DNA from: an uncultured Collinsella sp.
Lineage (GTDB): Bacteria > Actinomycetota > Coriobacteriia > Coriobacteriales > Coriobacteriaceae
Length of the DNA stretch: 64,000 bases
Direction: 5' to 3'
NCBI GenBank assembly: GCA_900542905.1
Contig: UQPF01000005.1
Coordinates: forward strand, 62,129 to 126,128
The notes under the pieces were generated by a model, which ran no database searches, was not told the DNA's origin, and was given only the letters and a program-made list of their open reading frames with translations. The position numbers were made by a program, and so were the translations under genes. Shown one piece after another: positions 1 to 64,000 of this stretch (position 1 is the first letter of the stretch; each line of letters starts with the position of its first letter).

Positions 1-1282
1 TCCACTCGTCCACGCCCTCGAGCGCGGCCTTGGCGGCGTCCAGAATGGCACCCATGCCCTCCTTGGCCAGGCCCTTGTTGACGGACTTCTCGTCATACTC
101 GAGCGTCTCGGCCGTGGCAAAGATGGGAGCGGCGACGGTCACGGCGTCGGCCGGCATCTTGGTGCGCGGCTTGACGATGGCAGCGAGCGCGTCGATCCAA
201 TCCTCGCCGTACTCGACATTGCCCTCGATGAGGCCCGCCTCGTGCAGCTCGGGGACCATGACCTCGTCGGCAAACTGGGCGTCGGACATGCCGTTGATGT
301 ACTCGGCATTGACCCAGTCGAGCTTCTTGGGGTCGAAAGTCGCCGGGTTCTTGGAGATGCGGTCGAGCGAGAACTTGCTGGCCAGGACATCGCGCGGGAT
401 GATCGTGGTCTCGCCGTCGAGCGACCAGCCGAGCAGCGCCAGGTAATTGACGAAGGCGTCGGACAGGTAGCCGGCGTCGCGGTACTCCTCCACCGAGGTG
501 GCGCCGTGGCGCTTGGAGAGCTTCTTGCCGTCGGCGCCCAGAATCATGGAGATGTGGGCGAACGTGGGCACGGGCGCGCCGAGGGCCTCGTAGACCATGA
601 CCTGACGCGGGGTGTTGGAAAGGTGGTCGTCGCCGCGGATGACGTGGGTGATCTTCATCATGGCGTCGTCGACGACGGTCGCGAAGTTATACGTGGGCGT
701 GCCGTCGGAGCGGAAGATGACGAAGTCATCGAGCTCCTTGGCGTCGAAGGTCACCTCGCCGTGGACGGCGTCGTGGATGACGACGTCGCCGCGGTCCTCG
801 GGCACCTTGATGCGCAGGACGTAGGACTCGCCGGCCTCGATGCGGCGGCGGGCCTCCTCGGGATCAAGATCGCGGCAGCGGCGCTGATAGCCCTGGAAGG
901 GGTCCTTGCGCTCCTGCGCGGCCTTGCGGTCGGCGTCGAGCTGCTCCTTGGTGCAGAAGCAGGGATAGGCCTTGCCCTCGTCCCAGAGCTTCTGGGCGGC
1001 CTGCTTGTACAGGTCCAGGCGCTCGGTCTGCGCGTAGGGGCCATAGTCGCCACCCACCTCGGGACCCTCGTCCCAATCCAGGCCCAGCCAACGCATGGCG
1101 CGCAGGATGATCTGCGTGTTCTCGTCGGTGGAGCGGGTGGGGTCGGTGTCGTCGATGCGCAGGATGAACGTGCCGCCGTTTGCACGGGCGAAAGCCCAGT
1201 TATAGATAGCGGTGCGGGCGCCGCCAATGTGCAGCTTGCCCGTCGGTGAGGGTGCAAAGCGGACGCGAACGTCTGATGCCAT
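1..1282 (-). CDS. gltX: Glutamate--tRNA ligase (GluRS), first ~427 codons; 3' end lies beyond the window start
   Basis: Absent from the ORF track because the ORF leaves the window. Hand translation of the minus strand from ATG 1282-1280 gives MASDVRVRFAPSPTGKLHIGGARTAIYNWAFARANGGTFILRIDDTDPTRS... A class-I HIGH-type motif (KLHIGG) and an in-frame KKLSKR (KMSKS-type) at ~509-526 are present. SD GAGGAG lies 6 nt upstream. Confidence 0.9.
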   Translation of the reverse strand, partial: MASDVRVRFAPSPTGKLHIGGARTAIYNWAFARANGGTFILRIDDTDPTRSTDENTQIILRAMRWLGLDWDEGPEVGGDYGPYAQTERLDLYKQAAQKLWDEGKAYPCFCTKEQLDADRKAAQERKDPFQGYQRRCRDLDPEEARRRIEAGESYVLRIKVPEDRGDVVIHDAVHGEVTFDAKELDDFVIFRSDGTPTYNFATVVDDAMMKITHVIRGDDHLSNTPRQVMVYEALGAPVPTFAHISMILGADGKKLSKRHGATSVEEYRDAGYLSDAFVNYLALLGWSLDGETTIIPRDVLASKFSLDRISKNPATFDPKKLDWVNAEYINGMSDAQFADEVMVPELHEAGLIEGNVEYGEDWIDALAAIVKPRTKMPADAVTVAAPIFATAETLEYDEKSVNKGLAKEGMGAILDAAKAALEGVDEW

Positions 1283-1362
1283 GGAAATCTCCTCGATTGC
1301 AGGATGGATGTCTAACCGCACCAGTATAAAGCATCAAAGCAACCTCCGCACAAAGGGCACCG

Positions 1363-1460
1363 ACCTACTCATTGGGGACAGACTTAAATGATCAGTCTTT
1401 GGGCAACCTGTCGACACTTAGGTAAGGCCGATCATTTAAGTCTGTCCCCAATGAGTAGGT
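1363..1460. repeat. Perfect 31-bp inverted repeat (1363-1393 / 1430-1460) around a 36-nt loop, in the gltX-metK divergent spacer
   Basis: ACCTACTCATTGGGGACAGACTTAAATGATC and its exact reverse complement were read directly. No second copy was noticed in this window. Confidence 0.85.
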
Positions 1461-1470
1461 GCGGAAAGGG

Positions 1471-1565
1471 TGTGAATGTTTGATTTACGCGCTATGATGT
1501 GCCCTTGCATAGAGAGCCCGGCGGAATGGTAACGGTCGCCGGGACACGTTTTTGAAAGGACAATC
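1471..1565 (+). promoter_or_regulatory. Candidate metK promoter (TGTGAA-16-TATGAT, 1471-1498) and ~60-nt leader with a terminator-like hairpin (CCCGGCG 1517-1523 / CGCCGGG 1537-1543, then ACACGTTTTT)
   Basis: Motifs read from the sequence. The position immediately 5' of the metK SD (GAAAGGA) suggests an attenuator or small riboswitch. No S-box (SAM-I) consensus was recognised. Confidence 0.3.
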
Positions 1566-2846
<1,281 letters not shown>

Positions 2847-2884
2847 GCCAGCGGCAAAAGCTGCAGCCAAATAGAAACGCACCA

Positions 2885-2921
2885 AATAGAGGTACCGGCT
2901 CCAACCGGTACCTCTATTTTA
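2885..2921 (+). terminator. Intrinsic terminator after metK
   Basis: 15-bp stem AAATAGAGGTACCGG / CCGGTACCTCTATTT followed by a T-rich tail. Confidence 0.8.
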
Positions 2922-3014
2922 TTAATCCAGTGGTGAAGATGCTTCGATATGATCCTACGCTGCGTCACCAGCTAATGAATTTTGAAGCACACGCGCCTCT
3001 ACCATGTATCCTTA

Positions 3015-3135
3015 GTTCCGAGGGCTTTGGTATTTGGTCGGTCGCGAGTTCCGCACGAGCCGGAGGCCACTTAATGTGGCCTCAGTGCGAGCCAGGACTG
3101 TAGAGCAGGCGACCAAATACCAAAGCCCTCGGAAC
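3015..3135. repeat. Palindromic intergenic element, family A copy 1: 26-bp perfect outer inverted repeat (3015-3040 / 3110-3135) enclosing a 69-nt conserved core (3041-3109)
   Basis: The core matches the reverse complement of 40886-40953 (68 nt) with 8 substitutions and 1 indel. The inner hairpin is GAGGCCAC-TTAAT-GTGGCCTC at 3063-3083. The element ends 23 nt before the sdaA start. Confidence 0.9.
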
Positions 3136-3158
3136 GACGGGATAGAAAAGGAGCACCC

Positions 3159-4766
3159 ATGGCAGGCAAGCCGCAAACACTAGCTACGACCTCGGCATTC
3201 GAGATCTTGGGCCCCGTCATGGTCGGCCCCAGCTCATCGCACACCGCCGGCGCCCTGCGGTGCGCCCAAGTTGCCGCCAGCCTGCTGGAAGGCCGCATCA
3301 CCAAAGCCACCTTTGGCCTGTGGAACTCCTTCGCCCACACCTACCGCGGCCACGGCACCGATCGTGCGCTCGTCGCGGGCATCCTAGGCCTCGACACCGA
3401 TGACGAGAATATCAAGCAGGCCTTCGACCTCGCTCGCGAGCAGGGCCTCGAATATCACTTTGACATCAAGGGCGACGACGCCTCCATCCACCCCAATACC
3501 GTCGACATTGACATGGTAGACGACACGGGCGCCACGGCACAGGTCCGCGGCGAGAGCCTGGGCGGCGGCAAGATGCGCATCAGCCGCATTAACGGCGTCG
3601 GCGTCGACATCTCGGGCATGTATTCCACGCTCTTCGTGGCGCACAAGGACGTCCCCGGCGTGCTCGCCGCGCTCACGAACCTGCTCGCCTACGCCCATGT
3701 AAACATCGCGTTTTGCCGTACCTACCGCACCGAGGTGGGCGGCCAGGCCTACTCCGTCTTTGAGACCGACGGCGCGCCCGACGACACCGTCGTCCCCATG
3801 CTACGCAAGCTCGACAATGTCGATTACGCAACGTTTATCGAGCTCCCCGGTTCTGCCTCGTCGCTCTCTCCCGGCGTCTCGGCCAAGGAGATCTTCGACG
3901 ACGGTGAGCAGCTGCTCGATGCGTGCGAGGAACTGGGGCTCAGCATCGGCGCCGTTATGGCCGTGCGCGAGGCGCGCCTGACCGGCGAGGCGCACGCCGT
4001 CGCCGCCATGCGCCGCGTGCTCGACGTCATGCGCGAGGAGACCACGGCCCCCATCGCCAATCCGCAGCGTTCGCTCGGCGGGCTTATCGGCGGCGAGGCC
4101 AAGCTCGTCGAAGCCACCGGCCGCAACGATTTGAGTGCAAGCCTGATGGGCCCCGTTCAGACCGAAGCTGTGGCCCGCGCGATGGCCGTGCTCGAACGCT
4201 CCGCCACCATGGGCGTAATCGTCGCAGCTCCGACGGCAGGATCCGCGGGTGTTGTGCCCGGCTGCGTGCTGGCGCTCGCCGATCACCTTCAGCTCGACGA
4301 CGAGCAAGTCATGGACGCGCTCTACTGCGCAGCCGCCATCGGCCTCAACCTCACCACGAGCGCCTGCGTTGCCGGCGCCGAGGGCGGCTGCCAAGCCGAG
4401 GTCGGAAGCGCCGCCGCCATGGCAGCCGCCGCGCTGGTGCAGATGCTCGGCGGCACGCCCGAGCAGGCGCTTGACGCCAGTTCCATCGCGCTGAGTAACC
4501 TGCTGGGCCTCGTTTGTGACCCCGTCGGTGGCCTCGTGGAGGTGCCCTGCCAAAACCGCAACGCCATCGGCGTAGCAGCGGCCTTTAGCTCGGCACAACT
4601 CGCCCTCGCAGGCATTAAGAGCCTGGTGCCGTTTGACCAGATGGCACATGTCATGCTCTCGGTGGGTCACGCGTTGCCGGCCACGCTGCGCGAGACGGCA
4701 AAGGGCGGCATCGCGCAGGCTCCGGCCGCACTTTCGGCCTGTGCAAAATGCGGTGTGTGCGGATAG
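3159..4766 (+). CDS. sdaA: L-serine ammonia-lyase (iron-sulfur type), fused beta-alpha single chain
   Basis: 535 aa. The N-terminus FEILGPVMVGPSSSHTAGA is typical of the beta subunit. An ACT-like middle region follows. The C-terminal half has alpha-subunit character (GSAGVVPG..., CQAEVGSAAAMAA, CDPVGGLVEVPCQNRNA). SD AAAGGAG lies upstream. Confidence 0.9.
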   Translation: MAGKPQTLATTSAFEILGPVMVGPSSSHTAGALRCAQVAASLLEGRITKATFGLWNSFAHTYRGHGTDRALVAGILGLDTDDENIKQAFDLAREQGLEYHFDIKGDDASIHPNTVDIDMVDDTGATAQVRGESLGGGKMRISRINGVGVDISGMYSTLFVAHKDVPGVLAALTNLLAYAHVNIAFCRTYRTEVGGQAYSVFETDGAPDDTVVPMLRKLDNVDYATFIELPGSASSLSPGVSAKEIFDDGEQLLDACEELGLSIGAVMAVREARLTGEAHAVAAMRRVLDVMREETTAPIANPQRSLGGLIGGEAKLVEATGRNDLSASLMGPVQTEAVARAMAVLERSATMGVIVAAPTAGSAGVVPGCVLALADHLQLDDEQVMDALYCAAAIGLNLTTSACVAGAEGGCQAEVGSAAAMAAAALVQMLGGTPEQALDASSIALSNLLGLVCDPVGGLVEVPCQNRNAIGVAAAFSSAQLALAGIKSLVPFDQMAHVMLSVGHALPATLRETAKGGIAQAPAALSACAKCGVCG

Positions 4767-4782
4767 CGGCAAAGAACGACTC

Positions 4783-4812
4783 AAAGGTGGGACATTTGTC
4801 CCACCTCTTTTG
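4783..4812 (+). terminator. Intrinsic terminator after sdaA
   Basis: AGGTGGGAC-ATTT-GTCCCACCT followed by CTTTTG. Confidence 0.75.
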
Positions 4813-4906
4813 AATGCCACCGTTTCCGTACCACAAACAGCAGGGCAATCGCTATAATGCAAGCCCAGTAAAAACACGATGAACCGCAAGGCGAAAATCG
4901 AAGGAT

Positions 4907-6649
4907 ATGCATACGATGTCGCAAAACGATCGAACTCAACTGATTCCCGATCCGCAGCAGCCGAGCAGGCACACCGGCAGCGTTCAGTCGCCGCGTCCTA
5001 TCGCGCCGAGCCACGGTCAGCAGCGTAGTGCAGCAAACGCTTCCCAACACCCGAACCAACAGCGACAGCAGCGTCAACAACGTCAGCAGCGCCGGGCAAA
5101 CGGCAATGCGCCCAAGCAGCCCCCCACGCACGCTCGAGGCGATCGCGGCCCCGCGCGCAAACCCGCCGAGAACAATAAGTCGGGCAAAAAGACGACGCTC
5201 TTTGTCGTCCTGGGTCTTATCGTCATTGTCTATATCGTAGGCGTCGTAGCGTTTTCGCAGGTAGCCTACCCCAACACCACCATCGCCGGCGTCGACGTCT
5301 CGTTCTCCAACGCTTCGTCTGCCGCCACCAAGGTCAATTCGGCATGGAAGCACTATAAGCTCACCGTGACAGGCGATGACTTTAACTGGACCTATCAGCC
5401 CGAGTCCGATGAGCCCATCGTCGACGGTGAAGCTGCCGCAAAAGAGATTATCAGCCACAACGAAGCCTTTGTATGGCCGGTCCGCCTTGTGGAATCCTTA
5501 AGCGGCAAGACCAAAACAACCGCTACCTCCAACGAAGTCGATCTTGATCAAGACGTCGACCTGTCCATGCTCTCCGACACCTTTGACCAAAAGAAGTTTG
5601 AGAAGGATCTGGGCGCCGCCATCGACGAGTTTAACGAGGGCCGTTCGGGCACGTTCGAGGCAAATAGCTCCTATGACGAGCAGGCCGGCAAGTTTACCGT
5701 CGAGAAGGCGCGCTCCAACGAAAAACTCAACCGCGAGCATGTCATTAAATATGCCGAGCTCGAGCTTGCCTCGCTGGCCGAGACCGTAGATCTTTCCAAG
5801 CTCGGCAACGATGCCTATGAGCCGCTCAATGGAACGCTGACCGATGATCAGATTCAGGCCGCATGCGATGCCGCCAACAACTTCCTGGGCGTCAACGTGA
5901 CCCTCAAGCTCAACGGCGAGGATGCTGGCAAGGTTGATGGCAGCTCCGTATTGCAGTGGATCAGCTTTGCCGATCCGGCCAACCCAACGCTCGATACGAC
6001 GCAGATCAGCAGCTGGGCAGCCGAGCTCGCTAACGGCTTTAATACCGTGGGCTCCACTCGCTGGTGGACGCGCGCCGATAGCAAGCAGTGCGCCGTCGAA
6101 GGCGGTGACTTTGGTTGGTCCATCGACAGCAGCTCGCTCGCCAAGCAGGTCGAGGACGCCATTAACAACAAGCAGACTGGCGAAATCGAGATCAAGTACT
6201 CCCAGAAGGCCGACACCTTTACCGCAAAGGGAGAGCCCGACTGGAAGGCGTATATCGACGTCGACTTGTCCGAACAGCACGCGCGCTACTATGACGAGAG
6301 CGGAAATATCGTTTGGGAGGCCAACTTTATCTCGGGCAAGCCGGGCGAGGACGCCACGCCCGAGGGCGTCTGGCAGATCAACAGCAACGACGGCGGCAGC
6401 ACCCTGATCGGAGCCAAGGACCCCGAGACCGGCAAGCCCAAATACGAGAGTCCGGTGAGCTACTGGATGCCGTTTGAGGGCAACATGATCGGCTTCCATG
6501 ATGCCACCTGGCAAAACGACAAGAGCTTCGATAACGCCGAGTCGTACAAATGGTGCGGCAGCCACGGCTGCATCAACCTGCGCCTGGCAGACGCCAAGGC
6601 ACTTCACGACTGCATCAAAGTCGGCCTGTGTGTGGTTGTCCACTCGTAG
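4907..6649 (+). CDS. Membrane-anchored L,D-transpeptidase (YkuD domain) with a Gln/Arg-rich cytoplasmic tail
   Basis: 580-aa ORF. Features are an N-terminal QQRQQRQQRQQR tract, one TM segment (TTLFVVLGLIVIVYIVGVVAF) and a C-terminal YkuD catalytic signature (GFHDATW...GSHGCINL). The ATG at 4916 has better SD spacing than the one at 4907. Confidence 0.85.
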   Translation: MHTMSQNDRTQLIPDPQQPSRHTGSVQSPRPIAPSHGQQRSAANASQHPNQQRQQRQQRQQRRANGNAPKQPPTHARGDRGPARKPAENNKSGKKTTLFVVLGLIVIVYIVGVVAFSQVAYPNTTIAGVDVSFSNASSAATKVNSAWKHYKLTVTGDDFNWTYQPESDEPIVDGEAAAKEIISHNEAFVWPVRLVESLSGKTKTTATSNEVDLDQDVDLSMLSDTFDQKKFEKDLGAAIDEFNEGRSGTFEANSSYDEQAGKFTVEKARSNEKLNREHVIKYAELELASLAETVDLSKLGNDAYEPLNGTLTDDQIQAACDAANNFLGVNVTLKLNGEDAGKVDGSSVLQWISFADPANPTLDTTQISSWAAELANGFNTVGSTRWWTRADSKQCAVEGGDFGWSIDSSSLAKQVEDAINNKQTGEIEIKYSQKADTFTAKGEPDWKAYIDVDLSEQHARYYDESGNIVWEANFISGKPGEDATPEGVWQINSNDGGSTLIGAKDPETGKPKYESPVSYWMPFEGNMIGFHDATWQNDKSFDNAESYKWCGSHGCINLRLADAKALHDCIKVGLCVVVHS

Positions 6650-6781
6650 TGCAACGCGCACATTCATACAATGTGGAACCGCTGCGACCAATCTAACAGT
6701 TCCGAAAGAAACCGTCTTATGCGCCCGCCTCAACCGGTGGGCGCATATACTTATCGAGGTACTTTCTATAAAGGAGACGCT

Positions 6782-8221
6782 ATGCCGAATGTCCCCACGA
6801 CCACCCCGGGCCCGGATGATACCGAGCACACGCTCGAAGATGTCACCGAAACGATTCCTCTGATTACAAACGTACATGCCGATAAGCAGAGCGGACGCGC
6901 GAACGATGCGACCGAGATTTCCGATGAAGAGGCATATGCCAAGCTCAAGGCAAAACGTGCCGAACGTCGACGCAAAAAGCTCATCCGACGCGGCATTGCG
7001 GCCGGCGTCGTGGCCGCCATTGTGCTCATCGCCATTGTCGCAACCCTGGTTATCAATGCGCAGCCGCAGGGCGCCAGCGGGCCTGTGACCGACATGGTGA
7101 CCGAGGGCACGTTTACCACAACGGTCGAGGCGAAAGGCCAGCTCAAACCCATTTCGTCCTCAGTGGTCTCCCCTTCTGTCGACGGCACGGTCGATTCGAT
7201 CAACGTGCAGGCAGGCCAATCCGTCAACGAGGGCGACGTGCTCATGACCATTAAAAACGACGAGCTCGATCGCAACGTTGCCGAGGCGCAGCGTGCAGTA
7301 GCAGCCGCTCAGGAAGACCTCGCCAACGCGCAGAAAGCCCTCGCTTCCGCGCAGGCCACCCCAACGACGGACGTCGATGGAGCTTCCGCCGCAGCGGCAG
7401 GCGCCTCCGCTGGGTACGCCGACACGAACACCGTATCGGCCGCACAGCGCAGCCTCGCATCAGCCCAAGCAAACCTCGATCAGGCGAACGCCAAGGCCGC
7501 CGGGCGCACGGTTACGGCGCCGAGCTCGGGCAGCATCGTGGAGCTTAACGCCAAGGTGGGCGCTACGGTAACAGGCGGCATGATCATGGGCGAAAGCGAT
7601 ACGAGCGGCGGCAAGCAGTGCATGCAGATCGCCGACCTCTCCAAGATGAAGGTAACGGTTCAGGTGGGCGAAAAGGATATCGCCAAGATCGCCGTGGGCC
7701 AGAGCGCCAACGTGACCTATCCCGCGTTTCCCGATATTGTGAGCCAAGGCACCGTCACGGCTATCGCCTCGGTGGCAAACTCCGACACCGCCAACGGTGG
7801 CGGCGGGAGCGCAACCTTTAACGTCGACATCCTCATCGAAGCGCCCGACGCTCGCCTTAAGCCTGGCATGACTGCCGAGGTATCGGTGGTGACCGAGCAG
7901 CTCGACGACGTGGTGATGGTGCCGACGATGGCGCTCATGACCGAAGACGGCGAACACTATTACGTCAACGTGGCAACCGATGACGAGGGCAAGCAAACCC
8001 GTCGCGTGAAGGTGACCGTCGTGACACAAAACGATGACGAAGCCGTGGTCGGCAAGACACAGGTCAAGCACGATGAACAGGGCAACGAGATCAACCCTAA
8101 CGTGCCGGTTACCAAGCTGCGCGATGGCGACACCCTCGTCATGGACACCGGAGCGGGCGCAACGGCTGACGGCGGCTACAGCGCGGATTCGGGCAGCATG
8201 TCTGCCGACGAGGGTATGTAA
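6782..8221 (+). CDS. Efflux adaptor / membrane-fusion protein (HlyD/MacA family)
   Basis: AAAGGAG SD then ATG at 6782 (the ORF track start 6671 is probably too early). There is one TM segment. Biotinyl-lipoyl-like (GDVLMTIKNDELD) and beta-barrel segments are typical of the family. Confidence 0.85.
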   Translation: MPNVPTTTPGPDDTEHTLEDVTETIPLITNVHADKQSGRANDATEISDEEAYAKLKAKRAERRRKKLIRRGIAAGVVAAIVLIAIVATLVINAQPQGASGPVTDMVTEGTFTTTVEAKGQLKPISSSVVSPSVDGTVDSINVQAGQSVNEGDVLMTIKNDELDRNVAEAQRAVAAAQEDLANAQKALASAQATPTTDVDGASAAAAGASAGYADTNTVSAAQRSLASAQANLDQANAKAAGRTVTAPSSGSIVELNAKVGATVTGGMIMGESDTSGGKQCMQIADLSKMKVTVQVGEKDIAKIAVGQSANVTYPAFPDIVSQGTVTAIASVANSDTANGGGGSATFNVDILIEAPDARLKPGMTAEVSVVTEQLDDVVMVPTMALMTEDGEHYYVNVATDDEGKQTRRVKVTVVTQNDDEAVVGKTQVKHDEQGNEINPNVPVTKLRDGDTLVMDTGAGATADGGYSADSGSMSADEGM

Positions 8222-8994
8222 TGCGTCCCGTCATCGACATCCGCAACGTGCACCGCATCTTTGAGAGCGAAGCGGGTTGCGCCCACATCTTGCACAACGT
8301 GAGCCTGGCGGTAGATCCCGGCGAGTTCGTCGCCATTACCGGCCCCTCGGGCTCGGGCAAATCAACGCTCATGAACATCCTAGGTTGCCTGGATAAGCCG
8401 ACGGCGGGCGACTACTACCTGCAAGGGCTCAACGTGGCCGAGCTCGATGATGACGAGCTCACCGAAGTCCGCGCCCTGAGCATCGGCTTTGTCTTTCAGA
8501 GCTTCAACCTGCTGCCGCGCCTGTCGGTTATCGAAAACGTCATGCTGCCGCTGGCCTACACCAACGTACCCTGTAGCCAGCGCGAAATGCGCGCCGTGCA
8601 CGCGCTGCAGGCCGTCACGCTGCCCGTCGACCACTGGGACCACCGCATATCCGAGCTCTCGGGCGGCCAGATGCAGCGTGTCGCCATCGCACGTGCCCTC
8701 GTCAACGATCCGCCTATCATTTTGGCTGACGAGCCGACGGGAAACCTGGACTCCGCCACTGGAGCGCTCGTCATGGAAACCTTCCATAAGCTCCAGGAGC
8801 GCGGCAAGACCATCATACTCATCACGCACGACCCCGGCATCGCCGCCGAGGCCGACCGTGCCGTGACCATCCGCGACGGTCGTATACACGACGGCGCGTA
8901 TATTCCACATACACCGCGGACCCTGCGCAGCGCCGTAGATAGCCTGCCCATGATTTCCGCCTCCGCCAACCCGCCGAAAGGAGTGGTGGCATGA
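8221..8994 (+). CDS. ABC transporter ATP-binding protein (MacB/LolD-type)
   Basis: Walker A GPSGSGKST, signature LSGGQMQRV, Walker B ILADEPTGNLD. TAATG overlap with the adaptor gene. Confidence 0.95.
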   Translation: MRPVIDIRNVHRIFESEAGCAHILHNVSLAVDPGEFVAITGPSGSGKSTLMNILGCLDKPTAGDYYLQGLNVAELDDDELTEVRALSIGFVFQSFNLLPRLSVIENVMLPLAYTNVPCSQREMRAVHALQAVTLPVDHWDHRISELSGGQMQRVAIARALVNDPPIILADEPTGNLDSATGALVMETFHKLQERGKTIILITHDPGIAAEADRAVTIRDGRIHDGAYIPHTPRTLRSAVDSLPMISASANPPKGVVA

Positions 8995-10205
8995 GCGCCC
9001 GCGATCTCATCCAGGAAGCACTTCACTCGCTCGAGGCCAACAAGGGGCGCAGCCTGCTCACCATCCTGGGCATCGTCATTGGCATCGCATCGGTCATCGC
9101 CATGACTTCGCTCATCGGCGGCATCCAAAACAGCCTGGTCAACAGCCTGGGGCTCAATGCAGCCCGCATGGTGCAGATCTATTCGTCCCAAGAACTCACT
9201 GATTCTGACGTCCAGAAGCTTCAAAAACTGGTGCCGCAGATAGAGCAGATCGGCATTGTCGACAGCGCGTATACCGAGTATAAGACCGGCGATAAAAGCT
9301 ATACCGTCATGGCACAGGGTGTCGACAGCGACATGCTCGACGCCGTGGGTGCCAGCAAGCTCGTTGCGGGACGTGTCTATTCACAGGCCGAGTCTCAATC
9401 AGGCTCGCGCGTGGCGCTCATCAGCCGTGGCGGCGCCGATCAGCTTTACGGCAACGAGCAGGACGCACTGGGGAAAACCATCAAGGTGTCCAACGGCGAG
9501 GTGCAGATTGTAGGCGTGATTGATGGCGGCAGCGACTCCATGGGCTCGCTCACGTTGTATATGCCACGCGAAACCATCTCCGGCCTGTTTGGCGACGAGA
9601 ATCCTTCATTCCCCAGCGTGACGGCACTTGCTGCCGAGGGCACGGACATGGACGAGCTCTGCAAGACCATCGAGTCTAAGGTGCGCGCGATGAAGGGCAT
9701 CTCGGAGGATGATGAGTACGACAGCGTATCGGCGACCTCCATGAAAAGCGCCATCGATGCGCTCAACTCGTTTATGGGCGCCTTCTCGCTCATCATGGGC
9801 GCTGTCGCCAGTATCTCACTGCTTGTCGGCGGAATCGGCATTATGAATATGATGCTTACCAACGTGACTGAGCGCATCCGCGAGATCGGTATTCGCCGTG
9901 CCTTGGGCGCCAGTCGTCGCGATATCACCGCGCAGTTTTTGGCCGAGTCCTCGGCGCTGTGCGTCACCGGTGGCCTACTGGGTGTCCTGATTGGCTATCT
10001 GCTGGCCTGGGGCCTTGCGATGTTTGCTGCAGGATCAGGGGTTCTCAGCGAGCTCGGTGCCAGCGGGCAAATCACACCGAGCTTTTCAATCGCCACGGTG
10101 CTGCTGGCCTTCGGCGTCTCCGTCGGCATCGGCGTAATCTTTGGCTTCTACCCCGCTCGCCGCGCGGCAAAGCTCAACCCGGTGGAGTGCCTACGCTACC
10201 AGTAA
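8991..10205 (+). CDS. ABC transporter permease (FtsX/MacB family)
   Basis: 404 aa with an N-terminal TM segment, a large extracytoplasmic MacB_PCD-like loop and a C-terminal FtsX-type 3-TM bundle (REIGIRRALGASRRDI). ATGA overlap with the ATPase gene. Confidence 0.9.
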   Translation: MSARDLIQEALHSLEANKGRSLLTILGIVIGIASVIAMTSLIGGIQNSLVNSLGLNAARMVQIYSSQELTDSDVQKLQKLVPQIEQIGIVDSAYTEYKTGDKSYTVMAQGVDSDMLDAVGASKLVAGRVYSQAESQSGSRVALISRGGADQLYGNEQDALGKTIKVSNGEVQIVGVIDGGSDSMGSLTLYMPRETISGLFGDENPSFPSVTALAAEGTDMDELCKTIESKVRAMKGISEDDEYDSVSATSMKSAIDALNSFMGAFSLIMGAVASISLLVGGIGIMNMMLTNVTERIREIGIRRALGASRRDITAQFLAESSALCVTGGLLGVLIGYLLAWGLAMFAAGSGVLSELGASGQITPSFSIATVLLAFGVSVGIGVIFGFYPARRAAKLNPVECLRYQ

Positions 10206-10236
10206 GCCACCACCAGCTACCAGTAAGCCACCACCA
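10195..10236. repeat. Perfect 21-bp tandem duplication (2 units) spanning the permease stop codon
   Basis: GCTACCAGTAAGCCACCACCA occurs at 10195-10215 and again at 10216-10236. Confidence 0.95.
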
Positions 10237-10238
10237 AC

Positions 10239-10307
10239 AAGTTGCGGTGAATCAGGGACTGAATATGCTATCTAGCAGCTAAAACAGACACTATTTCACC
10301 GCAACTT
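10239..10307. repeat. Palindromic intergenic element, family B copy 1 (termini AAGTTGCGGTGAA ... TTCACCGCAACTT)
   Basis: Shares its termini and the internal AGGGACTGAAT with 41101-41169. It lies between the convergent permease and cbiJ genes. Confidence 0.85.
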
Positions 10308-10436
10308 ATTGAAGGGTGTTTGCGCCAGTTCTGGGCGTCGTCCTCGAGCTATCGATGGATGACGGGCTTGTACGGGTCGAGCTTGCTCGGGGCGCTCCTC
10401 CTCGCGGGCGAGAGGGCGCGCAGGCGCGGCGAGCGC

Positions 10437-11210
10437 CTAGCGCGCGAACTCCCGTAAGAGCGCGTCTTCCACTTCCCGAAGCGAAAGGGCCCCGCCTCCC
10501 TCGGCGGGACGGGCGACCACGATGCAGCGCGCTCCCACGCCGCGCGCGGAGGCGATCTTCTCGGCCGTGCCGCCTACGGTTCCCGAGTCCTTGGTCACAA
10601 GCCACTGGGCGCCCACCTGCCGAAGCATCGCCTCGTTGAGCTCGCGGGTGAAGGGCCCCTGCATGCCGATGACGTGCGATGGCGAAAACCCCGCGTCGAT
10701 GCACTTCGTTATAGCACCGGGCAGCGGGAGCACACGCACGAAGAAGCGCTCCGCGAAATCGGCGACGCGCGTGTAGGGAGCAAGCTCCTTGCTCCCCGTC
10801 GTGAGAAGCGCGCGACCCGGGTTCTCGGAGAGAAAGCGCGCCGCGCAGGCGATCGACGCGACCGAGACGACGCCTTTGGGCAGCGCCTCGACCGGGCGCG
10901 CAAGGCGCAGGCATTGTGCGCCCACGGCGAGCGAAGCGGCCCGGATGTTGCCGCTTGCGAGCGTAGCGAAGGGGTGCGTGGCGTCGACGACGATGCGCGC
11001 GCCGGAAAGCTCGCACTCCATGTCGGCCTCGTCGAGCCTGCCCGCATGCACCTCGATGCCCGGAAGCTCGCCCAAAAGCTCGCCTCCGTACTCGGTTGCC
11101 GCGTAGGCACGGGCGGGGATGCCCGCCCCGCTCGCCCATTCGCACAGAAGGCGGCCCTCGGTGGTGCCGGCGAAGATGCGCAGCGCCGGCGCGGATGCGG
11201 GGGCCGTCAC
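10437..11210 (-). CDS. cbiJ: Cobalt-precorrin-6A reductase
   Basis: The GTG at 11210 overlaps the cbiC stop (GTGA). VTAPASAPALRIFAGTTEGR...VDATHPFA... is typical of CbiJ/CobK. The Arg-rich upstream part of the 347-aa track ORF was rejected. Confidence 0.85.
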   Translation of the reverse strand: MTAPASAPALRIFAGTTEGRLLCEWASGAGIPARAYAATEYGGELLGELPGIEVHAGRLDEADMECELSGARIVVDATHPFATLASGNIRAASLAVGAQCLRLARPVEALPKGVVSVASIACAARFLSENPGRALLTTGSKELAPYTRVADFAERFFVRVLPLPGAITKCIDAGFSPSHVIGMQGPFTRELNEAMLRQVGAQWLVTKDSGTVGGTAEKIASARGVGARCIVVARPAEGGGALSLREVEDALLREFAR

Positions 11211-11848
11211 TTCGGGCCGCCTGGGCGCGTGATCTGGTAGAGCAGCGCGTTCATAATGGCAGCCGCCACGGTCGAGCCGCCCTTGCGACCCCTCGCGACG
11301 ATGGCCGGCACGCGTCGCGCGAGTAGCTCCTCTTTCGCCTCGACCACGTTCACAAACCCGACCGGCACCCCAACGACGAGCGCGGGCGCGATCTTCCCCA
11401 CGTCCATGAGCTCGGCGAGGCGCAGAAGTGCTGTGGGAGCGTTGCCGACGGCCACGATGAGCGGACCCTCGATGCCGCAAGCTTTGTCCATGCTCGCAAC
11501 GGCGCGAGTCGTGCCCGCGGCGCGCGCCGTTGCGGCGACATCAGGGTCGGCCATGTAGCACACGGCCTTGCAGCCGATCTTCGCGAGCGCGGGCTTGCTT
11601 ATGCCTGCGAGCGCCATGTTCGTATCGGTGAGCACCGTGGCCCCTGCGCGCAGTGCGTCGAGCGCACAGTGCGCGGCGTCATGGGAGAACACGAGGGAAT
11701 CGGCGTACGAGAAGTCAGCAGTGGTGTGGATGACGCGCTTCACGACGGGCTCTTCGAGCGGCGGGAACGTGCGGCCGCTGAGCTCTTCGGTGATGATCTC
11801 AAAGCTGCGCCGCTCGATGTCGCCGGGCGCCATCTCCTTGGAATCCAT
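11207..11848 (-). CDS. cbiC: Cobalt-precorrin-8 methylmutase
   Basis: 213 aa with the family motifs VIHTTADFSYADSL and VGNAPTAL. Confidence 0.92.
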   Translation of the reverse strand: MDSKEMAPGDIERRSFEIITEELSGRTFPPLEEPVVKRVIHTTADFSYADSLVFSHDAAHCALDALRAGATVLTDTNMALAGISKPALAKIGCKAVCYMADPDVAATARAAGTTRAVASMDKACGIEGPLIVAVGNAPTALLRLAELMDVGKIAPALVVGVPVGFVNVVEAKEELLARRVPAIVARGRKGGSTVAAAIMNALLYQITRPGGPK

Positions 11849-12364
11849 CTAGTACTCCACTCCTTCCCTTGCACATATCCCCTGCTCGTAGGGGTGTTTC
11901 TCGCACCGCATCTCGGTTATGTAGTCGGCCTTCTCCACGATCTTGCGGGAAGGCGCGCGCCCGGTGAGCGCCACTTCGACGCCGCGCGCGGACATATCGA
12001 GCGCGCGGTCCACGAGCACCTCGTCGACAAACCCCTTCGAAAGCGCGTCGAGCGCCTCGTCGAGCACGAGCAGCCCCTCCTGCGCGCCCTCGAGCTCGGC
12101 GAGCGCGGAAGCGAGGTTCCTATCGTGCAGCTCGCGCGTCGCGGCAAGTTCTTCCGACGTCATGGACCAGGTAAACTTGTCCGACGCCTTCCCCGCGAAC
12201 ACGGGCACGCCGAAATGCTCGGCGAGCAGGCGCACCTCCCCGCTTTCGCCGTCTTTCAGGAACTGCACGACGACGACGCGGCGGCCTGCGGCGAGCATGC
12301 GAAGGGCGAGGCCCATCGCCGCCGTGGTCTTGCCTTTGCCGTCGCCATGATACACGTGGATCAT
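11849..12364 (-). CDS. cobO: Cob(I)yrinic acid a,c-diamide adenosyltransferase
   Basis: 171 aa. MIHVYHGDGKGKTTAAMGLALR...VVQFLK matches the CobA/CobO/BtuR P-loop family. Confidence 0.9.
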   Translation of the reverse strand: MIHVYHGDGKGKTTAAMGLALRMLAAGRRVVVVQFLKDGESGEVRLLAEHFGVPVFAGKASDKFTWSMTSEELAATRELHDRNLASALAELEGAQEGLLVLDEALDALSKGFVDEVLVDRALDMSARGVEVALTGRAPSRKIVEKADYITEMRCEKHPYEQGICAREGVEY

Positions 12365-13860
12365 ACGCCCTCCTCGATAATGCGGTAGACATACTCCATG
12401 TCGAGCGCCCCGCGCACGGAGTCGGCCAGGCGGTCGAACTCGCGCGCACGGTGATTGGCCGCGGACACCGCGCCCTCAGCACCCACGACGCTCTCGGGCA
12501 GGCCGCGCATACGCGCGAGCGAGCGCGCGAGGGCGAGCGCCACCCCCGGTTCGTCGAACAGGCCGTGGAGATAGGTTCCGAACACGTTTCCGCAGGCCGC
12601 GCCTTCTGGTTTGCCGCCAATCGTGCCCGCAGGGGCGCAGGAGACGGTCGTTTCGCCGTCGTGAATCTCGTACCCGCGCGCCGTCATGCCGTTCCACACC
12701 GAGAACGCGCCTTGGGCGCCCGTGATGCGCAGCTCCGACTGGGCGAGGCGCTTTTCCTCCTTGAACACCGTACTTGCAGGGATGAGCCCGAGCCCGCGCG
12801 CGGTGCCAGCGCCTTCCCTGCCGTGAGGGTCGGAAAGCTCGTCTCCCAAAAGCTGGAAGCCTCCGCATATGCCGAGCACCGGCGTGCCCGCGCCCGAAAG
12901 CGCGCGTACACAGGCTCCGATGCCGCTAGCCGCAAGCCAGCGCGCGTCGTCGAGCGTGGTCTTCGAGCCAGGGAGCACCACCAGGTCGGGTCGGCCCAGA
13001 TCGGTCGTCGAGGAAACGTAGCGCACGCCCACGCCGGGCACGCGCGAAAGCGGGTCGAAGTCGGTGAAGTTCGATAGATGCGGAAGGCGCACGACGGCGA
13101 CGTCGATGACGCCGCGCGCCTCGCGGGCGGATAGGCGCGGCGCGAGCGAGTCCTCGTCGTCCAGGTCGAGCGTAAGATACGGCACGACCCCCACGACGGG
13201 AACCCCGCACATCTTCTCGAGCGGGGCCAAACCCGGGCGCAGGATTTCCACATCGCCGCGGAACTTGTTCACCACAAGCCCCCGCAAAAGCGCGCGGTCC
13301 TCGGGCGCAAGGAGCGCGACCGTGCCGTAGAGCTGGGCAAACACCCCGCCTGGGTTGATGTCGCCCGCGAGCAGCACGGGAGAGGACACGGCGCGCGCGA
13401 GCCCCATGTTGACGATGTCGTTTTCGGCAAGGTTGATTTCGACGGGGCTGCCGGCGCCCTCGATGACGATGACGTCGTTTTCCTCCGCGAGCGAATCGAA
13501 CGCCTCCAAAATCTGCGGCATGAGTGCCTTCTTTCGCGCGAAGTAGTCCCTCGCAGCGAAGGCTCCCTGCGCCTTGCCGGCCACGATGAGCTGGCTTCGG
13601 TGGTCGCTTTCGGGCTTGAGCAGGATGGGGTTCATGCGCACGTCGGGCGCGATGCCGCATGCCTCGGCCTGCATGATCTGGGCGCGCCCCATCTCGAGCC
13701 CGTCGGCCGTGACACCGCTGTTGAGCGCCATGTTCTGGCTCTTGAAGGGAGTCACGCGCAGGCCGTCCTGCGAAAGCACGCGGCACAGCCCCGCCGCAAG
13801 CAGGCTCTTCCCCGCGTTCGACATGGTGCCCTGGATCATGATGGGCTTCGCCCTACCCAC
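12361..13860 (-). CDS. cbiP: Cobyric acid synthase
   Basis: (V)GRAKPIMIQGTMSNAGKS... N-terminus with a C-terminal GATase-1 domain (GICGGFQ). The GTG at 13860 overlaps the cobD stop by 8 nt. An alternative ATG lies at 13839. Confidence 0.9.
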   Translation of the reverse strand: MGRAKPIMIQGTMSNAGKSLLAAGLCRVLSQDGLRVTPFKSQNMALNSGVTADGLEMGRAQIMQAEACGIAPDVRMNPILLKPESDHRSQLIVAGKAQGAFAARDYFARKKALMPQILEAFDSLAEENDVIVIEGAGSPVEINLAENDIVNMGLARAVSSPVLLAGDINPGGVFAQLYGTVALLAPEDRALLRGLVVNKFRGDVEILRPGLAPLEKMCGVPVVGVVPYLTLDLDDEDSLAPRLSAREARGVIDVAVVRLPHLSNFTDFDPLSRVPGVGVRYVSSTTDLGRPDLVVLPGSKTTLDDARWLAASGIGACVRALSGAGTPVLGICGGFQLLGDELSDPHGREGAGTARGLGLIPASTVFKEEKRLAQSELRITGAQGAFSVWNGMTARGYEIHDGETTVSCAPAGTIGGKPEGAACGNVFGTYLHGLFDEPGVALALARSLARMRGLPESVVGAEGAVSAANHRAREFDRLADSVRGALDMEYVYRIIEEGV

Positions 13861-15076
13861 GGGTATCGACCTCCTTCGCCGAGCCCCGGCCATCTGCGCC
13901 CGCCATAGCGCCGCTGCAAGAAGCGCCGCCCCGTTCGTCGGGTTCGCCTTCGCCCGATGCGCCTTCCGCCCGAAGCGCGCGGCTGAACGCCATCGCAAGC
14001 CGAGCGTTCTCCTTGCGCGTGCGCACCGCGACGCGGCACCAGAAACGGGACAGTACCGAAAACGAGTCGCACGTGCGGACCAAAACGCCCTGATTATACA
14101 GGCGCTCGGGGAAGTCTTTCGCCGGCGTGCGGACTAAAAGGAAGTTCGCATCCGACGGCACGACGGAAAGCCCGAGCGAGGAGAGCTCGTGGGAAAGCCA
14201 CGCTCGCTCGCCCGCCAATACATCGCGCGTGCGTGAGACGTATTCGACGTCTTCCAGGGCGGCGATGCCCGCGGCCTCGGCGACCGAGGAGACGGGCCAC
14301 GCCTGCCCCGCCCGGCGAATCCCCTCGATGAGTTGGGCGTTTCCACTGATCAGATATCCCAACCGCAACCCCGCCATTCCGTAGAGCTTGGTGAACGCGG
14401 AGAGCACGGCCACATGGCGCGAACACGCGGCGCGTGCGGCCACGCTCCTTTCGCGGGCGTCGGGCGCGAATCCGAGGAAGCACTCATCCACGACGAGCAG
14501 CGCGCCCGCCTGCTCGCAGCGGCAAGCCACGGCATCGATCACGCGGGGGTCGACGAGGCGCCCCGTCGGGTTGTTCGGATTGCAGAGGTACGCCACGTCT
14601 CCCGGCCCCTCGATCGCGTGGGCGAAGGAGGCGGGCACGTCGAAGTCGTCCGCTTCGGAGAGCGGGAACTCCTGCACGCATGCGCCGTAGTACGATGCCG
14701 CCTCCGCATATTCAGAGAACGTCGGCGCGCACACGACGAGGCGTTTCGGGCGCACCGCCACGGCGAGCCGCCAGATGATATCGGACGCGCCCGCGCCGCA
14801 GACGATAGTATCTTCGGGAATGCCCTGGGCGCGCGCTAGGGCGCGAACGAGGGCAAGACTTTCCCTATCGGGGTAGGCGTCGATTCGAGAAAGCGCCTTG
14901 CAAGCTGCGGCGACGGCGCGCGGCGAAGGGCCTGCCGGATTCACGTTCACCGAGAAGTCGATGAGATCGGAGGCGCCCCCTTCGCAACCGATGCCGAGCG
15001 ATTGCGCGCTGCCCCCATGCGTACGGGCGCGCAGGATTCCCCCGGCAGCCCGGGACGCAGCGTGGTCTTCCCTCAT
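13853..15076 (-). CDS. cobD: L-threonine-O-3-phosphate decarboxylase (class I/II aminotransferase fold)
   Basis: The ATG at 15076 forms an ATGA overlap with the cbiB stop. LIDFSVNVNPAGP...YPD... and the PLP-Lys region SAFTKLYGMAGLRLGY are present. Confidence 0.85.
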   Translation of the reverse strand: MREDHAASRAAGGILRARTHGGSAQSLGIGCEGGASDLIDFSVNVNPAGPSPRAVAAACKALSRIDAYPDRESLALVRALARAQGIPEDTIVCGAGASDIIWRLAVAVRPKRLVVCAPTFSEYAEAASYYGACVQEFPLSEADDFDVPASFAHAIEGPGDVAYLCNPNNPTGRLVDPRVIDAVACRCEQAGALLVVDECFLGFAPDARERSVAARAACSRHVAVLSAFTKLYGMAGLRLGYLISGNAQLIEGIRRAGQAWPVSSVAEAAGIAALEDVEYVSRTRDVLAGERAWLSHELSSLGLSVVPSDANFLLVRTPAKDFPERLYNQGVLVRTCDSFSVLSRFWCRVAVRTRKENARLAMAFSRALRAEGASGEGEPDERGGASCSGAMAGADGRGSAKEVDTRG

Positions 15077-16047
15077 GCCATCGCCCCCACGGCGAGCACG
15101 ACCGCCGCGCGCGCGGCGCCGAACAAGACGAGCGCGCATACGGACGCGGCGAGCATGAGCCTTGTCGCCCGGGCGATGTCGCCCCACTCGATTTCGCGGG
15201 ACGCGTCGCCTATCGTCGGTTTCTCAACGAGCTTGCCAAAATACACCGCGGGTCCTGCCAGGCGCAGCCCGAGCGCGCCCGCGCACGCTGACTCGGTCTG
15301 CGCCGAGTTGGGGCTCGCATGGCGACGCCTGTCGCGGCGCCAGATGCGCGCCGCCCCGCGCGCGTCGAGCCCGACGATCGGGCACACGGCGATCATGAGC
15401 AGGGCCGATAAGCGCGAGGGAATCCAGTTCAGCACATCGTCGAGGCGCGCCGAGGCGCAGCCGAAGTCGATGTAGCGCTCGTTTTTGTAGCCCACCATGC
15501 TGTCGAGCGTGTTCACCGCCTTGTACGCCATGCCCAAGGGCGCACCCCCGATCATAAGGTAGAAAAGCGGCGCGATGACGCCGTCGCTCGCGTTCTCCGC
15601 CACCGTTTCCACGGCGGCGCGCGCAACGCCCTGCTCGTCGAGAACAGACGTGTCGCGTCCCACGATGAGCCCGACTGTTTCGCGCGCCGCGACAAGGCCG
15701 CCCTTCGAGAACGCGCGGGCCACGGCCAGGCTCTGGCGGCGCAGCTCGCATGCCGCAAGAATCTGATAGCTCGCCCATGCCTCGGCCACGAAGCGCAAGC
15801 CGGGGTGAACCATGCCGCAAAGATGCAGGATTCCCCAGGTCAAAAGCCCACACGCAAGCGGAAGCGCCACGGCGAGCACAAGCCCTGCGGCGCGCGTGCC
15901 CGCGGACGTTTGCGGGAATGCGCCCCGCAGGCGGCCTTCGGCCCACGTGATCGCGCGCCCCATGGCGACGACGGGATGGGGAAGCCAGCGCGGGTCGCCG
16001 AAGGCAAGGTCGGCCGCGAACCCGGCGGCGACGGCAAGAATCGTCAT
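15073..16047 (-). CDS. cbiB: Adenosylcobinamide-phosphate synthase
   Basis: MTILAVAAGFAADLAFGDPRWLPHPVVAMGR... is a typical CbiB N-terminus, and the protein is multi-TM. The start overlaps the upstream stop by 1 nt. Confidence 0.9.
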   Translation of the reverse strand: MTILAVAAGFAADLAFGDPRWLPHPVVAMGRAITWAEGRLRGAFPQTSAGTRAAGLVLAVALPLACGLLTWGILHLCGMVHPGLRFVAEAWASYQILAACELRRQSLAVARAFSKGGLVAARETVGLIVGRDTSVLDEQGVARAAVETVAENASDGVIAPLFYLMIGGAPLGMAYKAVNTLDSMVGYKNERYIDFGCASARLDDVLNWIPSRLSALLMIAVCPIVGLDARGAARIWRRDRRRHASPNSAQTESACAGALGLRLAGPAVYFGKLVEKPTIGDASREIEWGDIARATRLMLAASVCALVLFGAARAAVVLAVGAMA

Positions 16048-17048
16048 CACCGGGCATCGCCCCCCGAAGCGGGGCGAACGTCGCGAAGGCAGCGCCCATC
16101 CCAAGTGGCGGCCCATGCGCCGCCCGGCTCGGTATGCACGTCGAAGTATTCCATTTTCGGGACAGCAAGCTCGGAAAGCAGCGCTTTCACGGTACCCGCG
16201 TGAACGACGAAGACGGCGCGCCCACTCCCCTGGGCGCGCTCCGATTCGCACGCCTCCCGAAACGCCGCGACGACGCGGCGGGTGAAATCGCTCTTGCACT
16301 CGCCATGCGGGCAGCGCGTCTCGCACCAGGAGTCTACCCAGGCGCGGTAGCGCGCATCCTCTTTAAGCTCGGCGGCGCTTCGCCCCTCGAAATCACCGAA
16401 ATCCATCTCGCGCAGACCGAGGCATGCCATAAGCTCCGCATTCGGGAAGAGGATGCGTGCCGTCTGGTCGGTGCGGGCCATGCCACTCGTGATAACACGG
16501 AACACGTCACGATCGCACGCGAGCTCGCGCAAAGCGCGCTCGCCCGCACTCGACAGGGGCTCGTCGGTGCCCGCCCCGCTGTAGCGATGGTCTTCCGTGC
16601 CCGCCGTGGCACCATGGCGCACGAAGACGACTTCCAAAGGCGCGCCCGCGCCCTGCGTCCCTCGAGGCGCATCGGTAAGGTTTCCTTTGATGACCTGGGG
16701 AATCCCGCACGTCATGCGCACGACGACGTCGGCGCGCGCAGCGAGCGCGCATCCCAGACGCCCCGCGCGCTCGCGCCATTGGGCGTCTTCCGCACGCATG
16801 GGGACGACCCCCGAGCCGACCAAGGACAGAATCACTGCGTCGAAGCCGATCAGCCGCTCGAGCGCCCGGTCAGCGTCGAGCGCGCGTACGAGTTCCTCAA
16901 CACTGTACGCGACGCGGCCGGCAAAAGCCGCGGGCACGCCGCCCTCCGCAAGCTGCGCCGCGTCGACGAAATCGTCCGCCGCGAACCCGAGCTTTTCGCG
17001 CACGAAGGTCCTCTTCCCCGAATGCGCACCACCTACCACGAGAATCAT
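16047..17048 (-). CDS. cobC: Fusion protein: truncated CobU-like P-loop domain (aa ~1-125) + histidine-phosphatase domain (alpha-ribazole phosphatase, CobC-like)
   Basis: ATGA overlap with the cobS stop. The N-terminus reads MILVVGGAHSGKRTF... and a later segment reads VILSLVGSGVVPMRAEDAQWRERAGRL...; both resemble the two ends of CobU. The C-terminal part has VVFVRHGATAGT (the RHG motif of the histidine phosphatase family). Confidence 0.75.
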   Translation of the reverse strand: MILVVGGAHSGKRTFVREKLGFAADDFVDAAQLAEGGVPAAFAGRVAYSVEELVRALDADRALERLIGFDAVILSLVGSGVVPMRAEDAQWRERAGRLGCALAARADVVVRMTCGIPQVIKGNLTDAPRGTQGAGAPLEVVFVRHGATAGTEDHRYSGAGTDEPLSSAGERALRELACDRDVFRVITSGMARTDQTARILFPNAELMACLGLREMDFGDFEGRSAAELKEDARYRAWVDSWCETRCPHGECKSDFTRRVVAAFREACESERAQGSGRAVFVVHAGTVKALLSELAVPKMEYFDVHTEPGGAWAATWDGRCLRDVRPASGGDAR

Positions 17049-17812
17049 AGGAGCATACCCCCCGCCACCAGCATGGCAAGCATCGCGAGCTCGGCCCATT
17101 GCAGAAACCATCCGGCCAAATCCCCCGTCACCCCGCCGAAGCGGGACAGGGCAACATGGTGGTACCACGCGAGCGCCAAAAGCCCCGCCACCGCCATAAG
17201 GGCGCCGACGGCCTGAGCGCACGCGACCATCCCTGCAGCCGAAGCCGCAGCGAAAGCGCAGAGCGGCACGACGATCGCCGCGCGCTTCTTCGAAGGCGAG
17301 AGCCCCGCGGCCATGCCGTCCGCCCGCGCGGCAGGCCAGCATTCTACGGCGAGCCCCGAAAGCGCGCGGGAGAACACGAGCGAGCACAGAAGCGCGAGGA
17401 ACGCCCCCGCCGTAAGCGGCAGCGCGGTGAACAGGGAAAACTGCAGAATAAGGTACACAACAACACCAATGACCCCGAAGGCGCCCGCCCGCGGGTCGTG
17501 CATGATCTCGAGCTTTCGCTCGCGTGGGGCCCAACTTGCAAGCGCATCGGAGGTGTCGCAGAGCCCGTCTAGGTGGATGCCTCCCGTCACCGCCACAGGC
17601 AGCGCCACGAGCACGGCCGCGACGATGGTCGCGGGCACGCCGAACAGGTTCGCCATGTACCCCCACGCCGTCATGAGGAAGCCTTCCGCAAGGCCCACCA
17701 GGGGAAACGCGGCAAGCGCATGGGTTGACCCGAAATCGGTCCAGGCCGATTTCGGGACGGGGATGCGCGAGAACGTTCCGAACGCCGCGCCGATTGCCTC
17801 TGCTATCTTCAC
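17045..17812 (-). CDS. cobS: Adenosylcobinamide-GDP ribazoletransferase (cobalamin synthase)
   Basis: The GTG at 17812 overlaps the cobU stop (GTGA). FGTFSRIPVP... and a multi-TM profile are typical of CobS. Confidence 0.88.
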   Translation of the reverse strand: MKIAEAIGAAFGTFSRIPVPKSAWTDFGSTHALAAFPLVGLAEGFLMTAWGYMANLFGVPATIVAAVLVALPVAVTGGIHLDGLCDTSDALASWAPRERKLEIMHDPRAGAFGVIGVVVYLILQFSLFTALPLTAGAFLALLCSLVFSRALSGLAVECWPAARADGMAAGLSPSKKRAAIVVPLCAFAAASAAGMVACAQAVGALMAVAGLLALAWYHHVALSRFGGVTGDLAGWFLQWAELAMLAMLVAGGMLL

Positions 17813-18357
17813 CTTGTAGGTCCTTCGCCTTTCATCCACACGGGAATCCCGCATACCACTTCGACTGCGCGGTCGGCCAGCGCCGCCACGCCCGCGTTCA
17901 CGCGCGCGAGCGCGCGCCTCCATACCTCGGTCCCCTCATCGTAGCGCATCCCATCGGCGAACACGTCGACGGTGACAACCACCGTATACGCAGCGGCCTG
18001 AGCGAGCCGTTCAATGCCTCCGAGCACCTCGCGCGCCACTGCGTCGGGGTCACGTGGGGACAAGCCGCCTTCCGCGAAAAGCTCGTTTGCAACCAGGTTG
18101 CCCACGTCCTCCAAAAGAAGCGTGCAGCCGCGCGGAAGCCCGGGCACTGCGGCGCCCACGTCACGCGTGCGCTCGAGGGTGGAAAACCCCTTGCCCTCGC
18201 GCAGCGCCCGATGGCGCGCGATGCGGCGGGCGCCCTCTTCCCCGAAGGGCCCCATCGTTGCCAGGTACACGCGAGGGCAGTCGTGCCCGAGGCACAGGGA
18301 CTCGGCGTAGGCGCTCTTGCCGCTCGCGGCGGCGCCGATGACGAGCGTCACCGTCAT
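17809..18357 (-). CDS. cobU: Adenosylcobinamide kinase / adenosylcobinamide-phosphate guanylyltransferase
   Basis: MTVTLVIGAAASGKSAYAE...RIARHRALR...LLEDVGNLVANE; 182 aa. ATGA overlap with the cobT stop. Confidence 0.9.
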   Translation of the reverse strand: MTVTLVIGAAASGKSAYAESLCLGHDCPRVYLATMGPFGEEGARRIARHRALREGKGFSTLERTRDVGAAVPGLPRGCTLLLEDVGNLVANELFAEGGLSPRDPDAVAREVLGGIERLAQAAAYTVVVTVDVFADGMRYDEGTEVWRRALARVNAGVAALADRAVEVVCGIPVWMKGEGPTR

Positions 18358-19496
18358 TTCCCGGCCTCGAAATGCTCGTAAGCAGCCATGCCAGTCGCCG
18401 TGAACGTCTTCCCATCCCGGTACACGCGCAGCGCCGAATCCAGAAGGGGCAGATACGCCATGGCGCCCGCGCCCTCGCCCAAGTGCATGCCTGCGTCGAG
18501 GGGTGCCTTTATGCCGAGCTCGCGAAGGAGCTCCTGGCTTGCGGGTTCGCTTGATGCGTGGGTGCCCACGAGGTAGCCCAAGGCGTTGGGGCACAGGCGC
18601 GCCGCGCACAAGGCCGCCGTGCAGGATATGACCCCGTCGAGGAGCGCCGGCGCCTTCGAGGCCGCGGCCCCCAGGTAGAAGCCGCACATCGCCGCGATGT
18701 CGAAGCCGCCCACCTTCGAGAGCACGTCGATCGGGTCGGCAGGATCGGGCGAGTTCGCGTCGATAGCGCGCTCGACCACGTCGCGCTTACGCGCGAGCGA
18801 GGCGTCCGAGAGCCCCGCGCCGCGCCCGACGAGGCTCCGCGCGTCCGCCCGGATGAGCACTGCGGCCACCGCCGCCGAGGTGGTCGTGTTGCCGATGCCC
18901 ATCTCGCCCGCGGCGAGAAGGCGCACGCCGGCGCGGACAAGCCCGCACGCGACGGCGATTCCGACATCGATCGCGCGCACGGCCTCATCGCGAGACATAG
19001 CGGAGCCGTGCGCGATGTTGCCGCTCCCCCGCCGTACGTTCGCGCGCACCATGCGCGCGTCTTCTATGCCCCGGGCCATACCCACGTCGACGGGCACGAC
19101 CTCGGCACACGCGAACGCCGCCATACGGCAGGCGCTCGTGGCCCCCTCGCACATGTTGCGCGCGACGGCTCGCGTCACGTCTTGCCCGCTTTGCGACACG
19201 CCTTCGGCAACGACCCCGTTGTCGGAGAAGAATACCGCGAGCGCACGGGGAAACTCGGCCACCTCGGAGCTCCCCTGAGCTGCGGCGATACACGCGACGG
19301 CGTCTTCAAAGTCGCCCAATCCCCCCAAGGGGTGCGCGATGGAGTCCCACGCGGCGTACGCGGCGGCGCGGGCGCACTCGTCTGCGGGCGTGATCCGGGA
19401 GAGCGCGGCTTCGAGCACGGCGCCCGGCGCCGACGAGAACGTGCGCTCAACTTCCTCGCGGATGCAGGCAAGCGCGGTTTCGGTTGCTTCAGCCAT
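18354..19496 (-). CDS. cobT: Nicotinate-nucleotide--dimethylbenzimidazole phosphoribosyltransferase
   Basis: GEMGIGNTTTSAA and HLGEGAGA motifs. The ATG at 19496 overlaps the cbiA stop by 8 nt. Confidence 0.92.
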   Translation of the reverse strand: MAEATETALACIREEVERTFSSAPGAVLEAALSRITPADECARAAAYAAWDSIAHPLGGLGDFEDAVACIAAAQGSSEVAEFPRALAVFFSDNGVVAEGVSQSGQDVTRAVARNMCEGATSACRMAAFACAEVVPVDVGMARGIEDARMVRANVRRGSGNIAHGSAMSRDEAVRAIDVGIAVACGLVRAGVRLLAAGEMGIGNTTTSAAVAAVLIRADARSLVGRGAGLSDASLARKRDVVERAIDANSPDPADPIDVLSKVGGFDIAAMCGFYLGAAASKAPALLDGVISCTAALCAARLCPNALGYLVGTHASSEPASQELLRELGIKAPLDAGMHLGEGAGAMAYLPLLDSALRVYRDGKTFTATGMAAYEHFEAGK

Positions 19497-20871
19497 GCCG
19501 TCTCCTCTCTGCGAACGACGCTGCGGCAGACGCGAACGCGCGCGCAACGTCGGGGTTCGCAGGATAGTACACATGCGGGAAGCCCGCAACCAGGGACGGG
19601 GTTGTCGTCATGCACGGCCAGCCCTTGTCGCGCCGGGGCTTCTGCGCCCAGAAGTCGCCGCCCGGGCAGGTGGACTGCCAGTAGTGGAACTCGTGCGCGC
19701 GGATGCGTGTGCCGCACGGCCCGTAGAGCCCGTCGCGTTGGGAAGTGAGCTCCACGTACCCGAAATGGGACAGCCTTCCCCCGTTCTCGCTTGCGCCCTC
19801 AAGGGCGCCCGCAACAGGCCAGCGCCGCCCCTCGCTATCGGAGATTTCGCGCTGCAGGTACAGAAACCCACCACATTCGGCGACCGTCGGCATGCCGGAT
19901 TCCACCGCGCGCCGCACCGCCTCGCGCATCGGTGCGTTCTCGGAGAGCTGCCGTACATGGAGCTCCGGGTAGCCGCCCCCCAGATAGAGGGCGCTTGTCC
20001 CCCGGGGCAACTCGCTATCACACAGGGGGCTGAAAAAGGCCAGCTCGCAACCCAGGTCCTCGAGCGCGCGCAGGTTCTCCTCGTAGTAGAACGAGAACGC
20101 CTCGTCACGCGCGACGGCGACGATGGGCCGCGCTCCCGCGATCGGCTCCAACCGGTAAGGTTCCTCGCGGATATCGGGTGCCGTCGCCGCTATTTCGAGC
20201 AAGCGGTCAATGTCGACGCTCTTTTCCACCAGCTCGGCCATCTTGTCGATGCGCGCGGAGAGCTGCTCGACCTCGTCGGCGGTCACAAGCCCCAGATGCC
20301 GGCTTTCGAGCGAGAACGCCTCGTCGGCGGGAATATTACCCAAAACCGCGACGCCCGTGTGCTTCTCGATCGCAGGCGCCGCGTAGGCGCAGGCAGCGGC
20401 GCTCGTCTTGTTCAGCACGACGCCGCGCACGTTCGCACAAGGCAGGAACTCGGCGATGCCGCGAATTACGGCGGCGAGCGATAAAGACGCCCCGCGCCCG
20501 TTCACCACTAAAACGACCGGCGTTTCCGTGTCGCGCGCAACCTGGTAGCTGCTCGCGTCGGCCACGCCGGGCGCCATGCCGTCGTAGAAGCCCATGACCC
20601 CCTCGAGCACCGCGACATCCGCGCCCGCGGCGCCGCGTGCGAGCAGGGCGCGCAGCGTCCGGGCGTCGGTGAAGAAGCCGTCTAAGTTGCCCGAGCGCGC
20701 GCCCACGACGCGGCGATGAAAGAGCGGGTCAATGTAGTCGGGGCCGCATTTGAAGGCCGCGCATGCGAGGCCGCGGCGCGCAAGCGCGCGCAGGAGCGCG
20801 CACGTAACGACCGTCTTGCCGCTCCCGCTCGAGGGCGCAGCGACCATGAAACGCGGGATGGTCGTGCTCAC
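19489..20871 (-). CDS. cbiA: Cobyrinate a,c-diamide synthase
   Basis: (V)STTIPRFMVAAPSSGSGKTVVTCALLRAL... with a C-terminal GATase domain (ECGGFLYL). The GTG at 20871 overlaps the cbiET stop. Confidence 0.9.
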   Translation of the reverse strand: MSTTIPRFMVAAPSSGSGKTVVTCALLRALARRGLACAAFKCGPDYIDPLFHRRVVGARSGNLDGFFTDARTLRALLARGAAGADVAVLEGVMGFYDGMAPGVADASSYQVARDTETPVVLVVNGRGASLSLAAVIRGIAEFLPCANVRGVVLNKTSAAACAYAAPAIEKHTGVAVLGNIPADEAFSLESRHLGLVTADEVEQLSARIDKMAELVEKSVDIDRLLEIAATAPDIREEPYRLEPIAGARPIVAVARDEAFSFYYEENLRALEDLGCELAFFSPLCDSELPRGTSALYLGGGYPELHVRQLSENAPMREAVRRAVESGMPTVAECGGFLYLQREISDSEGRRWPVAGALEGASENGGRLSHFGYVELTSQRDGLYGPCGTRIRAHEFHYWQSTCPGGDFWAQKPRRDKGWPCMTTTPSLVAGFPHVYYPANPDVARAFASAAASFAERRRHG

Positions 20872-22217
20872 CGGGCGCCGCCTTCCCCACCCGCACCACG
20901 CGCGCTGACGAGGAACACGGGGTTTTGCGCCTTCATAAGATGGTGCGAGCCTACAGCCTCGGCGCGGGCGGCCGACACCTGGCACGCCTCGAACCCCTTA
21001 AAGCGCGAACCCGAGAGAAGCGCGCACGCCTCGGTGAGCGTCTCAACGGTGACGCATGGCACGCACAGGCGAACCTGCGAGTTCTTCTCGAGCGCCGCCT
21101 CCACGATAGAGGGAAGCTCGCCCGCGCTCCCGCCGACGAACACGGCGTCGGGGACGGGCAGTTTCGCGAGCGCTTCGGGGGCGACACCGGGGACCGCATG
21201 CACGTTGCCGCACCCGAATGCATCCGCGTTCTCTCGGATGAGCCGCACGCCGGCCGCGTTGCGCTCGACCGCCCATACCGACCCCGCTCGCGCGACGAGC
21301 GCCGCCTCAATCGACACGCTCCCCGTGCCGGCTCCGACGTCCCACACGGTGTCGGTCGCGGTAAGGCGCAGCTTCGCGAGCGCGACGGCGCGCACCTCCT
21401 GCTTGGTCATGGGAACGTCGCCGCGGATGAAGAGCTCGTCGGGAATGCCCGAGGAAGCGTACGGCCAGCGGGAGCTCGCGGCGCGGGATGCGCCCGCAGG
21501 GTCCGCCGCGGAAGAAGCCGCCGCGGGCGATGACGCGCCGGCCGGCGCCTCGGAGGCTGCGCTAGAGCCCGCAGGCGACCCGGCGCCGCCTGCGAACTCG
21601 ATAAGCATCACGTTCAAGTCGTCAAACGTCTGACCTGCGATTTCACTTGCGGTCGCGCAGGTGATGCGCTCGTCAGGGTACGACAGGCGCTCGGCCACCG
21701 TCACGCGCGCGTCCCCGAAGCCCGCTTGCGCAAGCTCGCACGAAAGCCGCGAGGGGTCTTCCCCGCCCGACGTGACGAGGAAGAGCTCACCTGCGCGCTC
21801 GGCCTCGGCCACGATGTCGCACGCCACGCCGTGAGCGCTCGCAAAGCGCCAATCCTGCCATGGACGCGCGAGGCGCGCGGCGAGATACGACGCTGAGCTT
21901 ATGCCGGGAATGACGCGCACGTCCACCTGCGCGTTGCCGGAGAGCGCCTCCACCAGGCGGCGCGCGCCGCTGAACAGCCCCACATCGCCCGTCATCACGA
22001 CCACGGCGCGCTGCCACGACGCCGCATCGGTGAGCGCGGCGGCGATGTCCGCCGTCTTCACGAGCTCGCATCTCACCACGTCGGGCGGCACGTCGATGCC
22101 GGCAAGCGCGCGATGAGCGCCGATGACCACGTCGGCGATGTCGATCGCGTCGAGCGCCGCGCGCGAGAGCAAGTCGGGGTTTCCGGGCCCCGCCCCGATG
22201 ATCGTTACCTTTCGCAT
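20868..22217 (-). CDS. cbiET: Cobalt-precorrin-6B/7 C5,C15-methyltransferase (decarboxylating), CbiE-CbiT fusion
   Basis: MRKVTIIGAGPGNPDLLS (CbiE) and VWDVGAGTGSVSIEAA (CbiT SAM motif). The halves are joined by an Ala/Ser/Pro-rich linker. Confidence 0.9.
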   Translation of the reverse strand: MRKVTIIGAGPGNPDLLSRAALDAIDIADVVIGAHRALAGIDVPPDVVRCELVKTADIAAALTDAASWQRAVVVMTGDVGLFSGARRLVEALSGNAQVDVRVIPGISSASYLAARLARPWQDWRFASAHGVACDIVAEAERAGELFLVTSGGEDPSRLSCELAQAGFGDARVTVAERLSYPDERITCATASEIAGQTFDDLNVMLIEFAGGAGSPAGSSAASEAPAGASSPAAASSAADPAGASRAASSRWPYASSGIPDELFIRGDVPMTKQEVRAVALAKLRLTATDTVWDVGAGTGSVSIEAALVARAGSVWAVERNAAGVRLIRENADAFGCGNVHAVPGVAPEALAKLPVPDAVFVGGSAGELPSIVEAALEKNSQVRLCVPCVTVETLTEACALLSGSRFKGFEACQVSAARAEAVGSHHLMKAQNPVFLVSARGAGGEGGAR

Positions 22218-22951
22218 GAAATCTCCCGATACCCGCGCGGCGTGACCATACGGCCGCCTACGAGCCTCGTGTCCGCGTTGCCGACGAACACGGTGGTGAA
22301 CATGTCGGCGTCGATCTCCCCCAGCTCGGAGAGCCTGCACATGCCCGACTGCTGCCCCTCGCGCCCGATGTTGCGTACCCAGCCGCAGAGCGTGTCGGGG
22401 GCCTTCCATTCGAGCATAATCTTCGCCGCGCGTGAGAGCCTGTCGGCGCGCTTTCTGCTGCGCGGGTTGTACAAACAGATGCAGAAGTCGGCGCTCGCCA
22501 CGGCGGCGAGCCTGCGCTCGATGACCTCCCATGGCGTGAGCAGGTCGGAGAGCGACACGACCGCGAAGTCGTGGGCAAGCGGGGCGCCGAGCACCGCCGA
22601 CCCGCTCTGAGCCGCGGTGGCCCCGGCGATAACTTCCACGTCTACATCGGGGTAGTCCTCCGCAAGCTCCAGCACAGGGCTCGCCATGCCGTACACGCCC
22701 GCGTCACCGCTGCACACGAGCGCCACGGCTTCTCCGCTCTGCGCGCGCGAAAGCGCCAGGCGGCACCGTTCGACCTCGTGCATCATCGGCGTCGCGAGAT
22801 GCGCCGCGTCAGGCACGGCGGCGAGCGCGAGCTCCACGTATTTCGTGTACCCCACAACGATGTCGGCCGCCTCCAGCGCGCGCCGAGCCGCAATCGTCAT
22901 GCCGTCGGGGCCGCCCGGGCCGATCCCCACCACGAAGAGCTTTCCCATCAC
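22205..22951 (-). CDS. cbiH: Cobalt-factor III / precorrin-3B C17-methyltransferase
   Basis: MMGKLFVVGIGPGGPDGMT...VCSGDAGVYGMA...; 248 aa. Confidence 0.92.
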   Translation of the reverse strand: MMGKLFVVGIGPGGPDGMTIAARRALEAADIVVGYTKYVELALAAVPDAAHLATPMMHEVERCRLALSRAQSGEAVALVCSGDAGVYGMASPVLELAEDYPDVDVEVIAGATAAQSGSAVLGAPLAHDFAVVSLSDLLTPWEVIERRLAAVASADFCICLYNPRSRKRADRLSRAAKIMLEWKAPDTLCGWVRNIGREGQQSGMCRLSELGEIDADMFTTVFVGNADTRLVGGRMVTPRGYREISCER

Positions 22952-24081
22952 CGCTCCTTAAACGAAAGTTCGATAGTTACCCTGGAAAACGCGACGGTCA
23001 CGCCGCCGTGAGCAAGCTTCGGGAAGATCAGTTTACCCCCGTCCGCGAGCGCCGCGCGCTCGCACACGTTGTCGACCCCCACCGTCGCGCGCACGAAATC
23101 AGATGGCGAAACGCTGCCTTCGACCTGCGACAACTCCTCTGCGGAATACGTCGTAAGCGGGATATTGCGCGCGCGGCAGAAGGCGAGCAGACCCTTCTCG
23201 TGCGCCTTCACGTCGATCGTCGCCGCCTCGCGCACGGCCGAAGGCGAGATGCCCGCCTGCCCGCACGCGAGAAGAAACGCCTCCCCGATCGCTTCGGCGC
23301 ACGCACCGCGACGGCACCCTATGCCCGCAACGATGCAGGGCACGACAAGGCGAAGCGGCTCGGGCGCAGGCGCCTGCGCCCGCACGCACGCTGGCTTCCC
23401 AGTTTCACCGTCGGGCACGACCTCGCCCGTTGTCTCCGCCGCGCGAACGAACGCACCTGCATTCGCGCCAGCGAACGGTGACACGACGATATCGGCCCGA
23501 GCGCGGTCGGACGCAATGTCAACCCCCTCAGGCGGCTGTCCCGAAATCGGCATGTCGGAATAGAGCGCCACGCGCCCGCCCGAAAGCAGCCTCGCCGACA
23601 CTCGCTTGATAGCCTCGGGATTCGAAACGGCGAGCCCCTCACAGCGCGCCCACGTATCCACCGCCCACACGCCGCGGACGTCGGTCGCCGTTGTGATGAC
23701 GGGGATGGCCCCTGCCGCGCGTGCCACAGTTTGCGCAAGCTCGTTCGCACCGCCCAAATGCCCCGACAAAAGCGGGACGGCAAAGCGCCCCGCCTCGTCG
23801 ATCACCACAACCGCGGGATCTTTTGCCTTCGAGGCGACATGCGGCGCGATCGCCCGCACGGCGATGCCCGCCGCGCCGACGAACAGAAGCGCGTCCGACG
23901 CTTCCCACGCGAGCGCCGTCCATGCGCGCAGGTCGGCCTTCCCCTCGCCGAACCCGCGCGAAACGGAAACGTTCCAGCCAGGGTCATCTTCACCTGTCTG
24001 CGCGCAATCGGAAAGCGCGCGTGCGGTGCGCTCCGCCAACGCATACCCCCTCTCAGTGAACGCTATGCAGGAAATCCTCAT
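22948..24081 (-). CDS. cbiG: Cobalt-precorrin-5A hydrolase
   Basis: 377 aa with CbiG N- and C-terminal domain character (VVGIGCRRG...). ATGA overlap with cbiH. Confidence 0.85.
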   Translation of the reverse strand: MRISCIAFTERGYALAERTARALSDCAQTGEDDPGWNVSVSRGFGEGKADLRAWTALAWEASDALLFVGAAGIAVRAIAPHVASKAKDPAVVVIDEAGRFAVPLLSGHLGGANELAQTVARAAGAIPVITTATDVRGVWAVDTWARCEGLAVSNPEAIKRVSARLLSGGRVALYSDMPISGQPPEGVDIASDRARADIVVSPFAGANAGAFVRAAETTGEVVPDGETGKPACVRAQAPAPEPLRLVVPCIVAGIGCRRGACAEAIGEAFLLACGQAGISPSAVREAATIDVKAHEKGLLAFCRARNIPLTTYSAEELSQVEGSVSPSDFVRATVGVDNVCERAALADGGKLIFPKLAHGGVTVAFSRVTIELSFKER

Positions 24082-24315
24082 CTAGCGCACTACCATCGTC
24101 GAGAAGTAGCTGCCCCGATCGGGCACATCGTCGAGCGAGCGGTACACGCGCTCGCCCGGAAGACCACAGTCCTCTACGAGCTCGGCACCGTCGAAGGCGC
24201 CCTCCTCGCGAAGGATGCGCTTCGTGTCCGCAAGCGAGCGGCGCGCCTTCATGACCACCTTCGTCCCCGACCAGCCGATCACGCGGGGCACCCCGTACAG
24301 AACGCCTTTACTCAT
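24082..24315 (-). pseudogene. cbiL: Internally deleted remnant of cobalt-factor II / precorrin-2 C20-methyltransferase (77 codons)
   Basis: MSKGVLYGV resembles the CbiL N-terminus (MxGKLYGVGxGPGD). KVVMKARRSLADTKRILREEG...CGLPGERVYRSLDDVPDRGSYFSTMVVR resembles the last ~65 residues of CbiL. Only 234 nt lie between cbiD and cbiG, so about 150 residues of the methyltransferase core are absent. Confidence 0.7.
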
Positions 24316-25492
24316 ACGTCGCCCCCAATTCCCCGATAACTGCATCGGCGCCCGACGTGCGGAAAAGCTCGCGGCGCTCGGCGTCGAACACGACCGCGGC
24401 GATGTCGCATGCGCCCGCCGCGCGGCGGCGCAACCTGTCCTCGATTGCCGCAGCGAGCGAGGCGCGCGCAGCGTCCCCCACGCCGGCGGCCTCGATTACC
24501 TCGAGCGCCACCGTGGTCGTGACGGACGTCATGATCTCGCGCACGGTCTTCGCGCCCGCGCCGGCCATGGCCGCGTGGGCGGCCAGAATCTCCGCGCGGC
24601 AGTCGGCGGTACGCGAATGGGTGTCCATGATGCCGCCCGCGACCTTCACCAGCTTGCCGATGTGTCCCACAAGAAGGACATTGGTGAATCCCTCGCGAAC
24701 GCAGCAATCAATCGCATCGCCTACAAAGTTGGAGATAAAGACCACCGGCGCACCGTTTAGGTGGAAATGCCCCGAGATGAACTGCGCGCCGTAGTTGCCG
24801 GGCGTGAGCACGACTCCGCGCCGCCCCATAGCCGCATGCTGCCGAATCTCGAGCACGATGCTGTCGCGCAAGGCAGCGAGGCTGCGCGGCTCGACGATGC
24901 CCGTCGTGCCCAGGATGGAGATGCCGTCCTTTATCCCCAGGTGCGGGTTGAAGGTCTTTTCGGCAAGGGCAACGCCCTCGGGTACAGAAATCGTCACAGC
25001 AATATTTCCAGAAAAGACGTGCGCGGCGCACACCTCGCGAACCGCCGAAGTGATCATCGCGCGCGGCGTCGCGTTGATGGCGGCCGCCCCCACCGGCTGC
25101 TCGAGCCCGGGCAACGTCACGCGCCCCACGCCCACGCCGCCATCGACGGAAACTTCCGATTCGCGCGCGGGCACGCCCTTGCTGCCCGCAGCACCCGTGC
25201 CCGACCCCGCATGTTCCACGCGCGCGTACACGAGCACGCCGTCGGTCACATCGGCATCGTCGCCTGCGTCCTTTCGCACGGCGCACTGGGCGCACCCCTC
25301 GCCGATGCATGCGTCGACCACGTTCGCTTCGACGGGCAGCCCGCCGGGGGTGACGATCGACACGAGGCCGACGGGCTTTCGTGACAAGAGCATCTCGCAG
25401 GCCGCCTTCGCCGCGAGCGCGGCGCAGCTCCCCGTGGTGTAGCCGCAGCGCAGGCGGGTCGTCCCGGTATATATGTAGTGCTCGAAGGCCAC
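24308..25492 (-). CDS. cbiD: Cobalt-precorrin-5B C1-methyltransferase
   Basis: GTG at 25492, 1 nt after the cbiF stop. ...LRCGYTTGSCAALAAKAA... is a typical CbiD N-terminus. Confidence 0.9.
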   Translation of the reverse strand: MAFEHYIYTGTTRLRCGYTTGSCAALAAKAACEMLLSRKPVGLVSIVTPGGLPVEANVVDACIGEGCAQCAVRKDAGDDADVTDGVLVYARVEHAGSGTGAAGSKGVPARESEVSVDGGVGVGRVTLPGLEQPVGAAAINATPRAMITSAVREVCAAHVFSGNIAVTISVPEGVALAEKTFNPHLGIKDGISILGTTGIVEPRSLAALRDSIVLEIRQHAAMGRRGVVLTPGNYGAQFISGHFHLNGAPVVFISNFVGDAIDCCVREGFTNVLLVGHIGKLVKVAGGIMDTHSRTADCRAEILAAHAAMAGAGAKTVREIMTSVTTTVALEVIEAAGVGDAARASLAAAIEDRLRRRAAGACDIAAVVFDAERRELFRTSGADAVIGELGATYE

Positions 25493-25493
25493 G

Positions 25494-26285
25494 CTAGCTG
25501 CTCGCCTTCCGATACCCCGTGGCAAAAGAAGGGTCGTAAAGCTTGCTGCGCTCGTACGACTCCGCTTGCGCGCCGTTGTGCGCAAGCCCGCCGCGAGCTC
25601 CGAGCACGCGGCCCACCACCACGAGCGCCGTGCGGTCGATGCCCTCTCGCGCGCCCGCATCGGCGAGCGTGCCCACTGTGCATCGCACCACGCGCTCCTC
25701 AGGCCAGGTCGCCTTGTACACGAGCGCCGCCGGCTCGTCGGAACTGCGGCCCGCGGCCAAAAGCTCGGCGGAAAGCTCGGCGAGCATACCCGAGCTCAGG
25801 AAGATGACCATGGTCGAGCCGCTTTCCGCCATGGTGCGCATGCCCTCGCCCGCGGGCATGGGGGTGCGTCCGGAAAGCCGCGTGATCACGACCGACTGGC
25901 TGATTCCCGGCAGCGTGTATTCCTGGCGAAGTGCCGCCGCGGCACCGCAAAAGCTCGACACGCCGGGCACCACCTCGTAGTCCACGCCGTGCGCGTCGAG
26001 CGCGTCCATCTGCTCCTGGATGGCGCCGTACAGGCACGGGTCGCCCGTGTGCAGGCGCACCACTTCCTCGCCCCGCGCGTCTGCCGCGCACATCACGTCG
26101 AGCACTTCCTCCAAGGTCATGTGCGCGCTGTCGTAGACGATGCAGGATTCCTTGCACTCAGCGAGCAGCTCGGGGTTCACAAGGCTTCCCGCCCAAACGA
26201 CCACGTCGGCTGCGCGCAGAAGGCGCGCCCCGCGCAGCGTGATAAGGTCGGTGGCGCCCGAGCCTGCGCCAACGATATGAATCAT
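25494..26285 (-). CDS. cbiF: Cobalt-precorrin-4 C11-methyltransferase
   Basis: MIHIVGAGSGATDLITLRGARLL...LHTGDPCLYGA...; the ATG at 26285 is preceded by GGGAAGGGAAGG. This is the first gene of the minus-strand operon. Confidence 0.92.
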   Translation of the reverse strand: MIHIVGAGSGATDLITLRGARLLRAADVVVWAGSLVNPELLAECKESCIVYDSAHMTLEEVLDVMCAADARGEEVVRLHTGDPCLYGAIQEQMDALDAHGVDYEVVPGVSSFCGAAAALRQEYTLPGISQSVVITRLSGRTPMPAGEGMRTMAESGSTMVIFLSSGMLAELSAELLAAGRSSDEPAALVYKATWPEERVVRCTVGTLADAGAREGIDRTALVVVGRVLGARGGLAHNGAQAESYERSKLYDPSFATGYRKASS

Positions 26286-26416
26286 CCGAGCCTTCCCTTC
26301 CCGTTTCTCATCGCAACCGTTTACGCCGCCATTCGCGCAGCGGGCAAAACACGGCGCCTGCGGCGGCAATCGGCGCAAATACGCAGGCAGGAGGCGCAAT
26401 GCAGCCCGCCCTGGCT

Positions 26417-26445
26417 TTGACACGTTCACAAGTGCCCACTATCAT
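26417..26445 (+). promoter_or_regulatory. Sigma70-type promoter TTGACA-17 nt-TATCAT for the riboswitch/cbiK operon
   Basis: -35 at 26417-26422 and -10 at 26440-26445, read directly. About 50 nt upstream of the riboswitch core. Confidence 0.6.
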
Positions 26446-26496
26446 AGTAAAAGTTTCGGCAACGAGCATATGACAATCGGATAAAAGGAAATGACC

Positions 26497-26700
26497 GGCG
26501 CGGCGCCCGCACAGCCCGCGCTGGCTTGCGGAGGGAACCAGGTGGGAATCCTGGGCAAGGGACATTACTGTATAGGACGCGCGGGCGAACCGCCTCGCGC
26601 CCCAAGCCAGACTGCTTCGCCTTTTCCTCACGGCATCGCCGTGGCGTTAGCTCCTTGTGAACCCCGAGGGGTGCGCTTTTCTTTCGCTTGTGCCGACAAG
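26497..26700 (+). promoter_or_regulatory. Cobalamin (B12) riboswitch
   Basis: Conserved core AGGGAACCAGGTGGGAATCCTGGGC...ACTGTA at 26532-26575. B12-box-like AAGCCAGACTGC at 26604-26615. The enclosing helix is CTGGCTT (26521-27) / AAGCCAG (26604-10). CCTTTTCCTC (26620-29) is complementary to the cbiK SD. Confidence 0.75.
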
Positions 26701-26743
26701 CAACTGTCGCCGGGGGACCGGCAAACCGAGGAAAGGAAAAACC

Positions 26744-27670
26744 ATGTCCGACCAGATGTCACGCCGCGGCTTCATGGGCGCCGCAGCAACCGGAGCCGTC
26801 GCGCTCGCCGGAGTCGCGCTCGCGGGCTGCTCCAACACCTCCGCGAGTTCCGAGAAATCGAGTGAAAAGGAGAAGGCCGTGAAGCCGGTCATCCTCGTCA
26901 CGAGCTTCGGCACGAGCTACAACGACTCGCGCCACATCACCATCGGCGCCATCGAAGACGCTATCCGCGAGAAGTACTGGCAGGACTACGACATCCGCCG
27001 CGCCTTCACCGCGCAGATCATCATCGACAAGCTGAAGAAGCGCGACGGCATCACGATCGACAACATGACCGAGGCGCTCGACCGCTGCGTGGAAGACGGC
27101 GTGAAGGAAATCGTCGTGCAGCCGACGCATCTCATGGGTGGCCTGGAATACACCGACGTGAAAGACGAGCTCGACAAGTACGCCGACAAGTTCGACAAAA
27201 TCTCGCTCGGCGACCCGCTGCTCACCTCCGACGACGACTACAAGAAGGTGGCCGCAGCCATTAAGGAGAACATGGCGTCCTTCGACGACGGCAAGACGGC
27301 GCTGTGCCTCATGGGCCACGGCACCGAAGCCGATTCCAACGCCGACTATGCCAAGATGCAGGAAGTGTTCAAGAACGAGGGCTTGACGCAGTTCTTCGTC
27401 GGCACCGTCGAGGCTGAACCGACCTGCGAGGATGTTATCGCCGCCGCGAGCGCCGCAGGCTACAAGAAGGCCGTGCTCGCGCCGTTCATGGTGGTCGCGG
27501 GCGACCACGCGAACAACGACATGGCAGACGAGACCGACCCCGACAGCTGGGCTGCGAAGTTCGTGGCCGCCGGCTTCGAAGTGACGTGCCTGCTCCAGGG
27601 TCTGGGACAGAACGTCGCGGTCGACGACATCTACGTCTCGCACGTGGACGACGCCATCGCCAAGCTGTAA
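26744..27670 (+). CDS. cbiK: Sirohydrochlorin cobaltochelatase homologue with Tat signal and lipobox (predicted extracytoplasmic lipoprotein)
   Basis: MSDQMSRRGFMGAAATGAVALAGVALAGC (SRRxF twin-arginine motif + LAGC lipobox). The mature part aligns to CbiK: ILVTSFGTSY, LMGHG, GTVEAEP, VAGDHANNDMA. SD GAGGAAAGGA lies upstream. Confidence 0.85.
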   Translation: MSDQMSRRGFMGAAATGAVALAGVALAGCSNTSASSEKSSEKEKAVKPVILVTSFGTSYNDSRHITIGAIEDAIREKYWQDYDIRRAFTAQIIIDKLKKRDGITIDNMTEALDRCVEDGVKEIVVQPTHLMGGLEYTDVKDELDKYADKFDKISLGDPLLTSDDDYKKVAAAIKENMASFDDGKTALCLMGHGTEADSNADYAKMQEVFKNEGLTQFFVGTVEAEPTCEDVIAAASAAGYKKAVLAPFMVVAGDHANNDMADETDPDSWAAKFVAAGFEVTCLLQGLGQNVAVDDIYVSHVDDAIAKL

Positions 27671-27814
27671 ACTCGCCGCGCACGGGGGCGCCGGTCGCGT
27701 CCCCGTGCAACGGGCATGCGCCTTCCCCGACTGACGGCGCATGCCCGTTGCATTCGCATCCCGCCCGCCCACCGCACGGCGCGGGCGGTCGAAGCGATTG
27801 AAAGGAACCCCTCC

Positions 27815-28348
27815 ATGTTGAAGAAAACCCTCGCCTTCGCCCTGTCGGCGGCGCTTTTCGCGTTCTCGCTCGCCGGCTGCGGCGGAAATTCAATCGACAG
27901 CGCAAAGGCAAGCGATGCCGATTCCCAGGAAAAGACCGAACAGGTGGCCGATGCGCCCGAGGGCGCAAGCGCTGCCCCCATCACCGCCGACAAGGTGGCC
28001 GACGGCACCTATCCGATCACCGTAGATTCCAGCTCGAGCATGTTCAGGATTGTGGACGCCCAGCTCATCGTGGAAAACGGCTCCATGCACTGCGTGATGA
28101 CACTTTCCGGCACGGGCTACGGCAAGCTCTTCATGGGCACGGGCGACGAGGCTGCCGCCGCGAGCGAGGCCGACTTCATCCCCTATGCGGAAAACGCGGA
28201 AGGCAAGTACACCTACGACGTGCCCGTCGAAGCGCTCGACGAGGACACCGCCTGTGCCGCGTGGAGTATTAGAAAAGAGCGGTGGTACGACCGCACGCTC
28301 GTATTCGAATCCGCCGGCGTCGATCTGCGCGCCGACGCGCTGAAGTAA
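27815..28348 (+). CDS. Small lipoprotein of unassigned family (177 aa)
   Basis: MLKKTLAFALSAALFAFSLAGC lipobox signal with SD AAAGGA upstream. The mature domain is paralogous to the N-terminal domain of the next ORF. Confidence 0.75.
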   Translation: MLKKTLAFALSAALFAFSLAGCGGNSIDSAKASDADSQEKTEQVADAPEGASAAPITADKVADGTYPITVDSSSSMFRIVDAQLIVENGSMHCVMTLSGTGYGKLFMGTGDEAAAASEADFIPYAENAEGKYTYDVPVEALDEDTACAAWSIRKERWYDRTLVFESAGVDLRADALK

Positions 28349-28352
28349 CGCC

Positions 28353-29924
28353 ATGCGGTCGATTCTTCCCAAGGGGGAAAGCAGGAAGCGTCGCAGCATC
28401 GCGGTGCGCGTGATCGCCTGCATTCTCGTCGCCCTGCTCGCGCTTCCTTTCGCGGGGTGCAGTGCGAGCCCGAACGCGACCGGTGGCACGGCAGGCTCTC
28501 AGGAATACACTGTGAGCGTCTCGCTTTCCGGCGGGTCAGGGCGCGCAAGCATCGCCTCACCCACCGCAATTGTGAAGGATGGCGACACCTACACCGCGAC
28601 CATCACCTGGTCGAGTTCGAACTACGACAAGATGACCGTCGACGGCGTGGACTACGCGCCCGTAAACGACGGCAGCAACTCCACGTTCGAGATACCCGTC
28701 ACGCTCGACGAGGACATGGCCGTGTCGGCCGAGACCGTCGCCATGTCGACGCCGCACACCATCGACTACACGATCCACTTCGACTCATCCACCATGAAGG
28801 AGAAATCGGGCGACGATGCAAGCGGCGGCTCCCCTGCGGGAACGGCTTCAAGCGCCGCGGCCGACTTCCACAACGCAGATTTGGGCTGCGGCTGGGAGCC
28901 GACGGGGACGCTTCAGCTAGAATACGCCAAGCACTTCACTATCGACGAGTACGAAGGCGGCCTGCGGCTTATCTGCATTTCGAACGGGGAGCGCTTCCTC
29001 GTGGTGCCGCAAGATGCGAAGGTACCTGATGGGTTGAGCTCCGACATCGCGGTCATAAGGCGCCCCACCGACAAGGTGTACCTCGTGTCGTCGGCGACGA
29101 TGTGCCTGGTCGACGCGCTCGATGCGAACGACAATATCATCATGTCGGGCACGAAGGCCGACGATTGCTCGGTCGCGGGCTTCAAAAGCGCACTCGAAAG
29201 TGGGGAGATCGCCTACGGCGGCAAGTACAGCGCGCCCGACTACGAGCGAATATCGGCCTCGGGCTGCACGCTCGCCATCGAGAACACCATGATCAACCAC
29301 ACACCCGATGTGAAGGAAAAGCTGCAGAAACTCGGGCTCGTCGTGCTCACCGAACAGTCGTCGAGCGAGCCCGAAGCACTCGGGCGCGTCGAGTGGATTA
29401 AGCTTTTCGGCGTCCTGTTCGACAAGGAAGACGAGGCCGCGCACCTGTTCAACGAGCAGAAGGCCCGCGTCGAGCAAACGTCGGGGCTCGCGTCGTCAGG
29501 TAAAACCGTGGCGTATTTCTACATTAACTCGAACGGGGCCGCCGTCACGCGGCGGGCGGGCGACTACGTGGCGCAGATAATCGAGCTTGCAGGCGGCAGC
29601 TACGCGCTCGATGACGCGCAGACGGCGTCGACGTCAGGTTCGTCAGTAACGCTCGAAATGGAGCGCTTCTACGCGACGGCGAAGGATGCCGACATCATCG
29701 TCTACAACGGCACCATCGACGAATCGGTTGCCACCTTGAACGACTTCGTAGGCAAAAACGCGCTATTGTCGCAGTTCAAAGCCGTGAAGAACGGCAACGT
29801 CTGGGTCACAAGCGCCGACATGTACCAGCAGATGACTTCTACCGCCGACATTATCGACGAACTGCACGGGGCGTTCACCGGCGATGACGCGAGCGACTTC
29901 CATTATCTGAGGAAGCTCGGCTAG
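28353..29924 (+). CDS. Lipoprotein: unassigned N-terminal domain + cluster-A/type-II ABC substrate-binding domain (FecB/BtuF-like, Peripla_BP_2)
   Basis: Lipobox LPFAGC. The extra domain is aa ~50-146. From aa ~185 there is Peripla_BP_2-like sequence (KVYLVSSATMCLVDALDA..., EWIKLFGVLFDKEDEA). Confidence 0.8.
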   Translation: MRSILPKGESRKRRSIAVRVIACILVALLALPFAGCSASPNATGGTAGSQEYTVSVSLSGGSGRASIASPTAIVKDGDTYTATITWSSSNYDKMTVDGVDYAPVNDGSNSTFEIPVTLDEDMAVSAETVAMSTPHTIDYTIHFDSSTMKEKSGDDASGGSPAGTASSAAADFHNADLGCGWEPTGTLQLEYAKHFTIDEYEGGLRLICISNGERFLVVPQDAKVPDGLSSDIAVIRRPTDKVYLVSSATMCLVDALDANDNIIMSGTKADDCSVAGFKSALESGEIAYGGKYSAPDYERISASGCTLAIENTMINHTPDVKEKLQKLGLVVLTEQSSSEPEALGRVEWIKLFGVLFDKEDEAAHLFNEQKARVEQTSGLASSGKTVAYFYINSNGAAVTRRAGDYVAQIIELAGGSYALDDAQTASTSGSSVTLEMERFYATAKDADIIVYNGTIDESVATLNDFVGKNALLSQFKAVKNGNVWVTSADMYQQMTSTADIIDELHGAFTGDDASDFHYLRKLG

Positions 29925-29928
29925 CACC

Positions 29929-30969
29929 ATGAAAAGCCGACTTTCCATGACATACGACGAATCGGGGCGCGCCGCGCGGTGTCGCGTCGTGACGGCGCTG
30001 CTCGCTGTTGCCCTCATCGTGCTCGTCGGGGCCAACCTGTGCATCGGGAGCGTGCTCGTGCCAGCAGACCACATCCCCGGCATCCTTTCGGGCGGCGCGG
30101 CCAATTCCATGGAAAGCCAGGTCATCTGGGAGATTCGCCTGCCGCGCGTGCTTTCAGCCGTGCTTCTCGGCGGGGCGCTTTCCCTCTCCGGGTTCCTGCT
30201 GCAGACGTTTTTCAACAACCCCATCGCCGACCCGTTCATCTTGGGCGTCTCCTCGGGTGCAAAGTTCGTCGTAGCGCTTACGATGATTGTACTTCTGGGC
30301 GCGAACCAGGCCATGTCCTCCCCGGCCATGGTGGCCGCAGCGTTTCTGGGCTCGCTTATCACCATCGGCTTCGTGCTCCTCATCGCACGGCGCATAAGTT
30401 CCATGGCCATACTCATCGTGGCGGGCGTCATGGTGGGATACATCTGCTCGGCGGCGACGAACTTCCTCATCGCCTTCGCCGACGACCAGTCCATCGTGAA
30501 CCTGCACAACTGGTCTTTGGGTAGCTTCTCGGGTTCGAGCTGGGACGACATCGCGGTCATCGCGGTCGTGGTGATCACCGTGAGCGCATGCGTATTCGCG
30601 ATATCGAAGCCCCTTTCCGCCTTCCAGCTGGGAGAAGCCTACGCGAAAAGCGTCGGCGTGAACGTCGCACGCTTCCGCGTGGTGCTCGTCCTTCTAGCGA
30701 GCATGCTCTCCGCCTGCGTGACCGCGTTCGCTGGTCCGGTGTCGTTCGTAGGCATCGCGGTTCCGCATCTCGTTAAGTCGGCGCTGAAGTCGTCGAAGCC
30801 TATCCGCGTGATTCCTGCGTGCTTCTTGGGAGGCGCCATCTTTTGCGCGGGCTGCGATTTGATCGCGCGCACGCTGTTCTCCCCCGTCGAGCTTTCCATC
30901 AGCGCCGTCACCGCCATCTTCGGCGCGCCGGTGGTTATTGCACTCATGTTGAAGAAGCGGGTGAGGTAG
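29929..30969 (+). CDS. ABC importer permease, FecCD/BtuC family
   Basis: 346 aa with ~10 TM segments and family motifs (IRLPRVL, GGALSLSG, PIADPFILGVSSGA, FVGIAVPHL). Confidence 0.92.
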   Translation: MKSRLSMTYDESGRAARCRVVTALLAVALIVLVGANLCIGSVLVPADHIPGILSGGAANSMESQVIWEIRLPRVLSAVLLGGALSLSGFLLQTFFNNPIADPFILGVSSGAKFVVALTMIVLLGANQAMSSPAMVAAAFLGSLITIGFVLLIARRISSMAILIVAGVMVGYICSAATNFLIAFADDQSIVNLHNWSLGSFSGSSWDDIAVIAVVVITVSACVFAISKPLSAFQLGEAYAKSVGVNVARFRVVLVLLASMLSACVTAFAGPVSFVGIAVPHLVKSALKSSKPIRVIPACFLGGAIFCAGCDLIARTLFSPVELSISAVTAIFGAPVVIALMLKKRVR

Positions 30970-32286
30970 ATGGGGGAATTCGTGCCGCGGACCAAAACGC
31001 TCGGAGGGAACATTCCATGCTTGGCCAGTTCTGAGCTCGCACGAAAGCGCCAGAAGGCACTTTCGGCTCGTGCGGAACTGCGCGCGGAACGCCTCCTTCG
31101 AGCGGAGTCGAACCTCGAAACCCCGGTAAAAACGCAGGCTGACGGAGCGCCGCTTTTCCGCATAAGCGACCTGTCGGCGGGCTACGACAAGAAGGTCGTA
31201 GTCGAAGGCGTCGATCTGGAGGTTCGCGCGGGCGACGTCGTGGCACTCATCGGGCCGAACGGCTCGGGCAAGTCGACCATCTTGAAAACCATCACACGCC
31301 ATCTGGCACCGCTTGCCGGCGCGGTCGAGCTCGACGGGCGGGAGATTTCCCGATGGAAGACGGCGGAGTTCGCAAGGAACCTTGCCGTTATGCTGACAGA
31401 TCGCCCCCGAACCGAGCTCCTCACCTGCCGCGATATCGTAGAGGCGGGAAGGCATCCCTACACCGGGCGAATGGGCGCACTCACGCCCGACGACCATAAT
31501 CGGGTCGACGAGGCCATGAAAACCGCACATGTGGAAAAGCTTGCCGAGCGCGACTTCATGCAGATAAGCGACGGGCAACGCCAGCGCGTCATGCTCGCAC
31601 GCGCCATCGCGCAGGATCCGCGCGTGCTCGTGCTCGACGAGCCCACGTCGTATCTCGATATCCGCTACCAGATCGACCTGCTGCGAATACTTCGCCACCT
31701 TGCGAAATCGCGGAATGTTGCTGTCATCATGTCCATCCACGAACTCGAGCTCGCGCAGAAAAGCGCCGACAAGGTGATTTGCGTGAAGGACGGCCGGGTC
31801 TTCCGCGCCGGCGCACCCGAGGACATATTCACGCGCGAGACGATTGGCGAGCTCTACGGCCTGCAACATGGCACCTTCAACGAGCGCTTCGGCAGCGTGG
31901 AAATTGGGCGCCCGCACGGCGATGCGCACACGTTCGTCATCGCCGGCGCAGGTACGGGGTCGGCTGTGTTTCGCCAGCTCATCCGGCAGGGCAAGGCGTT
32001 CTACGCGGGCGTTCTGCACGAAGGGGACATCGACTGCGAGCTCGCGCGCGACCTGGCGACGGAATGCGTGGCCGAGCGCGCCTTCGAGCCGATCGGGGAT
32101 AAAACCATAGCCCGCGCCAAAGAGCTCCTCGTCCACTGCACGCGCCTTATCGTGTGCCCCGCCGCCTTCGGCACCATAAACGCCCGCAACGCAGAGCTCG
32201 TCGAGTTCGCACGCTCGCATGGTATCGAGGTCATGCGAGCGTGCGAAGGCGCATCGGAGGATTCCCAATTGGAGTGGGAAGGATAA
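30970..32286 (+). CDS. ABC importer ATP-binding protein (FepC/BtuD-like) with an extra ~130-aa C-terminal domain
   Basis: Walker A GPNGSGKST, signature ISDGQRQRV, Walker B LVLDEPTSYLD, H-loop SIHEL. The ~60-aa N-terminal extension is uncertain (an alternative GTG lies at 31126). Residues ~308-438 lie beyond the normal ABC cassette. Confidence 0.85.
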   Translation: MGEFVPRTKTLGGNIPCLASSELARKRQKALSARAELRAERLLRAESNLETPVKTQADGAPLFRISDLSAGYDKKVVVEGVDLEVRAGDVVALIGPNGSGKSTILKTITRHLAPLAGAVELDGREISRWKTAEFARNLAVMLTDRPRTELLTCRDIVEAGRHPYTGRMGALTPDDHNRVDEAMKTAHVEKLAERDFMQISDGQRQRVMLARAIAQDPRVLVLDEPTSYLDIRYQIDLLRILRHLAKSRNVAVIMSIHELELAQKSADKVICVKDGRVFRAGAPEDIFTRETIGELYGLQHGTFNERFGSVEIGRPHGDAHTFVIAGAGTGSAVFRQLIRQGKAFYAGVLHEGDIDCELARDLATECVAERAFEPIGDKTIARAKELLVHCTRLIVCPAAFGTINARNAELVEFARSHGIEVMRACEGASEDSQLEWEG

Positions 32287-32397
32287 ACTGGACTTTTTTT
32301 AAGGATCCTCAGGCTACAGCTCCTACGCCGGCGAGGTCTCCAAGGCGCCGGAGAACCTCGTGAACAGGAATTTCCACGCCGACGAGCCCAACTAGGC

Positions 32398-33009
32398 CTA
32401 ATCCAAGCGAGATTCCAGGCTCGACAGGCCGTTGAGCGTGAGGTCGTTGGCGACCTCCGAGACGCGCTCGATAGGAACCGAGCCATCAGACAGTGCCCAC
32501 GTGCGATAGATACCGATAATACCCGACAGCAAAAACGCCAGATAGTAGTCGAACATCTCGTCCTTGAGACCTTGGGGCAGCAGATCGCGTTCGGCAATCT
32601 CGTGCTCGAGCGGCGCACGAAGACGAGCCATAAAATCATCGAGCGGAATGTTCTCGATCAGCTGACGATTGAGCACCAAGTTGTTGCACAGTGCCTCGTT
32701 AACGGTTTTAAAGAAGGTCGCCGCCGCGCCCAGGGCGCGCTCGTTGGTGTCGCCGTCCATGGAAGCAAGCGTTTTCTCGACCGAGTCGACAATCATCTCC
32801 ACCACATCGACGGCAATGGCATCGAGCAGGCCGTCAACCGTGCCAAAGTGAACGTAAAAGGTCTTGCGGTCGACATTGGCCTCGCGCGCGATGGCACTCA
32901 CCGTAATGTCTGCCAGCGGCTTTTCCATGAGCAGGCGCTCGAAAGCGGAAAGGATGGCATTGCGGCTGCGAACGATGCGGCGGTCAAGACGCGGTTTGCT
33001 GGTTGCCAT
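32398..33009 (-). CDS. TetR/AcrR-family transcriptional regulator
   Basis: HTH region ITVSAIAREANVDRKTFYVHF. The start was set at ATG 33009 (SD GAAGGG 8 nt upstream). The ORF track start 33036 and ATG 33015 are alternatives. Confidence 0.85.
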   Translation of the reverse strand: MATSKPRLDRRIVRSRNAILSAFERLLMEKPLADITVSAIAREANVDRKTFYVHFGTVDGLLDAIAVDVVEMIVDSVEKTLASMDGDTNERALGAAATFFKTVNEALCNNLVLNRQLIENIPLDDFMARLRAPLEHEIAERDLLPQGLKDEMFDYYLAFLLSGIIGIYRTWALSDGSVPIERVSEVANDLTLNGLSSLESRLD

Positions 33010-33125
33010 GGGCATGTCCCTTCGATATGCGAGCATTCATCAACAGATGAGAGATAATCTACGTAAGAGGATTATCCCCCATACAGCACAAATATGCCCC
33101 GCATCATGAAGAACGCACGACTACC

Positions 33126-34433
33126 CTACTGCGACTTAGGGTGCTTCTTCTTATTGAGTGCCGACGGAGATACGCGAATACCGTCGCCTGTCTGGCGCAC
33201 ATAGGCTTTATGAGCCGGCTTAGCGGTCCCAGAAGCCTTCTGAGCCTGCTTCTTGGGATCAACGGTAACAGCATTCGTGGGGTGGGGCTTTGTGGGCGCA
33301 GAGGGCGTTTGAGGCGTGCGACCGAGCTTGCGCATCACGCGATCCCAGCGCGCATGGATGCTCTCGTTGTGGGCACTCTTAAGGCCCAGCAGGGGCGCAG
33401 CCAAAATGGTCGGCGCAATAAACGTAATGAGGCGCCACAGCAGATAGCCGGCGGTCGAAGCCGACCCAAAGAAATGACCCAAGAACAATGCAAAGCCGCC
33501 CTCAGCGCCACCAGTTCCACCGGGCAGGGGGACCGCAGAGCTCAACAGCTGGACAAAGGCGCTCGCGGCCATGACCGAGAAAAAGTCGACCTCGTGGTGG
33601 CCAAAGGCAAGCATCAGGAAATACGGCACGAGGTAGAAAAACGCGAGCTGTAGCATGGTGATGACCACCGTGAGCAGCATGGACGAAAAGTGGCCAGCCG
33701 AAAGCTTGAACTTCTCGGAGAACGAGTAGATCTCGCCATCGACAAACGTGCGCCATCCCTCGATCTTAGTGGACGAGACGCCTATGCGCTCGAGCCAATT
33801 AATGATGCAATGGGCGACGCGCGTGACGGTCTTAGGCATGAGCGCGACGGCGAAGATGCCAAGCAAGATGCAGCAGTGCCCACCAAAGCTAAAGACGCAC
33901 AGCAGCGTCATGTCGCCATAGCGCTCGGCAAAAAACGGCATGCGAGCAAGCAGGAGGATAGCGCCCCAGGCAACGAGGCCAAACTGGTACACGATAAAGC
34001 GCGTGAACTGCGTGGCTCCGGCCTCGCCGACATTTTGGCCCGCTTTGGTCAGGCGGTAGATCTGGGCGGGAGTCGAGCCCATCATCATAGGCGTCAAGTT
34101 GCCAAAGAAGATGCCACTCGCCTCGACCGAAATGAGGTCGCGAATACCGACGGGCGAATATGGGTCGAGCCAGACGGCGATCGCATAGGCCACAATGCCA
34201 AAGAACAGATACATGAACATGCAAAGACACGCGACAACGAGCCATGGCGCCTGGACGCTCGACATAGCGGCCCAGAACTGCCCCATCTGCCCGGTAACCA
34301 CCAGATAGACGATATAACCCACCAGCACGACGCCGATAAAGATGGCGCCACGGCGTGCACTCTTATTGTCATCTCCGCCCGAGGCCTCAACCTCGACCTG
34401 GGGCTTAGACGTATGCTGAGAGGACTCCGTCAT
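33126..34433 (-). CDS. Integral membrane protein, lysylphosphatidylglycerol-synthase-TM / flippase-like (UPF0104) family, with a basic C-terminal tail
   Basis: The ATG at 34433 is preceded by GAAGGAG. About 8 TM segments with a conserved ...LPGGTGGAEGGF... segment. Confidence 0.7.
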   Translation of the reverse strand: MTESSQHTSKPQVEVEASGGDDNKSARRGAIFIGVVLVGYIVYLVVTGQMGQFWAAMSSVQAPWLVVACLCMFMYLFFGIVAYAIAVWLDPYSPVGIRDLISVEASGIFFGNLTPMMMGSTPAQIYRLTKAGQNVGEAGATQFTRFIVYQFGLVAWGAILLLARMPFFAERYGDMTLLCVFSFGGHCCILLGIFAVALMPKTVTRVAHCIINWLERIGVSSTKIEGWRTFVDGEIYSFSEKFKLSAGHFSSMLLTVVITMLQLAFFYLVPYFLMLAFGHHEVDFFSVMAASAFVQLLSSAVPLPGGTGGAEGGFALFLGHFFGSASTAGYLLWRLITFIAPTILAAPLLGLKSAHNESIHARWDRVMRKLGRTPQTPSAPTKPHPTNAVTVDPKKQAQKASGTAKPAHKAYVRQTGDGIRVSPSALNKKKHPKSQ

Positions 34434-34539
34434 GAGACTCCTTCTAACAGTCAAAATATCTTGGATATTGTACCCGTAAGGGCCATAAGCAGAACGCAAA
34501 GCTCTGGTTCAAACGGGAATTGCAGACGGTTGTTTGAAA

Positions 34540-34576
34540 ATAAAAAACCCGGCCTTCCATGGGAAGTCCGGGTATC
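34540..34576 (-). terminator. Intrinsic terminator downstream of the tRNA-Glu pair
   Basis: On the minus strand: ACCCGGACTTCC-CAT-GGAAGGCCGGGT followed by TTTTTTATTTT. Confidence 0.75.
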
Positions 34577-34583
34577 AGATGCG

Positions 34584-34660
34584 TGGTAGCCCGTACCAGA
34601 TTCGAACTGGTGATCTCCGCCTTGAGAGGGCGGCGTCCTAAACCGCTAGACGAACGGGCC
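34584..34660 (-). tRNA. tRNA-Glu (anticodon CUC), CCA encoded
   Basis: Hand-folded cloverleaf of GGCCCGTTCGTCTAGCGGTTTAGGACGCCGCCCTCTCAAGGCGGAGATCACCAGTTCGAATCTGGTACGGGCTACCA. The anticodon stem is CCGCC/GGCGG, the loop is CT-CTC-AA, and the T-loop is TTCGAAT. Confidence 0.9.
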
Positions 34661-34682
34661 ATAAGCCTCAGCAGAAAAGAAG

Positions 34683-34759
34683 TGGTAGCCCGTACCAGAT
34701 TCGAACTGGTGATCTCCGCCTTGAGAGGGCGGCGTCCTAAACCGCTAGACGAACGGGCC
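34683..34759 (-). tRNA. tRNA-Glu (anticodon CUC), second identical copy
   Basis: 77/77 nt identical to 34584-34660, separated from it by a 22-nt spacer. Confidence 0.9.
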
Positions 34760-34886
34760 ACATGACATCTGCACTGCCGTGCTGCGAGGAAATATATTAC
34801 GGGACAAAAAACGTCAGCGCAAGAAGAAATTCCAAATTGCCGAAAAATTGTCGGCAGGTTATGGAACACACAGGTAAACTGGGTAG

Positions 34887-36281
34887 CTAATTCAAGTTGA
34901 GATGGACCAAAAGAGCTTCGCGCTCGTTGGGGATGTTGTCTTCGATCACGGCGTCGAGGGCGGAGTTGAGTAGCTGCCCCAGTTCCGGCCCGGGCTTGAC
35001 TCCGGCACGAATCAGGTCGCCGCCGTTGATGGCGAGCATCTTGAGCGTATAGGGCTCCCCCGCCTTCAGCAGCTCGTGCGCCATCGCGCGCATCTCCTCA
35101 ATCGTCTCAACGTAATAGAAGCACGACGGGGCCTTGCCGAGCGTGTCGGCACGCTTAAGATCCATGAGCTCGTCCATCAAACGCGGCGTGTCGACGCCCT
35201 CGCCCGAAAGCGCGCGCATCATATTGAGCAGGCAGGAGCGCTCGGGGCGCAGCGGCTTGTCGTGATATTTGATGAGCAGGCACACGTCGCGCACCAGGTC
35301 GTGCGAGAGCGCCAGGCGATCCATAATGACGCGCGCTTTCTTGGCGCCGAGCTCGGGATGACCGTAGAAGTGTCCGCTGCCGGCGTGATCGACCGTGAAA
35401 CACTCGGGCTTGGACACATCGTGCAAAAACGCCGCCCACATAAGGCTCGACGAGGGCGCGACGCCGTCACACAGCGCGAGCTCCCCCGCCACCGTAAGCA
35501 CACGGGCGATATGCTCGTAGACGTTAAACGCATGATAGACACTGCGCTGATCAAACCCGCGACCCGCTGCCAACTCGGGCACGGCGGCGCAGATGAGCTC
35601 GGGGTAGCGCAGCATCGCGTCTCCCCCATGACCGGTCGAAAGAATGCCCTCGAGCTCAATACCCACACGCTCGCGCGCCACGGCGTCGAGCAGCGGCGCG
35701 CACTCGGCAAGCGCTCGCTTAGTCTCGGGCTCAATCATAAAGTCCAGGCGGCAGGCAAAGCGCACCGCACGCAACATGCGCAGGGCGTCCTCGTTAAAGC
35801 GACGCTTGGGATCGCCGACAGCGCGAATCAGCTTGCGCTCCAAGTCACCCTGGCCGTCGTAGCGGTCGACAAGCCCGCGCTCGGGATGCCAGGCCATGGC
35901 GTTGACGGTAAAGTCGCGGCGCGCCAGATCGTCCTCGAGCGAGGCGGCACGCTCCACACTCTGGGGATGGCGACCATCGGTGTAAAAGCCATCCAAACGG
36001 TACGTGGTGACCTCGATACGCTCGCCATCGGAAATAGCCGTGATTCCGCCAAATTTAATGCCCGACTCCACAACCGCGATGCCGGCGGCCTCGAGCGCCG
36101 CCTTGGACTCCTGCCACAGGCCGCTACAGCACATATCAACATCGTGGCTGGGGCACCCCATCAGGGCGTCGCGCACCCAACCGCCCACGTACCAAGCCTC
36201 AAGACCAGCCGCCTCAAGCGCGCGCAGGACGCACAGGGACGCATCGGACGGTTGATTACCGTTGAGCGAAACATTGCACAT
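34887..36281 (-). CDS. cca: CCA-adding tRNA nucleotidyltransferase (PolyA_pol head + HD domain)
   Basis: GGWVRDALMGCPSHDVDM nucleotidyltransferase motif and HD region FLHDVSKP. The ATG at 36281 is preceded by AGGAGG (8-nt spacing). The track start 36299 is a GTG inside the SD. Confidence 0.88.
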   Translation of the reverse strand: MCNVSLNGNQPSDASLCVLRALEAAGLEAWYVGGWVRDALMGCPSHDVDMCCSGLWQESKAALEAAGIAVVESGIKFGGITAISDGERIEVTTYRLDGFYTDGRHPQSVERAASLEDDLARRDFTVNAMAWHPERGLVDRYDGQGDLERKLIRAVGDPKRRFNEDALRMLRAVRFACRLDFMIEPETKRALAECAPLLDAVARERVGIELEGILSTGHGGDAMLRYPELICAAVPELAAGRGFDQRSVYHAFNVYEHIARVLTVAGELALCDGVAPSSSLMWAAFLHDVSKPECFTVDHAGSGHFYGHPELGAKKARVIMDRLALSHDLVRDVCLLIKYHDKPLRPERSCLLNMMRALSGEGVDTPRLMDELMDLKRADTLGKAPSCFYYVETIEEMRAMAHELLKAGEPYTLKMLAINGGDLIRAGVKPGPELGQLLNSALDAVIEDNIPNEREALLVHLNLN

Positions 36282-36416
36282 GCCTATGGCCTCCTGCACT
36301 TGTGAGCGTTAATCGATGGTTCTCAAGAAGTCTAACAAGAAACGAGAAAGCGCGCACACGCAATCGCGTCGTCAATTCCATAAAACGAGACAGCAGACGC
36401 CATATGCGTTCAGCGA

Positions 36417-36455
36417 GCAAAAAACACCCGCCTCGGAGATCCAAAGCGGGTGTTC
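36417..36455 (-). terminator. Intrinsic terminator after the distal pfkB-family gene
   Basis: On the minus strand: AACACCCGC...GCGGGTGTT followed by TTTTTT. Confidence 0.75.
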
Positions 36456-36476
36456 GGCAGCGATTTTTCGATGCGG

Positions 36477-37409
36477 CTAGCAGACCTGACGAACCTCGAT
36501 GTGCTTCTTATATTCGTCCACCTTGGCAAAGTCGCCCAGGCCCGGGCACTCGACCACGTTGGCGCCGGTGGCCATCGACAGACGGAGGGCATCCTCGACG
36601 CGCTCGGGAGCGTCGTGCCATACGGACAGGAAGGCAGCGAGCGAGGAATCGCCGGCGCACACCGTCGACAGCAGCTTGACGTCGAAGGTGCGATTGGCAA
36701 ACCAGATGTGCTCGCCGTTGGAGAAGTACGCACCGGCGCCACCGAGGGTCAGCAGCACGTTCTTGGCGCCCTTAGCGTGCAGCTCGGCCATAGCGCCCTT
36801 GACGGACTCATCGTCGCCACCGCTCACCTTAATGCCAAAGATGTCGAGCAGCTCGTCGTCATTGGGCTTGATCAGCAGCGGCTCCATGGCAATGAGGTCT
36901 GCCAGCTGATGGCTCGAGATGTCGAGGACGAACTCGGCCCCCTTGGCCTTGACGCGGCGCAGGACCTCGGCCAAGAAGCCCTCGGAAGTGTTGGGAGGCA
37001 GCGAGCCGCTGATGACCAGGCAGGTCATGTCATCGAGCGAATCGATGAGCTCAAACATCTCCTGCTCGTTGGCCTCGTTGATGGCGGCACCGGCGTTGAC
37101 CATGTTGTACTCGGTGTCGGGTCCGGCATTGAGGAACACGTTGACGCGCGTGATGCCGTCGGTCCAAACGGGCTTGACGGGCACGCCCAGGGCCTCGGCG
37201 CCCTTAACGATAAACTCGCCCGAGAAGCCGGCGAAAAAGCCCAGGATCGTGGTGTCAACACCGTAGTGATCGAGGGTGAACGAGACGTTGAGACCCTTGC
37301 CGTTGGGCGTGTAGACGGCGTTACGGGTACGCGTGACGGTGTTGGCAGCAAGGCCGTCGCAGGCGATGTTGTAGTCAATGGCGGGATTTGCAGTGAGCGT
37401 GTAAATCAT
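36477..37409 (-). CDS. PfkB-family sugar-phosphate kinase (1-phosphofructokinase / tagatose-6-phosphate kinase type), paralogue 2
   Basis: MIYTLTANPAIDY..., NGKG, C-terminal TVCAGDSSLAAF. The ATG at 37409 is preceded by GAAAGGAAC. Confidence 0.85.
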   Translation of the reverse strand: MIYTLTANPAIDYNIACDGLAANTVTRTRNAVYTPNGKGLNVSFTLDHYGVDTTILGFFAGFSGEFIVKGAEALGVPVKPVWTDGITRVNVFLNAGPDTEYNMVNAGAAINEANEQEMFELIDSLDDMTCLVISGSLPPNTSEGFLAEVLRRVKAKGAEFVLDISSHQLADLIAMEPLLIKPNDDELLDIFGIKVSGGDDESVKGAMAELHAKGAKNVLLTLGGAGAYFSNGEHIWFANRTFDVKLLSTVCAGDSSLAAFLSVWHDAPERVEDALRLSMATGANVVECPGLGDFAKVDEYKKHIEVRQVC

Positions 37410-37536
37410 GAATGTTCCTTTCACGAAGTAACGTGTTAATGAAAGTATATTCCACCCAACGGTAAAAGGCTAGGACAACTCGGTGAACGGTGTGGAAGCG
37501 ATGAAGTACGGCAGAGCATCTCTCTCCAATAACGGA

Positions 37537-37570
37537 ACAAAAAAGGCGCCCCAGCCGAAACCGGGGCGCC
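37537..37570 (-). terminator. Intrinsic terminator between the two pfkB paralogues
   Basis: On the minus strand: GGCGCCCC-GGTTTCGGCT-GGGGCGCC followed by TTTTTTG. Confidence 0.75.
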
Positions 37571-37598
37571 GCATGCGCACGAATATGTCGCGTTTCGA

Positions 37599-38531
37599 TT
37601 ACTGACGATCGAGCTTGCGGACAGCAACGCGCTTGCTGTACTCGTCGACGTGACCGAAGTCGCCGATGCCGACGGACTCGGCAACGTTGGCGCCGGTGGC
37701 CATAGCGAGCTTCATGGCCTCCTCGACGTTGTCGCGATCCCTGTACCACTTGTGCAGGAACGCAGCGAGGGTGCAGTCGCCGGCGCAGACAGAAGAAACC
37801 AGCTTGATGTTGAACTCACGCTTGGCGTACCAAATATCCTCGCCGTTGGAGAAGTAAGCGTCGCCGCGGCTACCACGGGTGAGCAGCACGTTCTGAACGC
37901 CAGCGTCGTGAGCCATCTTCATGGCAACGCGGACCTCGTCGTCGGTGTCGACCGGCACGCCGAAGATGGCCTTCATCTCGTGATGGTTCGGCTTGATGAG
38001 CAGCGGCTTCTTGTGAGCGAGCTCCTTGAGCTTGTCGGAGGACAGGTCCAGGACGACGTCGGCGCCACGAGCCTGAGCGTGCTCCATGACCTGAGCCAGG
38101 AAGTCGGGCGTAGCTTTGGGAGGCACGGAGCCGGAAACGATCAGGCACTCGAGATCGCCCGCGGTGTCCAGGATGTTGTAGAGCTCCTCCTGGTGCTGCG
38201 GCGTAATAGGAGCGCCGGGGTTCAGGATGCCGTACTCGTGCTGGCCATCGTTGACGTAGGTGTTGATGCGCGTGATACCGTCGGTCCAGACCGGGCGGCA
38301 CAGGCAGCCCAGGTTCATGACCTCCTCGACGATAAACTTGCCCGTGAAGCCAGCGAAGAAGCCGAGTGCGACGGTGTCAACGCCCATCTTCTTAAAGGCG
38401 AAGGACACGTCGAGGCCCTTGCCGTTAGCCGTGTAGCTGGCCGAGCCGGTGCGGACGTTCTCGTCGGGCTCGAGCGGAGAGCTCGAAACCGTCATGTCGA
38501 CAGCCGGGTTAGCGGTTAGCGTGTAGAACAT
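37599..38531 (-). CDS. PfkB-family sugar-phosphate kinase (1-phosphofructokinase type), paralogue 1
   Basis: MFYTLTANPAVDM..., NGKG, SVCAGDCTLAAF. By eye, roughly half of the residues are identical to the downstream paralogue. Confidence 0.85.
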   Translation of the reverse strand: MFYTLTANPAVDMTVSSSPLEPDENVRTGSASYTANGKGLDVSFAFKKMGVDTVALGFFAGFTGKFIVEEVMNLGCLCRPVWTDGITRINTYVNDGQHEYGILNPGAPITPQHQEELYNILDTAGDLECLIVSGSVPPKATPDFLAQVMEHAQARGADVVLDLSSDKLKELAHKKPLLIKPNHHEMKAIFGVPVDTDDEVRVAMKMAHDAGVQNVLLTRGSRGDAYFSNGEDIWYAKREFNIKLVSSVCAGDCTLAAFLHKWYRDRDNVEEAMKLAMATGANVAESVGIGDFGHVDEYSKRVAVRKLDRQ

Positions 38532-38605
38532 TTACAGTACCCCCTGTATATGTGAGGGCCGCGTGGCCGGCCCATTCCAACCACGCGGTTACCTCTGATA
38601 CCAAA

Positions 38606-40309
38606 TTAGCGAGCTGCGGACTCGAGCAGTGCCTTGACCTCGGCGGCGGTGTTGCAGGCGAGCGCCTTCTCGGCGAGCTCGTCGCACTCGGCCTTGGTCC
38701 ACTGGCTGATGGTCTTGCGGGCGCGCAGGATCGACGGAGCGCTCATCGAGAACTCCTCCAGGCCCCAGCTGATCAGCAGCGGCTCGAGCAGCGGATCGGC
38801 AGCGGCCTCGCCGCACATACCGACCATGATACCGGCCTTAACGCCGCTCTCGATGATGTTCTTGAGCGAGCGGAGCACGGCGGGATAGTACACCTGGTAC
38901 AGGTTGGAGATGGTGTCGTTACCACGGTCGGCGCACATGGTGTAGCCGATCAGGTCGTTGGTGCCGATGGAGAAGAAGTCGGCAACCTCGGCAAGACGGT
39001 CTGCGAGCAGCGAAGCGGCGGGCGTCTCGACCATGATGCCGACCTCGATGTTCTCGTTGAACTTGCGACCCTCTTCGGTCAGCTCGGCCTTGCACTGCTC
39101 GACGAGCTCCTTGACAGCCAAGACCTCCTCGACGCAGGTGACGAGCGGGATCATGATCTTGACGTCACCGAAGGCGCTAGCGCGCAGCAGAGCGCGGAGC
39201 TGGACCTTGTACTGGTCGGGATTGGCCAGGCAGTAACGCACGGCGCGGAAGCCCATGAAGGGGTTATCTTCCTTGACCATGTGCAGATACGGAATCTCCT
39301 TGTCGCCGCCAACATCGAGCGTGCGGATGATGACCGGAGCACCCTTGAGCGCGCTGGCGACCTTACGGTAGGCGTTGAACTGCTCCTCCTCGGAAGGAAG
39401 CTCAGCAGAGTCCATGAACAGGAACTCGGAGCGGAACAGACCGATGGCCTCGGCGTCGTGATCGAGCGCGTTGGGCACGTCATCGGGGTTACCGATGTTG
39501 CAGGCGATGATCTTCTTGATGCCATCGGCAGTCACGGACGGCTTGCCGCGGAAGGCCTCGAGGGCTGCCTTCTCGGCAGCGAAGGCCTCGGCCTTGGCGG
39601 TGTAGGCGGCGAGCGTCTCCTCGTCGGGATCGGCCTCAACGATACCCTTGCCACCGTCGACGACAACGGTCATACCGTTGCGCAGCGCGGTGCAGCTATT
39701 GGAAACCGAAAGGACAGCCGGGATCTCGAGGGCGCGCGCAATAATCGCGGAGTGCGACGTGCGGCCACCGGTCTCGGTGACGATACCGGCAACGTGGGCC
39801 TTATCGATCGTGGCGGTCATGGACGGCGTGAGGTCGTGAACGACAACGACAGTATTCTCGGGCAGGACGGAAAGGTCGACGACCTCCTTGCCCAGCAGCT
39901 CGGCCAGAATACCGGTGCGGATGTCGGCGATGTCGGCCGCGCGCAGACGAAACATCTCGTCGTCCATGGACAGGAACATGTTCTCGAACATGGTCGAGGT
40001 GTCCATGAGCGCCTGCTCGGCGCAGGTACCGCCGTCAATGGCGGCGTTGATGGCGTCGGTCATGCCCGGGTCCTGAGCCAGGACAATGTGTCCGCTCATG
40101 ATCTCGGCCTCGGCCTCGCCCACCGTCTCCTTCATGTGGTCGGCCTGAGCCTGGGTCTTCTCGCAGAAGACCGAAAGAGCGGACTGATAGCGCTCCTTCT
40201 CTGCTGCCGAATCGGCAACCTCGTGCGGCTCAAACGTCAAGTCGGGATCGACGGCGACCATGACGGTGCCGATACCGATGCCCTCGGAAGCGTTGACTCC
40301 CTGATACAT
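38606..40309 (-). CDS. ptsI: Phosphoenolpyruvate--protein phosphotransferase (PTS Enzyme I)
   Basis: MYQGVNASEGIGIG..., phospho-His region GGRTSHSAIIARA, C-terminal PEP-utilising domain (SIGTNDL). Start at ATG 40309, with 40315 as an alternative, after GGAGAGAGG. Confidence 0.93.
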   Translation of the reverse strand: MYQGVNASEGIGIGTVMVAVDPDLTFEPHEVADSAAEKERYQSALSVFCEKTQAQADHMKETVGEAEAEIMSGHIVLAQDPGMTDAINAAIDGGTCAEQALMDTSTMFENMFLSMDDEMFRLRAADIADIRTGILAELLGKEVVDLSVLPENTVVVVHDLTPSMTATIDKAHVAGIVTETGGRTSHSAIIARALEIPAVLSVSNSCTALRNGMTVVVDGGKGIVEADPDEETLAAYTAKAEAFAAEKAALEAFRGKPSVTADGIKKIIACNIGNPDDVPNALDHDAEAIGLFRSEFLFMDSAELPSEEEQFNAYRKVASALKGAPVIIRTLDVGGDKEIPYLHMVKEDNPFMGFRAVRYCLANPDQYKVQLRALLRASAFGDVKIMIPLVTCVEEVLAVKELVEQCKAELTEEGRKFNENIEVGIMVETPAASLLADRLAEVADFFSIGTNDLIGYTMCADRGNDTISNLYQVYYPAVLRSLKNIIESGVKAGIMVGMCGEAAADPLLEPLLISWGLEEFSMSAPSILRARKTISQWTKAECDELAEKALACNTAAEVKALLESAAR

Positions 40310-40442
40310 TCCCATTCCTCTCTCCGTGTCATGTGATAAAGCGTTTTGCCATATCCATGACAAAAGAGCGCAGCTACCTTACAACAGGTCACTGCGCCCC
40401 CAAATATGAACTTAGTTGTTCAACATGCGACCCGTTTGAGTT

Positions 40443-40706
40443 CTACTCGCCAAGACCGCTCTTGATGAGCTCGATGGCAGCAGCCAGAGCCTCGGCCTCG
40501 TCAGCGCCGTCGCACTTGACCTCGACCTCGGTACCGCAGGGGATACCAGCAGCCATGAGGGCCATCGGGGACTTGCCGTTGACCTCCTTCTCGGGGGTGA
40601 CGACCGTCACGTCACAGGCGTACTTGCCCATGGTGGAGGCGAACAGACCAGCCGGACGCATGTGCAGACCCTGAGGATTAACGAGGGTAGCCTTCTCAGA
40701 AACCAT
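40443..40706 (-). CDS. ptsH: Phosphocarrier protein HPr
   Basis: 87 aa. GLHMRPAG contains His15 and NGKSPMALM contains the Ser46 site. SD AAAGGAG is 6 nt upstream of the ATG at 40706. Confidence 0.93.
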   Translation of the reverse strand: MVSEKATLVNPQGLHMRPAGLFASTMGKYACDVTVVTPEKEVNGKSPMALMAAGIPCGTEVEVKCDGADEAEALAAAIELIKSGLGE

Positions 40707-40843
40707 AATTGACTCCTTTTTGTGTTTAACCCCTGTCATGCATGTGGCAGGAGTCAGATTCACGACGTTGTTTATATTAACTCACATCAAACGGTTTTTC
40801 ATTGTGTTTCAGACGAATTATTGGACAGATGTGTTTGTCGTCC

Positions 40844-40995
40844 GCTTGCTCGCCCACAGGGGCCCGTGCGCGGCCTGTGAGATTTCCTGCTCTACAGTCC
40901 TGCTCGCACGAAGAGCACATTAAGTGCTCTTCGGCTCGTGCGGAACTCGCGATAAATCTCACAGGCCGCGCACGGGCCCCTGTGGGCGAGCAAGC
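40844..40995. repeat. Palindromic intergenic element, family A copy 2 (inverted relative to copy 1): 42-bp perfect outer inverted repeat (40844-40885 / 40954-40995) enclosing the 68-nt core
   Basis: The outer arms are GCTTGCTCGCCCACAGGGGCCCGTGCGCGGCCTGTGAGATTT and its exact reverse complement. The core is the reverse complement of 3041-3109, with compensatory changes in the inner hairpin. Confidence 0.9.
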
Positions 40996-41100
40996 TGCGG
41001 AAACCCAGTCGGACCAGAGTAATGTCGGCTGAAAGGAATTCTGGCTGATAACCTGTTCGCGACAAAGACTCGATAGGCAGCCCCCTCTATGCCCTTTTGT

Positions 41101-41169
41101 AAGTTGCGGTGAAATAGGGACTGAATTTGGGGTTGAAACGGTTAAACAGTCCCAATTTCACCGCAACTT
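41101..41169. repeat. Palindromic intergenic element, family B copy 2
   Basis: AAGTTGCGGTGAAATAGGGACTG ... CAGTCCCAATTTCACCGCAACTT (22/23 inverted repeat). The termini are the same as at 10239-10307. Confidence 0.85.
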
Positions 41170-41183
41170 ATGGGAGGGGCAAG

Positions 41184-41226
41184 AAAAAAGGCGGGGGCTC
41201 CTGGTGGAGTCCTCGCCTTTTGTACA
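41184..41226 (-). terminator. Probable terminator after fruA (imperfect hairpin flanked by A- and T-runs; bidirectional shape)
   Basis: AAAAAAGGCGGGGGCTCC-TGGT-GGAGTCCTCGCCTTTTGT. Confidence 0.55.
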
Positions 41227-41255
41227 GGGGGCGATGTTAATCGCTAGCCGTGGGG

Positions 41256-43265
41256 TTAGACCAGACGGGCGTTGATCGTCTTGGCGATCTCGGCGGCGTT
41301 GGTGGAACCCTTGACGGTGGCACGGAAGTCCTCGTCCATGAGCGCCTCGGCGACCTTGGACAGAATCTTGAGATGCGTGGTGCCAGCCTGGGCACCGGGG
41401 ATGAGCAGGGCGATAGCCACGTTGACGGGAGCGCCGTCCATGGTGTCCCAACCGGTGACGCCGGAGTCGTCCTTGACGACGATAACGGCGGCCTCGGTAA
41501 TGGCATCGGACTTGGCATGCGGAATGGCGAAGCCCTCCATCATGCCCGTGGTACCCTCGGCCTCGCGGGCCAGGAAGGCGTTCATCACGGCATCGGCGTC
41601 GCTCGCGACACCGGCCTTGACGGCCTGGTTGGAGACAAAGCTCAGAGCCTCGTCACGAGAAGCGAAGTCCTCGGCGACAAAGACGTTCTCGACCTTCACG
41701 AAGTCGGCAGCCTCGGCCTTGGGGGCCTCGACGGCAGCGGCCTTGGGGGCCTCGACCGGCTGAGCAGCGGCGGCGGGAGCTGCCTTCTGGTTCTTCTCGA
41801 AGTCGTACTTCTTGAAGGCCACGAACAGGATGCCACCGACCACAGCGCCGATGAGGATCGCGAGGACCCACAGCGGACCATTCTCGACAACGGGCAGGAC
41901 CAGGAAGCCACCATGAGGCGCCGGATCGTGAACGTTGAACATAATGGTCAGGATCGAGGCGATAGAGGAACCGAGCATCATGATGGGCATGACGGGCCAG
42001 ATGTTCTTGGTCATGAACGGAATGGCGCCCTCGGTGATGTGGGTGCAACCAAGGATGAGGTTGACGATACCGGCGTCGTGATCCTCCTGGCTGAAGTACT
42101 TCTTGCCGACAACGACGGCGAAGGTGGTGATCAGCGGCGGAACGATGCAAGCTGCGGAGACGGCAGCCATGAAGTTGGTGCCGAAGTTGTAGGTGTCGGT
42201 GCCGACACCGGCGGCCAGGGCCTCGGTGAGCATAGCGGTACCGGTGACGTAAGCAGCCTTGTTGACCGGGCCGCCCATGTCAACGGCGCACATGCAGCCG
42301 ATGGCAAGGCCCAGAACAATGGCGCCAGAGGCAGACAGACCCTTGAGGAAGTCCATCATGGCGGTGTTGATGGCAGCCATGGGGCCGGAGATGCCGAGCA
42401 TGACCAGGCCGACGATAGCAGTCGAGAACAGCGGGTACAGGAAGATAGCCTTGAGGCCGTCCAGATTCTTGGGCAGCTTGGAGAAGACCTTCTCGAGCAG
42501 CAAGATGACATAGCCAGCGAGGAAACCGCCGACGATGCCGCCCAGGAAGCCGAAGCCCACGCCGGCGCCGCCGGCGTCGATCATGCCGGTCTCGGCGTTA
42601 ACGGGCAGGCCCTGGATGGCGATCATACCGGCAACAAAACCGGGGACGAGCGCCGGGCGCTTGCCGATGGACTCGGCGATGTAGGCGGAAAGCACGGGAA
42701 CCATGAGGTTCATGGCGATGCCGCCGATGATCTTGAGCATAGCGGCAAGGCTGTTGTAGTCAGACGCCGTCGAATCGAAGGACGTGATGCCCCACAGGAA
42801 CGAGACGGCGGTCAGGACACCACCAGCGACGACGAAGACCAGCATGTGGCTGACGCCGTTCATGAGGTGCTTGTAGATGATGTGGCCGATGGACTCCTTC
42901 TCCTCGACCTCATCCTCGACATCGGCAGCAGCCGCAACCGACTCGTCACCCTTGGCGGCGAGCGCGCGGTCGATCAGCTTACCGGCGGCCTCGACGGACA
43001 GGGCTTTGGAAACACCAACGGAAACCATGCGCTTGCCGGCGAAACGCTCCGCCTGGACATCCTTATCGGCCGCGACGACGACGGCCTTGGCACCAGCGAT
43101 CTCGCTCTTGGTGAGTTCGTTCTCGACACCGACCTGGCCATGGGTCTCGACCTTAATAGTCAGACCTCGCTCGGCAGCTGCCTTCTCCAGCGCCTCCTTC
43201 GCCATGAAGGTGTGCGCAATGCCGGTCGGGCAACCGGTGGCGGCGATGATGTCAAACTTAGCCAT
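41256..43265 (-). CDS. fruA: PTS fructose-family transporter, fused EIIB-EIIC-EIIA
   Basis: The ATG at 43265 follows AAAAGGAGGGA. The N-terminal IIB reads MAKFDIIAATGCPTGIAHT. The central IIC domain is multi-TM. The C-terminal EIIA-2 domain has GFAIPHAKS. Confidence 0.9.
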   Translation of the reverse strand: MAKFDIIAATGCPTGIAHTFMAKEALEKAAAERGLTIKVETHGQVGVENELTKSEIAGAKAVVVAADKDVQAERFAGKRMVSVGVSKALSVEAAGKLIDRALAAKGDESVAAAADVEDEVEEKESIGHIIYKHLMNGVSHMLVFVVAGGVLTAVSFLWGITSFDSTASDYNSLAAMLKIIGGIAMNLMVPVLSAYIAESIGKRPALVPGFVAGMIAIQGLPVNAETGMIDAGGAGVGFGFLGGIVGGFLAGYVILLLEKVFSKLPKNLDGLKAIFLYPLFSTAIVGLVMLGISGPMAAINTAMMDFLKGLSASGAIVLGLAIGCMCAVDMGGPVNKAAYVTGTAMLTEALAAGVGTDTYNFGTNFMAAVSAACIVPPLITTFAVVVGKKYFSQEDHDAGIVNLILGCTHITEGAIPFMTKNIWPVMPIMMLGSSIASILTIMFNVHDPAPHGGFLVLPVVENGPLWVLAILIGAVVGGILFVAFKKYDFEKNQKAAPAAAAQPVEAPKAAAVEAPKAEAADFVKVENVFVAEDFASRDEALSFVSNQAVKAGVASDADAVMNAFLAREAEGTTGMMEGFAIPHAKSDAITEAAVIVVKDDSGVTGWDTMDGAPVNVAIALLIPGAQAGTTHLKILSKVAEALMDEDFRATVKGSTNAAEIAKTINARLV

Positions 43266-43392
43266 GTGTCCCTCCTTTTTAAGTTTTGCGCCCGCAGGCG
43301 CTCCCCTACACGCGCGTCCTTGCGCGCTTTTCCACAACTGAAAGATACCAACCTACCGTCCGCGTGAGAAGAGACAAGGCGCAATTCTCCGG

Positions 43393-43407
43393 TGAAAGGT
43401 TCTTTCA
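43393..43407. promoter_or_regulatory. Candidate operator palindrome TGAAA-GGTTC-TTTCA in the fruA/rpiR divergent region
   Basis: Read directly. Related 15-mers lie at 40787-40801 (upstream of ptsH) and 37440-37454 (upstream of the distal pfkB). Confidence 0.3.
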
Positions 43408-43537
43408 TAACCGTAAACGGTAAGTGAAAGTTTACCATCAACACTTGAAACGGCAAGGTGTATCTTGTAATTGAAAATCCCCCTATACTATGACATTACA
43501 AAACGAGTCCGATTTTCATGCCAACCAGGAGCCATCC

Positions 43538-44395
43538 ATGACCGATAGTAGCAAGAGCGCACTTTCCCTCATTAGTACCCATCAGGGATACAGCGAGTCC
43601 GAGCAGCGCATTGTCGACTATATATTGGAGCACCAGTCCGAGGCGCCACGCCTCACGGCGGCTCAGCTCTCGCGCGCCGCCGCCACGTCCGAGGCGACCG
43701 TTTCGCGCTTCTGCCGCAAGCTTGGCTTTGGCAGCTTCCGCAGCTTTCAGTTTTCGTTGGCGCGCGACTTGGAGAGTCAGCGCAACGAGGGCCTGACCGA
43801 CGAGGTATCGCTCGACAACATGGAGCAGAGCCTTAAGAACATCCTGGCTGCCAAGGTGAGCGAGCTTAATGCGACCATCGACGGGATCGACCACGATACG
43901 CTGGCGGCTGTTGTGCATGCCCTTAAGCATGCAGGGGTTATTGAGTTTGCAGCTGTGGGCAATACGAACGCGGTCGCGCTCGATGCGACGTTTAAGTTTT
44001 CGCAGCTGGGCCTGCGCTGCATGGCGAGCACCATTAGCGAGACATCAATCGGCTTTGCGCTCACGTTGCGCCCGGGTGACGTCATCGTGCTAATCTCAAA
44101 CTCCGGCAAATCGCGCCGACTGAATCGCATGGCAAAAGCGGCTCGCAACTGCGGCGCAACCGTAGTCGTCATCAGCAGCGACAGCAAATCCCCGCTCGCG
44201 CGTCTGGCAGACTACACTTTTAATACCGTCAACCACGAAGCGCTGCTGACGACAGGCGACTTTGCGTTCTCTAAGATCAGTGCCACGATGATCATCGAAG
44301 TCATCTACAACTTCCTGCTGCCCGAGATTGAAGACGCTCGCGAACATATCAGCTACTACGAGGAGCTCATCCAGCCGGATAAGGTCGTTGAGTAA
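43538..44395 (+). CDS. MurR/RpiR-family transcriptional regulator (HTH_6 + SIS domain)
   Basis: The ATG at 43538 follows AGGAG (6-nt spacing). The HTH region is AAQLSRAAATSEATVSRFCRKLGF and the SIS region is VIVLISNSGKS. Confidence 0.88.
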   Translation: MTDSSKSALSLISTHQGYSESEQRIVDYILEHQSEAPRLTAAQLSRAAATSEATVSRFCRKLGFGSFRSFQFSLARDLESQRNEGLTDEVSLDNMEQSLKNILAAKVSELNATIDGIDHDTLAAVVHALKHAGVIEFAAVGNTNAVALDATFKFSQLGLRCMASTISETSIGFALTLRPGDVIVLISNSGKSRRLNRMAKAARNCGATVVVISSDSKSPLARLADYTFNTVNHEALLTTGDFAFSKISATMIIEVIYNFLLPEIEDAREHISYYEELIQPDKVVE

Positions 44396-44403
44396 AACGC
44401 GTA

Positions 44404-44435
44404 GTGGGACAAAAATTTCAGTCTATTTTGTCCCA
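44404..44435. terminator. Bidirectional terminator between the convergent rpiR and recN genes
   Basis: TGGGACAAAA-ATTTCAGTCTAT-TTTTGTCCCA. Confidence 0.65.
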
Positions 44436-44454
44436 TCAACACCGCTGATACGAC

Positions 44455-46083
44455 CTAACCTCGAGCTTCTTTGAGCATCTGCTTTGCGTGGGCCAAGCTT
44501 GCCTCCGATTGATCGCCGCTCAACATGCGGGCGATCTCGGCGGTACGCGCTTCGCCGGTTACCTCGTCCAAATGCGTCTGGGGAACATCGCCTGGCTCCT
44601 TACTGACCACGTAATGCTTGTCAGCCATGACGGCGACCTGCGCCAAGTGGGTTACGACAATCACCTGATGCGTAGCGGCGAGATCTGCCAGCACGCCCGC
44701 GAGTGCACGCGCCGTGGAGCCACCGACACCAGCATCGACCTCGTCAAACACCAGTGTATCGACACCATCCGCGTTACCGAGGACAACCTTGCTTGCCAGC
44801 ATGACGCGGCTGAGCTCGCCGCCCGACGCAATGCGGCGCAGGGGGCGCGGCGTCAAACCGGCACCGCTGCGGTATAGCAGCTCGTAGCTCGAAGGACCAG
44901 CGGGCGTCCACTCAGCACGAGGAAGATCGCGCGACTCCCAGACGAGCTCGGCGCCGCCCATCTCCAGGCGAGCCATCTGGCGGCCCACCTCATGGCAGAA
45001 GCGCGGGGCCGCCGTATTGCGGGCGCGCTTAAGTGCCTTGGCAGCGGCAAACAACTCGCGCTCGGCGCTCCCGAGTGCCTCACGCGCCTTTTTGATCTGT
45101 TCATCGCCATCATCGACCAGGGACAGCAGCTCTTGCGAGCGATCGCGCATGGCAAAAACATCGTCCATGGTGGGACCCCACTGACGCAACAGGCCCTTGA
45201 GGTCGGAATACCGATCACGCATGCGAGCGAGCTCGCGCGGGTCGAAGGCGACGCCATCGCGATAGGCACGAAGCTCGTTCGCGCAATCCTCAAGGGAGAT
45301 ACAGGCATCCGAAAGCGCATCGGCAATGTCGCCCAGTTTGCGATCGACGGTAGCCATACGGGAAAGCTCTGCCACGGCGTTGTTCACGGCATCGAGCGCT
45401 CCCCCTTCGGCGACAAGCGATGCATGGGCATCGCTAGCAGTGGCAACCAGTACCTCGGCATGTTCGGAGCGCGGCAGCAGTTCCTCGAGTTCCTCATACT
45501 CGCCCGGCCTGGGGTCGACCTCGGCAATGCGCTCGAGCGCAAAGCGCGCTTCCTCGACGCGACTCCCCCGCGCACGTGAGGCCTCCTCGACGCGACGGAC
45601 CTCCTTGGCAGCCGCGCGCGAGGCTTTAAAGCAAGCACGGTAGTGCTCGAGCGCCTCGGGCGCAGAGCGTCCCGCCCAGGCATCGACCATCGCAACGTGA
45701 TGCGCCGGATCGAGCAAGCGCTGGTGCTCGTGCTGGCCGCACAGATCCATCATCACGCCGACGCGCTCCGAAAGCTCGCGCACACTGGCAATGCGACCGT
45801 CAATCTTCACGCGGCTGCGGCCCTCGGCAGAAAGACTGCGCTGCACGGTGAAGCCCTCCGTGTCGTGCGGCCCGTCGAAGAGTCGCGCCTCGACGCTCGC
45901 CAGTGCCTCGCCCTCGCGCACCGTCGACGAATCCGCACGCTCGCCCAAAATTAGCTTGAGGGCCGAGAGCAGCGCGGTCTTGCCGGCGCCAGTCTCGCCA
46001 GTCAGGACAGTCAGGCCGGCACTCGGCACCAGCGTCGCCTCGCGAATGAGTGCAATGTTATAAACCTGCAGCTCATCGATCAT
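44455..46083 (-). CDS. recN: DNA repair protein RecN
   Basis: 542 aa with N-terminal Walker A GETGAGKT, a coiled-coil middle region and a C-terminal SGGELSR signature. Confidence 0.95.
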   Translation of the reverse strand: MIDELQVYNIALIREATLVPSAGLTVLTGETGAGKTALLSALKLILGERADSSTVREGEALASVEARLFDGPHDTEGFTVQRSLSAEGRSRVKIDGRIASVRELSERVGVMMDLCGQHEHQRLLDPAHHVAMVDAWAGRSAPEALEHYRACFKASRAAAKEVRRVEEASRARGSRVEEARFALERIAEVDPRPGEYEELEELLPRSEHAEVLVATASDAHASLVAEGGALDAVNNAVAELSRMATVDRKLGDIADALSDACISLEDCANELRAYRDGVAFDPRELARMRDRYSDLKGLLRQWGPTMDDVFAMRDRSQELLSLVDDGDEQIKKAREALGSAERELFAAAKALKRARNTAAPRFCHEVGRQMARLEMGGAELVWESRDLPRAEWTPAGPSSYELLYRSGAGLTPRPLRRIASGGELSRVMLASKVVLGNADGVDTLVFDEVDAGVGGSTARALAGVLADLAATHQVIVVTHLAQVAVMADKHYVVSKEPGDVPQTHLDEVTGEARTAEIARMLSGDQSEASLAHAKQMLKEARG

Positions 46084-46933
46084 GACGGACTCCGTAGAAT
46101 ACGCGGCTCACCGAGTTATAGAAGCTCTCGGGGCCGTAATCCAGCAGCAACACATCTCCGGGCCCGCGGCGCACCGCCACGCTCTCAACGGTGCCATCGC
46201 AGGTAATAAACTGTCCATCGATAGCGATCGCCGGAACGCTCGGGCGATCATCGGACATAAAGATTTCGACGACATCACTCGGCGAGGTCAAAAAGGCACG
46301 AGCCTGAATGGTGTGCGGCGCAATGGGTGCGCAGACCATGCCCGTATAGTCGGGGCTCACGATGGGGCCACCGGCACTGAGCGCGTAACCCGTAGAACCA
46401 GTCGCCGTGGACACGACCACGCCGTCGCCACGCAGACGGTCGATATGATGGCCGGACACCGTGATGTCGAACTCGACCATATCGGACAGCGGACCGCGGG
46501 TAAGCGCCATGTCGTTGAGGGCGAAGGTGCGCACGACATCCTTCATACCGTCTTCGCGCACGGACACGATATCCGCGGCGATGGTGGCGCGACGGCTCAC
46601 GTGCAGCTCACCGGACAGGGCGTCGCTCACGACCTGCAGGATGTCGCGCTCCTCGGGGCTCGCAGCAGTTAGAAAGCCCAGGTGACCATAGGAAAGACCG
46701 AGGATAGGAATCTCACGATGGTTGAGGATGCGGGCAGCGCGCAGCAACGTACCGTCGCCGCCGAGCGTAATGACCAGATCGGAGCCGTCAATATCAGGCG
46801 TGCTCTGAATCTTGGATCGCTGGTCGGCAGCCCATGCGACCTCATAGCCCTGGCGAGTCAGCCAAAGCTCGAGCATCAGGCCGCTCTCGACCGCCTCTTG
46901 CTTGTAGTAATTGGGAACCAGAAAGACCTTCAT
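46073..46933 (-). CDS. nadK: NAD+ kinase
   Basis: GGDGTLL motif and the later SGSTGYALSAGGP-type segment (ATGSTGYALSAGGPIV). Confidence 0.93.
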   Translation of the reverse strand: MKVFLVPNYYKQEAVESGLMLELWLTRQGYEVAWAADQRSKIQSTPDIDGSDLVITLGGDGTLLRAARILNHREIPILGLSYGHLGFLTAASPEERDILQVVSDALSGELHVSRRATIAADIVSVREDGMKDVVRTFALNDMALTRGPLSDMVEFDITVSGHHIDRLRGDGVVVSTATGSTGYALSAGGPIVSPDYTGMVCAPIAPHTIQARAFLTSPSDVVEIFMSDDRPSVPAIAIDGQFITCDGTVESVAVRRGPGDVLLLDYGPESFYNSVSRVFYGVRHDR

Positions 46934-47742
46934 AGCGTTGCAGCTTTCTCGCTCATAACCGATACCTGGGATTGCAGCTCGTCTTGCGAGCGATCGCCGG
47001 GGTCAAATCTCGTGCCGTACAGGAAAAACTCAACGTTGCCCTTGGCACCATGAATGGGCGACACGCACACATCGACCGGGAACAGGCCCTTGGCAGCAAA
47101 GAGTTCAACCGCCGCCACGAGTGTATCGCGGCGCACGGCGGGATCGGTCACAATGCCGCCCTCGCCCACCAGCGCCGCCGGAGCCTCAAACTGCGGCTTT
47201 ACGAGCGTGCAGAATGCACCCGTAGGCGCCAGGCACGCCAGTACCGCATCGATAATGTTCGCGATGCTGGTAAACGAGACATCACACACAGCCAGGTCGA
47301 TAGTGCCGGCATAGCCAAGCTCAGGCAGCTGCGTCACGTTTGTGCGCTCATGCAGCGTCACGCGATCGTCCTGGCGCAACGACCAATCGAACTGGGCGCG
47401 ACCCACGTCCACCGAGACAACGGTCGCAGCTCCGCGCTTGAGCAGACAATCGGTAAAGCCGCCGGTAGAGCAGCCCACATCCAGACAGGCAAGGCCCGTC
47501 GGATTGATGCCAAACGCATCAAGCGCGCCTTCGAGCTTAAGACCGCCGCGGCCAACATAGGGAATGCGCCCCTTCACATGCAGCGGCAGCCCCGGGATCA
47601 CCTTAAGGCCCGGCGAAGTCAAGCGCTCACCGCCACTCGAGACCAAGCCGGCCATAAGAGTGCGAAGGGCATCCGCGCGATCGGCGCAGATGCCCTGTGA
47701 AATCAGTTCGTCATCAAGACGCACGCGTTTCATGAATGCCAT
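46930..47742 (-). CDS. tlyA: TlyA-family 16S/23S rRNA (cytidine-2'-O)-methyltransferase
   Basis: S4-like N-terminus (RLDDELISQG) and FtsJ-type SAM motif LDVGCSTGGFTD. The start is ambiguous (TTG 47745, ATG 47742, ATG 47733). Confidence 0.88.
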   Translation of the reverse strand: MAFMKRVRLDDELISQGICADRADALRTLMAGLVSSGGERLTSPGLKVIPGLPLHVKGRIPYVGRGGLKLEGALDAFGINPTGLACLDVGCSTGGFTDCLLKRGAATVVSVDVGRAQFDWSLRQDDRVTLHERTNVTQLPELGYAGTIDLAVCDVSFTSIANIIDAVLACLAPTGAFCTLVKPQFEAPAALVGEGGIVTDPAVRRDTLVAAVELFAAKGLFPVDVCVSPIHGAKGNVEFFLYGTRFDPGDRSQDELQSQVSVMSEKAATL

Positions 47743-47768
47743 CAACCATTCGTATCCGGAGATGCGGC

Positions 47769-48008
47769 CTAGCTATCCTGGGATTCGTTTGCCGCATCCT
47801 CATCGTATTCCTGCTCGAGCTTGTCGGCCTCACGCGGCGTCAACTCAAACTTGTCGACCATATCGACCGCGCGGGAGCCCAGCTCAATCGCTTCGTCAAA
47901 CAAATCGAGCGAACGCTCCAAGGAGGTATCCTTGGAGCGAACGGTAGCGATGATCTGATCCAGACGGTCCGAAATCTCATCAAAGTTACGGACAGAACCC
48001 TCTGGCAT
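47769..48008 (-). CDS. xseB: Exodeoxyribonuclease VII small subunit
   Basis: 79 aa. FDEISDRLDQIIATVRSKDTSLERSLDLFDEAIELG is typical of XseB. Confidence 0.88.
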   Translation of the reverse strand: MPEGSVRNFDEISDRLDQIIATVRSKDTSLERSLDLFDEAIELGSRAVDMVDKFELTPREADKLEQEYDEDAANESQDS

Positions 48009-48010
48009 GG

Positions 48011-48598
48011 CTACTCCTCGACGGAGTCGGCCTCGACGGCCTCAGCAGCGTCCGCATCCTCGGCCAGCACACCAGCCTCAGCCTGGGCAACCGCAACCTT
48101 AGCGGCAGCCTCGGCAGCCTGTGCCTCCTCGCGAGCGCGATCCTCGGCCAGCAGCTCCTGGTATAGGTCCTCGCCCGGCAGCTCCTCGCTGCGAGCGATC
48201 TTGCCCAGCACGCCGTTGACGAACGACGCGGACTGGTCGGTGCCATAGGCCTTGGCAAGCTCGACGGCCTCGTTGATCACGATGGCGTCCGAGACCTCCT
48301 CGTCGGTGAGGAAACGCATCTCGTAAACGGCGATACGCAGCAGATTGCGGTCGGCACCGGGCATGCGCATAAGATCCCAGTTCTTGGCAACGGAGCGCAG
48401 AGCGCAGTCGATGCGGTCGATATGCTCGTAGGCACCGCGGCACAGCTCCAGCGCATAGGGGTCGAGGGGACCCTTCGAGATCAGGAAATCACCCTCGAGG
48501 ACGCGCTCGAGCGGGCTGTCCGTGGCCTCGGCCTGGAACAGCAGCTGCAGCGCCTGACTGCGGGCAAGCGTACGCCCGCGATAAACCTTAAGGCTCAA
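48011..48598 (-). CDS. nusB: Transcription antitermination factor NusB with an acidic/Ala-rich C-terminal extension
   Basis: RTLARSQALQLLFQAE...INEAVELAKAYG... is the NusB fold signature. Confidence 0.9.
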   Translation of the reverse strand: MSLKVYRGRTLARSQALQLLFQAEATDSPLERVLEGDFLISKGPLDPYALELCRGAYEHIDRIDCALRSVAKNWDLMRMPGADRNLLRIAVYEMRFLTDEEVSDAIVINEAVELAKAYGTDQSASFVNGVLGKIARSEELPGEDLYQELLAEDRAREEAQAAEAAAKVAVAQAEAGVLAEDADAAEAVEADSVEE

Positions 48599-48601
48599 AG
48601 G

Positions 48602-48964
48602 TTACTCCTTGGGGAAAACGAGGCCGTCGATGCAAACGTCAACACGCTCAACCTCAACGCCAACCTGGGCATCGATGGCAGCGACCACGGCAGCGCGAAC
48701 GGCCTCGGCGAGTTTCTTGAACGGATAGCCAAAGAACACCACGACACGCACGGTGAGTGCGAGCTTGTCGCCAACGACCTCGGCCTCGACAGCCGGCTCG
48801 GAAGCCGGGGCCTTGGACGAGAGCATCATGGAGACAAGATTAGTGGCAAGGTCCTTGACGCCAACGGAGGCGATGCCCTCGACATCGGACACGGCGCGCG
48901 AGACGATGGCGGTCAGAACATCGGGCGAAATGCCGATGCCGTCAATCTTGATTTCTTGGGGCAT
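48602..48964 (-). CDS. Asp23/Gls24-family (alkaline shock) protein
   Basis: 120 aa. ISPDVLTAIVSRAVSDVEGI... is typical of the family. SD AGGAGGA lies upstream. Confidence 0.85.
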   Translation of the reverse strand: MPQEIKIDGIGISPDVLTAIVSRAVSDVEGIASVGVKDLATNLVSMMLSSKAPASEPAVEAEVVGDKLALTVRVVVFFGYPFKKLAEAVRAAVVAAIDAQVGVEVERVDVCIDGLVFPKE

Positions 48965-48988
48965 GAGTCCTCCTAGAAGAGTTGGTTG

Positions 48989-49552
48989 CTAGACGCGGGA
49001 GACGAACTTGCCGTCGCGGGTGTCAACCTTGATGACCTCGCCCTCGTTGAGGTACATGGGGACCTGGATGACAGCGCCGGTGTCGATCGTGGCCGGCTTG
49101 GTGGAACCCTGGACGGTATCGCCCTTAAAGCCCGGGTCGGTCTGGACGATGGTGGTCTCGATGAACATCGGCGGGGTCACGCCCATGAGCTCATCGTCGG
49201 CGAAGAGCAGCTGGCAGATGTCGTTCTCGCGCAGCCACTTGGAGTTCTCGCCCACCATGTCCTCGGGAACGGGAACCTGCTCATAGGACTCGTTGTCCAT
49301 GAAGATGTAGTCGGTGCCATCGTTGTAGAGGTACTGGAACTCACGGGTGGTGAGCATGACGCTCTCGAACTTGGTGCCGGCGTTGCAGGTGTTCTCGACG
49401 ACGCGGCCGCTCTTGATGTCGCGGGTCTTGTAGCGCACAAACGCGCCGCCCTTGCCCGGCTTGACATGCTGGAACTCGACGATGGTGTAGACCTTGTCCT
49501 TGATACGGAGACCGAGGCCGTTCTTGAAGTCGGCGGTAGAAATGGTAGGCAT
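48989..49552 (-). CDS. efp: Translation elongation factor P
   Basis: MPTISTADFKNGL...FQHVKPGKGGAFVRYKTR... (the Lys-containing KPGKG loop). ATG at 49552. Confidence 0.95.
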   Translation of the reverse strand: MPTISTADFKNGLGLRIKDKVYTIVEFQHVKPGKGGAFVRYKTRDIKSGRVVENTCNAGTKFESVMLTTREFQYLYNDGTDYIFMDNESYEQVPVPEDMVGENSKWLRENDICQLLFADDELMGVTPPMFIETTIVQTDPGFKGDTVQGSTKPATIDTGAVIQVPMYLNEGEVIKVDTRDGKFVSRV

Positions 49553-49645
49553 AGCGACCTTTCTTGTTATGGGCAGAACGCACAAGCGTCCAAATTACAT
49601 ACGACAGAAATTATACACTTGCAGACGGCGCCTGCGGCGAGCGCA

Positions 49646-49689
49646 TAAAAAGAGAACGCGGGGCGTCCGAATCGATTCGGACGCCCCGC
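49646..49689 (-). terminator. Intrinsic terminator after pepP
   Basis: On the minus strand: GCGGGGCGTCCGAAT-CG-ATTCGGACGCCCCGC followed by GTTCTCTTTTT. Confidence 0.8.
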
Positions 49690-49711
49690 CCCAAAAATCT
49701 ATCGAAATGGG

Positions 49712-50842
49712 CTAGCAATCGATGACGTGCAGGTCGTGCGGGGTCTTGGTGAAAGGCTCGTAGCCGTTCTCGGTGACCACGCCGTAATCCTCCAGGCGCA
49801 CGCCGCCCACGCCGGGCAGGTAAACGCCGGGCTCCATGGTGACAACCGAGCCGATCACGATGGTGTTCTTGCTGCGGTTGAAGTTGGGCAGCTCGTGGAT
49901 GTCGATACCGACGCCGTGGCCCAGGCCATGATTGTAGTAATCGCCATAGCCGGCATCGCCGATGATCTTCTTGGAAAGCTTGAAGATGTCGTTACCCTCA
50001 ACGCCCGGATGGATGGCGGCGACGCACTCCTCGTGCGTGCGGCGCACGAGCGCGTACAGGTCGAGCTGCTCCTGCGTGGGCTCGCCCATCACGACGGTGC
50101 GCGTCATGTCGGAGCGGTAATCGCAGTAGCCCGCGCCGTAATCCATGAGAACGAAATCGCCCTTCTCGATCACGCGATCGCTCGGCACGGCATGCGGGTT
50201 GGCGGTGTTGGGACCGCTCGCCACGATGGAGCCGAAGGCAAGGCTGTCGGCGCCGTTGGCGAACATAAAGTTCTCGAGCTCGTTGCGAACCTGCTTCTCG
50301 GTCATACCGGGCTTAATAAAGCCGAGCATATGCTGGAAAGCGGCATCGGTGATCGACTGCGCATGGCGCATAAGCTCAATCTCCTCGGCATCCTTGATGG
50401 CGCGCATCTTGCGGATGTCGTCGTGCATCAGCGGTAGGATGCAGGCGACGGAACGGTCCTCCAGGCCGCGCTGAATACCCTGGTAGAAGTTAATCTGCAT
50501 ATCGTCCTCGACAGCACAGACACGGCACTTGTTAGCCGCAATCTTGCCGGCGACCCAGCCGGGGATGGTACCCTCGTCCATGTCGTAAACCCAGGGGCTG
50601 CCGGCGGGCGTGTTCTCCTCAAAGCTGTTGAGGTAGCGCGAGTCGGTATGGAACAGGCACTGGTCGGCCGTAATAAACGCCGCGTGCGGGAATTCAAAGG
50701 TGTAGTCGAAGACGCCCTTCACGCCCGTAAGCCAACGAAGGTTGGCCTCGTCGCGCACCACGATGGCGTCGTAGCCACGCTCGGCCATCAGGGCACGGAC
50801 ACGCTCGATACGACCGGCAGGACCGGCAGCAAACTCAGACAT
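49712..50842 (-). CDS. pepP: Xaa-Pro aminopeptidase (M24B family)
   Basis: Creatinase-like N-domain plus an M24 metal-ligand pattern (DYGAGYCDYRSDMTRT, HGLGHGVGIDIHE, MEPG, RLED). Confidence 0.9.
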   Translation of the reverse strand: MSEFAAGPAGRIERVRALMAERGYDAIVVRDEANLRWLTGVKGVFDYTFEFPHAAFITADQCLFHTDSRYLNSFEENTPAGSPWVYDMDEGTIPGWVAGKIAANKCRVCAVEDDMQINFYQGIQRGLEDRSVACILPLMHDDIRKMRAIKDAEEIELMRHAQSITDAAFQHMLGFIKPGMTEKQVRNELENFMFANGADSLAFGSIVASGPNTANPHAVPSDRVIEKGDFVLMDYGAGYCDYRSDMTRTVVMGEPTQEQLDLYALVRRTHEECVAAIHPGVEGNDIFKLSKKIIGDAGYGDYYNHGLGHGVGIDIHELPNFNRSKNTIVIGSVVTMEPGVYLPGVGGVRLEDYGVVTENGYEPFTKTPHDLHVIDC

Positions 50843-50974
50843 GCAGATTCCTTTCTTGTTGTCTCTATAAAGACGGGACGGGTCTCAACCGAACGACGGA
50901 ATCGCATGCGATCCGCAACCGATTGGAAACCCGCCCCTCAACATGATACGAAAGACGATGGATGTCAATAAAAC

Positions 50975-52084
50975 TTAGAGAAGTTCTTTGCGAGAAGCCA
51001 AGTAGGCGTGAGCATGGCGCTCAAGAACCTCGTCCTCAACGCACGTTAGACGAATAGCGCCGAGTGCCGCGGGCAGCGGCAACATACTGCGGTTCGAGCG
51101 GACAAACTGCTGCCTGCGGAACTCCTCGATATATGCGGCAGGCTCCAGATCGAAGGCAAGTTCCTCGATGCCAAAGTCCTCCAGGCAGTCATCGACCTCA
51201 AAGACGTAATCGATATCAAAGTCGCAGGCATCATGTGCTAGGCGCGCCTCAAAGCGCATGCCCTCGGATAACAGCTGATAGGCAGGGACCTGCGAAGCGG
51301 CATCGCCCAAGCAGGCGCGCAGGGTGCGCTCCCCCGTCTTACCAAAATCGAGCGCATGACGTGCGCTCGGGTTCGTGGCCATCAGTACGTCCTTTCGGGC
51401 AGTCTGAGACCACTGAACGGCATTGACGAGCGCGACCTCCTCGCCCGCGAGAATCTCGGGGACGGTCTCGGTAAACTGATTCCAGCGGGACTTGCTGCTC
51501 GAAAGCATGGTGCCAACAAGTACCACATAGCCGAGCTTGAGGTCCTCGGGGTCCGCCTCGCGAACAAGGTCGAGGTCACACACGACCAGGCCCGGCTCGG
51601 GACGGAACGCGATAGCGGGAAGCGCATTCGCCGACGAGGCGACGAGCGGCTTCATGGTCGTCGCGACCGTAAGCATGGCATCGAACGTCGTCGGCAGCAG
51701 GGCGCACTCGGTGCGACCGCACCACTGATTGGCACACCAGCAAACGACCGAGCAGGTCGCCGTATCGCCGACAGCGACAACGAGATCGTCGCAGGTAATG
51801 CCGTTAGCCGACAGGGCGCCAAAGACGGTATCGGCATCGGCCAGCGTAGCACCGGCAGGCGAAACCTCGAGGACGAGCAGCGACACGGCAAAACCGGCGT
51901 CGACCAGCGCATGCTCGACAACCTCGCCTAAACGCTCTGACGTGGCGGTATTCCAAACCACCATCGCGCGCTTAGGCTTGCCCACGGCCGAGGCAAACAT
52001 GCGCGAAAGCTCATCGAACGCACCCAATCCGACGCGAACATCGACACTGCGGTTTTGGAAATTGATCAGTTGACGGCGAATCAT
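50975..52084 (-). CDS. 3-dehydroquinate synthase-like protein (divergent; catalytic motifs not recognisable)
   Basis: ATGA overlap with the aroK stop. Length (369 aa), synteny (aroK-aroB-pepQ-efp-nusB) and overall pattern (…LPTT…) fit AroB. The GGGxxGD, GHTxGHAxE and HGEAV positions are substituted. Confidence 0.6.
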   Translation of the reverse strand: MIRRQLINFQNRSVDVRVGLGAFDELSRMFASAVGKPKRAMVVWNTATSERLGEVVEHALVDAGFAVSLLVLEVSPAGATLADADTVFGALSANGITCDDLVVAVGDTATCSVVCWCANQWCGRTECALLPTTFDAMLTVATTMKPLVASSANALPAIAFRPEPGLVVCDLDLVREADPEDLKLGYVVLVGTMLSSSKSRWNQFTETVPEILAGEEVALVNAVQWSQTARKDVLMATNPSARHALDFGKTGERTLRACLGDAASQVPAYQLLSEGMRFEARLAHDACDFDIDYVFEVDDCLEDFGIEELAFDLEPAAYIEEFRRQQFVRSNRSMLPLPAALGAIRLTCVEDEVLERHAHAYLASRKELL

Positions 52085-52614
52085 AGCAGTCCACGCTCCA
52101 AAAGCATCTCGGCACAAAGGTAGGAAACGTCCTCGAAGGACTTGTTGCGAATATCGAGGGTAAGGTCGGCGGCCTGTCGATACAGCGGACGGCGATGCTC
52201 AAACAGGCGCGCGGCATGCTCGGGAGAGCGGAAATCGGGGCGCGTGTCGGACCGACGAATCTGGCGAATCGAATCCTCGAAATCGCCCTCGAGGTACACG
52301 CACGTACCCATTTCGTGCATCAGCTCAATATTCACCGGCGTTTCTACGATACCGCCCCCGCACGAAACCAACAGGCTGCGCTCGCTTTGGAGCGAACGGA
52401 GCGCCGAGGTCTCGAGCTCGCGAAAACGATCCTCGCCCTCGGTCTTAAAAATCTCGGTTACCGACTTGCCGCAACGGCGCACGACCAGACGGTCGGTATC
52501 GATAAAACGCCGCTTGAACATAGTCCCGACGTTGCGCGCAAGCGTCGACTTGCCCGCGCCCAAAAAGCCGATAAAGAAGATATGGTCACAGCCGTGTTTG
52601 ATGTGCTGAGACAT
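52081..52614 (-). CDS. aroK: Shikimate kinase
   Basis: Walker A GFLGAGKST, then DTD and GGGIV motifs; 177 aa. Confidence 0.9.
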   Translation of the reverse strand: MSQHIKHGCDHIFFIGFLGAGKSTLARNVGTMFKRRFIDTDRLVVRRCGKSVTEIFKTEGEDRFRELETSALRSLQSERSLLVSCGGGIVETPVNIELMHEMGTCVYLEGDFEDSIRQIRRSDTRPDFRSPEHAARLFEHRRPLYRQAADLTLDIRNKSFEDVSYLCAEMLLERGLL

Positions 52615-52622
52615 GGCGAAAC

Positions 52623-53120
52623 CTATTCCTCGCAGGGAAGGTCGCGAAGGGCCCGGCGCTCAAAGATACGGAAGATCTGCGTGTACCACAGGTCCTGGGT
52701 TGCCTGCGGCTTGACCAGAATAGTGTCAACGCCGGCAAAGTTTCCGCTCCATACGTCGGTGTACAGCTGGTCACCGATCAGTACGGCCTCGTCGGCTGTG
52801 GCGCCCAGACGCTTAAGACCCGCTTTCAGGGCAAACGGGGCGGGCTTCATGGCGTGGCTGATGGCCTCGAGCCCCAACTCGCGCGCCGACGCCATGACCT
52901 GGTCGCGATGCCAGTTATTGGACACCATGCACAGCTTAAAGCCCTTGGCATGGGCGGCCTCGAGCCAGGCGGAAACCGCGGTGGGAACCTGCTCGGTGTC
53001 GCGTGGCACCAGGGTGTTATCGCGATCGAGCAGAATGGCGCGTTTGCCGTCGGCCCACAGGGTATCAAGGTCGATGCGATCGACCGAGGCAACGTATCGT
53101 TTGGGGCTAAAAATCCTCAT
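52623..53120 (-). CDS. HAD-IIIA phosphatase, YqeG-like
   Basis: ATG at 53120, 1 nt after the mltG stop. LLDRDNTLV (DxDxT-type motif), VSNN and IGDQLYTDV. The Arg-rich upstream part of the 240-aa track ORF was rejected. Confidence 0.8.
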   Translation of the reverse strand: MRIFSPKRYVASVDRIDLDTLWADGKRAILLDRDNTLVPRDTEQVPTAVSAWLEAAHAKGFKLCMVSNNWHRDQVMASARELGLEAISHAMKPAPFALKAGLKRLGATADEAVLIGDQLYTDVWSGNFAGVDTILVKPQATQDLWYTQIFRIFERRALRDLPCEE

Positions 53121-53121
53121 G

Positions 53122-54507
53122 TTAATTCCAAGACTGTTGATGCTCTTCGTAGGTTTGCGAGAAGTACTCCTCGTCCTGCGTAATGTAGAAATACAGGTCA
53201 TCGGAGTCGGTCGGCTCAAGCGTGGCCTTGAGTGCCTCGAGCGACGGAGAACAGATGGGCGTGGGCGGCAGGCCCTCGTGCTTATAGGTGTTATACGGAC
53301 TATCGCTCTGCAGGTCGTCGGCGGTAACCTCGCCACCGGTGACATACATCATGGTCGCATCGCTGTTGAGATAGCGCAGACCGTCGAGCTTGCCGGCAAG
53401 GCGGTTGTAAAAGACCGAGGCCACGTGCGCACGTTGATCGGCGTTGAGGCCCTCGCGCTCAACGATAGAGGCCAAGTTGACGATATCGTAGTCGGACATC
53501 TCCACACCGTAGCGCTCCTTGATCTTGGCTTCGCAGCTCGCAAAGTCTAGCGACTTATACTCGGTCTTAAACTGATCGAGCATAGCGCGAATCACGTCAT
53601 CGGCCGTCGGCGAATCACCCAACGAATAGGTCTTGGGGAACAAGAAACCCTCGAGCGAGTCGTTGGCGGCGCCCTTAAGGAAGCTATAGTCGTCCACGTA
53701 GTTGGAGGCCTTGGCCTGGTTGAGGAAGTCTTCCTTAGAGATGCTGTCGTAGGCCTGGGCCACACGGTCGGCGACTTGATCGACCGTTAGGCCCTCAGGG
53801 ATAGTCAGCGCATTGGAGCCCGCGTTGGGACCTTCCATGAGCTGCTGAACAACCTTGGTCGCATCCATGAGTGTGGTGAACGAATAGGTACCAGGCTTGA
53901 GCGACATATCGGCGTTGAGCTTTTTCACCGCCGCATAATAATCTTTGGGATTTTCGACGATATGGTTCTCGGAGAGAATCGAAGCGATCGTATCGCCCGA
54001 AGCACCATCGGGAATGGTCACCGTAACCTGCTGACCAGCCGTGACCTTCGTATCCTCACCGGCAAAGAAGCCCTTGACGGCCGGCACGACAAAGAAAGCG
54101 ATCGCAGCAAGCGCAAGCACGGCGACGACGCCACCGATAATCATAGGCACCGGGGAGCTTTTCTTTTGTGTACCACGGCGGACGTGCGTGTTATAGCTCG
54201 AGCGCGTAGCCGGAGCAACGCCGTGGGAACCGAGAGCGTGATGCGAATGCGACTGGGGGGCCTGCACTCGCTGGGTAGATGCCTGCTGCTTAAAGCGGGT
54301 ACCGCCTGCAGGCTGGGCCGAACGAGCAGAAGGCTGCTGAGCCGTCCGCTGAGCAGGCTGGGCCGAACGAGAGGAGGACTGCACCGGACGAGCGGCAGGC
54401 TGAGCTGCGCGCTGCGTCGGCTGCGCAGGGCGCTGACCAGGCTGAGTAGGGCGCGACGAGGGCTGACCCTGACGACTCTGCCGGCGCGGATCGGAAGCGC
54501 TAGGCAT
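53122..54507 (-). CDS. mltG: Endolytic murein transglycosylase MltG (YceG-like) with a long Pro/Gln/Ala-rich N-terminal tail
   Basis: One TM segment and YceG-domain motifs (LASIVEREG, YNTYKHEGLPPTPICSPS). Confidence 0.9.
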   Translation of the reverse strand: MPSASDPRRQSRQGQPSSRPTQPGQRPAQPTQRAAQPAARPVQSSSRSAQPAQRTAQQPSARSAQPAGGTRFKQQASTQRVQAPQSHSHHALGSHGVAPATRSSYNTHVRRGTQKKSSPVPMIIGGVVAVLALAAIAFFVVPAVKGFFAGEDTKVTAGQQVTVTIPDGASGDTIASILSENHIVENPKDYYAAVKKLNADMSLKPGTYSFTTLMDATKVVQQLMEGPNAGSNALTIPEGLTVDQVADRVAQAYDSISKEDFLNQAKASNYVDDYSFLKGAANDSLEGFLFPKTYSLGDSPTADDVIRAMLDQFKTEYKSLDFASCEAKIKERYGVEMSDYDIVNLASIVEREGLNADQRAHVASVFYNRLAGKLDGLRYLNSDATMMYVTGGEVTADDLQSDSPYNTYKHEGLPPTPICSPSLEALKATLEPTDSDDLYFYITQDEEYFSQTYEEHQQSWN

Positions 54508-54928
54508 GCGAAACCTCCTCGTTTTTACGATCGAGCCATGTCTGCAAGAACAGGCTGGCGGCGATCATGTCAATCTTGCCCCTCATCTGCTTTTCGTTGA
54601 GTCCCTGCTCTCGCAGGATTCGCTTGGCCTCCTGCGAGGACAGACGCTCGTCCTCAAACTCCAGAGGAAGTTCGAGCTCGTCGGCAATCTTTTGGGCCAC
54701 GGCGGCGACGCGCTCGGCCTGGGGGCCGGGCTCACCGGCCATGGTCAAGGGACGTCCGCTTACCAGGATATCGGGCTCATAGTCCTCCACCAGGTAGCGA
54801 AACGTCTTTGCCATGCCAGTGACCTCGGCAGCCGGAAGCACCTTGACAGGCATCGCCATCTTGCCATCACGGCTCGAGACGGCGATGCCAATCCTGGTCT
54901 CCCCTATGTCCAGCGCAAGCGCGACCAC
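54500..54928 (-). CDS. ruvX: Putative pre-16S rRNA nuclease / Holliday-junction-resolvase-like protein YqgF
   Basis: (V)VALALDIGETRIGIAVS... with a GTG start. 8-nt overlap with mltG. Confidence 0.88.
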   Translation of the reverse strand: MVALALDIGETRIGIAVSSRDGKMAMPVKVLPAAEVTGMAKTFRYLVEDYEPDILVSGRPLTMAGEPGPQAERVAAVAQKIADELELPLEFEDERLSSQEAKRILREQGLNEKQMRGKIDMIAASLFLQTWLDRKNEEVSHA

Positions 54929-54945
54929 AGCGACTACTTAGGTTC

Positions 54946-57603
54946 TTAGGCGCCGAGCGCGGTCTTGGCGGCCGCAAGGGCATCGGCGATACCGGCAGCG
55001 TTCTTGCCACCGGCCTGGGCCATGTTGGGACGGCCGCCACCGCGACCATCGACCAGGCACGCGATCTGCTTGATCACGTTGCCGGCGTGGAAACCGGCCT
55101 TCACGGCGTCATCGGAGCCGGCGGCGAGCAGGGCCGGGGTGCCCTTCTCGGTCACGCTGGCAACAACGCAGGCGACAGGGCCGGCGACCTTCTGGTGCAC
55201 GGTATCCCAAACGTTGCGCAGGTCAGCGGCCTCGAGACCCTGAAGCTCAGCAACAACGAGCTTGTAGCCATTCAGCTCGACAGCACCCTCGATGGCGTTG
55301 GAGATCGCATCGGAGGAGCCACCAGTGAGCGCCTTCTTGAGCTTGTTGGACGTCTCGCGCAGCTCGGCCTGCAGGTTCTCCACGCGGGCGGGAACCTCGT
55401 CGACGCGGCACTTGAGCGCAGCGGCGGCGGCGTCAACGAGCGCCAGGCGGTCGGCCATGTAGTCGAGGGCACCCTTAGAGGTCACGGCCTCGATACGGCG
55501 GACATTGGAGCCCGTGGAGGACTCGGAAATGATCTTGAAGAGGCCAATCTCGGCGGTATTGGCGGCATGAGTGCCACCACAGAGCTCGCGGGAGAACGGC
55601 TGGTCCTCGGCGCCCACGGAGACGACGCGGACAACATCGCCGTACTTCTCTCCAAACAGAGCGACAGCGCCGGCAGCCTTAGCCTCGTCGATGCCCATGA
55701 CACGGGTCACAACCGGCTTGGAAGCGAAGATCTGCTGGTTGACCAGGTCCTCGACAGCCTTGAGCTGCTCGGAGGACAGGGCCTCGAAGTGCGTGAAGTC
55801 AAAGCGCAGGTGCTCGGGCGTCACCAGCGAACCGGCCTGGGAGACATGCTCGCCCAGGACCTGCTTAAGGGCGGCGTCGAGCAGGTGCGTGGCGGTGTGG
55901 TTGCGGCGCAGGAAGCCACGGCGCTCGGCGTCGAGCGCGGCGGTAACAGCGGCACCGACAGTCAGCGTGCCCTCGGCAACGTGCGCGACGTGGGCATACA
56001 GGCCGTTGTGGTTCTTGGTGTCGGCAACGGTCAGAACAACGCCCTCGGCGGAAAGCTTGCCGGCATCGCCCTGCTGGCCACCCATCTCGGCATAGAACGG
56101 GGTGCGGTCGAGCACAACCTCGACATCCTCGCCGGCGGCAGCAGACTCGACGGACTCGCCGTTGCGCACGATGGCGACAACCTTGGCGCCCTCGATCACA
56201 TCGTTGTCATAGCCGTCGAACTCGGTCGCTGCGACCTTGTCCGAAAGCTCGACCCACACGTCGTTGAAGCTGCCCCAGGCGTCGCCCTTGGCATTGGCGC
56301 GGGCGCGGGCCTTCTGGTCCTCCATGCAGGCAGTGAAGCCGTCCATATCGACGTCGTGGCCAGCGGTGCCGGCGATCTCGACGGTCAGATCGATGGGGAA
56401 ACCAAAGGTGTCGTGCAGTTTAAAGGCGACATCGCCCGGAAGCACGGCGCCCTCGGCAAGCGCTGCCAGGGCCTCGTCCAGATAGACGCGGCCGTTGTCG
56501 AGCGTCGTGGAGAAGCGCTCCTCCTCGGAGGCGACGATACCCTTGACGAGCGCGACATTCTTGAGCAGCTCGGGATAAGCCTCGCCCATCTGAGCGTTAA
56601 CCTCGTCGATGAACTTGGTCAGGAAGGCGCCCTCGATGCCCAGCAGGCGACCGTGGAACACGGCACGACGGAGCAGGCGGCGAAGGACGTACTCGCGACC
56701 CTCGTTACCGGGAAGGATGCCGTCCGAGATCATAAAGTCGACGGCACGGGAGTGGTCGGCGATGATACGCAGGGAGCGGCTGGCGCCAGAGTAATCGTCG
56801 GCGTCATAGGTCTTGCCGCTAATCTTCTCGCCCAGCTTGATGAGGTGCTGCATCAGATCGCCGTCGTAGTTGGCGGTCTTGTGCTGCATGATGGCGGCCA
56901 TGCGCTCCAGGCCCATGCCCGTATCGAGGTTGCGGTGCGGCAGCTCCGGCAAGGAGCCGTCCTCCTGGCAGTCGTACTGGGTAAAGACGAGGTTCCAGAA
57001 CTCCAGGAAGCGGTCGCAGTCGCAGCCAGGCTTGCAGTCGGGGCTGCCGCAGCCGACCTCCTCGCCCATGTCAAAGTAGATCTCTGAGCACGGACCGCAG
57101 GGACCGGTGGGGCCAGCGGCCCAGAAGTTATCGTCCTCGCCCAGGCGGGAGATGTGGTCCTCAGCAACGCCCAGAGAACGCCACACGTCGTGGGTCTCGT
57201 CGTCCTCGGTAAAGACGGTGAAGTACAGGCGGTCGAGCGGCAGCTTGAACTCCTTGGTGATGAGCTCAAAGGCCCAGGCGCAAGCCTGCTCCTTGGAGAC
57301 GCCGCCAAAAGAGAAGTCGCCGAGCATCTCGAAGAAGGACAGGTGACGGCCGTCCTCGCCGATGCAATCGATGTCGTTGGTGCGGACGCACTTCTGGCAA
57401 GAGATCGCGCCGATCTCCTTCATGGTCTTCTTGCCCTGGTAGTACTCCTTAAACTGGTTCATGCCGGCGTTGGCAAGCAGCAGCGAAGGATCGTCGGGAA
57501 CAAGAGACGAAGAAGGATAGAGCTTAAGACCGCGCTCCTCAAAGAAGTTGAGGAACTTGGAGCGAATCTCGGCCGTAGTCATTGACGGGTAGTCAGCACT
57601 CAT
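54946..57603 (-). CDS. alaS: Alanine--tRNA ligase
   Basis: 885 aa. N-terminus ...MTTAEIRSKFLNFFEERG, class-II core, editing-domain HxxxH (RNHTATHLL) and a C-terminal DHHA1 domain. ATG at 57603 with GAGGAG upstream. Confidence 0.95.
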   Translation of the reverse strand: MSADYPSMTTAEIRSKFLNFFEERGLKLYPSSSLVPDDPSLLLANAGMNQFKEYYQGKKTMKEIGAISCQKCVRTNDIDCIGEDGRHLSFFEMLGDFSFGGVSKEQACAWAFELITKEFKLPLDRLYFTVFTEDDETHDVWRSLGVAEDHISRLGEDDNFWAAGPTGPCGPCSEIYFDMGEEVGCGSPDCKPGCDCDRFLEFWNLVFTQYDCQEDGSLPELPHRNLDTGMGLERMAAIMQHKTANYDGDLMQHLIKLGEKISGKTYDADDYSGASRSLRIIADHSRAVDFMISDGILPGNEGREYVLRRLLRRAVFHGRLLGIEGAFLTKFIDEVNAQMGEAYPELLKNVALVKGIVASEEERFSTTLDNGRVYLDEALAALAEGAVLPGDVAFKLHDTFGFPIDLTVEIAGTAGHDVDMDGFTACMEDQKARARANAKGDAWGSFNDVWVELSDKVAATEFDGYDNDVIEGAKVVAIVRNGESVESAAAGEDVEVVLDRTPFYAEMGGQQGDAGKLSAEGVVLTVADTKNHNGLYAHVAHVAEGTLTVGAAVTAALDAERRGFLRRNHTATHLLDAALKQVLGEHVSQAGSLVTPEHLRFDFTHFEALSSEQLKAVEDLVNQQIFASKPVVTRVMGIDEAKAAGAVALFGEKYGDVVRVVSVGAEDQPFSRELCGGTHAANTAEIGLFKIISESSTGSNVRRIEAVTSKGALDYMADRLALVDAAAAALKCRVDEVPARVENLQAELRETSNKLKKALTGGSSDAISNAIEGAVELNGYKLVVAELQGLEAADLRNVWDTVHQKVAGPVACVVASVTEKGTPALLAAGSDDAVKAGFHAGNVIKQIACLVDGRGGGRPNMAQAGGKNAAGIADALAAAKTALGA

Positions 57604-57649
57604 AGAGGGAATCTCCTCGGTTTCACATCGAAACAGTTCAAACGTAACG

Positions 57650-57677
57650 ATATTACCATCCCGCCGCGCCTGTGCAA
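57650..57677 (-). promoter_or_regulatory. Candidate alaS promoter TTGCAC-16 nt-TAATAT (minus strand)
   Basis: -35 = reverse complement of 57672-57677; -10 = reverse complement of 57650-57655. Confidence 0.45.
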
Positions 57678-57710
57678 AAAAGAGGGCCGGCACAATGCCG
57701 GCCCTTCAGC
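57676..57710 (-). terminator. Intrinsic terminator after the AI-2E permease gene
   Basis: On the minus strand: GAAGGGCCGGC-ATTGT-GCCGGCCCTC followed by TTTTTTG. Confidence 0.8.
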
Positions 57711-57755
57711 GAAATTGCATGTTAGCGCGTATGAATATTAATCCGAATTACCCCG

Positions 57756-59165
57756 CTAGTTGTCGTCATCGTCCATGGAGCCGTCGATGCCGGTTTTGGT
57801 GTCGTCGTTCATATTGAAATCGTCGTCTTTGGCGAAGGGATTCTTGAAAAAGCCCGTAGCATCGGGCTGAAGGCCCGAGAGCTTCATCCAGGGATTATCG
57901 AGCTCGGGTTTGGGCATGGCCTGGGCCTCGGGCGCAGTCTCGTTACCGATGAGCTCGGACTCATAGATGAAGGTGTCGTCGCCGAGCGCGTCGTAGGCGG
58001 CGACCGGGTTGCCATCGGCATCGCGGTACGGCGTGCCCTTAAACACGGCTCCGTCATAGGCCACAAGCTGACGGCCGGTCTCATTCTCGAAGTAGTACAC
58101 GAAGATGCCCTTGAGGGCCGCACAAAGCGGGATGGCAATAATCATGCCGATGGGCCCCATGAGTGCCGAACCAATAACGAGAGCCGTAAGGCTCATAATG
58201 GGATGCACCTGCACTGAGCTCTGCATGACCTTAGGCGAAATCACATTGTCGGTGACGTTTTGCGCGACCATCGTCACGATGAGCGTCCATAACGCCAACA
58301 TGGGGCTGAACATGAAACCGAGTACCGTGGCGATTGCTGCGCTCACCCAGGGACCGACGACCGGAACCAAATGCATGATGCCGGTAAAGATAGCCATGAG
58401 CGCCGCATACGGATGACCGATGATCATAAAACCGATAAAGGCGAGGAAACCACCGCAGATGGACGTCACGACCATACCGCGCATGTAGCCGCCGACAGAG
58501 CGAGAAAGGATGGCGACCATAAAGCGGTACGAGGTCTCCTTCTCCTGACCGATGATGGTGCAAATCTCGTGATGCATGCGAGGGTAGTCGCAGGCCATCC
58601 AGTAGGCAAGCACCAGACCAAGGAAGATCACGAACAACTGCGAGGCCGTATTGGTGATGAGCGGGAACACACCGCGACCAAGCTCGGCAGCAATCTGAGA
58701 CACATACTTCGATGCCACGGTAACCAGGGACGAAAGATTATCGTCCAAATACTCCTTGAGCGGCGTGTTGTTGAGCGTCTTGGCATGCGAGATCATCTCA
58801 TTGAGATCGCCACCCGCAACACGAAGCTGCTCGGGCAGGCGGCTCAGGACTTCCATGATCTGACCAAAGAGAATCGGCGACAAGATGCAAACGACACCGA
58901 CGAGCACGGCAACAACAACAATAAGCGCGACAAGCGAACCGATGCCGCGATTCACGCCATGGTGCTCGAGCCAGTTGGTGATCGGGGACATCACAAAAGC
59001 AATGATGGAACCGACGGCAAGAAACTCAATAACCGGTGCCAGGATGCCCATAAGGTTAAAGATGACAGCGGCGATGACAATGCAGCCGACAACAGCCCAA
59101 ATGCGCAGCGTCAGAATGCGGGTGTCGCGCAGCACGCGATCGGTTTGTTGGGGGTGCTCACTCAT
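57756..59165 (-). CDS. AI-2E family transporter (PerM/UPF0118) with an acidic C-terminal tail
   Basis: 469 aa, multi-TM, typical of the family. ATGA overlap with the sigma-factor stop. Confidence 0.8.
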   Translation of the reverse strand: MSEHPQQTDRVLRDTRILTLRIWAVVGCIVIAAVIFNLMGILAPVIEFLAVGSIIAFVMSPITNWLEHHGVNRGIGSLVALIVVVAVLVGVVCILSPILFGQIMEVLSRLPEQLRVAGGDLNEMISHAKTLNNTPLKEYLDDNLSSLVTVASKYVSQIAAELGRGVFPLITNTASQLFVIFLGLVLAYWMACDYPRMHHEICTIIGQEKETSYRFMVAILSRSVGGYMRGMVVTSICGGFLAFIGFMIIGHPYAALMAIFTGIMHLVPVVGPWVSAAIATVLGFMFSPMLALWTLIVTMVAQNVTDNVISPKVMQSSVQVHPIMSLTALVIGSALMGPIGMIIAIPLCAALKGIFVYYFENETGRQLVAYDGAVFKGTPYRDADGNPVAAYDALGDDTFIYESELIGNETAPEAQAMPKPELDNPWMKLSGLQPDATGFFKNPFAKDDDFNMNDDTKTGIDGSMDDDDN

Positions 59166-59953
59166 GAACGAATCATCACTCCGTCGGGGTCGATCTTGTC
59201 CTGAATCTTCTTAAGCGTGCGGCGCAGCAGACGCGAAACCTGCACCTGCGAGATGCCCAGCTTCTTGGCAATCTCGATCTGGGTCATGCCCTTCACAAAG
59301 CGCAGCTCGATCACCTCGCGCTCGCGCGGCGAGAAATCGCGGATGGCTTCCTCGATCACCAGGCGGTCATCGGTAAAGTCGAGCTCGTTGTCATCGTCGG
59401 CGTAACGGTCGAGAATCGAGGGCGCATCGTCGGAATCGGACGCACCAGGAGCCTCGATGGGCACCGAGGTATAGGCCGAAGACGATTCCATAGCCTCGAG
59501 GACCTCATCGACAGTCACATCTAGATACTCAGCGATCTCCTCAACCTTGGGCGAACGCTGCAGCTCGTTGGTAAGTTTGTCAGTAGCCTGGTTGACCTTG
59601 GCCGAGAGCTCCTGCAGACGACGCGGTACGCGCACGCTCCAGCCCTTGTCGCGGAAATGGCGTTTGATCTCGCCCAGGATAGTGGGTGTCGCAAACGTCG
59701 TGAACTCGAGTCCGCGCTCGGGGTCAAAGCGGTCGATAGCCTTGAGCAAACCCAGATAGCCGACCTGCATGAGGTCGTCGAGCGGCTCGCCGCGATTCTT
59801 AAATTTGTTGGCAAGAAACCTTACCAGGTTCATATGGGACATGACGAGCTGTTCGCGGGCGTCCGGATCACCGGTCTCCTTGTAGCGACGAAACAGCTCG
59901 CGGGTTTTCTCCTTGTCCCAAGCGGTCTTGCCGCTCCGGGAACGTTCGGTCAT
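59162..59953 (-). CDS. Group-3 sigma-70 family factor (SigB/SigF-like)
   Basis: Region 2 is DLMQVGYLGLLKAIDRFDPERGLEFTTFATPTILGEIKRHFRD. Region 4 is GMTQIEIAKKLGISQVQVSRL. Confidence 0.9.
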   Translation of the reverse strand: MTERSRSGKTAWDKEKTRELFRRYKETGDPDAREQLVMSHMNLVRFLANKFKNRGEPLDDLMQVGYLGLLKAIDRFDPERGLEFTTFATPTILGEIKRHFRDKGWSVRVPRRLQELSAKVNQATDKLTNELQRSPKVEEIAEYLDVTVDEVLEAMESSSAYTSVPIEAPGASDSDDAPSILDRYADDDNELDFTDDRLVIEEAIRDFSPREREVIELRFVKGMTQIEIAKKLGISQVQVSRLLRRTLKKIQDKIDPDGVMIRS

Positions 59954-59954
59954 A

Positions 59955-60332
59955 TTAAATATCCGCCTTGAGGTCGAGGGAAAGCGTCAGGGGCGCCGCA
60001 GTCTTTTCGTAGGAGTCGCACACGCTCGCCAAAATAAGCTCGGCATAAACAGCAGCCTGGTCATCCTCGTCGACGGTGGCCTGATCGCCAAAGGTAAAGG
60101 TCATGCCAACGTGAGATTCATCGACATCGAATTTGATTGAGATGTCGTCGGAATCAACAGCCGTGCAGCCAAAGATAAAGGCTTCCTCGGCAGCCATGCG
60201 GATGTCCTCGATGCGATCGACAGACATAGAGCACAGGGCACCAACGTTGGCTGCCGTCATGCGCACAAGGCGAGCGAGACGCGGGTCACCGGCAACGGTC
60301 AGCGTGATAGGGCAGGTTGCTTCGCTACTCAT
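59955..60332 (-). CDS. Small RsbW/UsfX-like anti-sigma-factor candidate lacking recognisable ATP-binding boxes
   Basis: 125 aa. ITLTVAGDPRLARLVRMTAANVGA...DIRMAAEEAFIF resembles the N-terminal half of HATPase-type anti-sigma factors. No N-box Asn or DxGxG was seen. The gene sits immediately upstream of sigma. Confidence 0.45.
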   Translation of the reverse strand: MSSEATCPITLTVAGDPRLARLVRMTAANVGALCSMSVDRIEDIRMAAEEAFIFGCTAVDSDDISIKFDVDESHVGMTFTFGDQATVDEDDQAAVYAELILASVCDSYEKTAAPLTLSLDLKADI

Positions 60333-60912
60333 CGCAGGACTCCTCAGAGGTCTCGGCGGGCGTATAGGTGTAATACTGAGCCGGCTTGGATACAGACTTC
60401 TGACCATCATCGTCGCCCGCGGCGGCCTCGTCCTCGCCAATTAGGACGCGCTCGGTAGGCTGCTCGGCCTCCGCAGCGGCAGCGGCGAGCTTGCGATCGG
60501 CGTCGGCTGCAGGAGCCTTCACCTTATTGAAGAGCTTCTGCACAGCACCGGCGGCAGAGTCGGTCACGCTCGACACAGCATTGCTGGCCTCGGCCATGCT
60601 GCCCGTAACCTCGGAAATGTCGCGAACCACGGCTTCGACCTCTACGAGATTGGAGGTAAGGGCATCAACTGCCGTCTTGCTCGACTTAAGCAGCGGCTCC
60701 ATCTGGGCAAGCGCCGGCGTAAGCTCATCGACAGCGCCATCGAGCTTTGCCACCACAGGCTGAGCCTCGGCGATGGTATTGTTGAGGTCGTTCACGGTCT
60801 TATCGAGCGAGTCGACAACATTGCGTGTCTTGCGCAGGGTAAGCGCGAGCTCAGCGATGGCCCACACGCCGGCAACGGCGAGCAGCAGCAGGGCGATTTG
60901 AATGGGACTCAT
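60325..60912 (-). CDS. DUF948-type membrane-anchored coiled-coil (general-stress-like) protein
   Basis: N-terminal TM segment (IALLLLAVAGVWAIA), then a helical repeat region (LDKTVNDLNNTI...) and an acidic tail. Confidence 0.65.
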   Translation of the reverse strand: MSPIQIALLLLAVAGVWAIAELALTLRKTRNVVDSLDKTVNDLNNTIAEAQPVVAKLDGAVDELTPALAQMEPLLKSSKTAVDALTSNLVEVEAVVRDISEVTGSMAEASNAVSSVTDSAAGAVQKLFNKVKAPAADADRKLAAAAAEAEQPTERVLIGEDEAAAGDDDGQKSVSKPAQYYTYTPAETSEESCDE

Positions 60913-61012
60913 ACAAGCCTCCCGGAAAAATCGAAATACAGACGCTTTTCATGGTACCCCAAAGGGGACCGAACATGCCAAGAGCAGCAACGTGGGACAA
61001 AATTATCAGCAG

Positions 61013-62368
61013 CTACTTCGGTGCATTCCCGCTGCGGTCGCGCTCGCTTTGCTCTACGCGCCACTCTTCCCAGCCGCGCCCGGCAGGCTGCCAGAACGCA
61101 CCGCGCTCCAGCCCCTCGGGCAAATAGCGCTGATCGACCCAGCCTTCGGGATAATCGTGCGGGTATTTATACACACCGTAGTCGTCGCTGCCTGGGCGAT
61201 GGCGATCGCGCAGATAACTCGGCACCTCGCGAAGCCCACTAGAATGGATATCGGCCAGCGCCGCATCAATCGAAGCCTCACACGCGTTGGATTTAGGGGC
61301 CAAACACACATAGAGTGCAGCCTGAGCCAGGTTAATGCGGCACTCGGGATAGCCAATGACCTCGGCAGACTTAAACGCGGCATGCGCCACCAAAAGCGCC
61401 TGCGGGTCGGCGTTGCCAACATCCTCAGAAGCCTGAATCATAATACGGCGAGCGATAAACTTGGGATCCTCCCCCGCATCAATCATGCGCGCGAGCCAAT
61501 AGATCGTGGCATCGGGGTCGCTACCGCGCATGGACTTAATAAACGCACTGATGATGTCGTAGTGCATGTCGCCGTTTTTGTCATACGAAAATCCACGACG
61601 CGGATTGGCGATCTTCACGTCATCCACGGTGATGGGATAGCGCTCCCCCGCCGCGGGCGCTGGCGTTCCCTCGGTATCGGGACGCGTGACGGCAATCTCG
61701 CTCGCAAGTTCGAGCGTCGTGAGCGCCGAGCGAGCGTCACCCGCTGCCAGCGTGCAGATGGTCTTAACCGTATCCTCATCGGCCGAGAACTTGCCGTTCA
61801 AACCCTGCGGCGCCTCGAGCGCACGCTCGATAAGCGTGGCGATATCCTCGTCTTTAAGATGCTCAAGCTCCACCACGCGACCGCGCGAGAGCAATGCCGA
61901 GTTGACCTCGAAGTACGGATTCTCCGTCGTGGCGCCAATCATAATGACGGTACGGTTCTCAACCGCATGCAGCAAGGCATCCTGCTGAGACTTGGAGAAG
62001 CGGTGAATCTCGTCGATAAACAGGATGGTGCGGCGGTCGTACGTATTCAGGCGCGTCTTGGCCTCGTCAATCACGCGGCGAAGATCCTTTACGGTACCCG
62101 TCACGGCGCTGACCTCGACAAACTCGCTCTTGGTATGGTTGGCGATAATGTGGGCCAGCGTCGTCTTACCCGTACCTGCCGGCCCGTACAGAATCACGCT
62201 CGAAAGCACGTCGTGCTCGATCGCGGCACGCAACCATGAGCCCTTACCGACGGCCTTTTGCTGGCCCACGTACTCGTCGAGCGAATTGGGGCGCATGCGC
62301 ACCGCAAGCGGCGCATTCTGAAAGGAACGCTCGCGCGTCGAAGCAGAAAAAAGGTCGTCCATAGCCAT
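61013..62368 (-). CDS. rarA: Replication-associated recombination protein A (AAA+ ATPase)
   Basis: PLAVRMRPNSLDEYVGQQ, Walker A GPAGTGKTT, IDEIHRF and the C-terminal MgsA_C region. The start is ambiguous (ATG 62368 or 62362; the track TTG is at 62380). Confidence 0.92.
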   Translation of the reverse strand: MAMDDLFSASTRERSFQNAPLAVRMRPNSLDEYVGQQKAVGKGSWLRAAIEHDVLSSVILYGPAGTGKTTLAHIIANHTKSEFVEVSAVTGTVKDLRRVIDEAKTRLNTYDRRTILFIDEIHRFSKSQQDALLHAVENRTVIMIGATTENPYFEVNSALLSRGRVVELEHLKDEDIATLIERALEAPQGLNGKFSADEDTVKTICTLAAGDARSALTTLELASEIAVTRPDTEGTPAPAAGERYPITVDDVKIANPRRGFSYDKNGDMHYDIISAFIKSMRGSDPDATIYWLARMIDAGEDPKFIARRIMIQASEDVGNADPQALLVAHAAFKSAEVIGYPECRINLAQAALYVCLAPKSNACEASIDAALADIHSSGLREVPSYLRDRHRPGSDDYGVYKYPHDYPEGWVDQRYLPEGLERGAFWQPAGRGWEEWRVEQSERDRSGNAPK

Positions 62369-62422
62369 CCCGTGTATCAATCAAAAACGTTTTCCACTAA
62401 CAGTATACCGAATTAATACGAA

Positions 62423-63670
62423 CTACCGTTCGTTAATATAGGTACGGTGCGGAAACTCCAGACCAGGGAACAGCTTGCTCGTCAGCTCGCAGAAATAACC
62501 GTCCGTCATGCTCGCGATATAATCCACCACGGCTTGATCCTTGTCGTCCTGCCAGGCATAGGTGCGATCATAGTAGGAAAGCTGCTGCTCAATGCGCGAA
62601 ATATGGTGCTTAAAGATGTAAGAGGACTCGTCGCCACTGTTTAGATCCCGCAGGCAACGGTCGTAGAGCTTTTCGAACGCCTCGCGCAGCTCCACCTCGG
62701 AATCGCCTTCGATACCGCCCTTGCTATAGATCTTCTCGTAGTTCTCCCGCTTGGCCCGGCGGATTTCCTCAAACAGGTCCTCGCTCATCTCGATACGCGG
62801 CTTACCATAGCTGTGCTCAACGATATCGATGGAGGCATGCGTGAGGATCCAACTGTTGTAGGCACCGCCCCGGCCATCATCAAAGGCGTCGGGTGACAGC
62901 AGGCCCGCCGCAATGGCGTCTTGGCGATCGCGCCCAACGTAGGCAAGAATATCCGAGATGCGAACGACGCAGCCCTCGAGCGTCATGGGACGCAGATGCT
63001 CAATTGCGCTATAGCCCGTGGCAATGCAATCTTCAACCGTCAGGTCAAACTGGTCAAAGGAGCTCATGTCCGAGAGCTCAAACACACGCTGCTCGAACTC
63101 GCCGTTATGGCATAGCACGCCGTCGAGCGTCTGGAGCGACACGTTGCGGCCATACAACGCGTCGAGCACGCGGACCGACTGCACATTATGGAAAAAATAA
63201 CGCCCCGTGCGCTCATGATAGATATCGTTGAGGAAGCGCTCGCCGGCATGGCCGAAAGGCGTGTGTCCCAAGTCATGACCCAGGCCAATCGCCTCGATCA
63301 GATCGCAATTGAGCCCCAGGGCGCGACCGATATCGCGCGCAATGCGCGAGACAAGCTGCACGTGCAAACCGCGGCGTGACAGATCGTCATTGCTACGGAA
63401 GCTAAAGACCTGCGTTTTGCCTGCATAACGGGTGTACGCCGGAAGATGAAGTATCTTTTCGGTATCGCGCATAAACGCCGGACGCATAAGCGTGCCTTTG
63501 TCGGCAGCGCGATCAATACGACGAATGACCTGGTCGTCGTTACAACGATACGGGTTGACATAGCCCGAAGCACGATCAGCGGCAATGCGCTCGACAAGTT
63601 CGGGCGACAACGCCGAGGGAATACAGTCCATGCGCGCCTTAATGACGGCCGTTTCTTGATTAGTTGCCAT
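62423..63670 (-). CDS. HD-domain dNTP triphosphohydrolase-like protein (dGTPase family)
   Basis: The ATG at 63670 follows AAGGAG. HVQLVSRIAR...GLGHDLGHTPFGHAGE is the HD motif. Confidence 0.8.
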   Translation of the reverse strand: MATNQETAVIKARMDCIPSALSPELVERIAADRASGYVNPYRCNDDQVIRRIDRAADKGTLMRPAFMRDTEKILHLPAYTRYAGKTQVFSFRSNDDLSRRGLHVQLVSRIARDIGRALGLNCDLIEAIGLGHDLGHTPFGHAGERFLNDIYHERTGRYFFHNVQSVRVLDALYGRNVSLQTLDGVLCHNGEFEQRVFELSDMSSFDQFDLTVEDCIATGYSAIEHLRPMTLEGCVVRISDILAYVGRDRQDAIAAGLLSPDAFDDGRGGAYNSWILTHASIDIVEHSYGKPRIEMSEDLFEEIRRAKRENYEKIYSKGGIEGDSEVELREAFEKLYDRCLRDLNSGDESSYIFKHHISRIEQQLSYYDRTYAWQDDKDQAVVDYIASMTDGYFCELTSKLFPGLEFPHRTYINER

Positions 63671-63701
63671 GGCATGCTCCTTAAGAAGGATGCGCAATCG
63701 G

Positions 63702-64000
63702 TTACAATGTGCAGCCCACGACCTCGATTATGGCAAAAATCGGCACCAAAAACGGGAGCAATGGCAGGGAGCGCGATTTTGTGATGAGGCAGGAGACGGC
63801 AAGGACCAGGAGCGCAGTGGCAAATGCGACGATGCCGCCCATAGGGTCGAGCGTGCAAAGCGCAAAGAGTGCCTTGGCATCTCCCATGCCGATGCCCGGG
63901 GTTTGGCGAAAACGACGCCAGAGGGACTCAGTCAGCACGAGAGCAAAGTAGACGATGACCGCAAGACCGGCATGGTCAAGCGCCGTGTTAACGCCTTTGT
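63702..64000 (-). CDS. A24-family prepilin peptidase-like membrane protein, C-terminal part (5' end beyond the window)
   Basis: The frame is open to the window edge (hand translation ...LDHAGLAVIVYFALVLTESLWRRF...). The GIGMGDAKALFAL motif resembles the second catalytic Asp region (GxGD). Confidence 0.6.
   Translation of the reverse strand, partial: KGVNTALDHAGLAVIVYFALVLTESLWRRFRQTPGIGMGDAKALFALCTLDPMGGIVAFATALLVLAVSCLITKSRSLPLLPFLVPIFAIIEVVGCTL

Follow-up and report, generated by a model that had tools for sequence, protein, structure and literature searches.

Analysis of the window, i.e., the whole 64-kb stretch of gut Collinsella DNA under study, showed an operon of five genes on the plus strand (26744-32286), encoding, in this order, a CbiK-like lipoprotein, a 177-aa lipoprotein, a binding lipoprotein with an extra N-terminal domain, a FecCD permease and an ATPase with an additional C-terminal domain (Table 1). 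It was preceded by a leader and a sigma-70-type promoter that was near-invariant across 36 distinct Collinsella leaders. No internal promoter was found in the operon, and terminator-like sites within it were not more frequent than in shuffled sequences. Its divergent neighbour was a 16-kb cbi/cob operon on the minus strand (about 10440-26285). A first-pass annotation of this DNA had described a strong promoter, divergence from a 16-kb B12 operon, and these five products with their signals and domains, and all parts were recovered at or near the positions it had assigned. Besides the module, neither a chelatase nor a cobalt transporter was found in the 64-kb window, the cbi/cob operon included, and the early-pathway genes (cbiL, SUMT, hem) were likewise absent from it.

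Table 1. Features of the operon and its leader, with positions in the window.
Feature	Position	Strand	Basis and details
Sigma-70-type promoter, TTGACA-17 nt-TATCAT	26417..26445	+	11/12 consensus matches; 0.0 expected in shuffles
Compact cobalamin-riboswitch-like aptamer	26481..26633	+	RF00174 sub-threshold; conservation and covariation in Coriobacteriia
Expression platform: terminator-like hairpin, then GCGCUUUUCUUUCG	26643..26686	+	-19.6 kcal/mol, U-rich tail
Exported CbiK-like lipoprotein, 308 aa	26744..27670	+	Pfam CbiK 8e-79; RR signal, lipobox LAGC
Small lipoprotein, 177 aa	27815..28348	+	Lipobox LAGC, low-complexity linker, predicted NEAT-fold domain A (about aa 56-170)
Lipoprotein substrate-binding protein, 523 aa	28353..29924	+	Lipobox FAGC; domain B, linker, Peripla_BP_2 (aa 245-488)
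Predicted NEAT-fold domain B of the binding protein (about aa 48-146)	28494-28790	+	AlphaFold/Foldseek model
FecCD-family type II ABC importer permease, 346 aa	29929..30969	+	Pfam FecCD 6e-81
ABC ATPase with extra C-terminal domain (about aa 324-400)	30970..32286	+	ABC_tran 5e-31

The N-terminus of the CbiK-like protein, MSDQMSRRGFMGAAATGAVALAGVALAGC, combined an RR motif with a lipobox, and the Tat signal model TIGR01409 was borderline (16.2 vs. 16.7 bits). Pfam CbiK (PF06180) was matched with 265.1 bits vs. a gathering threshold of 26.2, and the NCBIfam equivalog of the biosynthetic enzyme (NF047852) scored 225.4 bits, below its cutoff of 400. The matches in the PDB included CbiK (1qgo, 4e-44), FetB (9b86, 1.6e-37) and the periplasmic CbiK of Desulfovibrio vulgaris (2xvx, 1e-32). 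Residues H192, E223 and H255, aligning to His145, Glu175 and His207 of Salmonella enterica CbiK, which we take to be its metal-site residues, were invariant in all 55 distinct module-associated homologues, indicating an intact chelatase metal site. Signal peptides, of the Sec lipoprotein or the Tat type, were also conserved on the homologues across loci. From these signals, the CbiK-like protein is predicted to be extracytoplasmic, unlike the cytoplasmic biosynthetic CbiK. The exact Collinsella protein occurred on at least 1,000 contigs.

According to Pfam, the type II importer set was complete, with a Peripla_BP_2 binding protein (7e-31), a FecCD permease and an ABC ATPase. The nearest solved relative of the binding domain by profile was Lmo2184 (5joq, 3e-7), presumably from the Listeria NEAT locus, and the best single-sequence match was a vitamin B12-binding protein (5ysc, 1.6e-3). 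The domain was nearest to Isd-type heme binding proteins (Lmo2184, IsdE) and not to Escherichia coli BtuF. Weak matches to the siderophore binding proteins BauB and SstD were also obtained. In public annotation, the permease is called an iron ABC transporter permease; its top NCBIfam model was the vitamin B12 permease BtuC (7e-62; 209 bits vs. a cutoff of 334). The ATPase, the true start of which probably lies 40-60 codons downstream of 30970, carried about 130 extra C-terminal residues, and its homologues were 372-398 aa long. Its top NCBIfam model, the corrinoid ABC transporter ATPase NF007082 (3.6e-74; 250 bits vs. a cutoff of 537), covered aa 61-399, the C-terminal part alone matched positions 272-349 of the same model (E=3e-8), and the homologues had a precomputed match to PF27219 (MJ0874). 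The nearest relative was an archaeal corrinoid-transporter ATPase, the unusual C-terminal domain included. In NCBIfam, no equivalog-level match to BtuC, BtuD or BtuF was obtained, no BtuF model was matched, and no siderophore-specific model reached its cutoff.

The small lipoprotein reached no Pfam family, and its domain A and domain B of the binding protein had earlier been described as paralogous and unassigned. The paralogy was confirmed by hhalign of single-domain profiles (probability 98.5%, E=1.6e-15, 124 columns), the pairwise BLASTP match being weak (E=0.004); by profile comparison, the two domains are homologous. The second statement did not hold, since AlphaFold and Foldseek assigned NEAT folds to both. 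The model of domain A (pLDDT 93.5) gave exclusively NEAT domains as top PDB matches (Hbp2 N2, IsdA and Shp; 4myp with E=9.6e-4, TM 0.58), as did that of domain B (pLDDT 86.9), for which IsdX1 was best (3sik, E=4.3e-5, TM 0.70, rmsd 2.7 Å). The Pfam NEAT threshold (PF05031, 32.8 bits) was not reached by domain A (13.9 bits), by the window domain B (no match) or by the best homologues (29.0 and 32.2 bits). The models thus point to divergent NEAT-fold domains, the heme-relay fold of Gram-positive Isd systems. By eye, domain B contains P-H-x-I-D-Y, with nearly invariant H and Y, and domain A contains K-E-x-W-Y; if these stretches correspond to Y166 and Y170 of IsdA, the heme-ligand YxxxY motif would read HxxxY in the former domain and KxxxY in the latter. 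To our knowledge, every NEAT domain with a solved structure binds heme, and corrinoid binding is not known for any. The domain A family comprised 1,291 representatives at 50% identity, and domain B occurred on its own and in fusions with domain A or with the binding protein; such fusions are the pattern anticipated for interacting partners.

In the leader, the aptamer consisted of P1 (AGGAAA/UUUCCU) followed by a variable P2 hairpin (about 26495-26524), P3 (GCGGAG/CUUCGC), the core GGGAACCAGGUGGGAAUCCUGGGCAAGGGACAUUACUGU, in which the cobalamin core GGGAA..GGUG..AAUCC..GC was matched exactly, and a shortened B12-box-like motif, AAGCCAGACUGC (pattern AGCCAGA.UGC). A short variable hairpin stands where the P6 extension would be, in place of 79 consecutive positions of the RF00174 model. 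The core and the B12-box-like motif were invariant or nearly so in the window and at loci L165-L168, L126 and L128. The same element was present in the leaders of L165-L168, and model R1 matched the window once (146.6 bits) and, independently, the regions upstream of CbiK at L126 and L128. P2 and the short hairpin differed in sequence among relatives while the hairpin form was kept. For P1, P3 and P4, in an alignment of only seven sequences that was fitted to the model, 94.9% of cells paired vs. 34-58% with the partners slid, and 10 pairs were altered on both sides, a number reached by 0/500 shuffles. This stretch is a real, conserved structured RNA with a cobalamin core.

The first-pass annotation had called the leader a cobalamin riboswitch. 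That call stood for a structured RNA with a cobalamin core and compensatory changes in three helices; it did not stand as an RF00174 match, since none was obtained at the gathering threshold (31.5 bits) and permissive filters gave 16.0 bits (E=0.08, 26490-26600). The leader looks like a shortened cobalamin-riboswitch variant without the P6 extension. It shares with RF00174 (CL00101) the conserved core, the B12-box-like motif, the multi-helix junction and the site upstream of a B12-related operon, and differs from it in score, in the P6 region swapped for a short hairpin and in the shortened B12 box; we take it to resemble the short cobalamin riboswitch class without P6 extension (class II). 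A bolder and less probable reading would make the Coriobacteriia leader a compact cobalamin riboswitch class of its own that escapes current Rfam thresholds. Because the aptamer scored below the Rfam threshold, its ligand is deduced from core homology and position; cobalamin binding with repression of the genes downstream has indirect support from orthologous operons, which carry canonical RF00174 at the same position. In the expression platform, which presumably acts by termination, the hairpin loop UGAACCC was complementary to GGG in the aptamer loop AAGGGACA, a pairing that could possibly form a kissing loop. The stretch UGUGAACCCCG was kept in all five Coriobacteriia leaders.

The module recurred at ~90 diverse loci in Bacillota and Coriobacteriia, with all seven parts in essentially every one, and the genome and metagenome surveys gave at least 580 and at least 573 confirmed matches, respectively. 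A sensitive scan covered 17 non-variant loci in which a leader would fit, and 15 of them had canonical RF00174 (41-108 bits) upstream. On the same strand and upstream of the CbiK-like gene it was detected at 12/14 loci (55-108 bits), and further loci scored 54.3 (L003), 84.5 (L170) and 40.9 bits (L090). A conservative motif census recovered the core and B12 box in 46/54 loci. B12 riboswitch control of the module, as proposed from the Collinsella leader, was thereby corroborated at the level of the family. The module often adjoined or lay within cbi operons: it followed cbiJ in L004 and L169, where a riboswitch was not found immediately upstream, and stood directly ahead of cbiD-cbiF-cbiG in L122, L127, L137, L145 and others. 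In L003, L167 and L170 (for the latter, only the upstream flank was visible), riboswitch-controlled copies had no cbi genes in view.

With modest confidence, we favour the reading that the operon encodes a B12-repressed, Isd-like surface relay and importer for tetrapyrroles, with corrinoids as the most likely cargo, be they complete cobamides, incomplete forms such as cobinamide or cobyric acid, or both. It is probably an undescribed Gram-positive route for the cell-surface capture of B12-type cofactors. In the scheme that follows, we infer the RNA ligand, the substrate, the hand-off order and the role of the CbiK-like protein. Transcription would begin at the strong promoter, and at high intracellular cobalamin the compact aptamer would bind cobalamin and favour the downstream terminator-like hairpin, possibly through the loop-loop contact, shutting off the operon. 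At low B12, the five proteins would be made and three of them (the CbiK-like protein, the domain A protein and the binding protein with domain B) would be lipid-anchored on the membrane's outer face. The NEAT-like domains would capture a tetrapyrrole and hand it to the attached Peripla_BP_2 protein, by analogy with the Isd heme relay; this protein would dock on the FecCD permease, and import would be powered by the ATPase. Given its intact chelatase site, the CbiK-like protein would either hold a cobalt-tetrapyrrole at that site or metallate it.

Import of cobalamin or another corrinoid is suggested by the family-wide control of the module by cobalamin riboswitches, and is in line with the permease being nearest to BtuC, the ATPase being nearest to an archaeal corrinoid-transporter ATPase, and the riboswitch-controlled copies without nearby cbi genes. 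Sequence motifs moreover place all three binding components outside the cytoplasm, and the lipid-anchored surface capture and import of a tetrapyrrole, corrinoid or metal envisaged in the first-pass annotation agrees with these signals, the NEAT fold and the riboswitches. Against corrinoid import, an invariant chelatase site would be superfluous for simple import, the binding domain was nearest to Isd-type proteins rather than to BtuF, the solved NEAT domains are heme binders, and L004 and L169 had no riboswitch directly upstream. The placement of the module in or by de novo cbi operons, and the lack of another visible chelatase or cobalt transporter in the window, fit a supply of cobalt at least as well.

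Such a supply is the strongest alternative, possible although clearly less probable: de novo B12 synthesis would draw cobalt or a cobalt-tetrapyrrole from the module, through extracytoplasmic chelation by the CbiK-like protein. Outside the cytoplasm, a tetrapyrrole or corrin precursor would receive Co2+, and the product would be passed by the NEAT-like domains to the ABC importer, so that the module stands in for a cobalt transporter and/or a cytoplasmic chelatase. The invariant metal site is consistent with this, as is the position of the module divergent to, ending or heading cbi operons (the window, L004, L169, L122, L127, L137, L145 and others); Salmonella-type cbi operons carry cbiK and cbiMNQO at that place. 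An extracellular metal-free tetrapyrrole acceptor has to be assumed, we know of no type II importers with Peripla_BP_2 proteins that serve as cobalt-supply routes, and the riboswitch-controlled copies standing alone (L003, L167, L170) argue against it. The genome may, moreover, simply encode another, cytoplasmic chelatase and a cobalt transporter beyond the window, in which cbiL, SUMT and hem are missing too. Precedents come from FetB, an exported CbiK homologue with Co and Mn chelatase activity on porphyrin (PMC13065792), and from cbiK-type delta-proteobacteria, which have no known cobalt transporters and in which cbiK-cbiL and btuCDF lie under one B12 element (Rodionov 2004, PMC545781). A stronger version, in which the exported CbiK-like protein is a working extracytoplasmic cobaltochelatase that, with NEAT-like shuttles and the importer, metallates outside and then imports, replacing both a cobalt transporter and a cytoplasmic chelatase, appears unlikely; if true, one step of B12 supply would take place on the cell surface of a Gram-positive gut bacterium.

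Uptake of heme or iron-porphyrin by an Isd-like system, in which the CbiK-like protein would act like IhtB/FetB and the link to B12 would be secondary (e.g., balancing the tetrapyrrole pool), is improbable. The module resembles Isd/Hbp/IsdX systems in its tandem NEAT-fold surface domains combined with a Peripla_BP_2 lipoprotein and a FecCD importer; the nearest solved folds were IsdX1, IsdA and Hbp2, the nearest binding proteins Lmo2184 (the nearest solved one) and IsdE, the CbiK-like protein resembles the heme-binding FetB and CbiK(P), and the permease carries its iron annotation. It differs in being controlled by cobalamin riboswitches, consistently in distant lineages, and not by iron, in its embedding in cbi operons, and in having lipoproteins or fusions in place of sortase-anchored proteins. 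The Pfam NEAT thresholds were unmet, YxxxY was seemingly not kept, and neither a sortase nor an IsdG-like heme oxygenase gene was found in the operon and its flanks, where a CbiK-like protein is encoded instead. The archaeal corrinoid transporter model also includes the C-terminal domain of the ATPase. A generic siderophore or metal-chelate importer with its neighbours and leader there by chance is disfavoured and hardly credible: the FecCD, Peripla_BP_2 and ABC_tran matches are generic and those to BauB and SstD weak, but the gene order with CbiK and NEAT-like domains was kept over ~90 loci with riboswitches, the leader RNA covaries, and siderophore-specific models stayed below cutoff.

Besides the Isd systems, three known systems come closest to the module. 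The CbiK(P)/ABC transporter arrangement of D. vulgaris had been named earlier as a partial precedent, and this can be extended to the riboswitch, because a single B12 element is reported to govern cbiK-cbiL plus btuCDF in that organism (Rodionov 2004, PMC545781). CbiK(P) (2xvx) shares the exported CbiK paralogue, the intact chelatase site, the adjacent type II ABC importer and the cobalamin riboswitch, but it comes from a Gram-negative organism, lies in the periplasm instead of being attached by lipid to a monoderm surface, and lacks NEAT-like domains. FetB/IhtB of Porphyromonas gingivalis is likewise an exported, lipid-anchored CbiK homologue with extracytoplasmic chelatase activity in a setting of tetrapyrrole and iron uptake, but belongs to a Bacteroidota heme/iron system with a TonB-dependent receptor; we know of no B12 riboswitch or NEAT-like partners in it. 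In Bacteroides thetaiotaomicron, BtuJ/BtuH/BtuK/BtuG, BtuB and BtuFCD form a riboswitch-controlled surface cobamide relay, in which several lipoproteins feed a BtuFCD-class importer (PMC13616437). Its folds are unrelated (beta-propeller, DUF4465, others), it needs an outer membrane, and it has no CbiK-like or NEAT-like parts; it is a functional analogue and not a homologue.

No paper describing the module in Gram-positive bacteria was found, in agreement with the earlier statement that no characterised Gram-positive version existed, and a September 2026 review said of Gram-positive bacteria that their capture of cobamides outside the cell "remains entirely uncharacterized" (PMC13616437). Gut bacteria compete for corrinoids, which shapes their communities, and surface capture machinery is known solely for Bacteroidota; the module, in turn, is widespread, judging from the large match counts in genomes and metagenomes and the big domain A family. 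If its NEAT-like domains bind corrinoids, a fold held to be heme-specific would gain a second cofactor class, and the principle of the Isd relay would hold for vitamin B12 too. Many proteins now labelled "sirohydrochlorin cobaltochelatase," "hypothetical protein" and "iron ABC transporter" would then need renaming, which would affect predictions of B12 makers vs. takers, and the module provides concrete candidates for interventions in how B12 is shared in the gut.

The operon read on the forward strand comprises five co-directional genes separated by gaps of 0–4 nt, except for 144 nt behind the CbiK homologue. A search for internal promoters within the operon returned none, and terminator-like sites were no more frequent there than expected by chance. 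Two successive GC-rich hairpins without a U-tract (27680–27748) follow right behind the cbiK-like stop codon and occupy the operon's sole sizeable intergenic gap; they might affect RNA stability or adjust relative expression. The ATPase ORF spans 438 aa vs. 372–398 aa in its homologues, with the excess of approximately 40–60 codons at the 5′ end (30970–31150); on this comparison, translation probably does not begin at the annotated ATG (30970). In the genome survey, the small lipoprotein was 97–99% identical across at least 80 loci, and the exact proteins of the window appear in public sources under C. aerofaciens names; the window thus derives from Collinsella aerofaciens or something very closely related to it. 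The divergent operon encodes CbiF, D, G, H, E/T, A, CobT, U, S, a phosphatase, CbiB, CobD, CbiP, CbiC, and CbiJ; neither cbiL nor an early-pathway (SUMT/hem) gene was recognisable in the 64-kb window.

Features of the module operon and its surroundings in the window
Feature	Position	Strand	Remarks
cbi/cob operon, 16 kb	begins near 26285	−	divergent
Promoter	26417–26445	+	TTGACA-17-TATCAT, near-consensus; shuffles yield none
Leader element (match of model R1)	26481–26633		sole match in the 64-kb window
CbiK homologue	26744–27670	+	Pfam CbiK, 8e-79; N-terminus SRRGFMGAAA...LAGC
Hairpin 1	27680–27708		GCACGGGG...CCCCGTGC
Hairpin 2	27710–27748		ACGGGCATGCGCC...GGCGCATGCCCGT
Small lipoprotein, 177 aa	27815–28348	+	lipobox LAGC; no Pfam family
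Binding protein	28353–29924	+	lipobox FAGC; Peripla_BP_2 at aa 245–488 after ~200 extra residues
FecCD permease	29929–30969	+	Pfam FecCD
ABC ATPase	30970–32286	+	~130 additional residues at C-terminus
tRNA-Glu(CTC), two identical tandem genes	34584–34660 and 34683–34759	−	62.3 bits each

The small lipoprotein (domain A) and the additional N-terminal domain of the binding protein (domain B) had been described in the first-pass annotation as paralogous and unassigned. Their paralogy was borne out by hhalign (probability 98.5%, E = 1.6e-15) with final profiles made from single-domain members only, a first run having been trivial with two-domain proteins in both profiles. The label "unassigned" holds at the level of Pfam, since the domains fall below the NEAT threshold of 32.8 bits (13.9 bits for domain A of the window, 29–32 bits for the best homologues), and fails at the level of structure: AlphaFold predicted confident beta-sandwiches (pLDDT 93.5 and 86.9 for domains A and B, respectively), for which essentially all top Foldseek matches in the PDB were NEAT domains. 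Domain A matched Hbp2 N2, IsdA, and Shp (E ~1e-3, TM 0.5–0.6); domain B matched IsdX1 (E = 4e-5, TM 0.70, rmsd 2.7 Å), followed by IsdA, IsdX2 N5, and IsdH N3, and its sequence profile gave a weak partial IsdX1 match among PDB sequences (E = 0.85). In Bacillota, the two domains are fused in a single ~290-aa lipoprotein. Domain B is also found on its own, in proteins of ~130–170 aa, and in Collinsella it is joined to the binding protein. The domain A-type family comprises 1,291 representatives at 50% identity. Among its members are giant proteins (P0241, 1965 aa; P0267, 2538 aa; P0242; P0249; P0244) that repeat the domain as many as nine times in tandem and have hardly any other recognisable domain; one of them ends in a partial Peripla_BP_2.

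The CbiK-like protein, publicly annotated as sirohydrochlorin cobaltochelatase, had its best matches in S. enterica CbiK (4e-44), P. gingivalis FetB (1.6e-37), and the periplasmic CbiK of D. vulgaris (1e-32), and it missed the NCBI equivalog cutoff for biosynthetic CbiK (225 vs. 400 bits). Its three metal-site residues align and were invariant in 55 distinct module-associated homologues. Export signals were likewise conserved: those of Bacillota are of the Sec lipoprotein type and come with long acidic linkers, those of Actinomycetota are of the RR type. For FetB, Co and Mn chelatase activity has been demonstrated with a porphyrin substrate (PMC13065792). Many Bacillota CbiK-like lipoproteins (L097, L104, L113, L120, and L135 among the compared loci) carry a conserved acidic motif, approximately DEENYDTGDASLDNPRNQDEIGE, right before the CbiK domain, and tandem CbiK-CbiK fusions were present in two loci (L131, L138).

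On the transporter side, BtuC was the top NCBIfam model for the permease, and an archaeal corrinoid ABC transporter ATPase was the top model for the ATPase. The C-terminal domain of the latter by itself matched the C-terminal extension of this archaeal model (E = 3e-8), its homologues carry PF27219, and a sequence search of it against the PDB returned nothing. The binding domain was closest to Isd-type proteins (Lmo2184, 5joq, 3e-7 by profile; IsdE weakly), and as a single sequence it weakly matched a B12-binding protein (5ysc).

In Paratissierella segnis (Tissierellia) and Paratractidigestivibacter (Atopobiaceae), the genes around homologues of the small lipoprotein make up the same set, which was also found in at least 80 diverse metagenome loci; this diversity came from a metagenome query with a Bacillota sequence first, the genome survey having given Collinsella only among the matches listed. 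In tblastn searches of the diverse metagenome loci with the window proteins, the order CbiK, domain A, domain B, binding protein, FecCD, ATPase, ATPase C-terminal domain was kept in essentially every locus of sufficient length to show the parts. In sensitive Rfam scans, 12 of 14 loci had a canonical cobalamin riboswitch (RF00174) ahead of the CbiK-like gene and in its orientation (55–108 bits), and further matches at the same position were found in L170 (84.5 bits), L090 (40.9 bits, 5′ end missing), and the Paratissierella locus L003. Of 54 evaluable loci, 46 showed both core and B12 box in a motif census, from which the unreliable "short/canonical" labels were disregarded; the count is conservative and missed two Rfam-positive loci. 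Genes of cbi/cob type lay within ~6 kb in 20 of 84 diverse loci. In many Bacillota, cbiD-x-cbiF-cbiG directly follow on the same strand, and in these loci the module is the 5′ part of a riboswitch-controlled cbi operon. In L169 and in the Paratractidigestivibacter locus L004, the module stands directly behind cbiJ with no riboswitch immediately upstream. Behind the module in L004 (12512–16531) lie genes for PocR-type sensor and regulator proteins, microcompartment shell proteins, and the large subunit of a B12-dependent diol dehydratase, so that the importer is flanked on one side by B12 biosynthesis genes and on the other by a pathway that consumes B12.

The Collinsella leader had been annotated as a cobalamin riboswitch, and this was not confirmed by RF00174 at gathering; with permissive filters it reached 16.0 vs. 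the required 31.5 bits, with 79 model positions deleted. Rfam in gathering mode, with its fast filters, left the window, L003, and L004 without a riboswitch hit. Because the same mode missed a match of 54.3 bits in L003 (6577–6762) that permissive filters recovered, its negatives were not trusted in these sequences. Comparison among Collinsella leaders was uninformative (36 distinct among 75 loci, nearly all single-substitution variants), as was whole-leader MFE folding of this GC-rich leader with many alternative pairings (z = −0.31); the unconstrained fold showed the proposed architecture in L167 alone.

A conserved element was common to the window leader and the leaders of the same operon in distant Coriobacteriia (L165–L168). 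It consists of P1 (AGGAAA/UUUCCU), a freely varying hairpin, P3 (GCGGAG/CUUCGC), the cobalamin core GGGAACCAGGUG.GAAUCCUGGGCAAGGGACAUUACUGU, another short hairpin, again variable, in the place of the canonical long P6 extension, and a shortened B12 box, AAGCCAGA.UGC. Pairs were counted for P1, P3, and P4 only, because MAFFT misaligned the variable hairpins. In these five sequences the three helices were 95.3% paired, with six pairs altered on both sides. The covariance model R1, trained on these five, matched beyond its training set in L126 and L128, each time upstream of a CbiK-like gene. In the resulting seven sequences, a small sample aligned by fitting to the model, 94.9% of cells pair vs. 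34–58% with slid partners; ten pairs were altered on both sides in this model-fitted alignment, a number reached by 0 of 500 shuffles. Judged from these comparisons, the leader is a real, compact cobalamin-riboswitch-like element below the Rfam threshold, with cobalamin as its putative ligand. Neither Rfam nor R1 detected a riboswitch of the divergent cbi/cob operon itself (minus-strand leader, 26285–26480). Downstream of the aptamer lies a hairpin followed by GCGCUUUUCUUUCG, from which we infer that the leader would work by transcription attenuation. All five leaders keep the hairpin loop UGAACCC, which complements GGG in the aptamer loop; attenuation is possibly stabilised by a kissing loop, a feature of known cobalamin riboswitches.

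On balance, we lean towards the module being a B12-repressed surface relay on the Isd principle, with corrinoid as its cargo. The tethered binding protein would take over corrinoid captured by the NEAT-like domains and feed it into the FecCD/ATPase importer, and the CbiK-like protein would hold or process a cobalt-tetrapyrrole. The main alternative, which is less likely, is that the module supplies cobalt or a cobalt-tetrapyrrole to de novo synthesis via extracytoplasmic chelation. It would fit the invariant chelatase site, and neither a chelatase nor a cobalt transporter was found anywhere in the 64-kb window. The module also occupies the place held elsewhere in cbi operons, as in the Salmonella type, by cbiK and cobalt transporter genes. 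Heme uptake, to which the NEAT fold might point, is improbable in view of the riboswitch and the cbi context. Unlike those of heme-binding NEAT domains, the nearly invariant residues are P-H-x-I-D-Y in domain B and a Cys with K-E-x-W-Y-D-R in domain A, and what we take to be the position of the heme-ligating Tyr of IsdA appears to be His in domain B and Lys in domain A. Generic siderophore uptake is very improbable, the riboswitch and the cbi context again speaking against it.

The separate pieces of the proposed B12-repressed corrinoid relay are already known, namely B12 riboswitches, BtuFCD-class importers, NEAT relays, and exported CbiK paralogues, and a single B12 element is reported to control cbiK-cbiL and btuCDF in Desulfovibrio (Rodionov et al., 2004; PMC545781). 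No NEAT-like domain tied to B12 turned up in the literature searched, and a 2014 NEAT survey did not mention B12. Nor did the literature searched yield a Gram-positive surface system for cobamide capture, and a 2026 review called such capture "entirely uncharacterized" (PMC13616437). Abundant in gut bacteria and open to direct testing, the module is of high practical interest.

What the first reader, a model, noticed from the sequence alone, without database searches (positions are those of the whole stretch)
26744..27670. The only chelatase in the B12 region carries a twin-arginine signal plus lipobox yet keeps the catalytic residues
The N-terminus MSDQMSRRGFMGAAATGAVALAGVALAGC matches the Tat motif (S-R-R-x-F) and is followed by a lipobox Cys. 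The mature protein retains the CbiK metal-site positions as I remember them from Salmonella CbiK: His in LMGHG, Glu in GTVEAEP, His in VAGDHA. Export of a folded, apparently active chelatase outside the cell is unexpected for a corrin biosynthesis enzyme. No cytoplasmic cbiK/cbiX is present in the adjacent 17-gene operon.
Basis: partly seen in the sequence, partly recalled or inferred. Interest (0 to 1): 0.65.

Follow-up and report, generated by a model that had tools for sequence, protein, structure and literature searches.

The report
Exported cobalt chelatase beside B12 genes
A common gut Collinsella that cannot make the early vitamin B12 precursor anchors the only CbiK chelatase found in this window on the outside of the cell, in an operon that looks B12-controlled and also encodes two haem-receptor-like domains and an importer. 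This suggests it scavenges a B12-type ring compound rather than building it.

Summary
Window 26744-27670(+) encodes a 308-aa CbiK with an SRRGF twin-arginine motif, a LAGC lipobox and the His/Glu/His metal site. It is the only CbiK-type sequence in the 64 kb.

It is not a stray biosynthetic enzyme. It is the first gene of a transcribed five-gene operon: CbiK, a NEAT-fold lipoprotein, a NEAT-fused binding protein, a BtuC-like permease and a BtuD-like ATPase. The operon follows a cobalamin-riboswitch-like leader and diverges from the B12 operon.

The host belongs to the Collinsella aerofaciens complex, which the literature classes as a precorrin-2 auxotroph. In this strain cbiL is a 77-aa remnant.

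Exported CbiKs have precedent (P. gingivalis IhtB/FetB, D. vulgaris CbiKP) and are widespread. About half of the nearest 147 protein clusters carry signal peptides. In 44 of 68 FetB-like metagenome loci a cobalamin riboswitch lies upstream.

Best reading: an extracytoplasmic module that captures, and possibly cobalt-loads, a tetrapyrrole for B12-regulated import. I rate it a new Gram-positive variant of a known but unexplained kind. The ligand, and whether the genome has a second chelatase elsewhere, remain untested.

The parts
26471..26743 (+). 5' leader of the cbiK operon; RNA 5' ends pile up at 26471
   Evidence: Stranded RNA-seq in three runs shows 390-456 molecule ends at 26471. Depth rises from about 20 to about 1,900 there. 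One RNA contig spans 26455-32265.
26483..26631 (+). Cobalamin-riboswitch-like element (short P6 type)
   Evidence: Rfam RF00174 matches 26490-26600 at 16 bits, E=0.052, below the gathering score of 31.5. The homologous leaders score 27.6 bits in C. tanakaei and 30.7 bits to RF01482 in L091. The core GGGAACCAGGTGGGAATCCTGGGCAAGGGACATTACTGT is almost invariant in 86 Collinsella loci. In two helices, 5 of 11 pairs show compensatory changes and 95.5% of cells pair, against 32-59% when the partners are slid.
26744..27670 (+). cbiK-family gene, 308 aa. Signal peptide is residues 1-28: RR at 26762-26767 and lipobox LAGC with the Cys29 codon at 26828-26830. Metal site: H192 (27317-27319), E223 (27410-27412), H255 (27506-27508).
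   Evidence: It is the most highly transcribed gene of the operon. dN/dS is 0.18 across 77 distinct cbiK sequences from 86 Collinsella loci.
27815..28348 (+). 177-aa Sec-type lipoprotein (MLKK...LAGC) with a NEAT-fold domain ('domain A')
   Evidence: The AlphaFold2 core has pLDDT above 90. The top 28 Foldseek PDB hits are all NEAT domains, probability 1.0. Pfam NEAT matches 11 of 30 family members, best E=1.7e-7. The domain is fused to the C-terminus of CbiK in P0116.
28353..29924 (+). 523-aa lipoprotein: KRR plus FAGC signal, a second NEAT-fold domain ('domain B', about 28497-28800), then Peripla_BP_2 (residues 245-488)
   Evidence: Pfam. Domain B aligns at 48-61% identity with the C-terminal domain of two-domain A+B lipoproteins. 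AlphaFold2 and Foldseek give NEAT domains as the top 39 hits, led by IsdX1 with target-normalised TM-score 0.66.
29947..30969 (+). FecCD-family permease; best NCBIfam match is BtuC
   Evidence: NF003001 BtuC at 209 bits, below the 334-bit cut-off. Pfam FecCD is recorded for the identical gene in L001.
30970..32286 (+). ABC ATPase with a C-terminal MJ0874 domain; best match is the archaeal corrinoid transporter ATPase
   Evidence: NF007082 at 250 bits, below the 537-bit cut-off. PF27219 is recorded in L001-L006.
24082..24315 (-). cbiL remnant, 77 aa: about 10 N-terminal plus 67 C-terminal residues. An in-frame deletion removed the methyltransferase core.
   Evidence: It aligns only to residues 165-231 of C. 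tanakaei CbiL, E=2e-19, and only to TIGR01467 positions 163-229. Across the C. aerofaciens complex: 44 remnant, 27 intact, 1 different in-frame deletion.
10437..26285 (-). Divergent B12 operon: cbiF, cbiD, cbiL remnant, cbiG, cbiH, cbiET, cbiA, cobT, cobU, cobS, cobC, cbiB, cobD, cobQ, cobO, cbiC, cbiJ
   Evidence: NCBIfam assignments. It contains no chelatase, no precorrin-2 synthase, no hem genes and no recognisable cobalt transporter.

Best explanation
The gene encodes a CbiK-family protein that is exported, here by the Tat route, and lipid-anchored on the outer face of the membrane. It is the first and most highly expressed product of an operon that looks cobalamin-riboswitch-controlled.

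The proposed system captures an external cobalt tetrapyrrole of the B12 family and imports it. The relay would run CbiK, then the NEAT-fold lipoprotein, then the NEAT-fused binding protein, then the BtuC-like permease and BtuD-like ATPase. The imported compound would feed the divergent cytoplasmic B12 operon in a host that cannot make precorrin-2.

Within this frame I favour slightly (about 0.3 absolute) that CbiK acts as an enzyme outside the cell. It would insert Co2+ into scavenged sirohydrochlorin or precorrin-2, and the cobalt complex would then be imported. The alternative (about 0.25) is that its cleft only binds ready-made corrinoids such as cobyrinate, cobinamide or cobamides.

Shown: the gene content, the conservation of the signal, the NEAT folds, co-transcription, and the synteny and riboswitch association in relatives.

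Inferred: the actual location of the protein, the ligand, the direction of hand-over, and B12 repression in this organism.
For: Export:
- RR and the lipobox Cys are invariant in orthologues.
- TAT_signal matches 8 of 12 orthologues.
- The nearest clusters are mostly signal-peptide proteins, some with SLH, CWB2 or choline-binding anchors.
- CbiK is fused to the NEAT-A lipoprotein domain in P0116.

Tetrapyrrole relay plus importer:
- Two NEAT folds.
- A Peripla_BP_2 protein, a FecCD permease and an ATPase whose best matches are BtuC and a corrinoid ATPase.
- One transcript from 26471 to about 32265.

B12 logic:
- Riboswitch-like leader in the window and in L007, L008 and L091.
- A canonical 102.8-bit riboswitch precedes the same module in L090, a locus with a Firmicute-type tandem CbiK.
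- 7 of 9 FetB-like loci by the Rfam gathering score, and 44 of 68 by a sequence profile, have one upstream.
- The module lies next to the cbi operon in three different arrangements in Coriobacteriia.
- Gene orders such as signal-peptide CbiK, FecCD, ATPase, cbiL occur in metagenomes.

Host: Collinsella aerofaciens, Collinsella sp. 4_8_47FAA and C. tanakaei lack ALA synthase through precorrin-2 synthase (PMC6461909 Table S10). C. aerofaciens needs B12 despite having cbi genes (PMC6593275).

Chemistry: The metal site is conserved. FetB inserts Co and Mn but not Fe, and does not dechelate haemin (PMC13065792).
Against: - No localisation, binding or activity data exist for this protein.
- The window riboswitch match is far below Rfam's gathering score (16 versus 31.5 bits).
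- RNA-seq shows no drop after the leader in the runs examined. Their growth conditions are unknown.
- NEAT domains are known only as haem binders.
- In this strain cbiL is truncated, so a cobalt-sirohydrochlorin product could not proceed by the known route. Even so, cbiK shows the same purifying selection in cbiL-deleted strains (dN/dS 0.18) as in cbiL-intact strains (0.16). That fits a binder of later corrinoids better than a chelatase that feeds CbiL.
- A cytoplasmic chelatase elsewhere in the genome cannot be excluded.
- Availability of sirohydrochlorin in the gut is undocumented.
Confidence: 0.62

Rival explanations
1. Haem or iron acquisition, the classical IhtB reading. The exported CbiK binds haem or strips its iron, the NEAT domains relay haem as in Isd systems, and the ABC transporter imports haem or iron.
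For: - Every structural neighbour of both accessory domains is a haem-binding NEAT domain.
- The C. tanakaei binding protein's best NCBIfam hit is IsdE, though weak at 29 bits.
- IhtB is described as a haem-binding reverse ferrochelatase (PMC12094164), and CbiKP is reported to bind haem (my recollection of Lobo 2008, not read here).
- A DtxR-type iron repressor gene lies about 1.3 kb upstream of the module in L090.
Against: - Regulation points to B12, not iron. Riboswitches precede the module across phyla. The P. gingivalis one is experimentally B12-responsive (PMC3422912).
- The module is physically tied to cbi operons.
- FetB showed no iron chelatase and no haemin dechelatase activity.
- I could not see the NEAT YxxxY haem-ligating motif in either domain.
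- The His-containing CbiKP segment EEFHGLLETAHAF aligns with LEYTDVKDELDKY here.
Confidence: 0.12
2. Cobalt-ion capture. The exported CbiK acts as a substrate-binding protein or metallochaperone that collects Co2+ for the importer, replacing the CbiMNQO or NiCoT transporters that are absent from the operon.
For: - No recognisable cobalt transporter lies in the B12 region.
- In several metagenome loci a signal-peptide CbiK is followed directly by FecCD and an ATPase, with no match to the window's binding-protein probe between them. Many of these CbiKs start their mature chain with a His-rich GGHGHK motif.
- The metal-binding His/Glu/His site is conserved.
Against: - FecCD-type importers normally carry chelates, not free ions (established knowledge).
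- The window system has its own Peripla_BP_2 protein plus two NEAT folds, which suit a flat macrocycle and not an ion.
- The window protein has no His-rich N-terminus.
Confidence: 0.08
3. An ordinary biosynthetic chelatase. Either the signal is not used, or the Tat substrate folds and inserts cobalt in the cytoplasm before export (dual location).
For: - The active site is complete, and the best solved-structure match is the biosynthetic S. enterica CbiK at 154 bits.
- It is the only chelatase in the B12 region.
- Tat substrates fold before export (established knowledge).
- In L009 the gene sits directly after cbiJ on the same strand.
Against: - RR and Cys29 are invariant.
- All operon partners are extracytoplasmic or membrane proteins, and one relative fuses CbiK to a surface NEAT domain.
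- Relatives in the same gene context use Sec signals or cell-wall anchors, which do not allow folding in the cytoplasm.
- The host makes no cytoplasmic substrate for it.
- The NCBIfam equivalog score is 225 bits against a 400-bit cut-off.
Confidence: 0.08

Closest known systems
Porphyromonas gingivalis IhtB/FetB in the ihtABCDE locus (PDB 9b86)
   Same: - A CbiK-family lipoprotein with an intact His/Glu/His site; aligns over residues 20-289 at 132 bits.
- In P. gingivalis the operon also encodes a binding protein, a permease and an ATPase (PMC12094164).
- A cobalamin riboswitch lies upstream: 75.9 bits in L092. It was shown to be B12-responsive (PMC3422912; gene identities in PMC3764172).
- The host also lacks precorrin-2 synthesis but keeps a corrin pathway (noted in PMC6461909; Roper 2000 from memory).
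   Different: - It is Gram-negative: a Sec/SPII signal, an outer-membrane location and a TonB-dependent receptor (IhtA/BtuB) as partner, with no NEAT domains.
- The window system is Tat-type, has two NEAT folds and sits head-to-head with the cbi operon.
- The field treats IhtB as a haem/iron or Mn-porphyrin protein.
Desulfovibrio vulgaris periplasmic CbiKP (PDB 2xvx)
   Same: An exported CbiK paralogue with a conserved catalytic site; aligns over residues 44-308 at 117 bits.
   Different: - It is soluble and periplasmic, not a lipoprotein.
- It is reported to bind haem between subunits through His residues (my recollection). The corresponding segment has no His here.
- Its host also has a cytoplasmic CbiK (Lobo 2008, cited).
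Salmonella enterica CbiK (PDB 1qgo/2xwp), the canonical sirohydrochlorin cobaltochelatase
   Same: The best solved-structure match (154 bits, residues 47-305), with the SFGTS, GHG, VE and GDHA-NDMA motifs shared.
   Different: It is cytoplasmic, has no signal peptide and sits inside the cbi operon next to cbiL. The window protein scores 225 bits against the 400-bit cut-off of the NCBIfam equivalog model.
Isd-type NEAT haem relay of Firmicutes (IsdA/IsdC/IsdX1 to IsdE to IsdF)
   Same: The architecture matches: surface NEAT-fold domains upstream of a Peripla_BP_2 lipoprotein and a FecCD-type ABC importer.
   Different: - The sequences are very divergent: Pfam NEAT gives 13.9 bits for the window protein against a 32.8-bit cut-off.
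- No YxxxY motif was seen.
- The leader looks like a cobalamin riboswitch, with no sign of iron (Fur/DtxR) control in the window.
- The system is partnered with a chelatase-fold protein.
Surface B12-capture lipoproteins of gut Bacteroides (BtuG with BtuB; PMC10404256, listed, abstract only)
   Same: The functional analogy, if the ligand is a finished corrinoid: a surface lipoprotein that hands a corrinoid to a transporter in a bacterium dependent on scavenging.
   Different: No sequence or fold relation was tested, and the cell envelope is different.

Membership tests
CbiK, class II sirohydrochlorin cobaltochelatase (Pfam PF06180) | Full-length match to the family model above the curated score | tested here: met
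   265.1 bits against a 26.2-bit cut-off; residues 50-305 cover profile positions 3-261 of 262.
CbiK, class II sirohydrochlorin cobaltochelatase (Pfam PF06180) | Metal-site His, Glu and His | tested here: met
   H192, E223 and H255 align with the GHG, VE and GDHA motifs of 1qgo, 9b86 and 2xvx. All three are invariant in orthologues.
CbiK, class II sirohydrochlorin cobaltochelatase (Pfam PF06180) | Equivalog of the biosynthetic enzyme (NCBIfam NF047852 cut-off) | tested here: not met
   225.4 bits against a 400-bit cut-off.
CbiK, class II sirohydrochlorin cobaltochelatase (Pfam PF06180) | Cytoplasmic enzyme without an export signal | tested here: not met
   SRRGF, a hydrophobic stretch and LAGC precede the domain, and RR and Cys are invariant.
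CbiK, class II sirohydrochlorin cobaltochelatase (Pfam PF06180) | Co2+ insertion into sirohydrochlorin | not testable with these tools
   Needs an enzyme assay.
Exported CbiK paralogues (IhtB/FetB, CbiKP) | Signal peptide or lipobox ahead of a CbiK domain | tested here: met
   The same holds in about 77 of 80 FetB-like metagenome loci.
Exported CbiK paralogues (IhtB/FetB, CbiKP) | Operon with a binding protein, a FecCD permease and an ABC ATPase | tested here: met
   co-transcription.
Exported CbiK paralogues (IhtB/FetB, CbiKP) | Cobalamin riboswitch upstream of the operon | tested here: inconclusive
   The window scores 16 bits against a 31.5-bit gathering score. Supporting evidence: conservation and compensatory pairs and strong riboswitches in L090 and L092 and in 44 of 68 metagenome loci.
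Exported CbiK paralogues (IhtB/FetB, CbiKP) | CbiKP-type inter-subunit haem site (His residues) | tested here: inconclusive
   The CbiKP segment EEFHGLLETAHAF aligns with LEYTDVKDELDKY, which has no His. Which His residues ligate haem is from my memory and was not checked.
Tat-dependent lipoprotein | Twin-arginine consensus (S/T-R-R-x-F-L-K) in the n-region | tested here: met
   S6-R7-R8-G9-F10-M11-G12; RR is invariant.
Tat-dependent lipoprotein | Match to the Pfam TAT_signal model | tested here: inconclusive
   The window protein is not reported even at E<=10. Eight of 12 orthologues match, best E=3.5e-4, below the curated score.
Tat-dependent lipoprotein | Lipobox [LVI][ASTVI][GAS]C at the end of the hydrophobic region | tested here: met
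   L26-A27-G28-C29; Cys is invariant.
Tat-dependent lipoprotein | TatA/TatC, Lgt and Lsp present in the genome; actual export and lipidation | not tested
   None was recognised among the window ORFs that were scanned, and the rest of the genome is not available.
Cobalamin riboswitch (Rfam RF00174, clan CL00101) | Score at or above the gathering threshold | tested here: not met
   16 bits in the window, 27.6 bits in C. tanakaei, and 30.7 bits to RF01482 against a 50-bit threshold in L091.
Cobalamin riboswitch (Rfam RF00174, clan CL00101) | Conserved core and B12 box, with helices kept by compensatory change | tested here: met
   The core is aligned and conserved. 5 of 11 pairs show changes on both sides and 95.5% of cells pair. 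Only four distinct sequences were compared.
Cobalamin riboswitch (Rfam RF00174, clan CL00101) | Ligand-dependent control of the downstream genes | not testable with these tools
   The leader is transcribed with the operon, but no runs with and without B12 could be identified.
NEAT domain (Pfam PF05031) | NEAT beta-sandwich fold | tested here: met
   For domain A the top 28 Foldseek PDB hits are NEAT domains, and for domain B the top 39 are, all at probability 1.0.
NEAT domain (Pfam PF05031) | Sequence match above the curated score | tested here: not met
   13.9 bits against a 32.8-bit cut-off for the window lipoprotein. 11 of 30 relatives match, best E=1.7e-7.
NEAT domain (Pfam PF05031) | YxxxY haem-iron ligand motif on the last strands | tested here: not met
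   By inspection of alignments, domain A ends in WYDRTLVF and domain B in IDYTIHFD, with no YxxxY. No residue-level superposition was done.
BtuCD-type vitamin B12 ABC importer | Permease and ATPase reach the equivalog scores | tested here: not met
   BtuC is the best hit at 209 bits against 334. The corrinoid ATPase is the best hit at 250 bits against 537. Haem and siderophore models score only slightly lower.

The most novel reading that the evidence does not exclude
B12 ring synthesis in precorrin-2 auxotrophs such as Collinsella, P. gingivalis and many uncultured anaerobes starts outside the cell. An exported CbiK inserts cobalt into scavenged sirohydrochlorin or precorrin-2. Dedicated carriers (NEAT-fold domains in Gram-positives, a BtuB-like receptor in Bacteroidota) pass cobalt-sirohydrochlorin to a BtuCD-like importer, and the cytoplasmic CbiL-to-CbiA enzymes finish the ring. 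Cobalt and macrocycle would then enter together, under B12 riboswitch feedback.
Probability: 0.3. Interest if true: 0.85.

Novelty: new variant of a known kind. Interest (0 to 1): 0.62.

Why it matters
Collinsella aerofaciens is among the most prevalent human gut Actinobacteria. This exact protein is indexed in 8,726 blocks of the public assembly collection.

Both Collinsella and P. gingivalis keep a costly corrin pathway that has no known entry point. Roper's 2000 paper called this the "enigma" for P. gingivalis.

The evidence here links that enigma to a concrete, testable machine: an exported chelatase plus an importer, under a cobalamin riboswitch in most relatives examined and probably here. 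The same pattern recurs across Actinomycetota, Bacteroidota, a probable Firmicute locus and many unclassified metagenome contigs.

If the model is right, three things follow:
- It would define a new class of cross-fed B12 precursors in gut and oral communities.
- It would change how "B12 producer" is called from genomes.
- It would give NEAT folds a ligand other than haem, and would recast the Iht system of P. gingivalis as a B12-pathway system and not an iron system.

If it is wrong and the ligand is a finished corrinoid, it is still an undescribed Gram-positive B12 capture apparatus.

Tried and rejected
- **Wrong start codon or chance motif.** Rejected. The upstream GTG at 26657 adds a non-conserved extension that gene callers sometimes add. 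RR and Cys29 are invariant while their neighbours vary.
- **Second chelatase in the window.** None was found by six-frame search or by family scans of the other large ORFs.
- **Finding a paralogue through the genome scan.** The single genome-contig scan returned only 80 near-identical loci of the C. aerofaciens complex. It could not reveal paralogues or distant relatives, so the "only chelatase in the genome" question stays open.
- **Sequence searches of the 177-aa lipoprotein against solved structures.** A single sequence and a profile gave only noise. Only fold comparison showed the NEAT relationship.
- **The binding protein against solved structures.** Only weak BtuF and BauB hits, not diagnostic.
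- **RNAalifold on four leaders.** It gave a non-canonical fold because the 5' part was misaligned. I tested my own two-helix proposal instead.
- **Gene-integrity survey by blastn.** It was too crude for cbiET and the ATPase, which have variable segments. Only the cbiK and cbiL counts and the gap-free dN/dS sets are used.
- **PF25290 (lambda-carrageenase domain) on tandem-CbiK relatives.** A spurious overlap with the CbiK domain.
- **P0148, a cytoplasmic-looking Coriobacteriia-like CbiK.** It sits on a 2-kb contig with no informative context.
- **Literature searches.** Searches for exported CbiK in Gram-positives and for NEAT with corrinoids found nothing relevant. Roper 2000 is not held.
Full report
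**Observation**

It is preceded by GGAAAGGA.
- Pfam CbiK covers residues 50-305 at 265 bits.
- The N-terminus has S-R-R-G-F-M-G, a Gly/Ala-rich hydrophobic stretch and L-A-G-C.
- In 12 orthologues of 65-88% identity, R7, R8 and C29 are invariant while the rest of the signal and the Ser-rich linker vary. That is what selection on a Tat-lipoprotein signal predicts.
- The Pfam TAT_signal model matches 8 of those 12 orthologues but not the window protein itself.
- H192, E223 and H255 align with the metal-site motifs of S. enterica CbiK, P. gingivalis FetB and D. vulgaris CbiKP.
- Six-frame searches find no second CbiK-type sequence in the 64 kb.

**Surroundings**

On the minus strand, 10437-26285 holds cbiF, cbiD, a 77-aa ORF, cbiG, cbiH, cbiET, cbiA, cobT, cobU, cobS, cobC, cbiB, cobD, cobQ, cobO, cbiC and cbiJ. 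There is no chelatase, no precorrin-2 synthase, no hem gene and no recognisable cobalt transporter. The rest of the window is housekeeping.

On the plus strand cbiK is followed by four genes:
- a 177-aa Sec-type lipoprotein;
- a 523-aa lipoprotein with Peripla_BP_2 at residues 245-488;
- a FecCD permease whose best model is BtuC;
- an ABC ATPase whose best model is the archaeal corrinoid-transporter ATPase.

Stranded RNA-seq from the same species shows plus-strand RNA starting sharply at 26471. It runs through all five genes, and one RNA contig spans 26455-32265. Depth is about 2,000 over cbiK and falls to about 200-290 over the ATPase. The divergent cbiF transcript has a depth of about 280. 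cbiK is therefore the promoter-proximal and best-expressed gene of an uptake operon, not a member of the biosynthetic transcript.

**Partner proteins**

The 177-aa lipoprotein has no significant sequence match to Pfam or to solved structures. Its AlphaFold2 model has a core pLDDT above 90. The 28 best Foldseek PDB neighbours are all NEAT domains, including Hbp2, IsdA, IsdH, IsdC and Shp. Pfam NEAT also matches 11 of 30 family members.

Relatives of about 290 aa carry this domain A followed by a domain B. Domain B is the same as residues about 49-150 of the window binding protein. Domain B is again a NEAT fold; its top 39 hits are NEAT domains, led by IsdX1 at target-normalised TM-score 0.66.

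In protein P0116 domain A is fused to the C-terminus of the Tat-lipoprotein CbiK. Domain shuffling therefore ties CbiK, NEAT-A, NEAT-B and the binding protein together as one extracytoplasmic unit.

**Regulation**

The leader contains GGGAACCAGGTGGGAATCCTGGGCAAGGGACATTACTGT and, further on, AAGCCAGACTGC. These are the conserved core and B12 box of cobalamin riboswitches.
- Rfam gives only 16 bits for the window. The homologous leaders score 27.6 bits in C. tanakaei and 30.7 bits to RF01482 in L091.
- The core is nearly invariant in 86 Collinsella loci.
- Two flanking helices keep pairing through compensatory changes in 5 of 11 pairs. 95.5% of cells pair, against 32-59% when the partners are slid. 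This rests on only four distinct sequences.
- L090 carries a Firmicute-type tandem CbiK and the same module (tandem CbiK, NEAT protein, binding protein, FecCD, ATPase). A canonical 102.8-bit riboswitch precedes it.

I regard the window element as a probable riboswitch. Its response to B12 is not shown. In the runs I examined, depth did not fall after the leader, and their growth conditions are unknown.

**Organism and pathway**

The genome scan returned 80 loci with 98-100% identical CbiK. Almost all are labelled Collinsella, and they include C. aerofaciens ATCC 25986.

Shelton et al. list C. aerofaciens ATCC 25986, Collinsella sp. 4_8_47FAA and C. tanakaei as lacking ALA synthase, PBG synthase, HMB synthase, uroporphyrinogen III synthase and precorrin-2 synthase. 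They class them as "precorrin-2" salvagers (PMC6461909, Table S10). Rodionov et al. note that C. aerofaciens requires B12 despite having cbi genes, and they suggest precorrin-2 auxotrophy (PMC6593275). The host therefore makes no cytoplasmic substrate for a chelatase.

The 77-aa ORF between cbiD and cbiG is what remains of cbiL. It aligns only to residues 165-231 of the intact C. tanakaei CbiL. Across the complex I count 44 remnant, 27 intact and one different in-frame deletion. The type strain carries the remnant. cbiK is intact in all 86 loci. Its dN/dS is 0.16 in cbiL-intact strains and 0.18 in cbiL-deleted strains. cbiF, cbiH and the other ring genes also remain under purifying selection.

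**Relatives**

In more distant Coriobacteriia the Tat-lipoprotein cbiK module stays beside the cbi operon in three arrangements:
- divergent (window, L007, L008);
- directly after cbiJ on the same strand (L009);
- convergent (L091).

An exhaustive search of 1.84 billion representative proteins shows how common export is. Of the 147 nearest clusters, about 73 have signal-peptide-like N-termini (33 of them with a lipobox) and 32 look cytoplasmic. Large relatives carry SLH, CWB2, choline-binding or Ig/fn3 modules.

A metagenome scan with the FetB sequence gave 80 loci, and about 77 have signal peptides. Downstream genes are typically FecCD and an ATPase, sometimes with a NEAT protein and a binding protein. 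In 11 loci they are followed or flanked by cbiL, cbiD, cbiF, cbiG or cbiH.

Seven of nine loci tested with Rfam have a cobalamin riboswitch above the gathering score upstream. A sequence profile built from those hits finds one upstream, on the same strand, in 44 of 68 loci that have enough upstream sequence. In 34 of them it lies within 700 nt.

The P. gingivalis locus itself (L092, 100% FetB) has a 75.9-bit riboswitch, then a 757-aa receptor ORF, then fetB. Hirano et al. showed that this riboswitch represses PGN_0704 in response to coenzyme B12 (PMC3422912). PGN_0704 and PGN_0705 are ihtA and ihtB (PMC3764172).

**How it most likely works**

The protein is exported, lipid-anchored and part of a B12-regulated capture-and-import system for a tetrapyrrole. 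The riboswitch association, the cbi synteny and the BtuC/BtuD-like importer point to the B12 family and away from haem.

Two sub-models remain:
1. The conserved active site works outside the cell. It loads cobalt into scavenged sirohydrochlorin or precorrin-2, and the product is imported for CbiL and the later enzymes. Several observations fit this: the host's missing early pathway, gene orders such as CbiK, FecCD, ATPase, cbiL, the absence of a recognisable cobalt transporter, and the Co/Mn (not Fe) chelatase activity of FetB (PMC13065792).
2. The cleft only binds ready-made cobalt corrinoids. The cbiL deletion in this strain, together with undiminished selection on cbiK, fits this better.

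I put the umbrella explanation at about 0.62, sub-model 1 at about 0.3 and sub-model 2 at about 0.25.

The rivals are haem/iron uptake (0.12), cobalt-ion capture (0.08), and a cytoplasmic or pre-export biosynthetic role (0.08).

**Comparison and novelty**

The closest known system is P. gingivalis IhtABCDE. It shares the exported CbiK lipoprotein, the importer, the B12 riboswitch and a precorrin-2-deficient host. The window system differs in three ways:
- a Gram-positive envelope with a Tat-type signal;
- two NEAT-fold domains in place of a TonB-dependent receptor;
- a head-to-head position with the cbi operon.

It meets the Pfam definition of CbiK but fails the NCBIfam equivalog cut-off and the cytoplasmic criterion. 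I file it as an exported CbiK paralogue, not as the biosynthetic enzyme. My literature searches found no description of exported CbiK in Gram-positives or of NEAT folds in a B12 context.

**Limits**

No experiment bears on this protein. The rest of the genome could not be searched. The window riboswitch is sub-threshold. The signal-peptide calls in the surveys are heuristic. The dN/dS values are within-species and may be blurred by recombination.

Noticed in passing
window 24082-24315 (-): cbiL is reduced to a 77-aa in-frame remnant that keeps the overlap with cbiD and the junction with cbiG. The deletion is polymorphic in the C. aerofaciens complex: 44 remnant (including ATCC 25986), 27 intact, and one independent in-frame deletion in L057. 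The neighbouring ring genes stay under purifying selection. Two separate in-frame deletions suggest selection to keep the downstream genes translated.
   Followed up: yes
window 28353-28460: The binding protein's own signal reads MRSILPKGESRKRRSIAV...PFAGC. It has a KRR motif plus a lipobox, so it may also be a Tat lipoprotein. The NEAT-A lipoprotein has a plain Sec-type MLKK signal.
   Followed up: no
window 30970-32286; L001-L006: The ATPase carries a C-terminal MJ0874 domain (PF27219). Its length is called as 404-438 aa in different strains, and blastn alignments break near its 5' and 3' ends. Its termini therefore vary between strains.
   Followed up: partly
L001 15484-18321; L002 and L006 15630-17159; compare window 32287-32397: Strain-variable content lies between the ATPase and the TetR gene. 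Some genomes have a 477-aa radical SAM gene there, and L001 also has an IS element (HTH_Tnp_1 plus rve). The window has neither.
   Followed up: no
window 34584-34660 and 34683-34759 (-): Two tRNA-Glu(CUC) genes sit 23 nt apart; their aligned sequences are identical.
   Followed up: no
L057 and L036: Assemblies labelled Ellagibacter isourolithinifaciens DSM 104140 (L057) and Firmicutes bacterium AF25-13AC (L036) carry a locus 98-100% identical to the Collinsella one. This is probably contamination or mislabelling.
   Followed up: no
L099, L102, L103, L107, L113, L116, L117 and others (metagenome loci): Many exported CbiKs of the Gram-negative type begin their mature chain with a His-rich motif such as AGGHGHKAPK. 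They are followed directly by FecCD and an ATPase, with no match to the window's binding-protein probe between them. This hints that CbiK itself may serve as the transporter's binding protein, or as a metal trap.
   Followed up: no
P0012, P0142, P0144, P0183, P0226; L158, L169: A conserved linker, (N)YETGDASLDNPRNQDGIGE, precedes the CbiK domains in tandem and multi-domain Firmicute-type surface proteins. Its function is unknown.
   Followed up: no
window 29000-32300: RNA-seq shows antisense (minus-strand) RNA at depth 300-600 over the 3' half of the operon. It may be read-through from the convergent TetR-side genes.
   Followed up: no
L090 7737-8108: In L090, the locus with the strongest riboswitch, a DtxR-family iron-dependent repressor gene lies about 1.3 kb upstream of the CbiK module. 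It is the only hint of iron-linked control that I saw.
   Followed up: no
window 27807: In the RNA-seq strain about 80% of reads carry an extra C after position 27807, in the spacer between cbiK and the NEAT lipoprotein gene. This is a strain difference with no coding effect.
   Followed up: no
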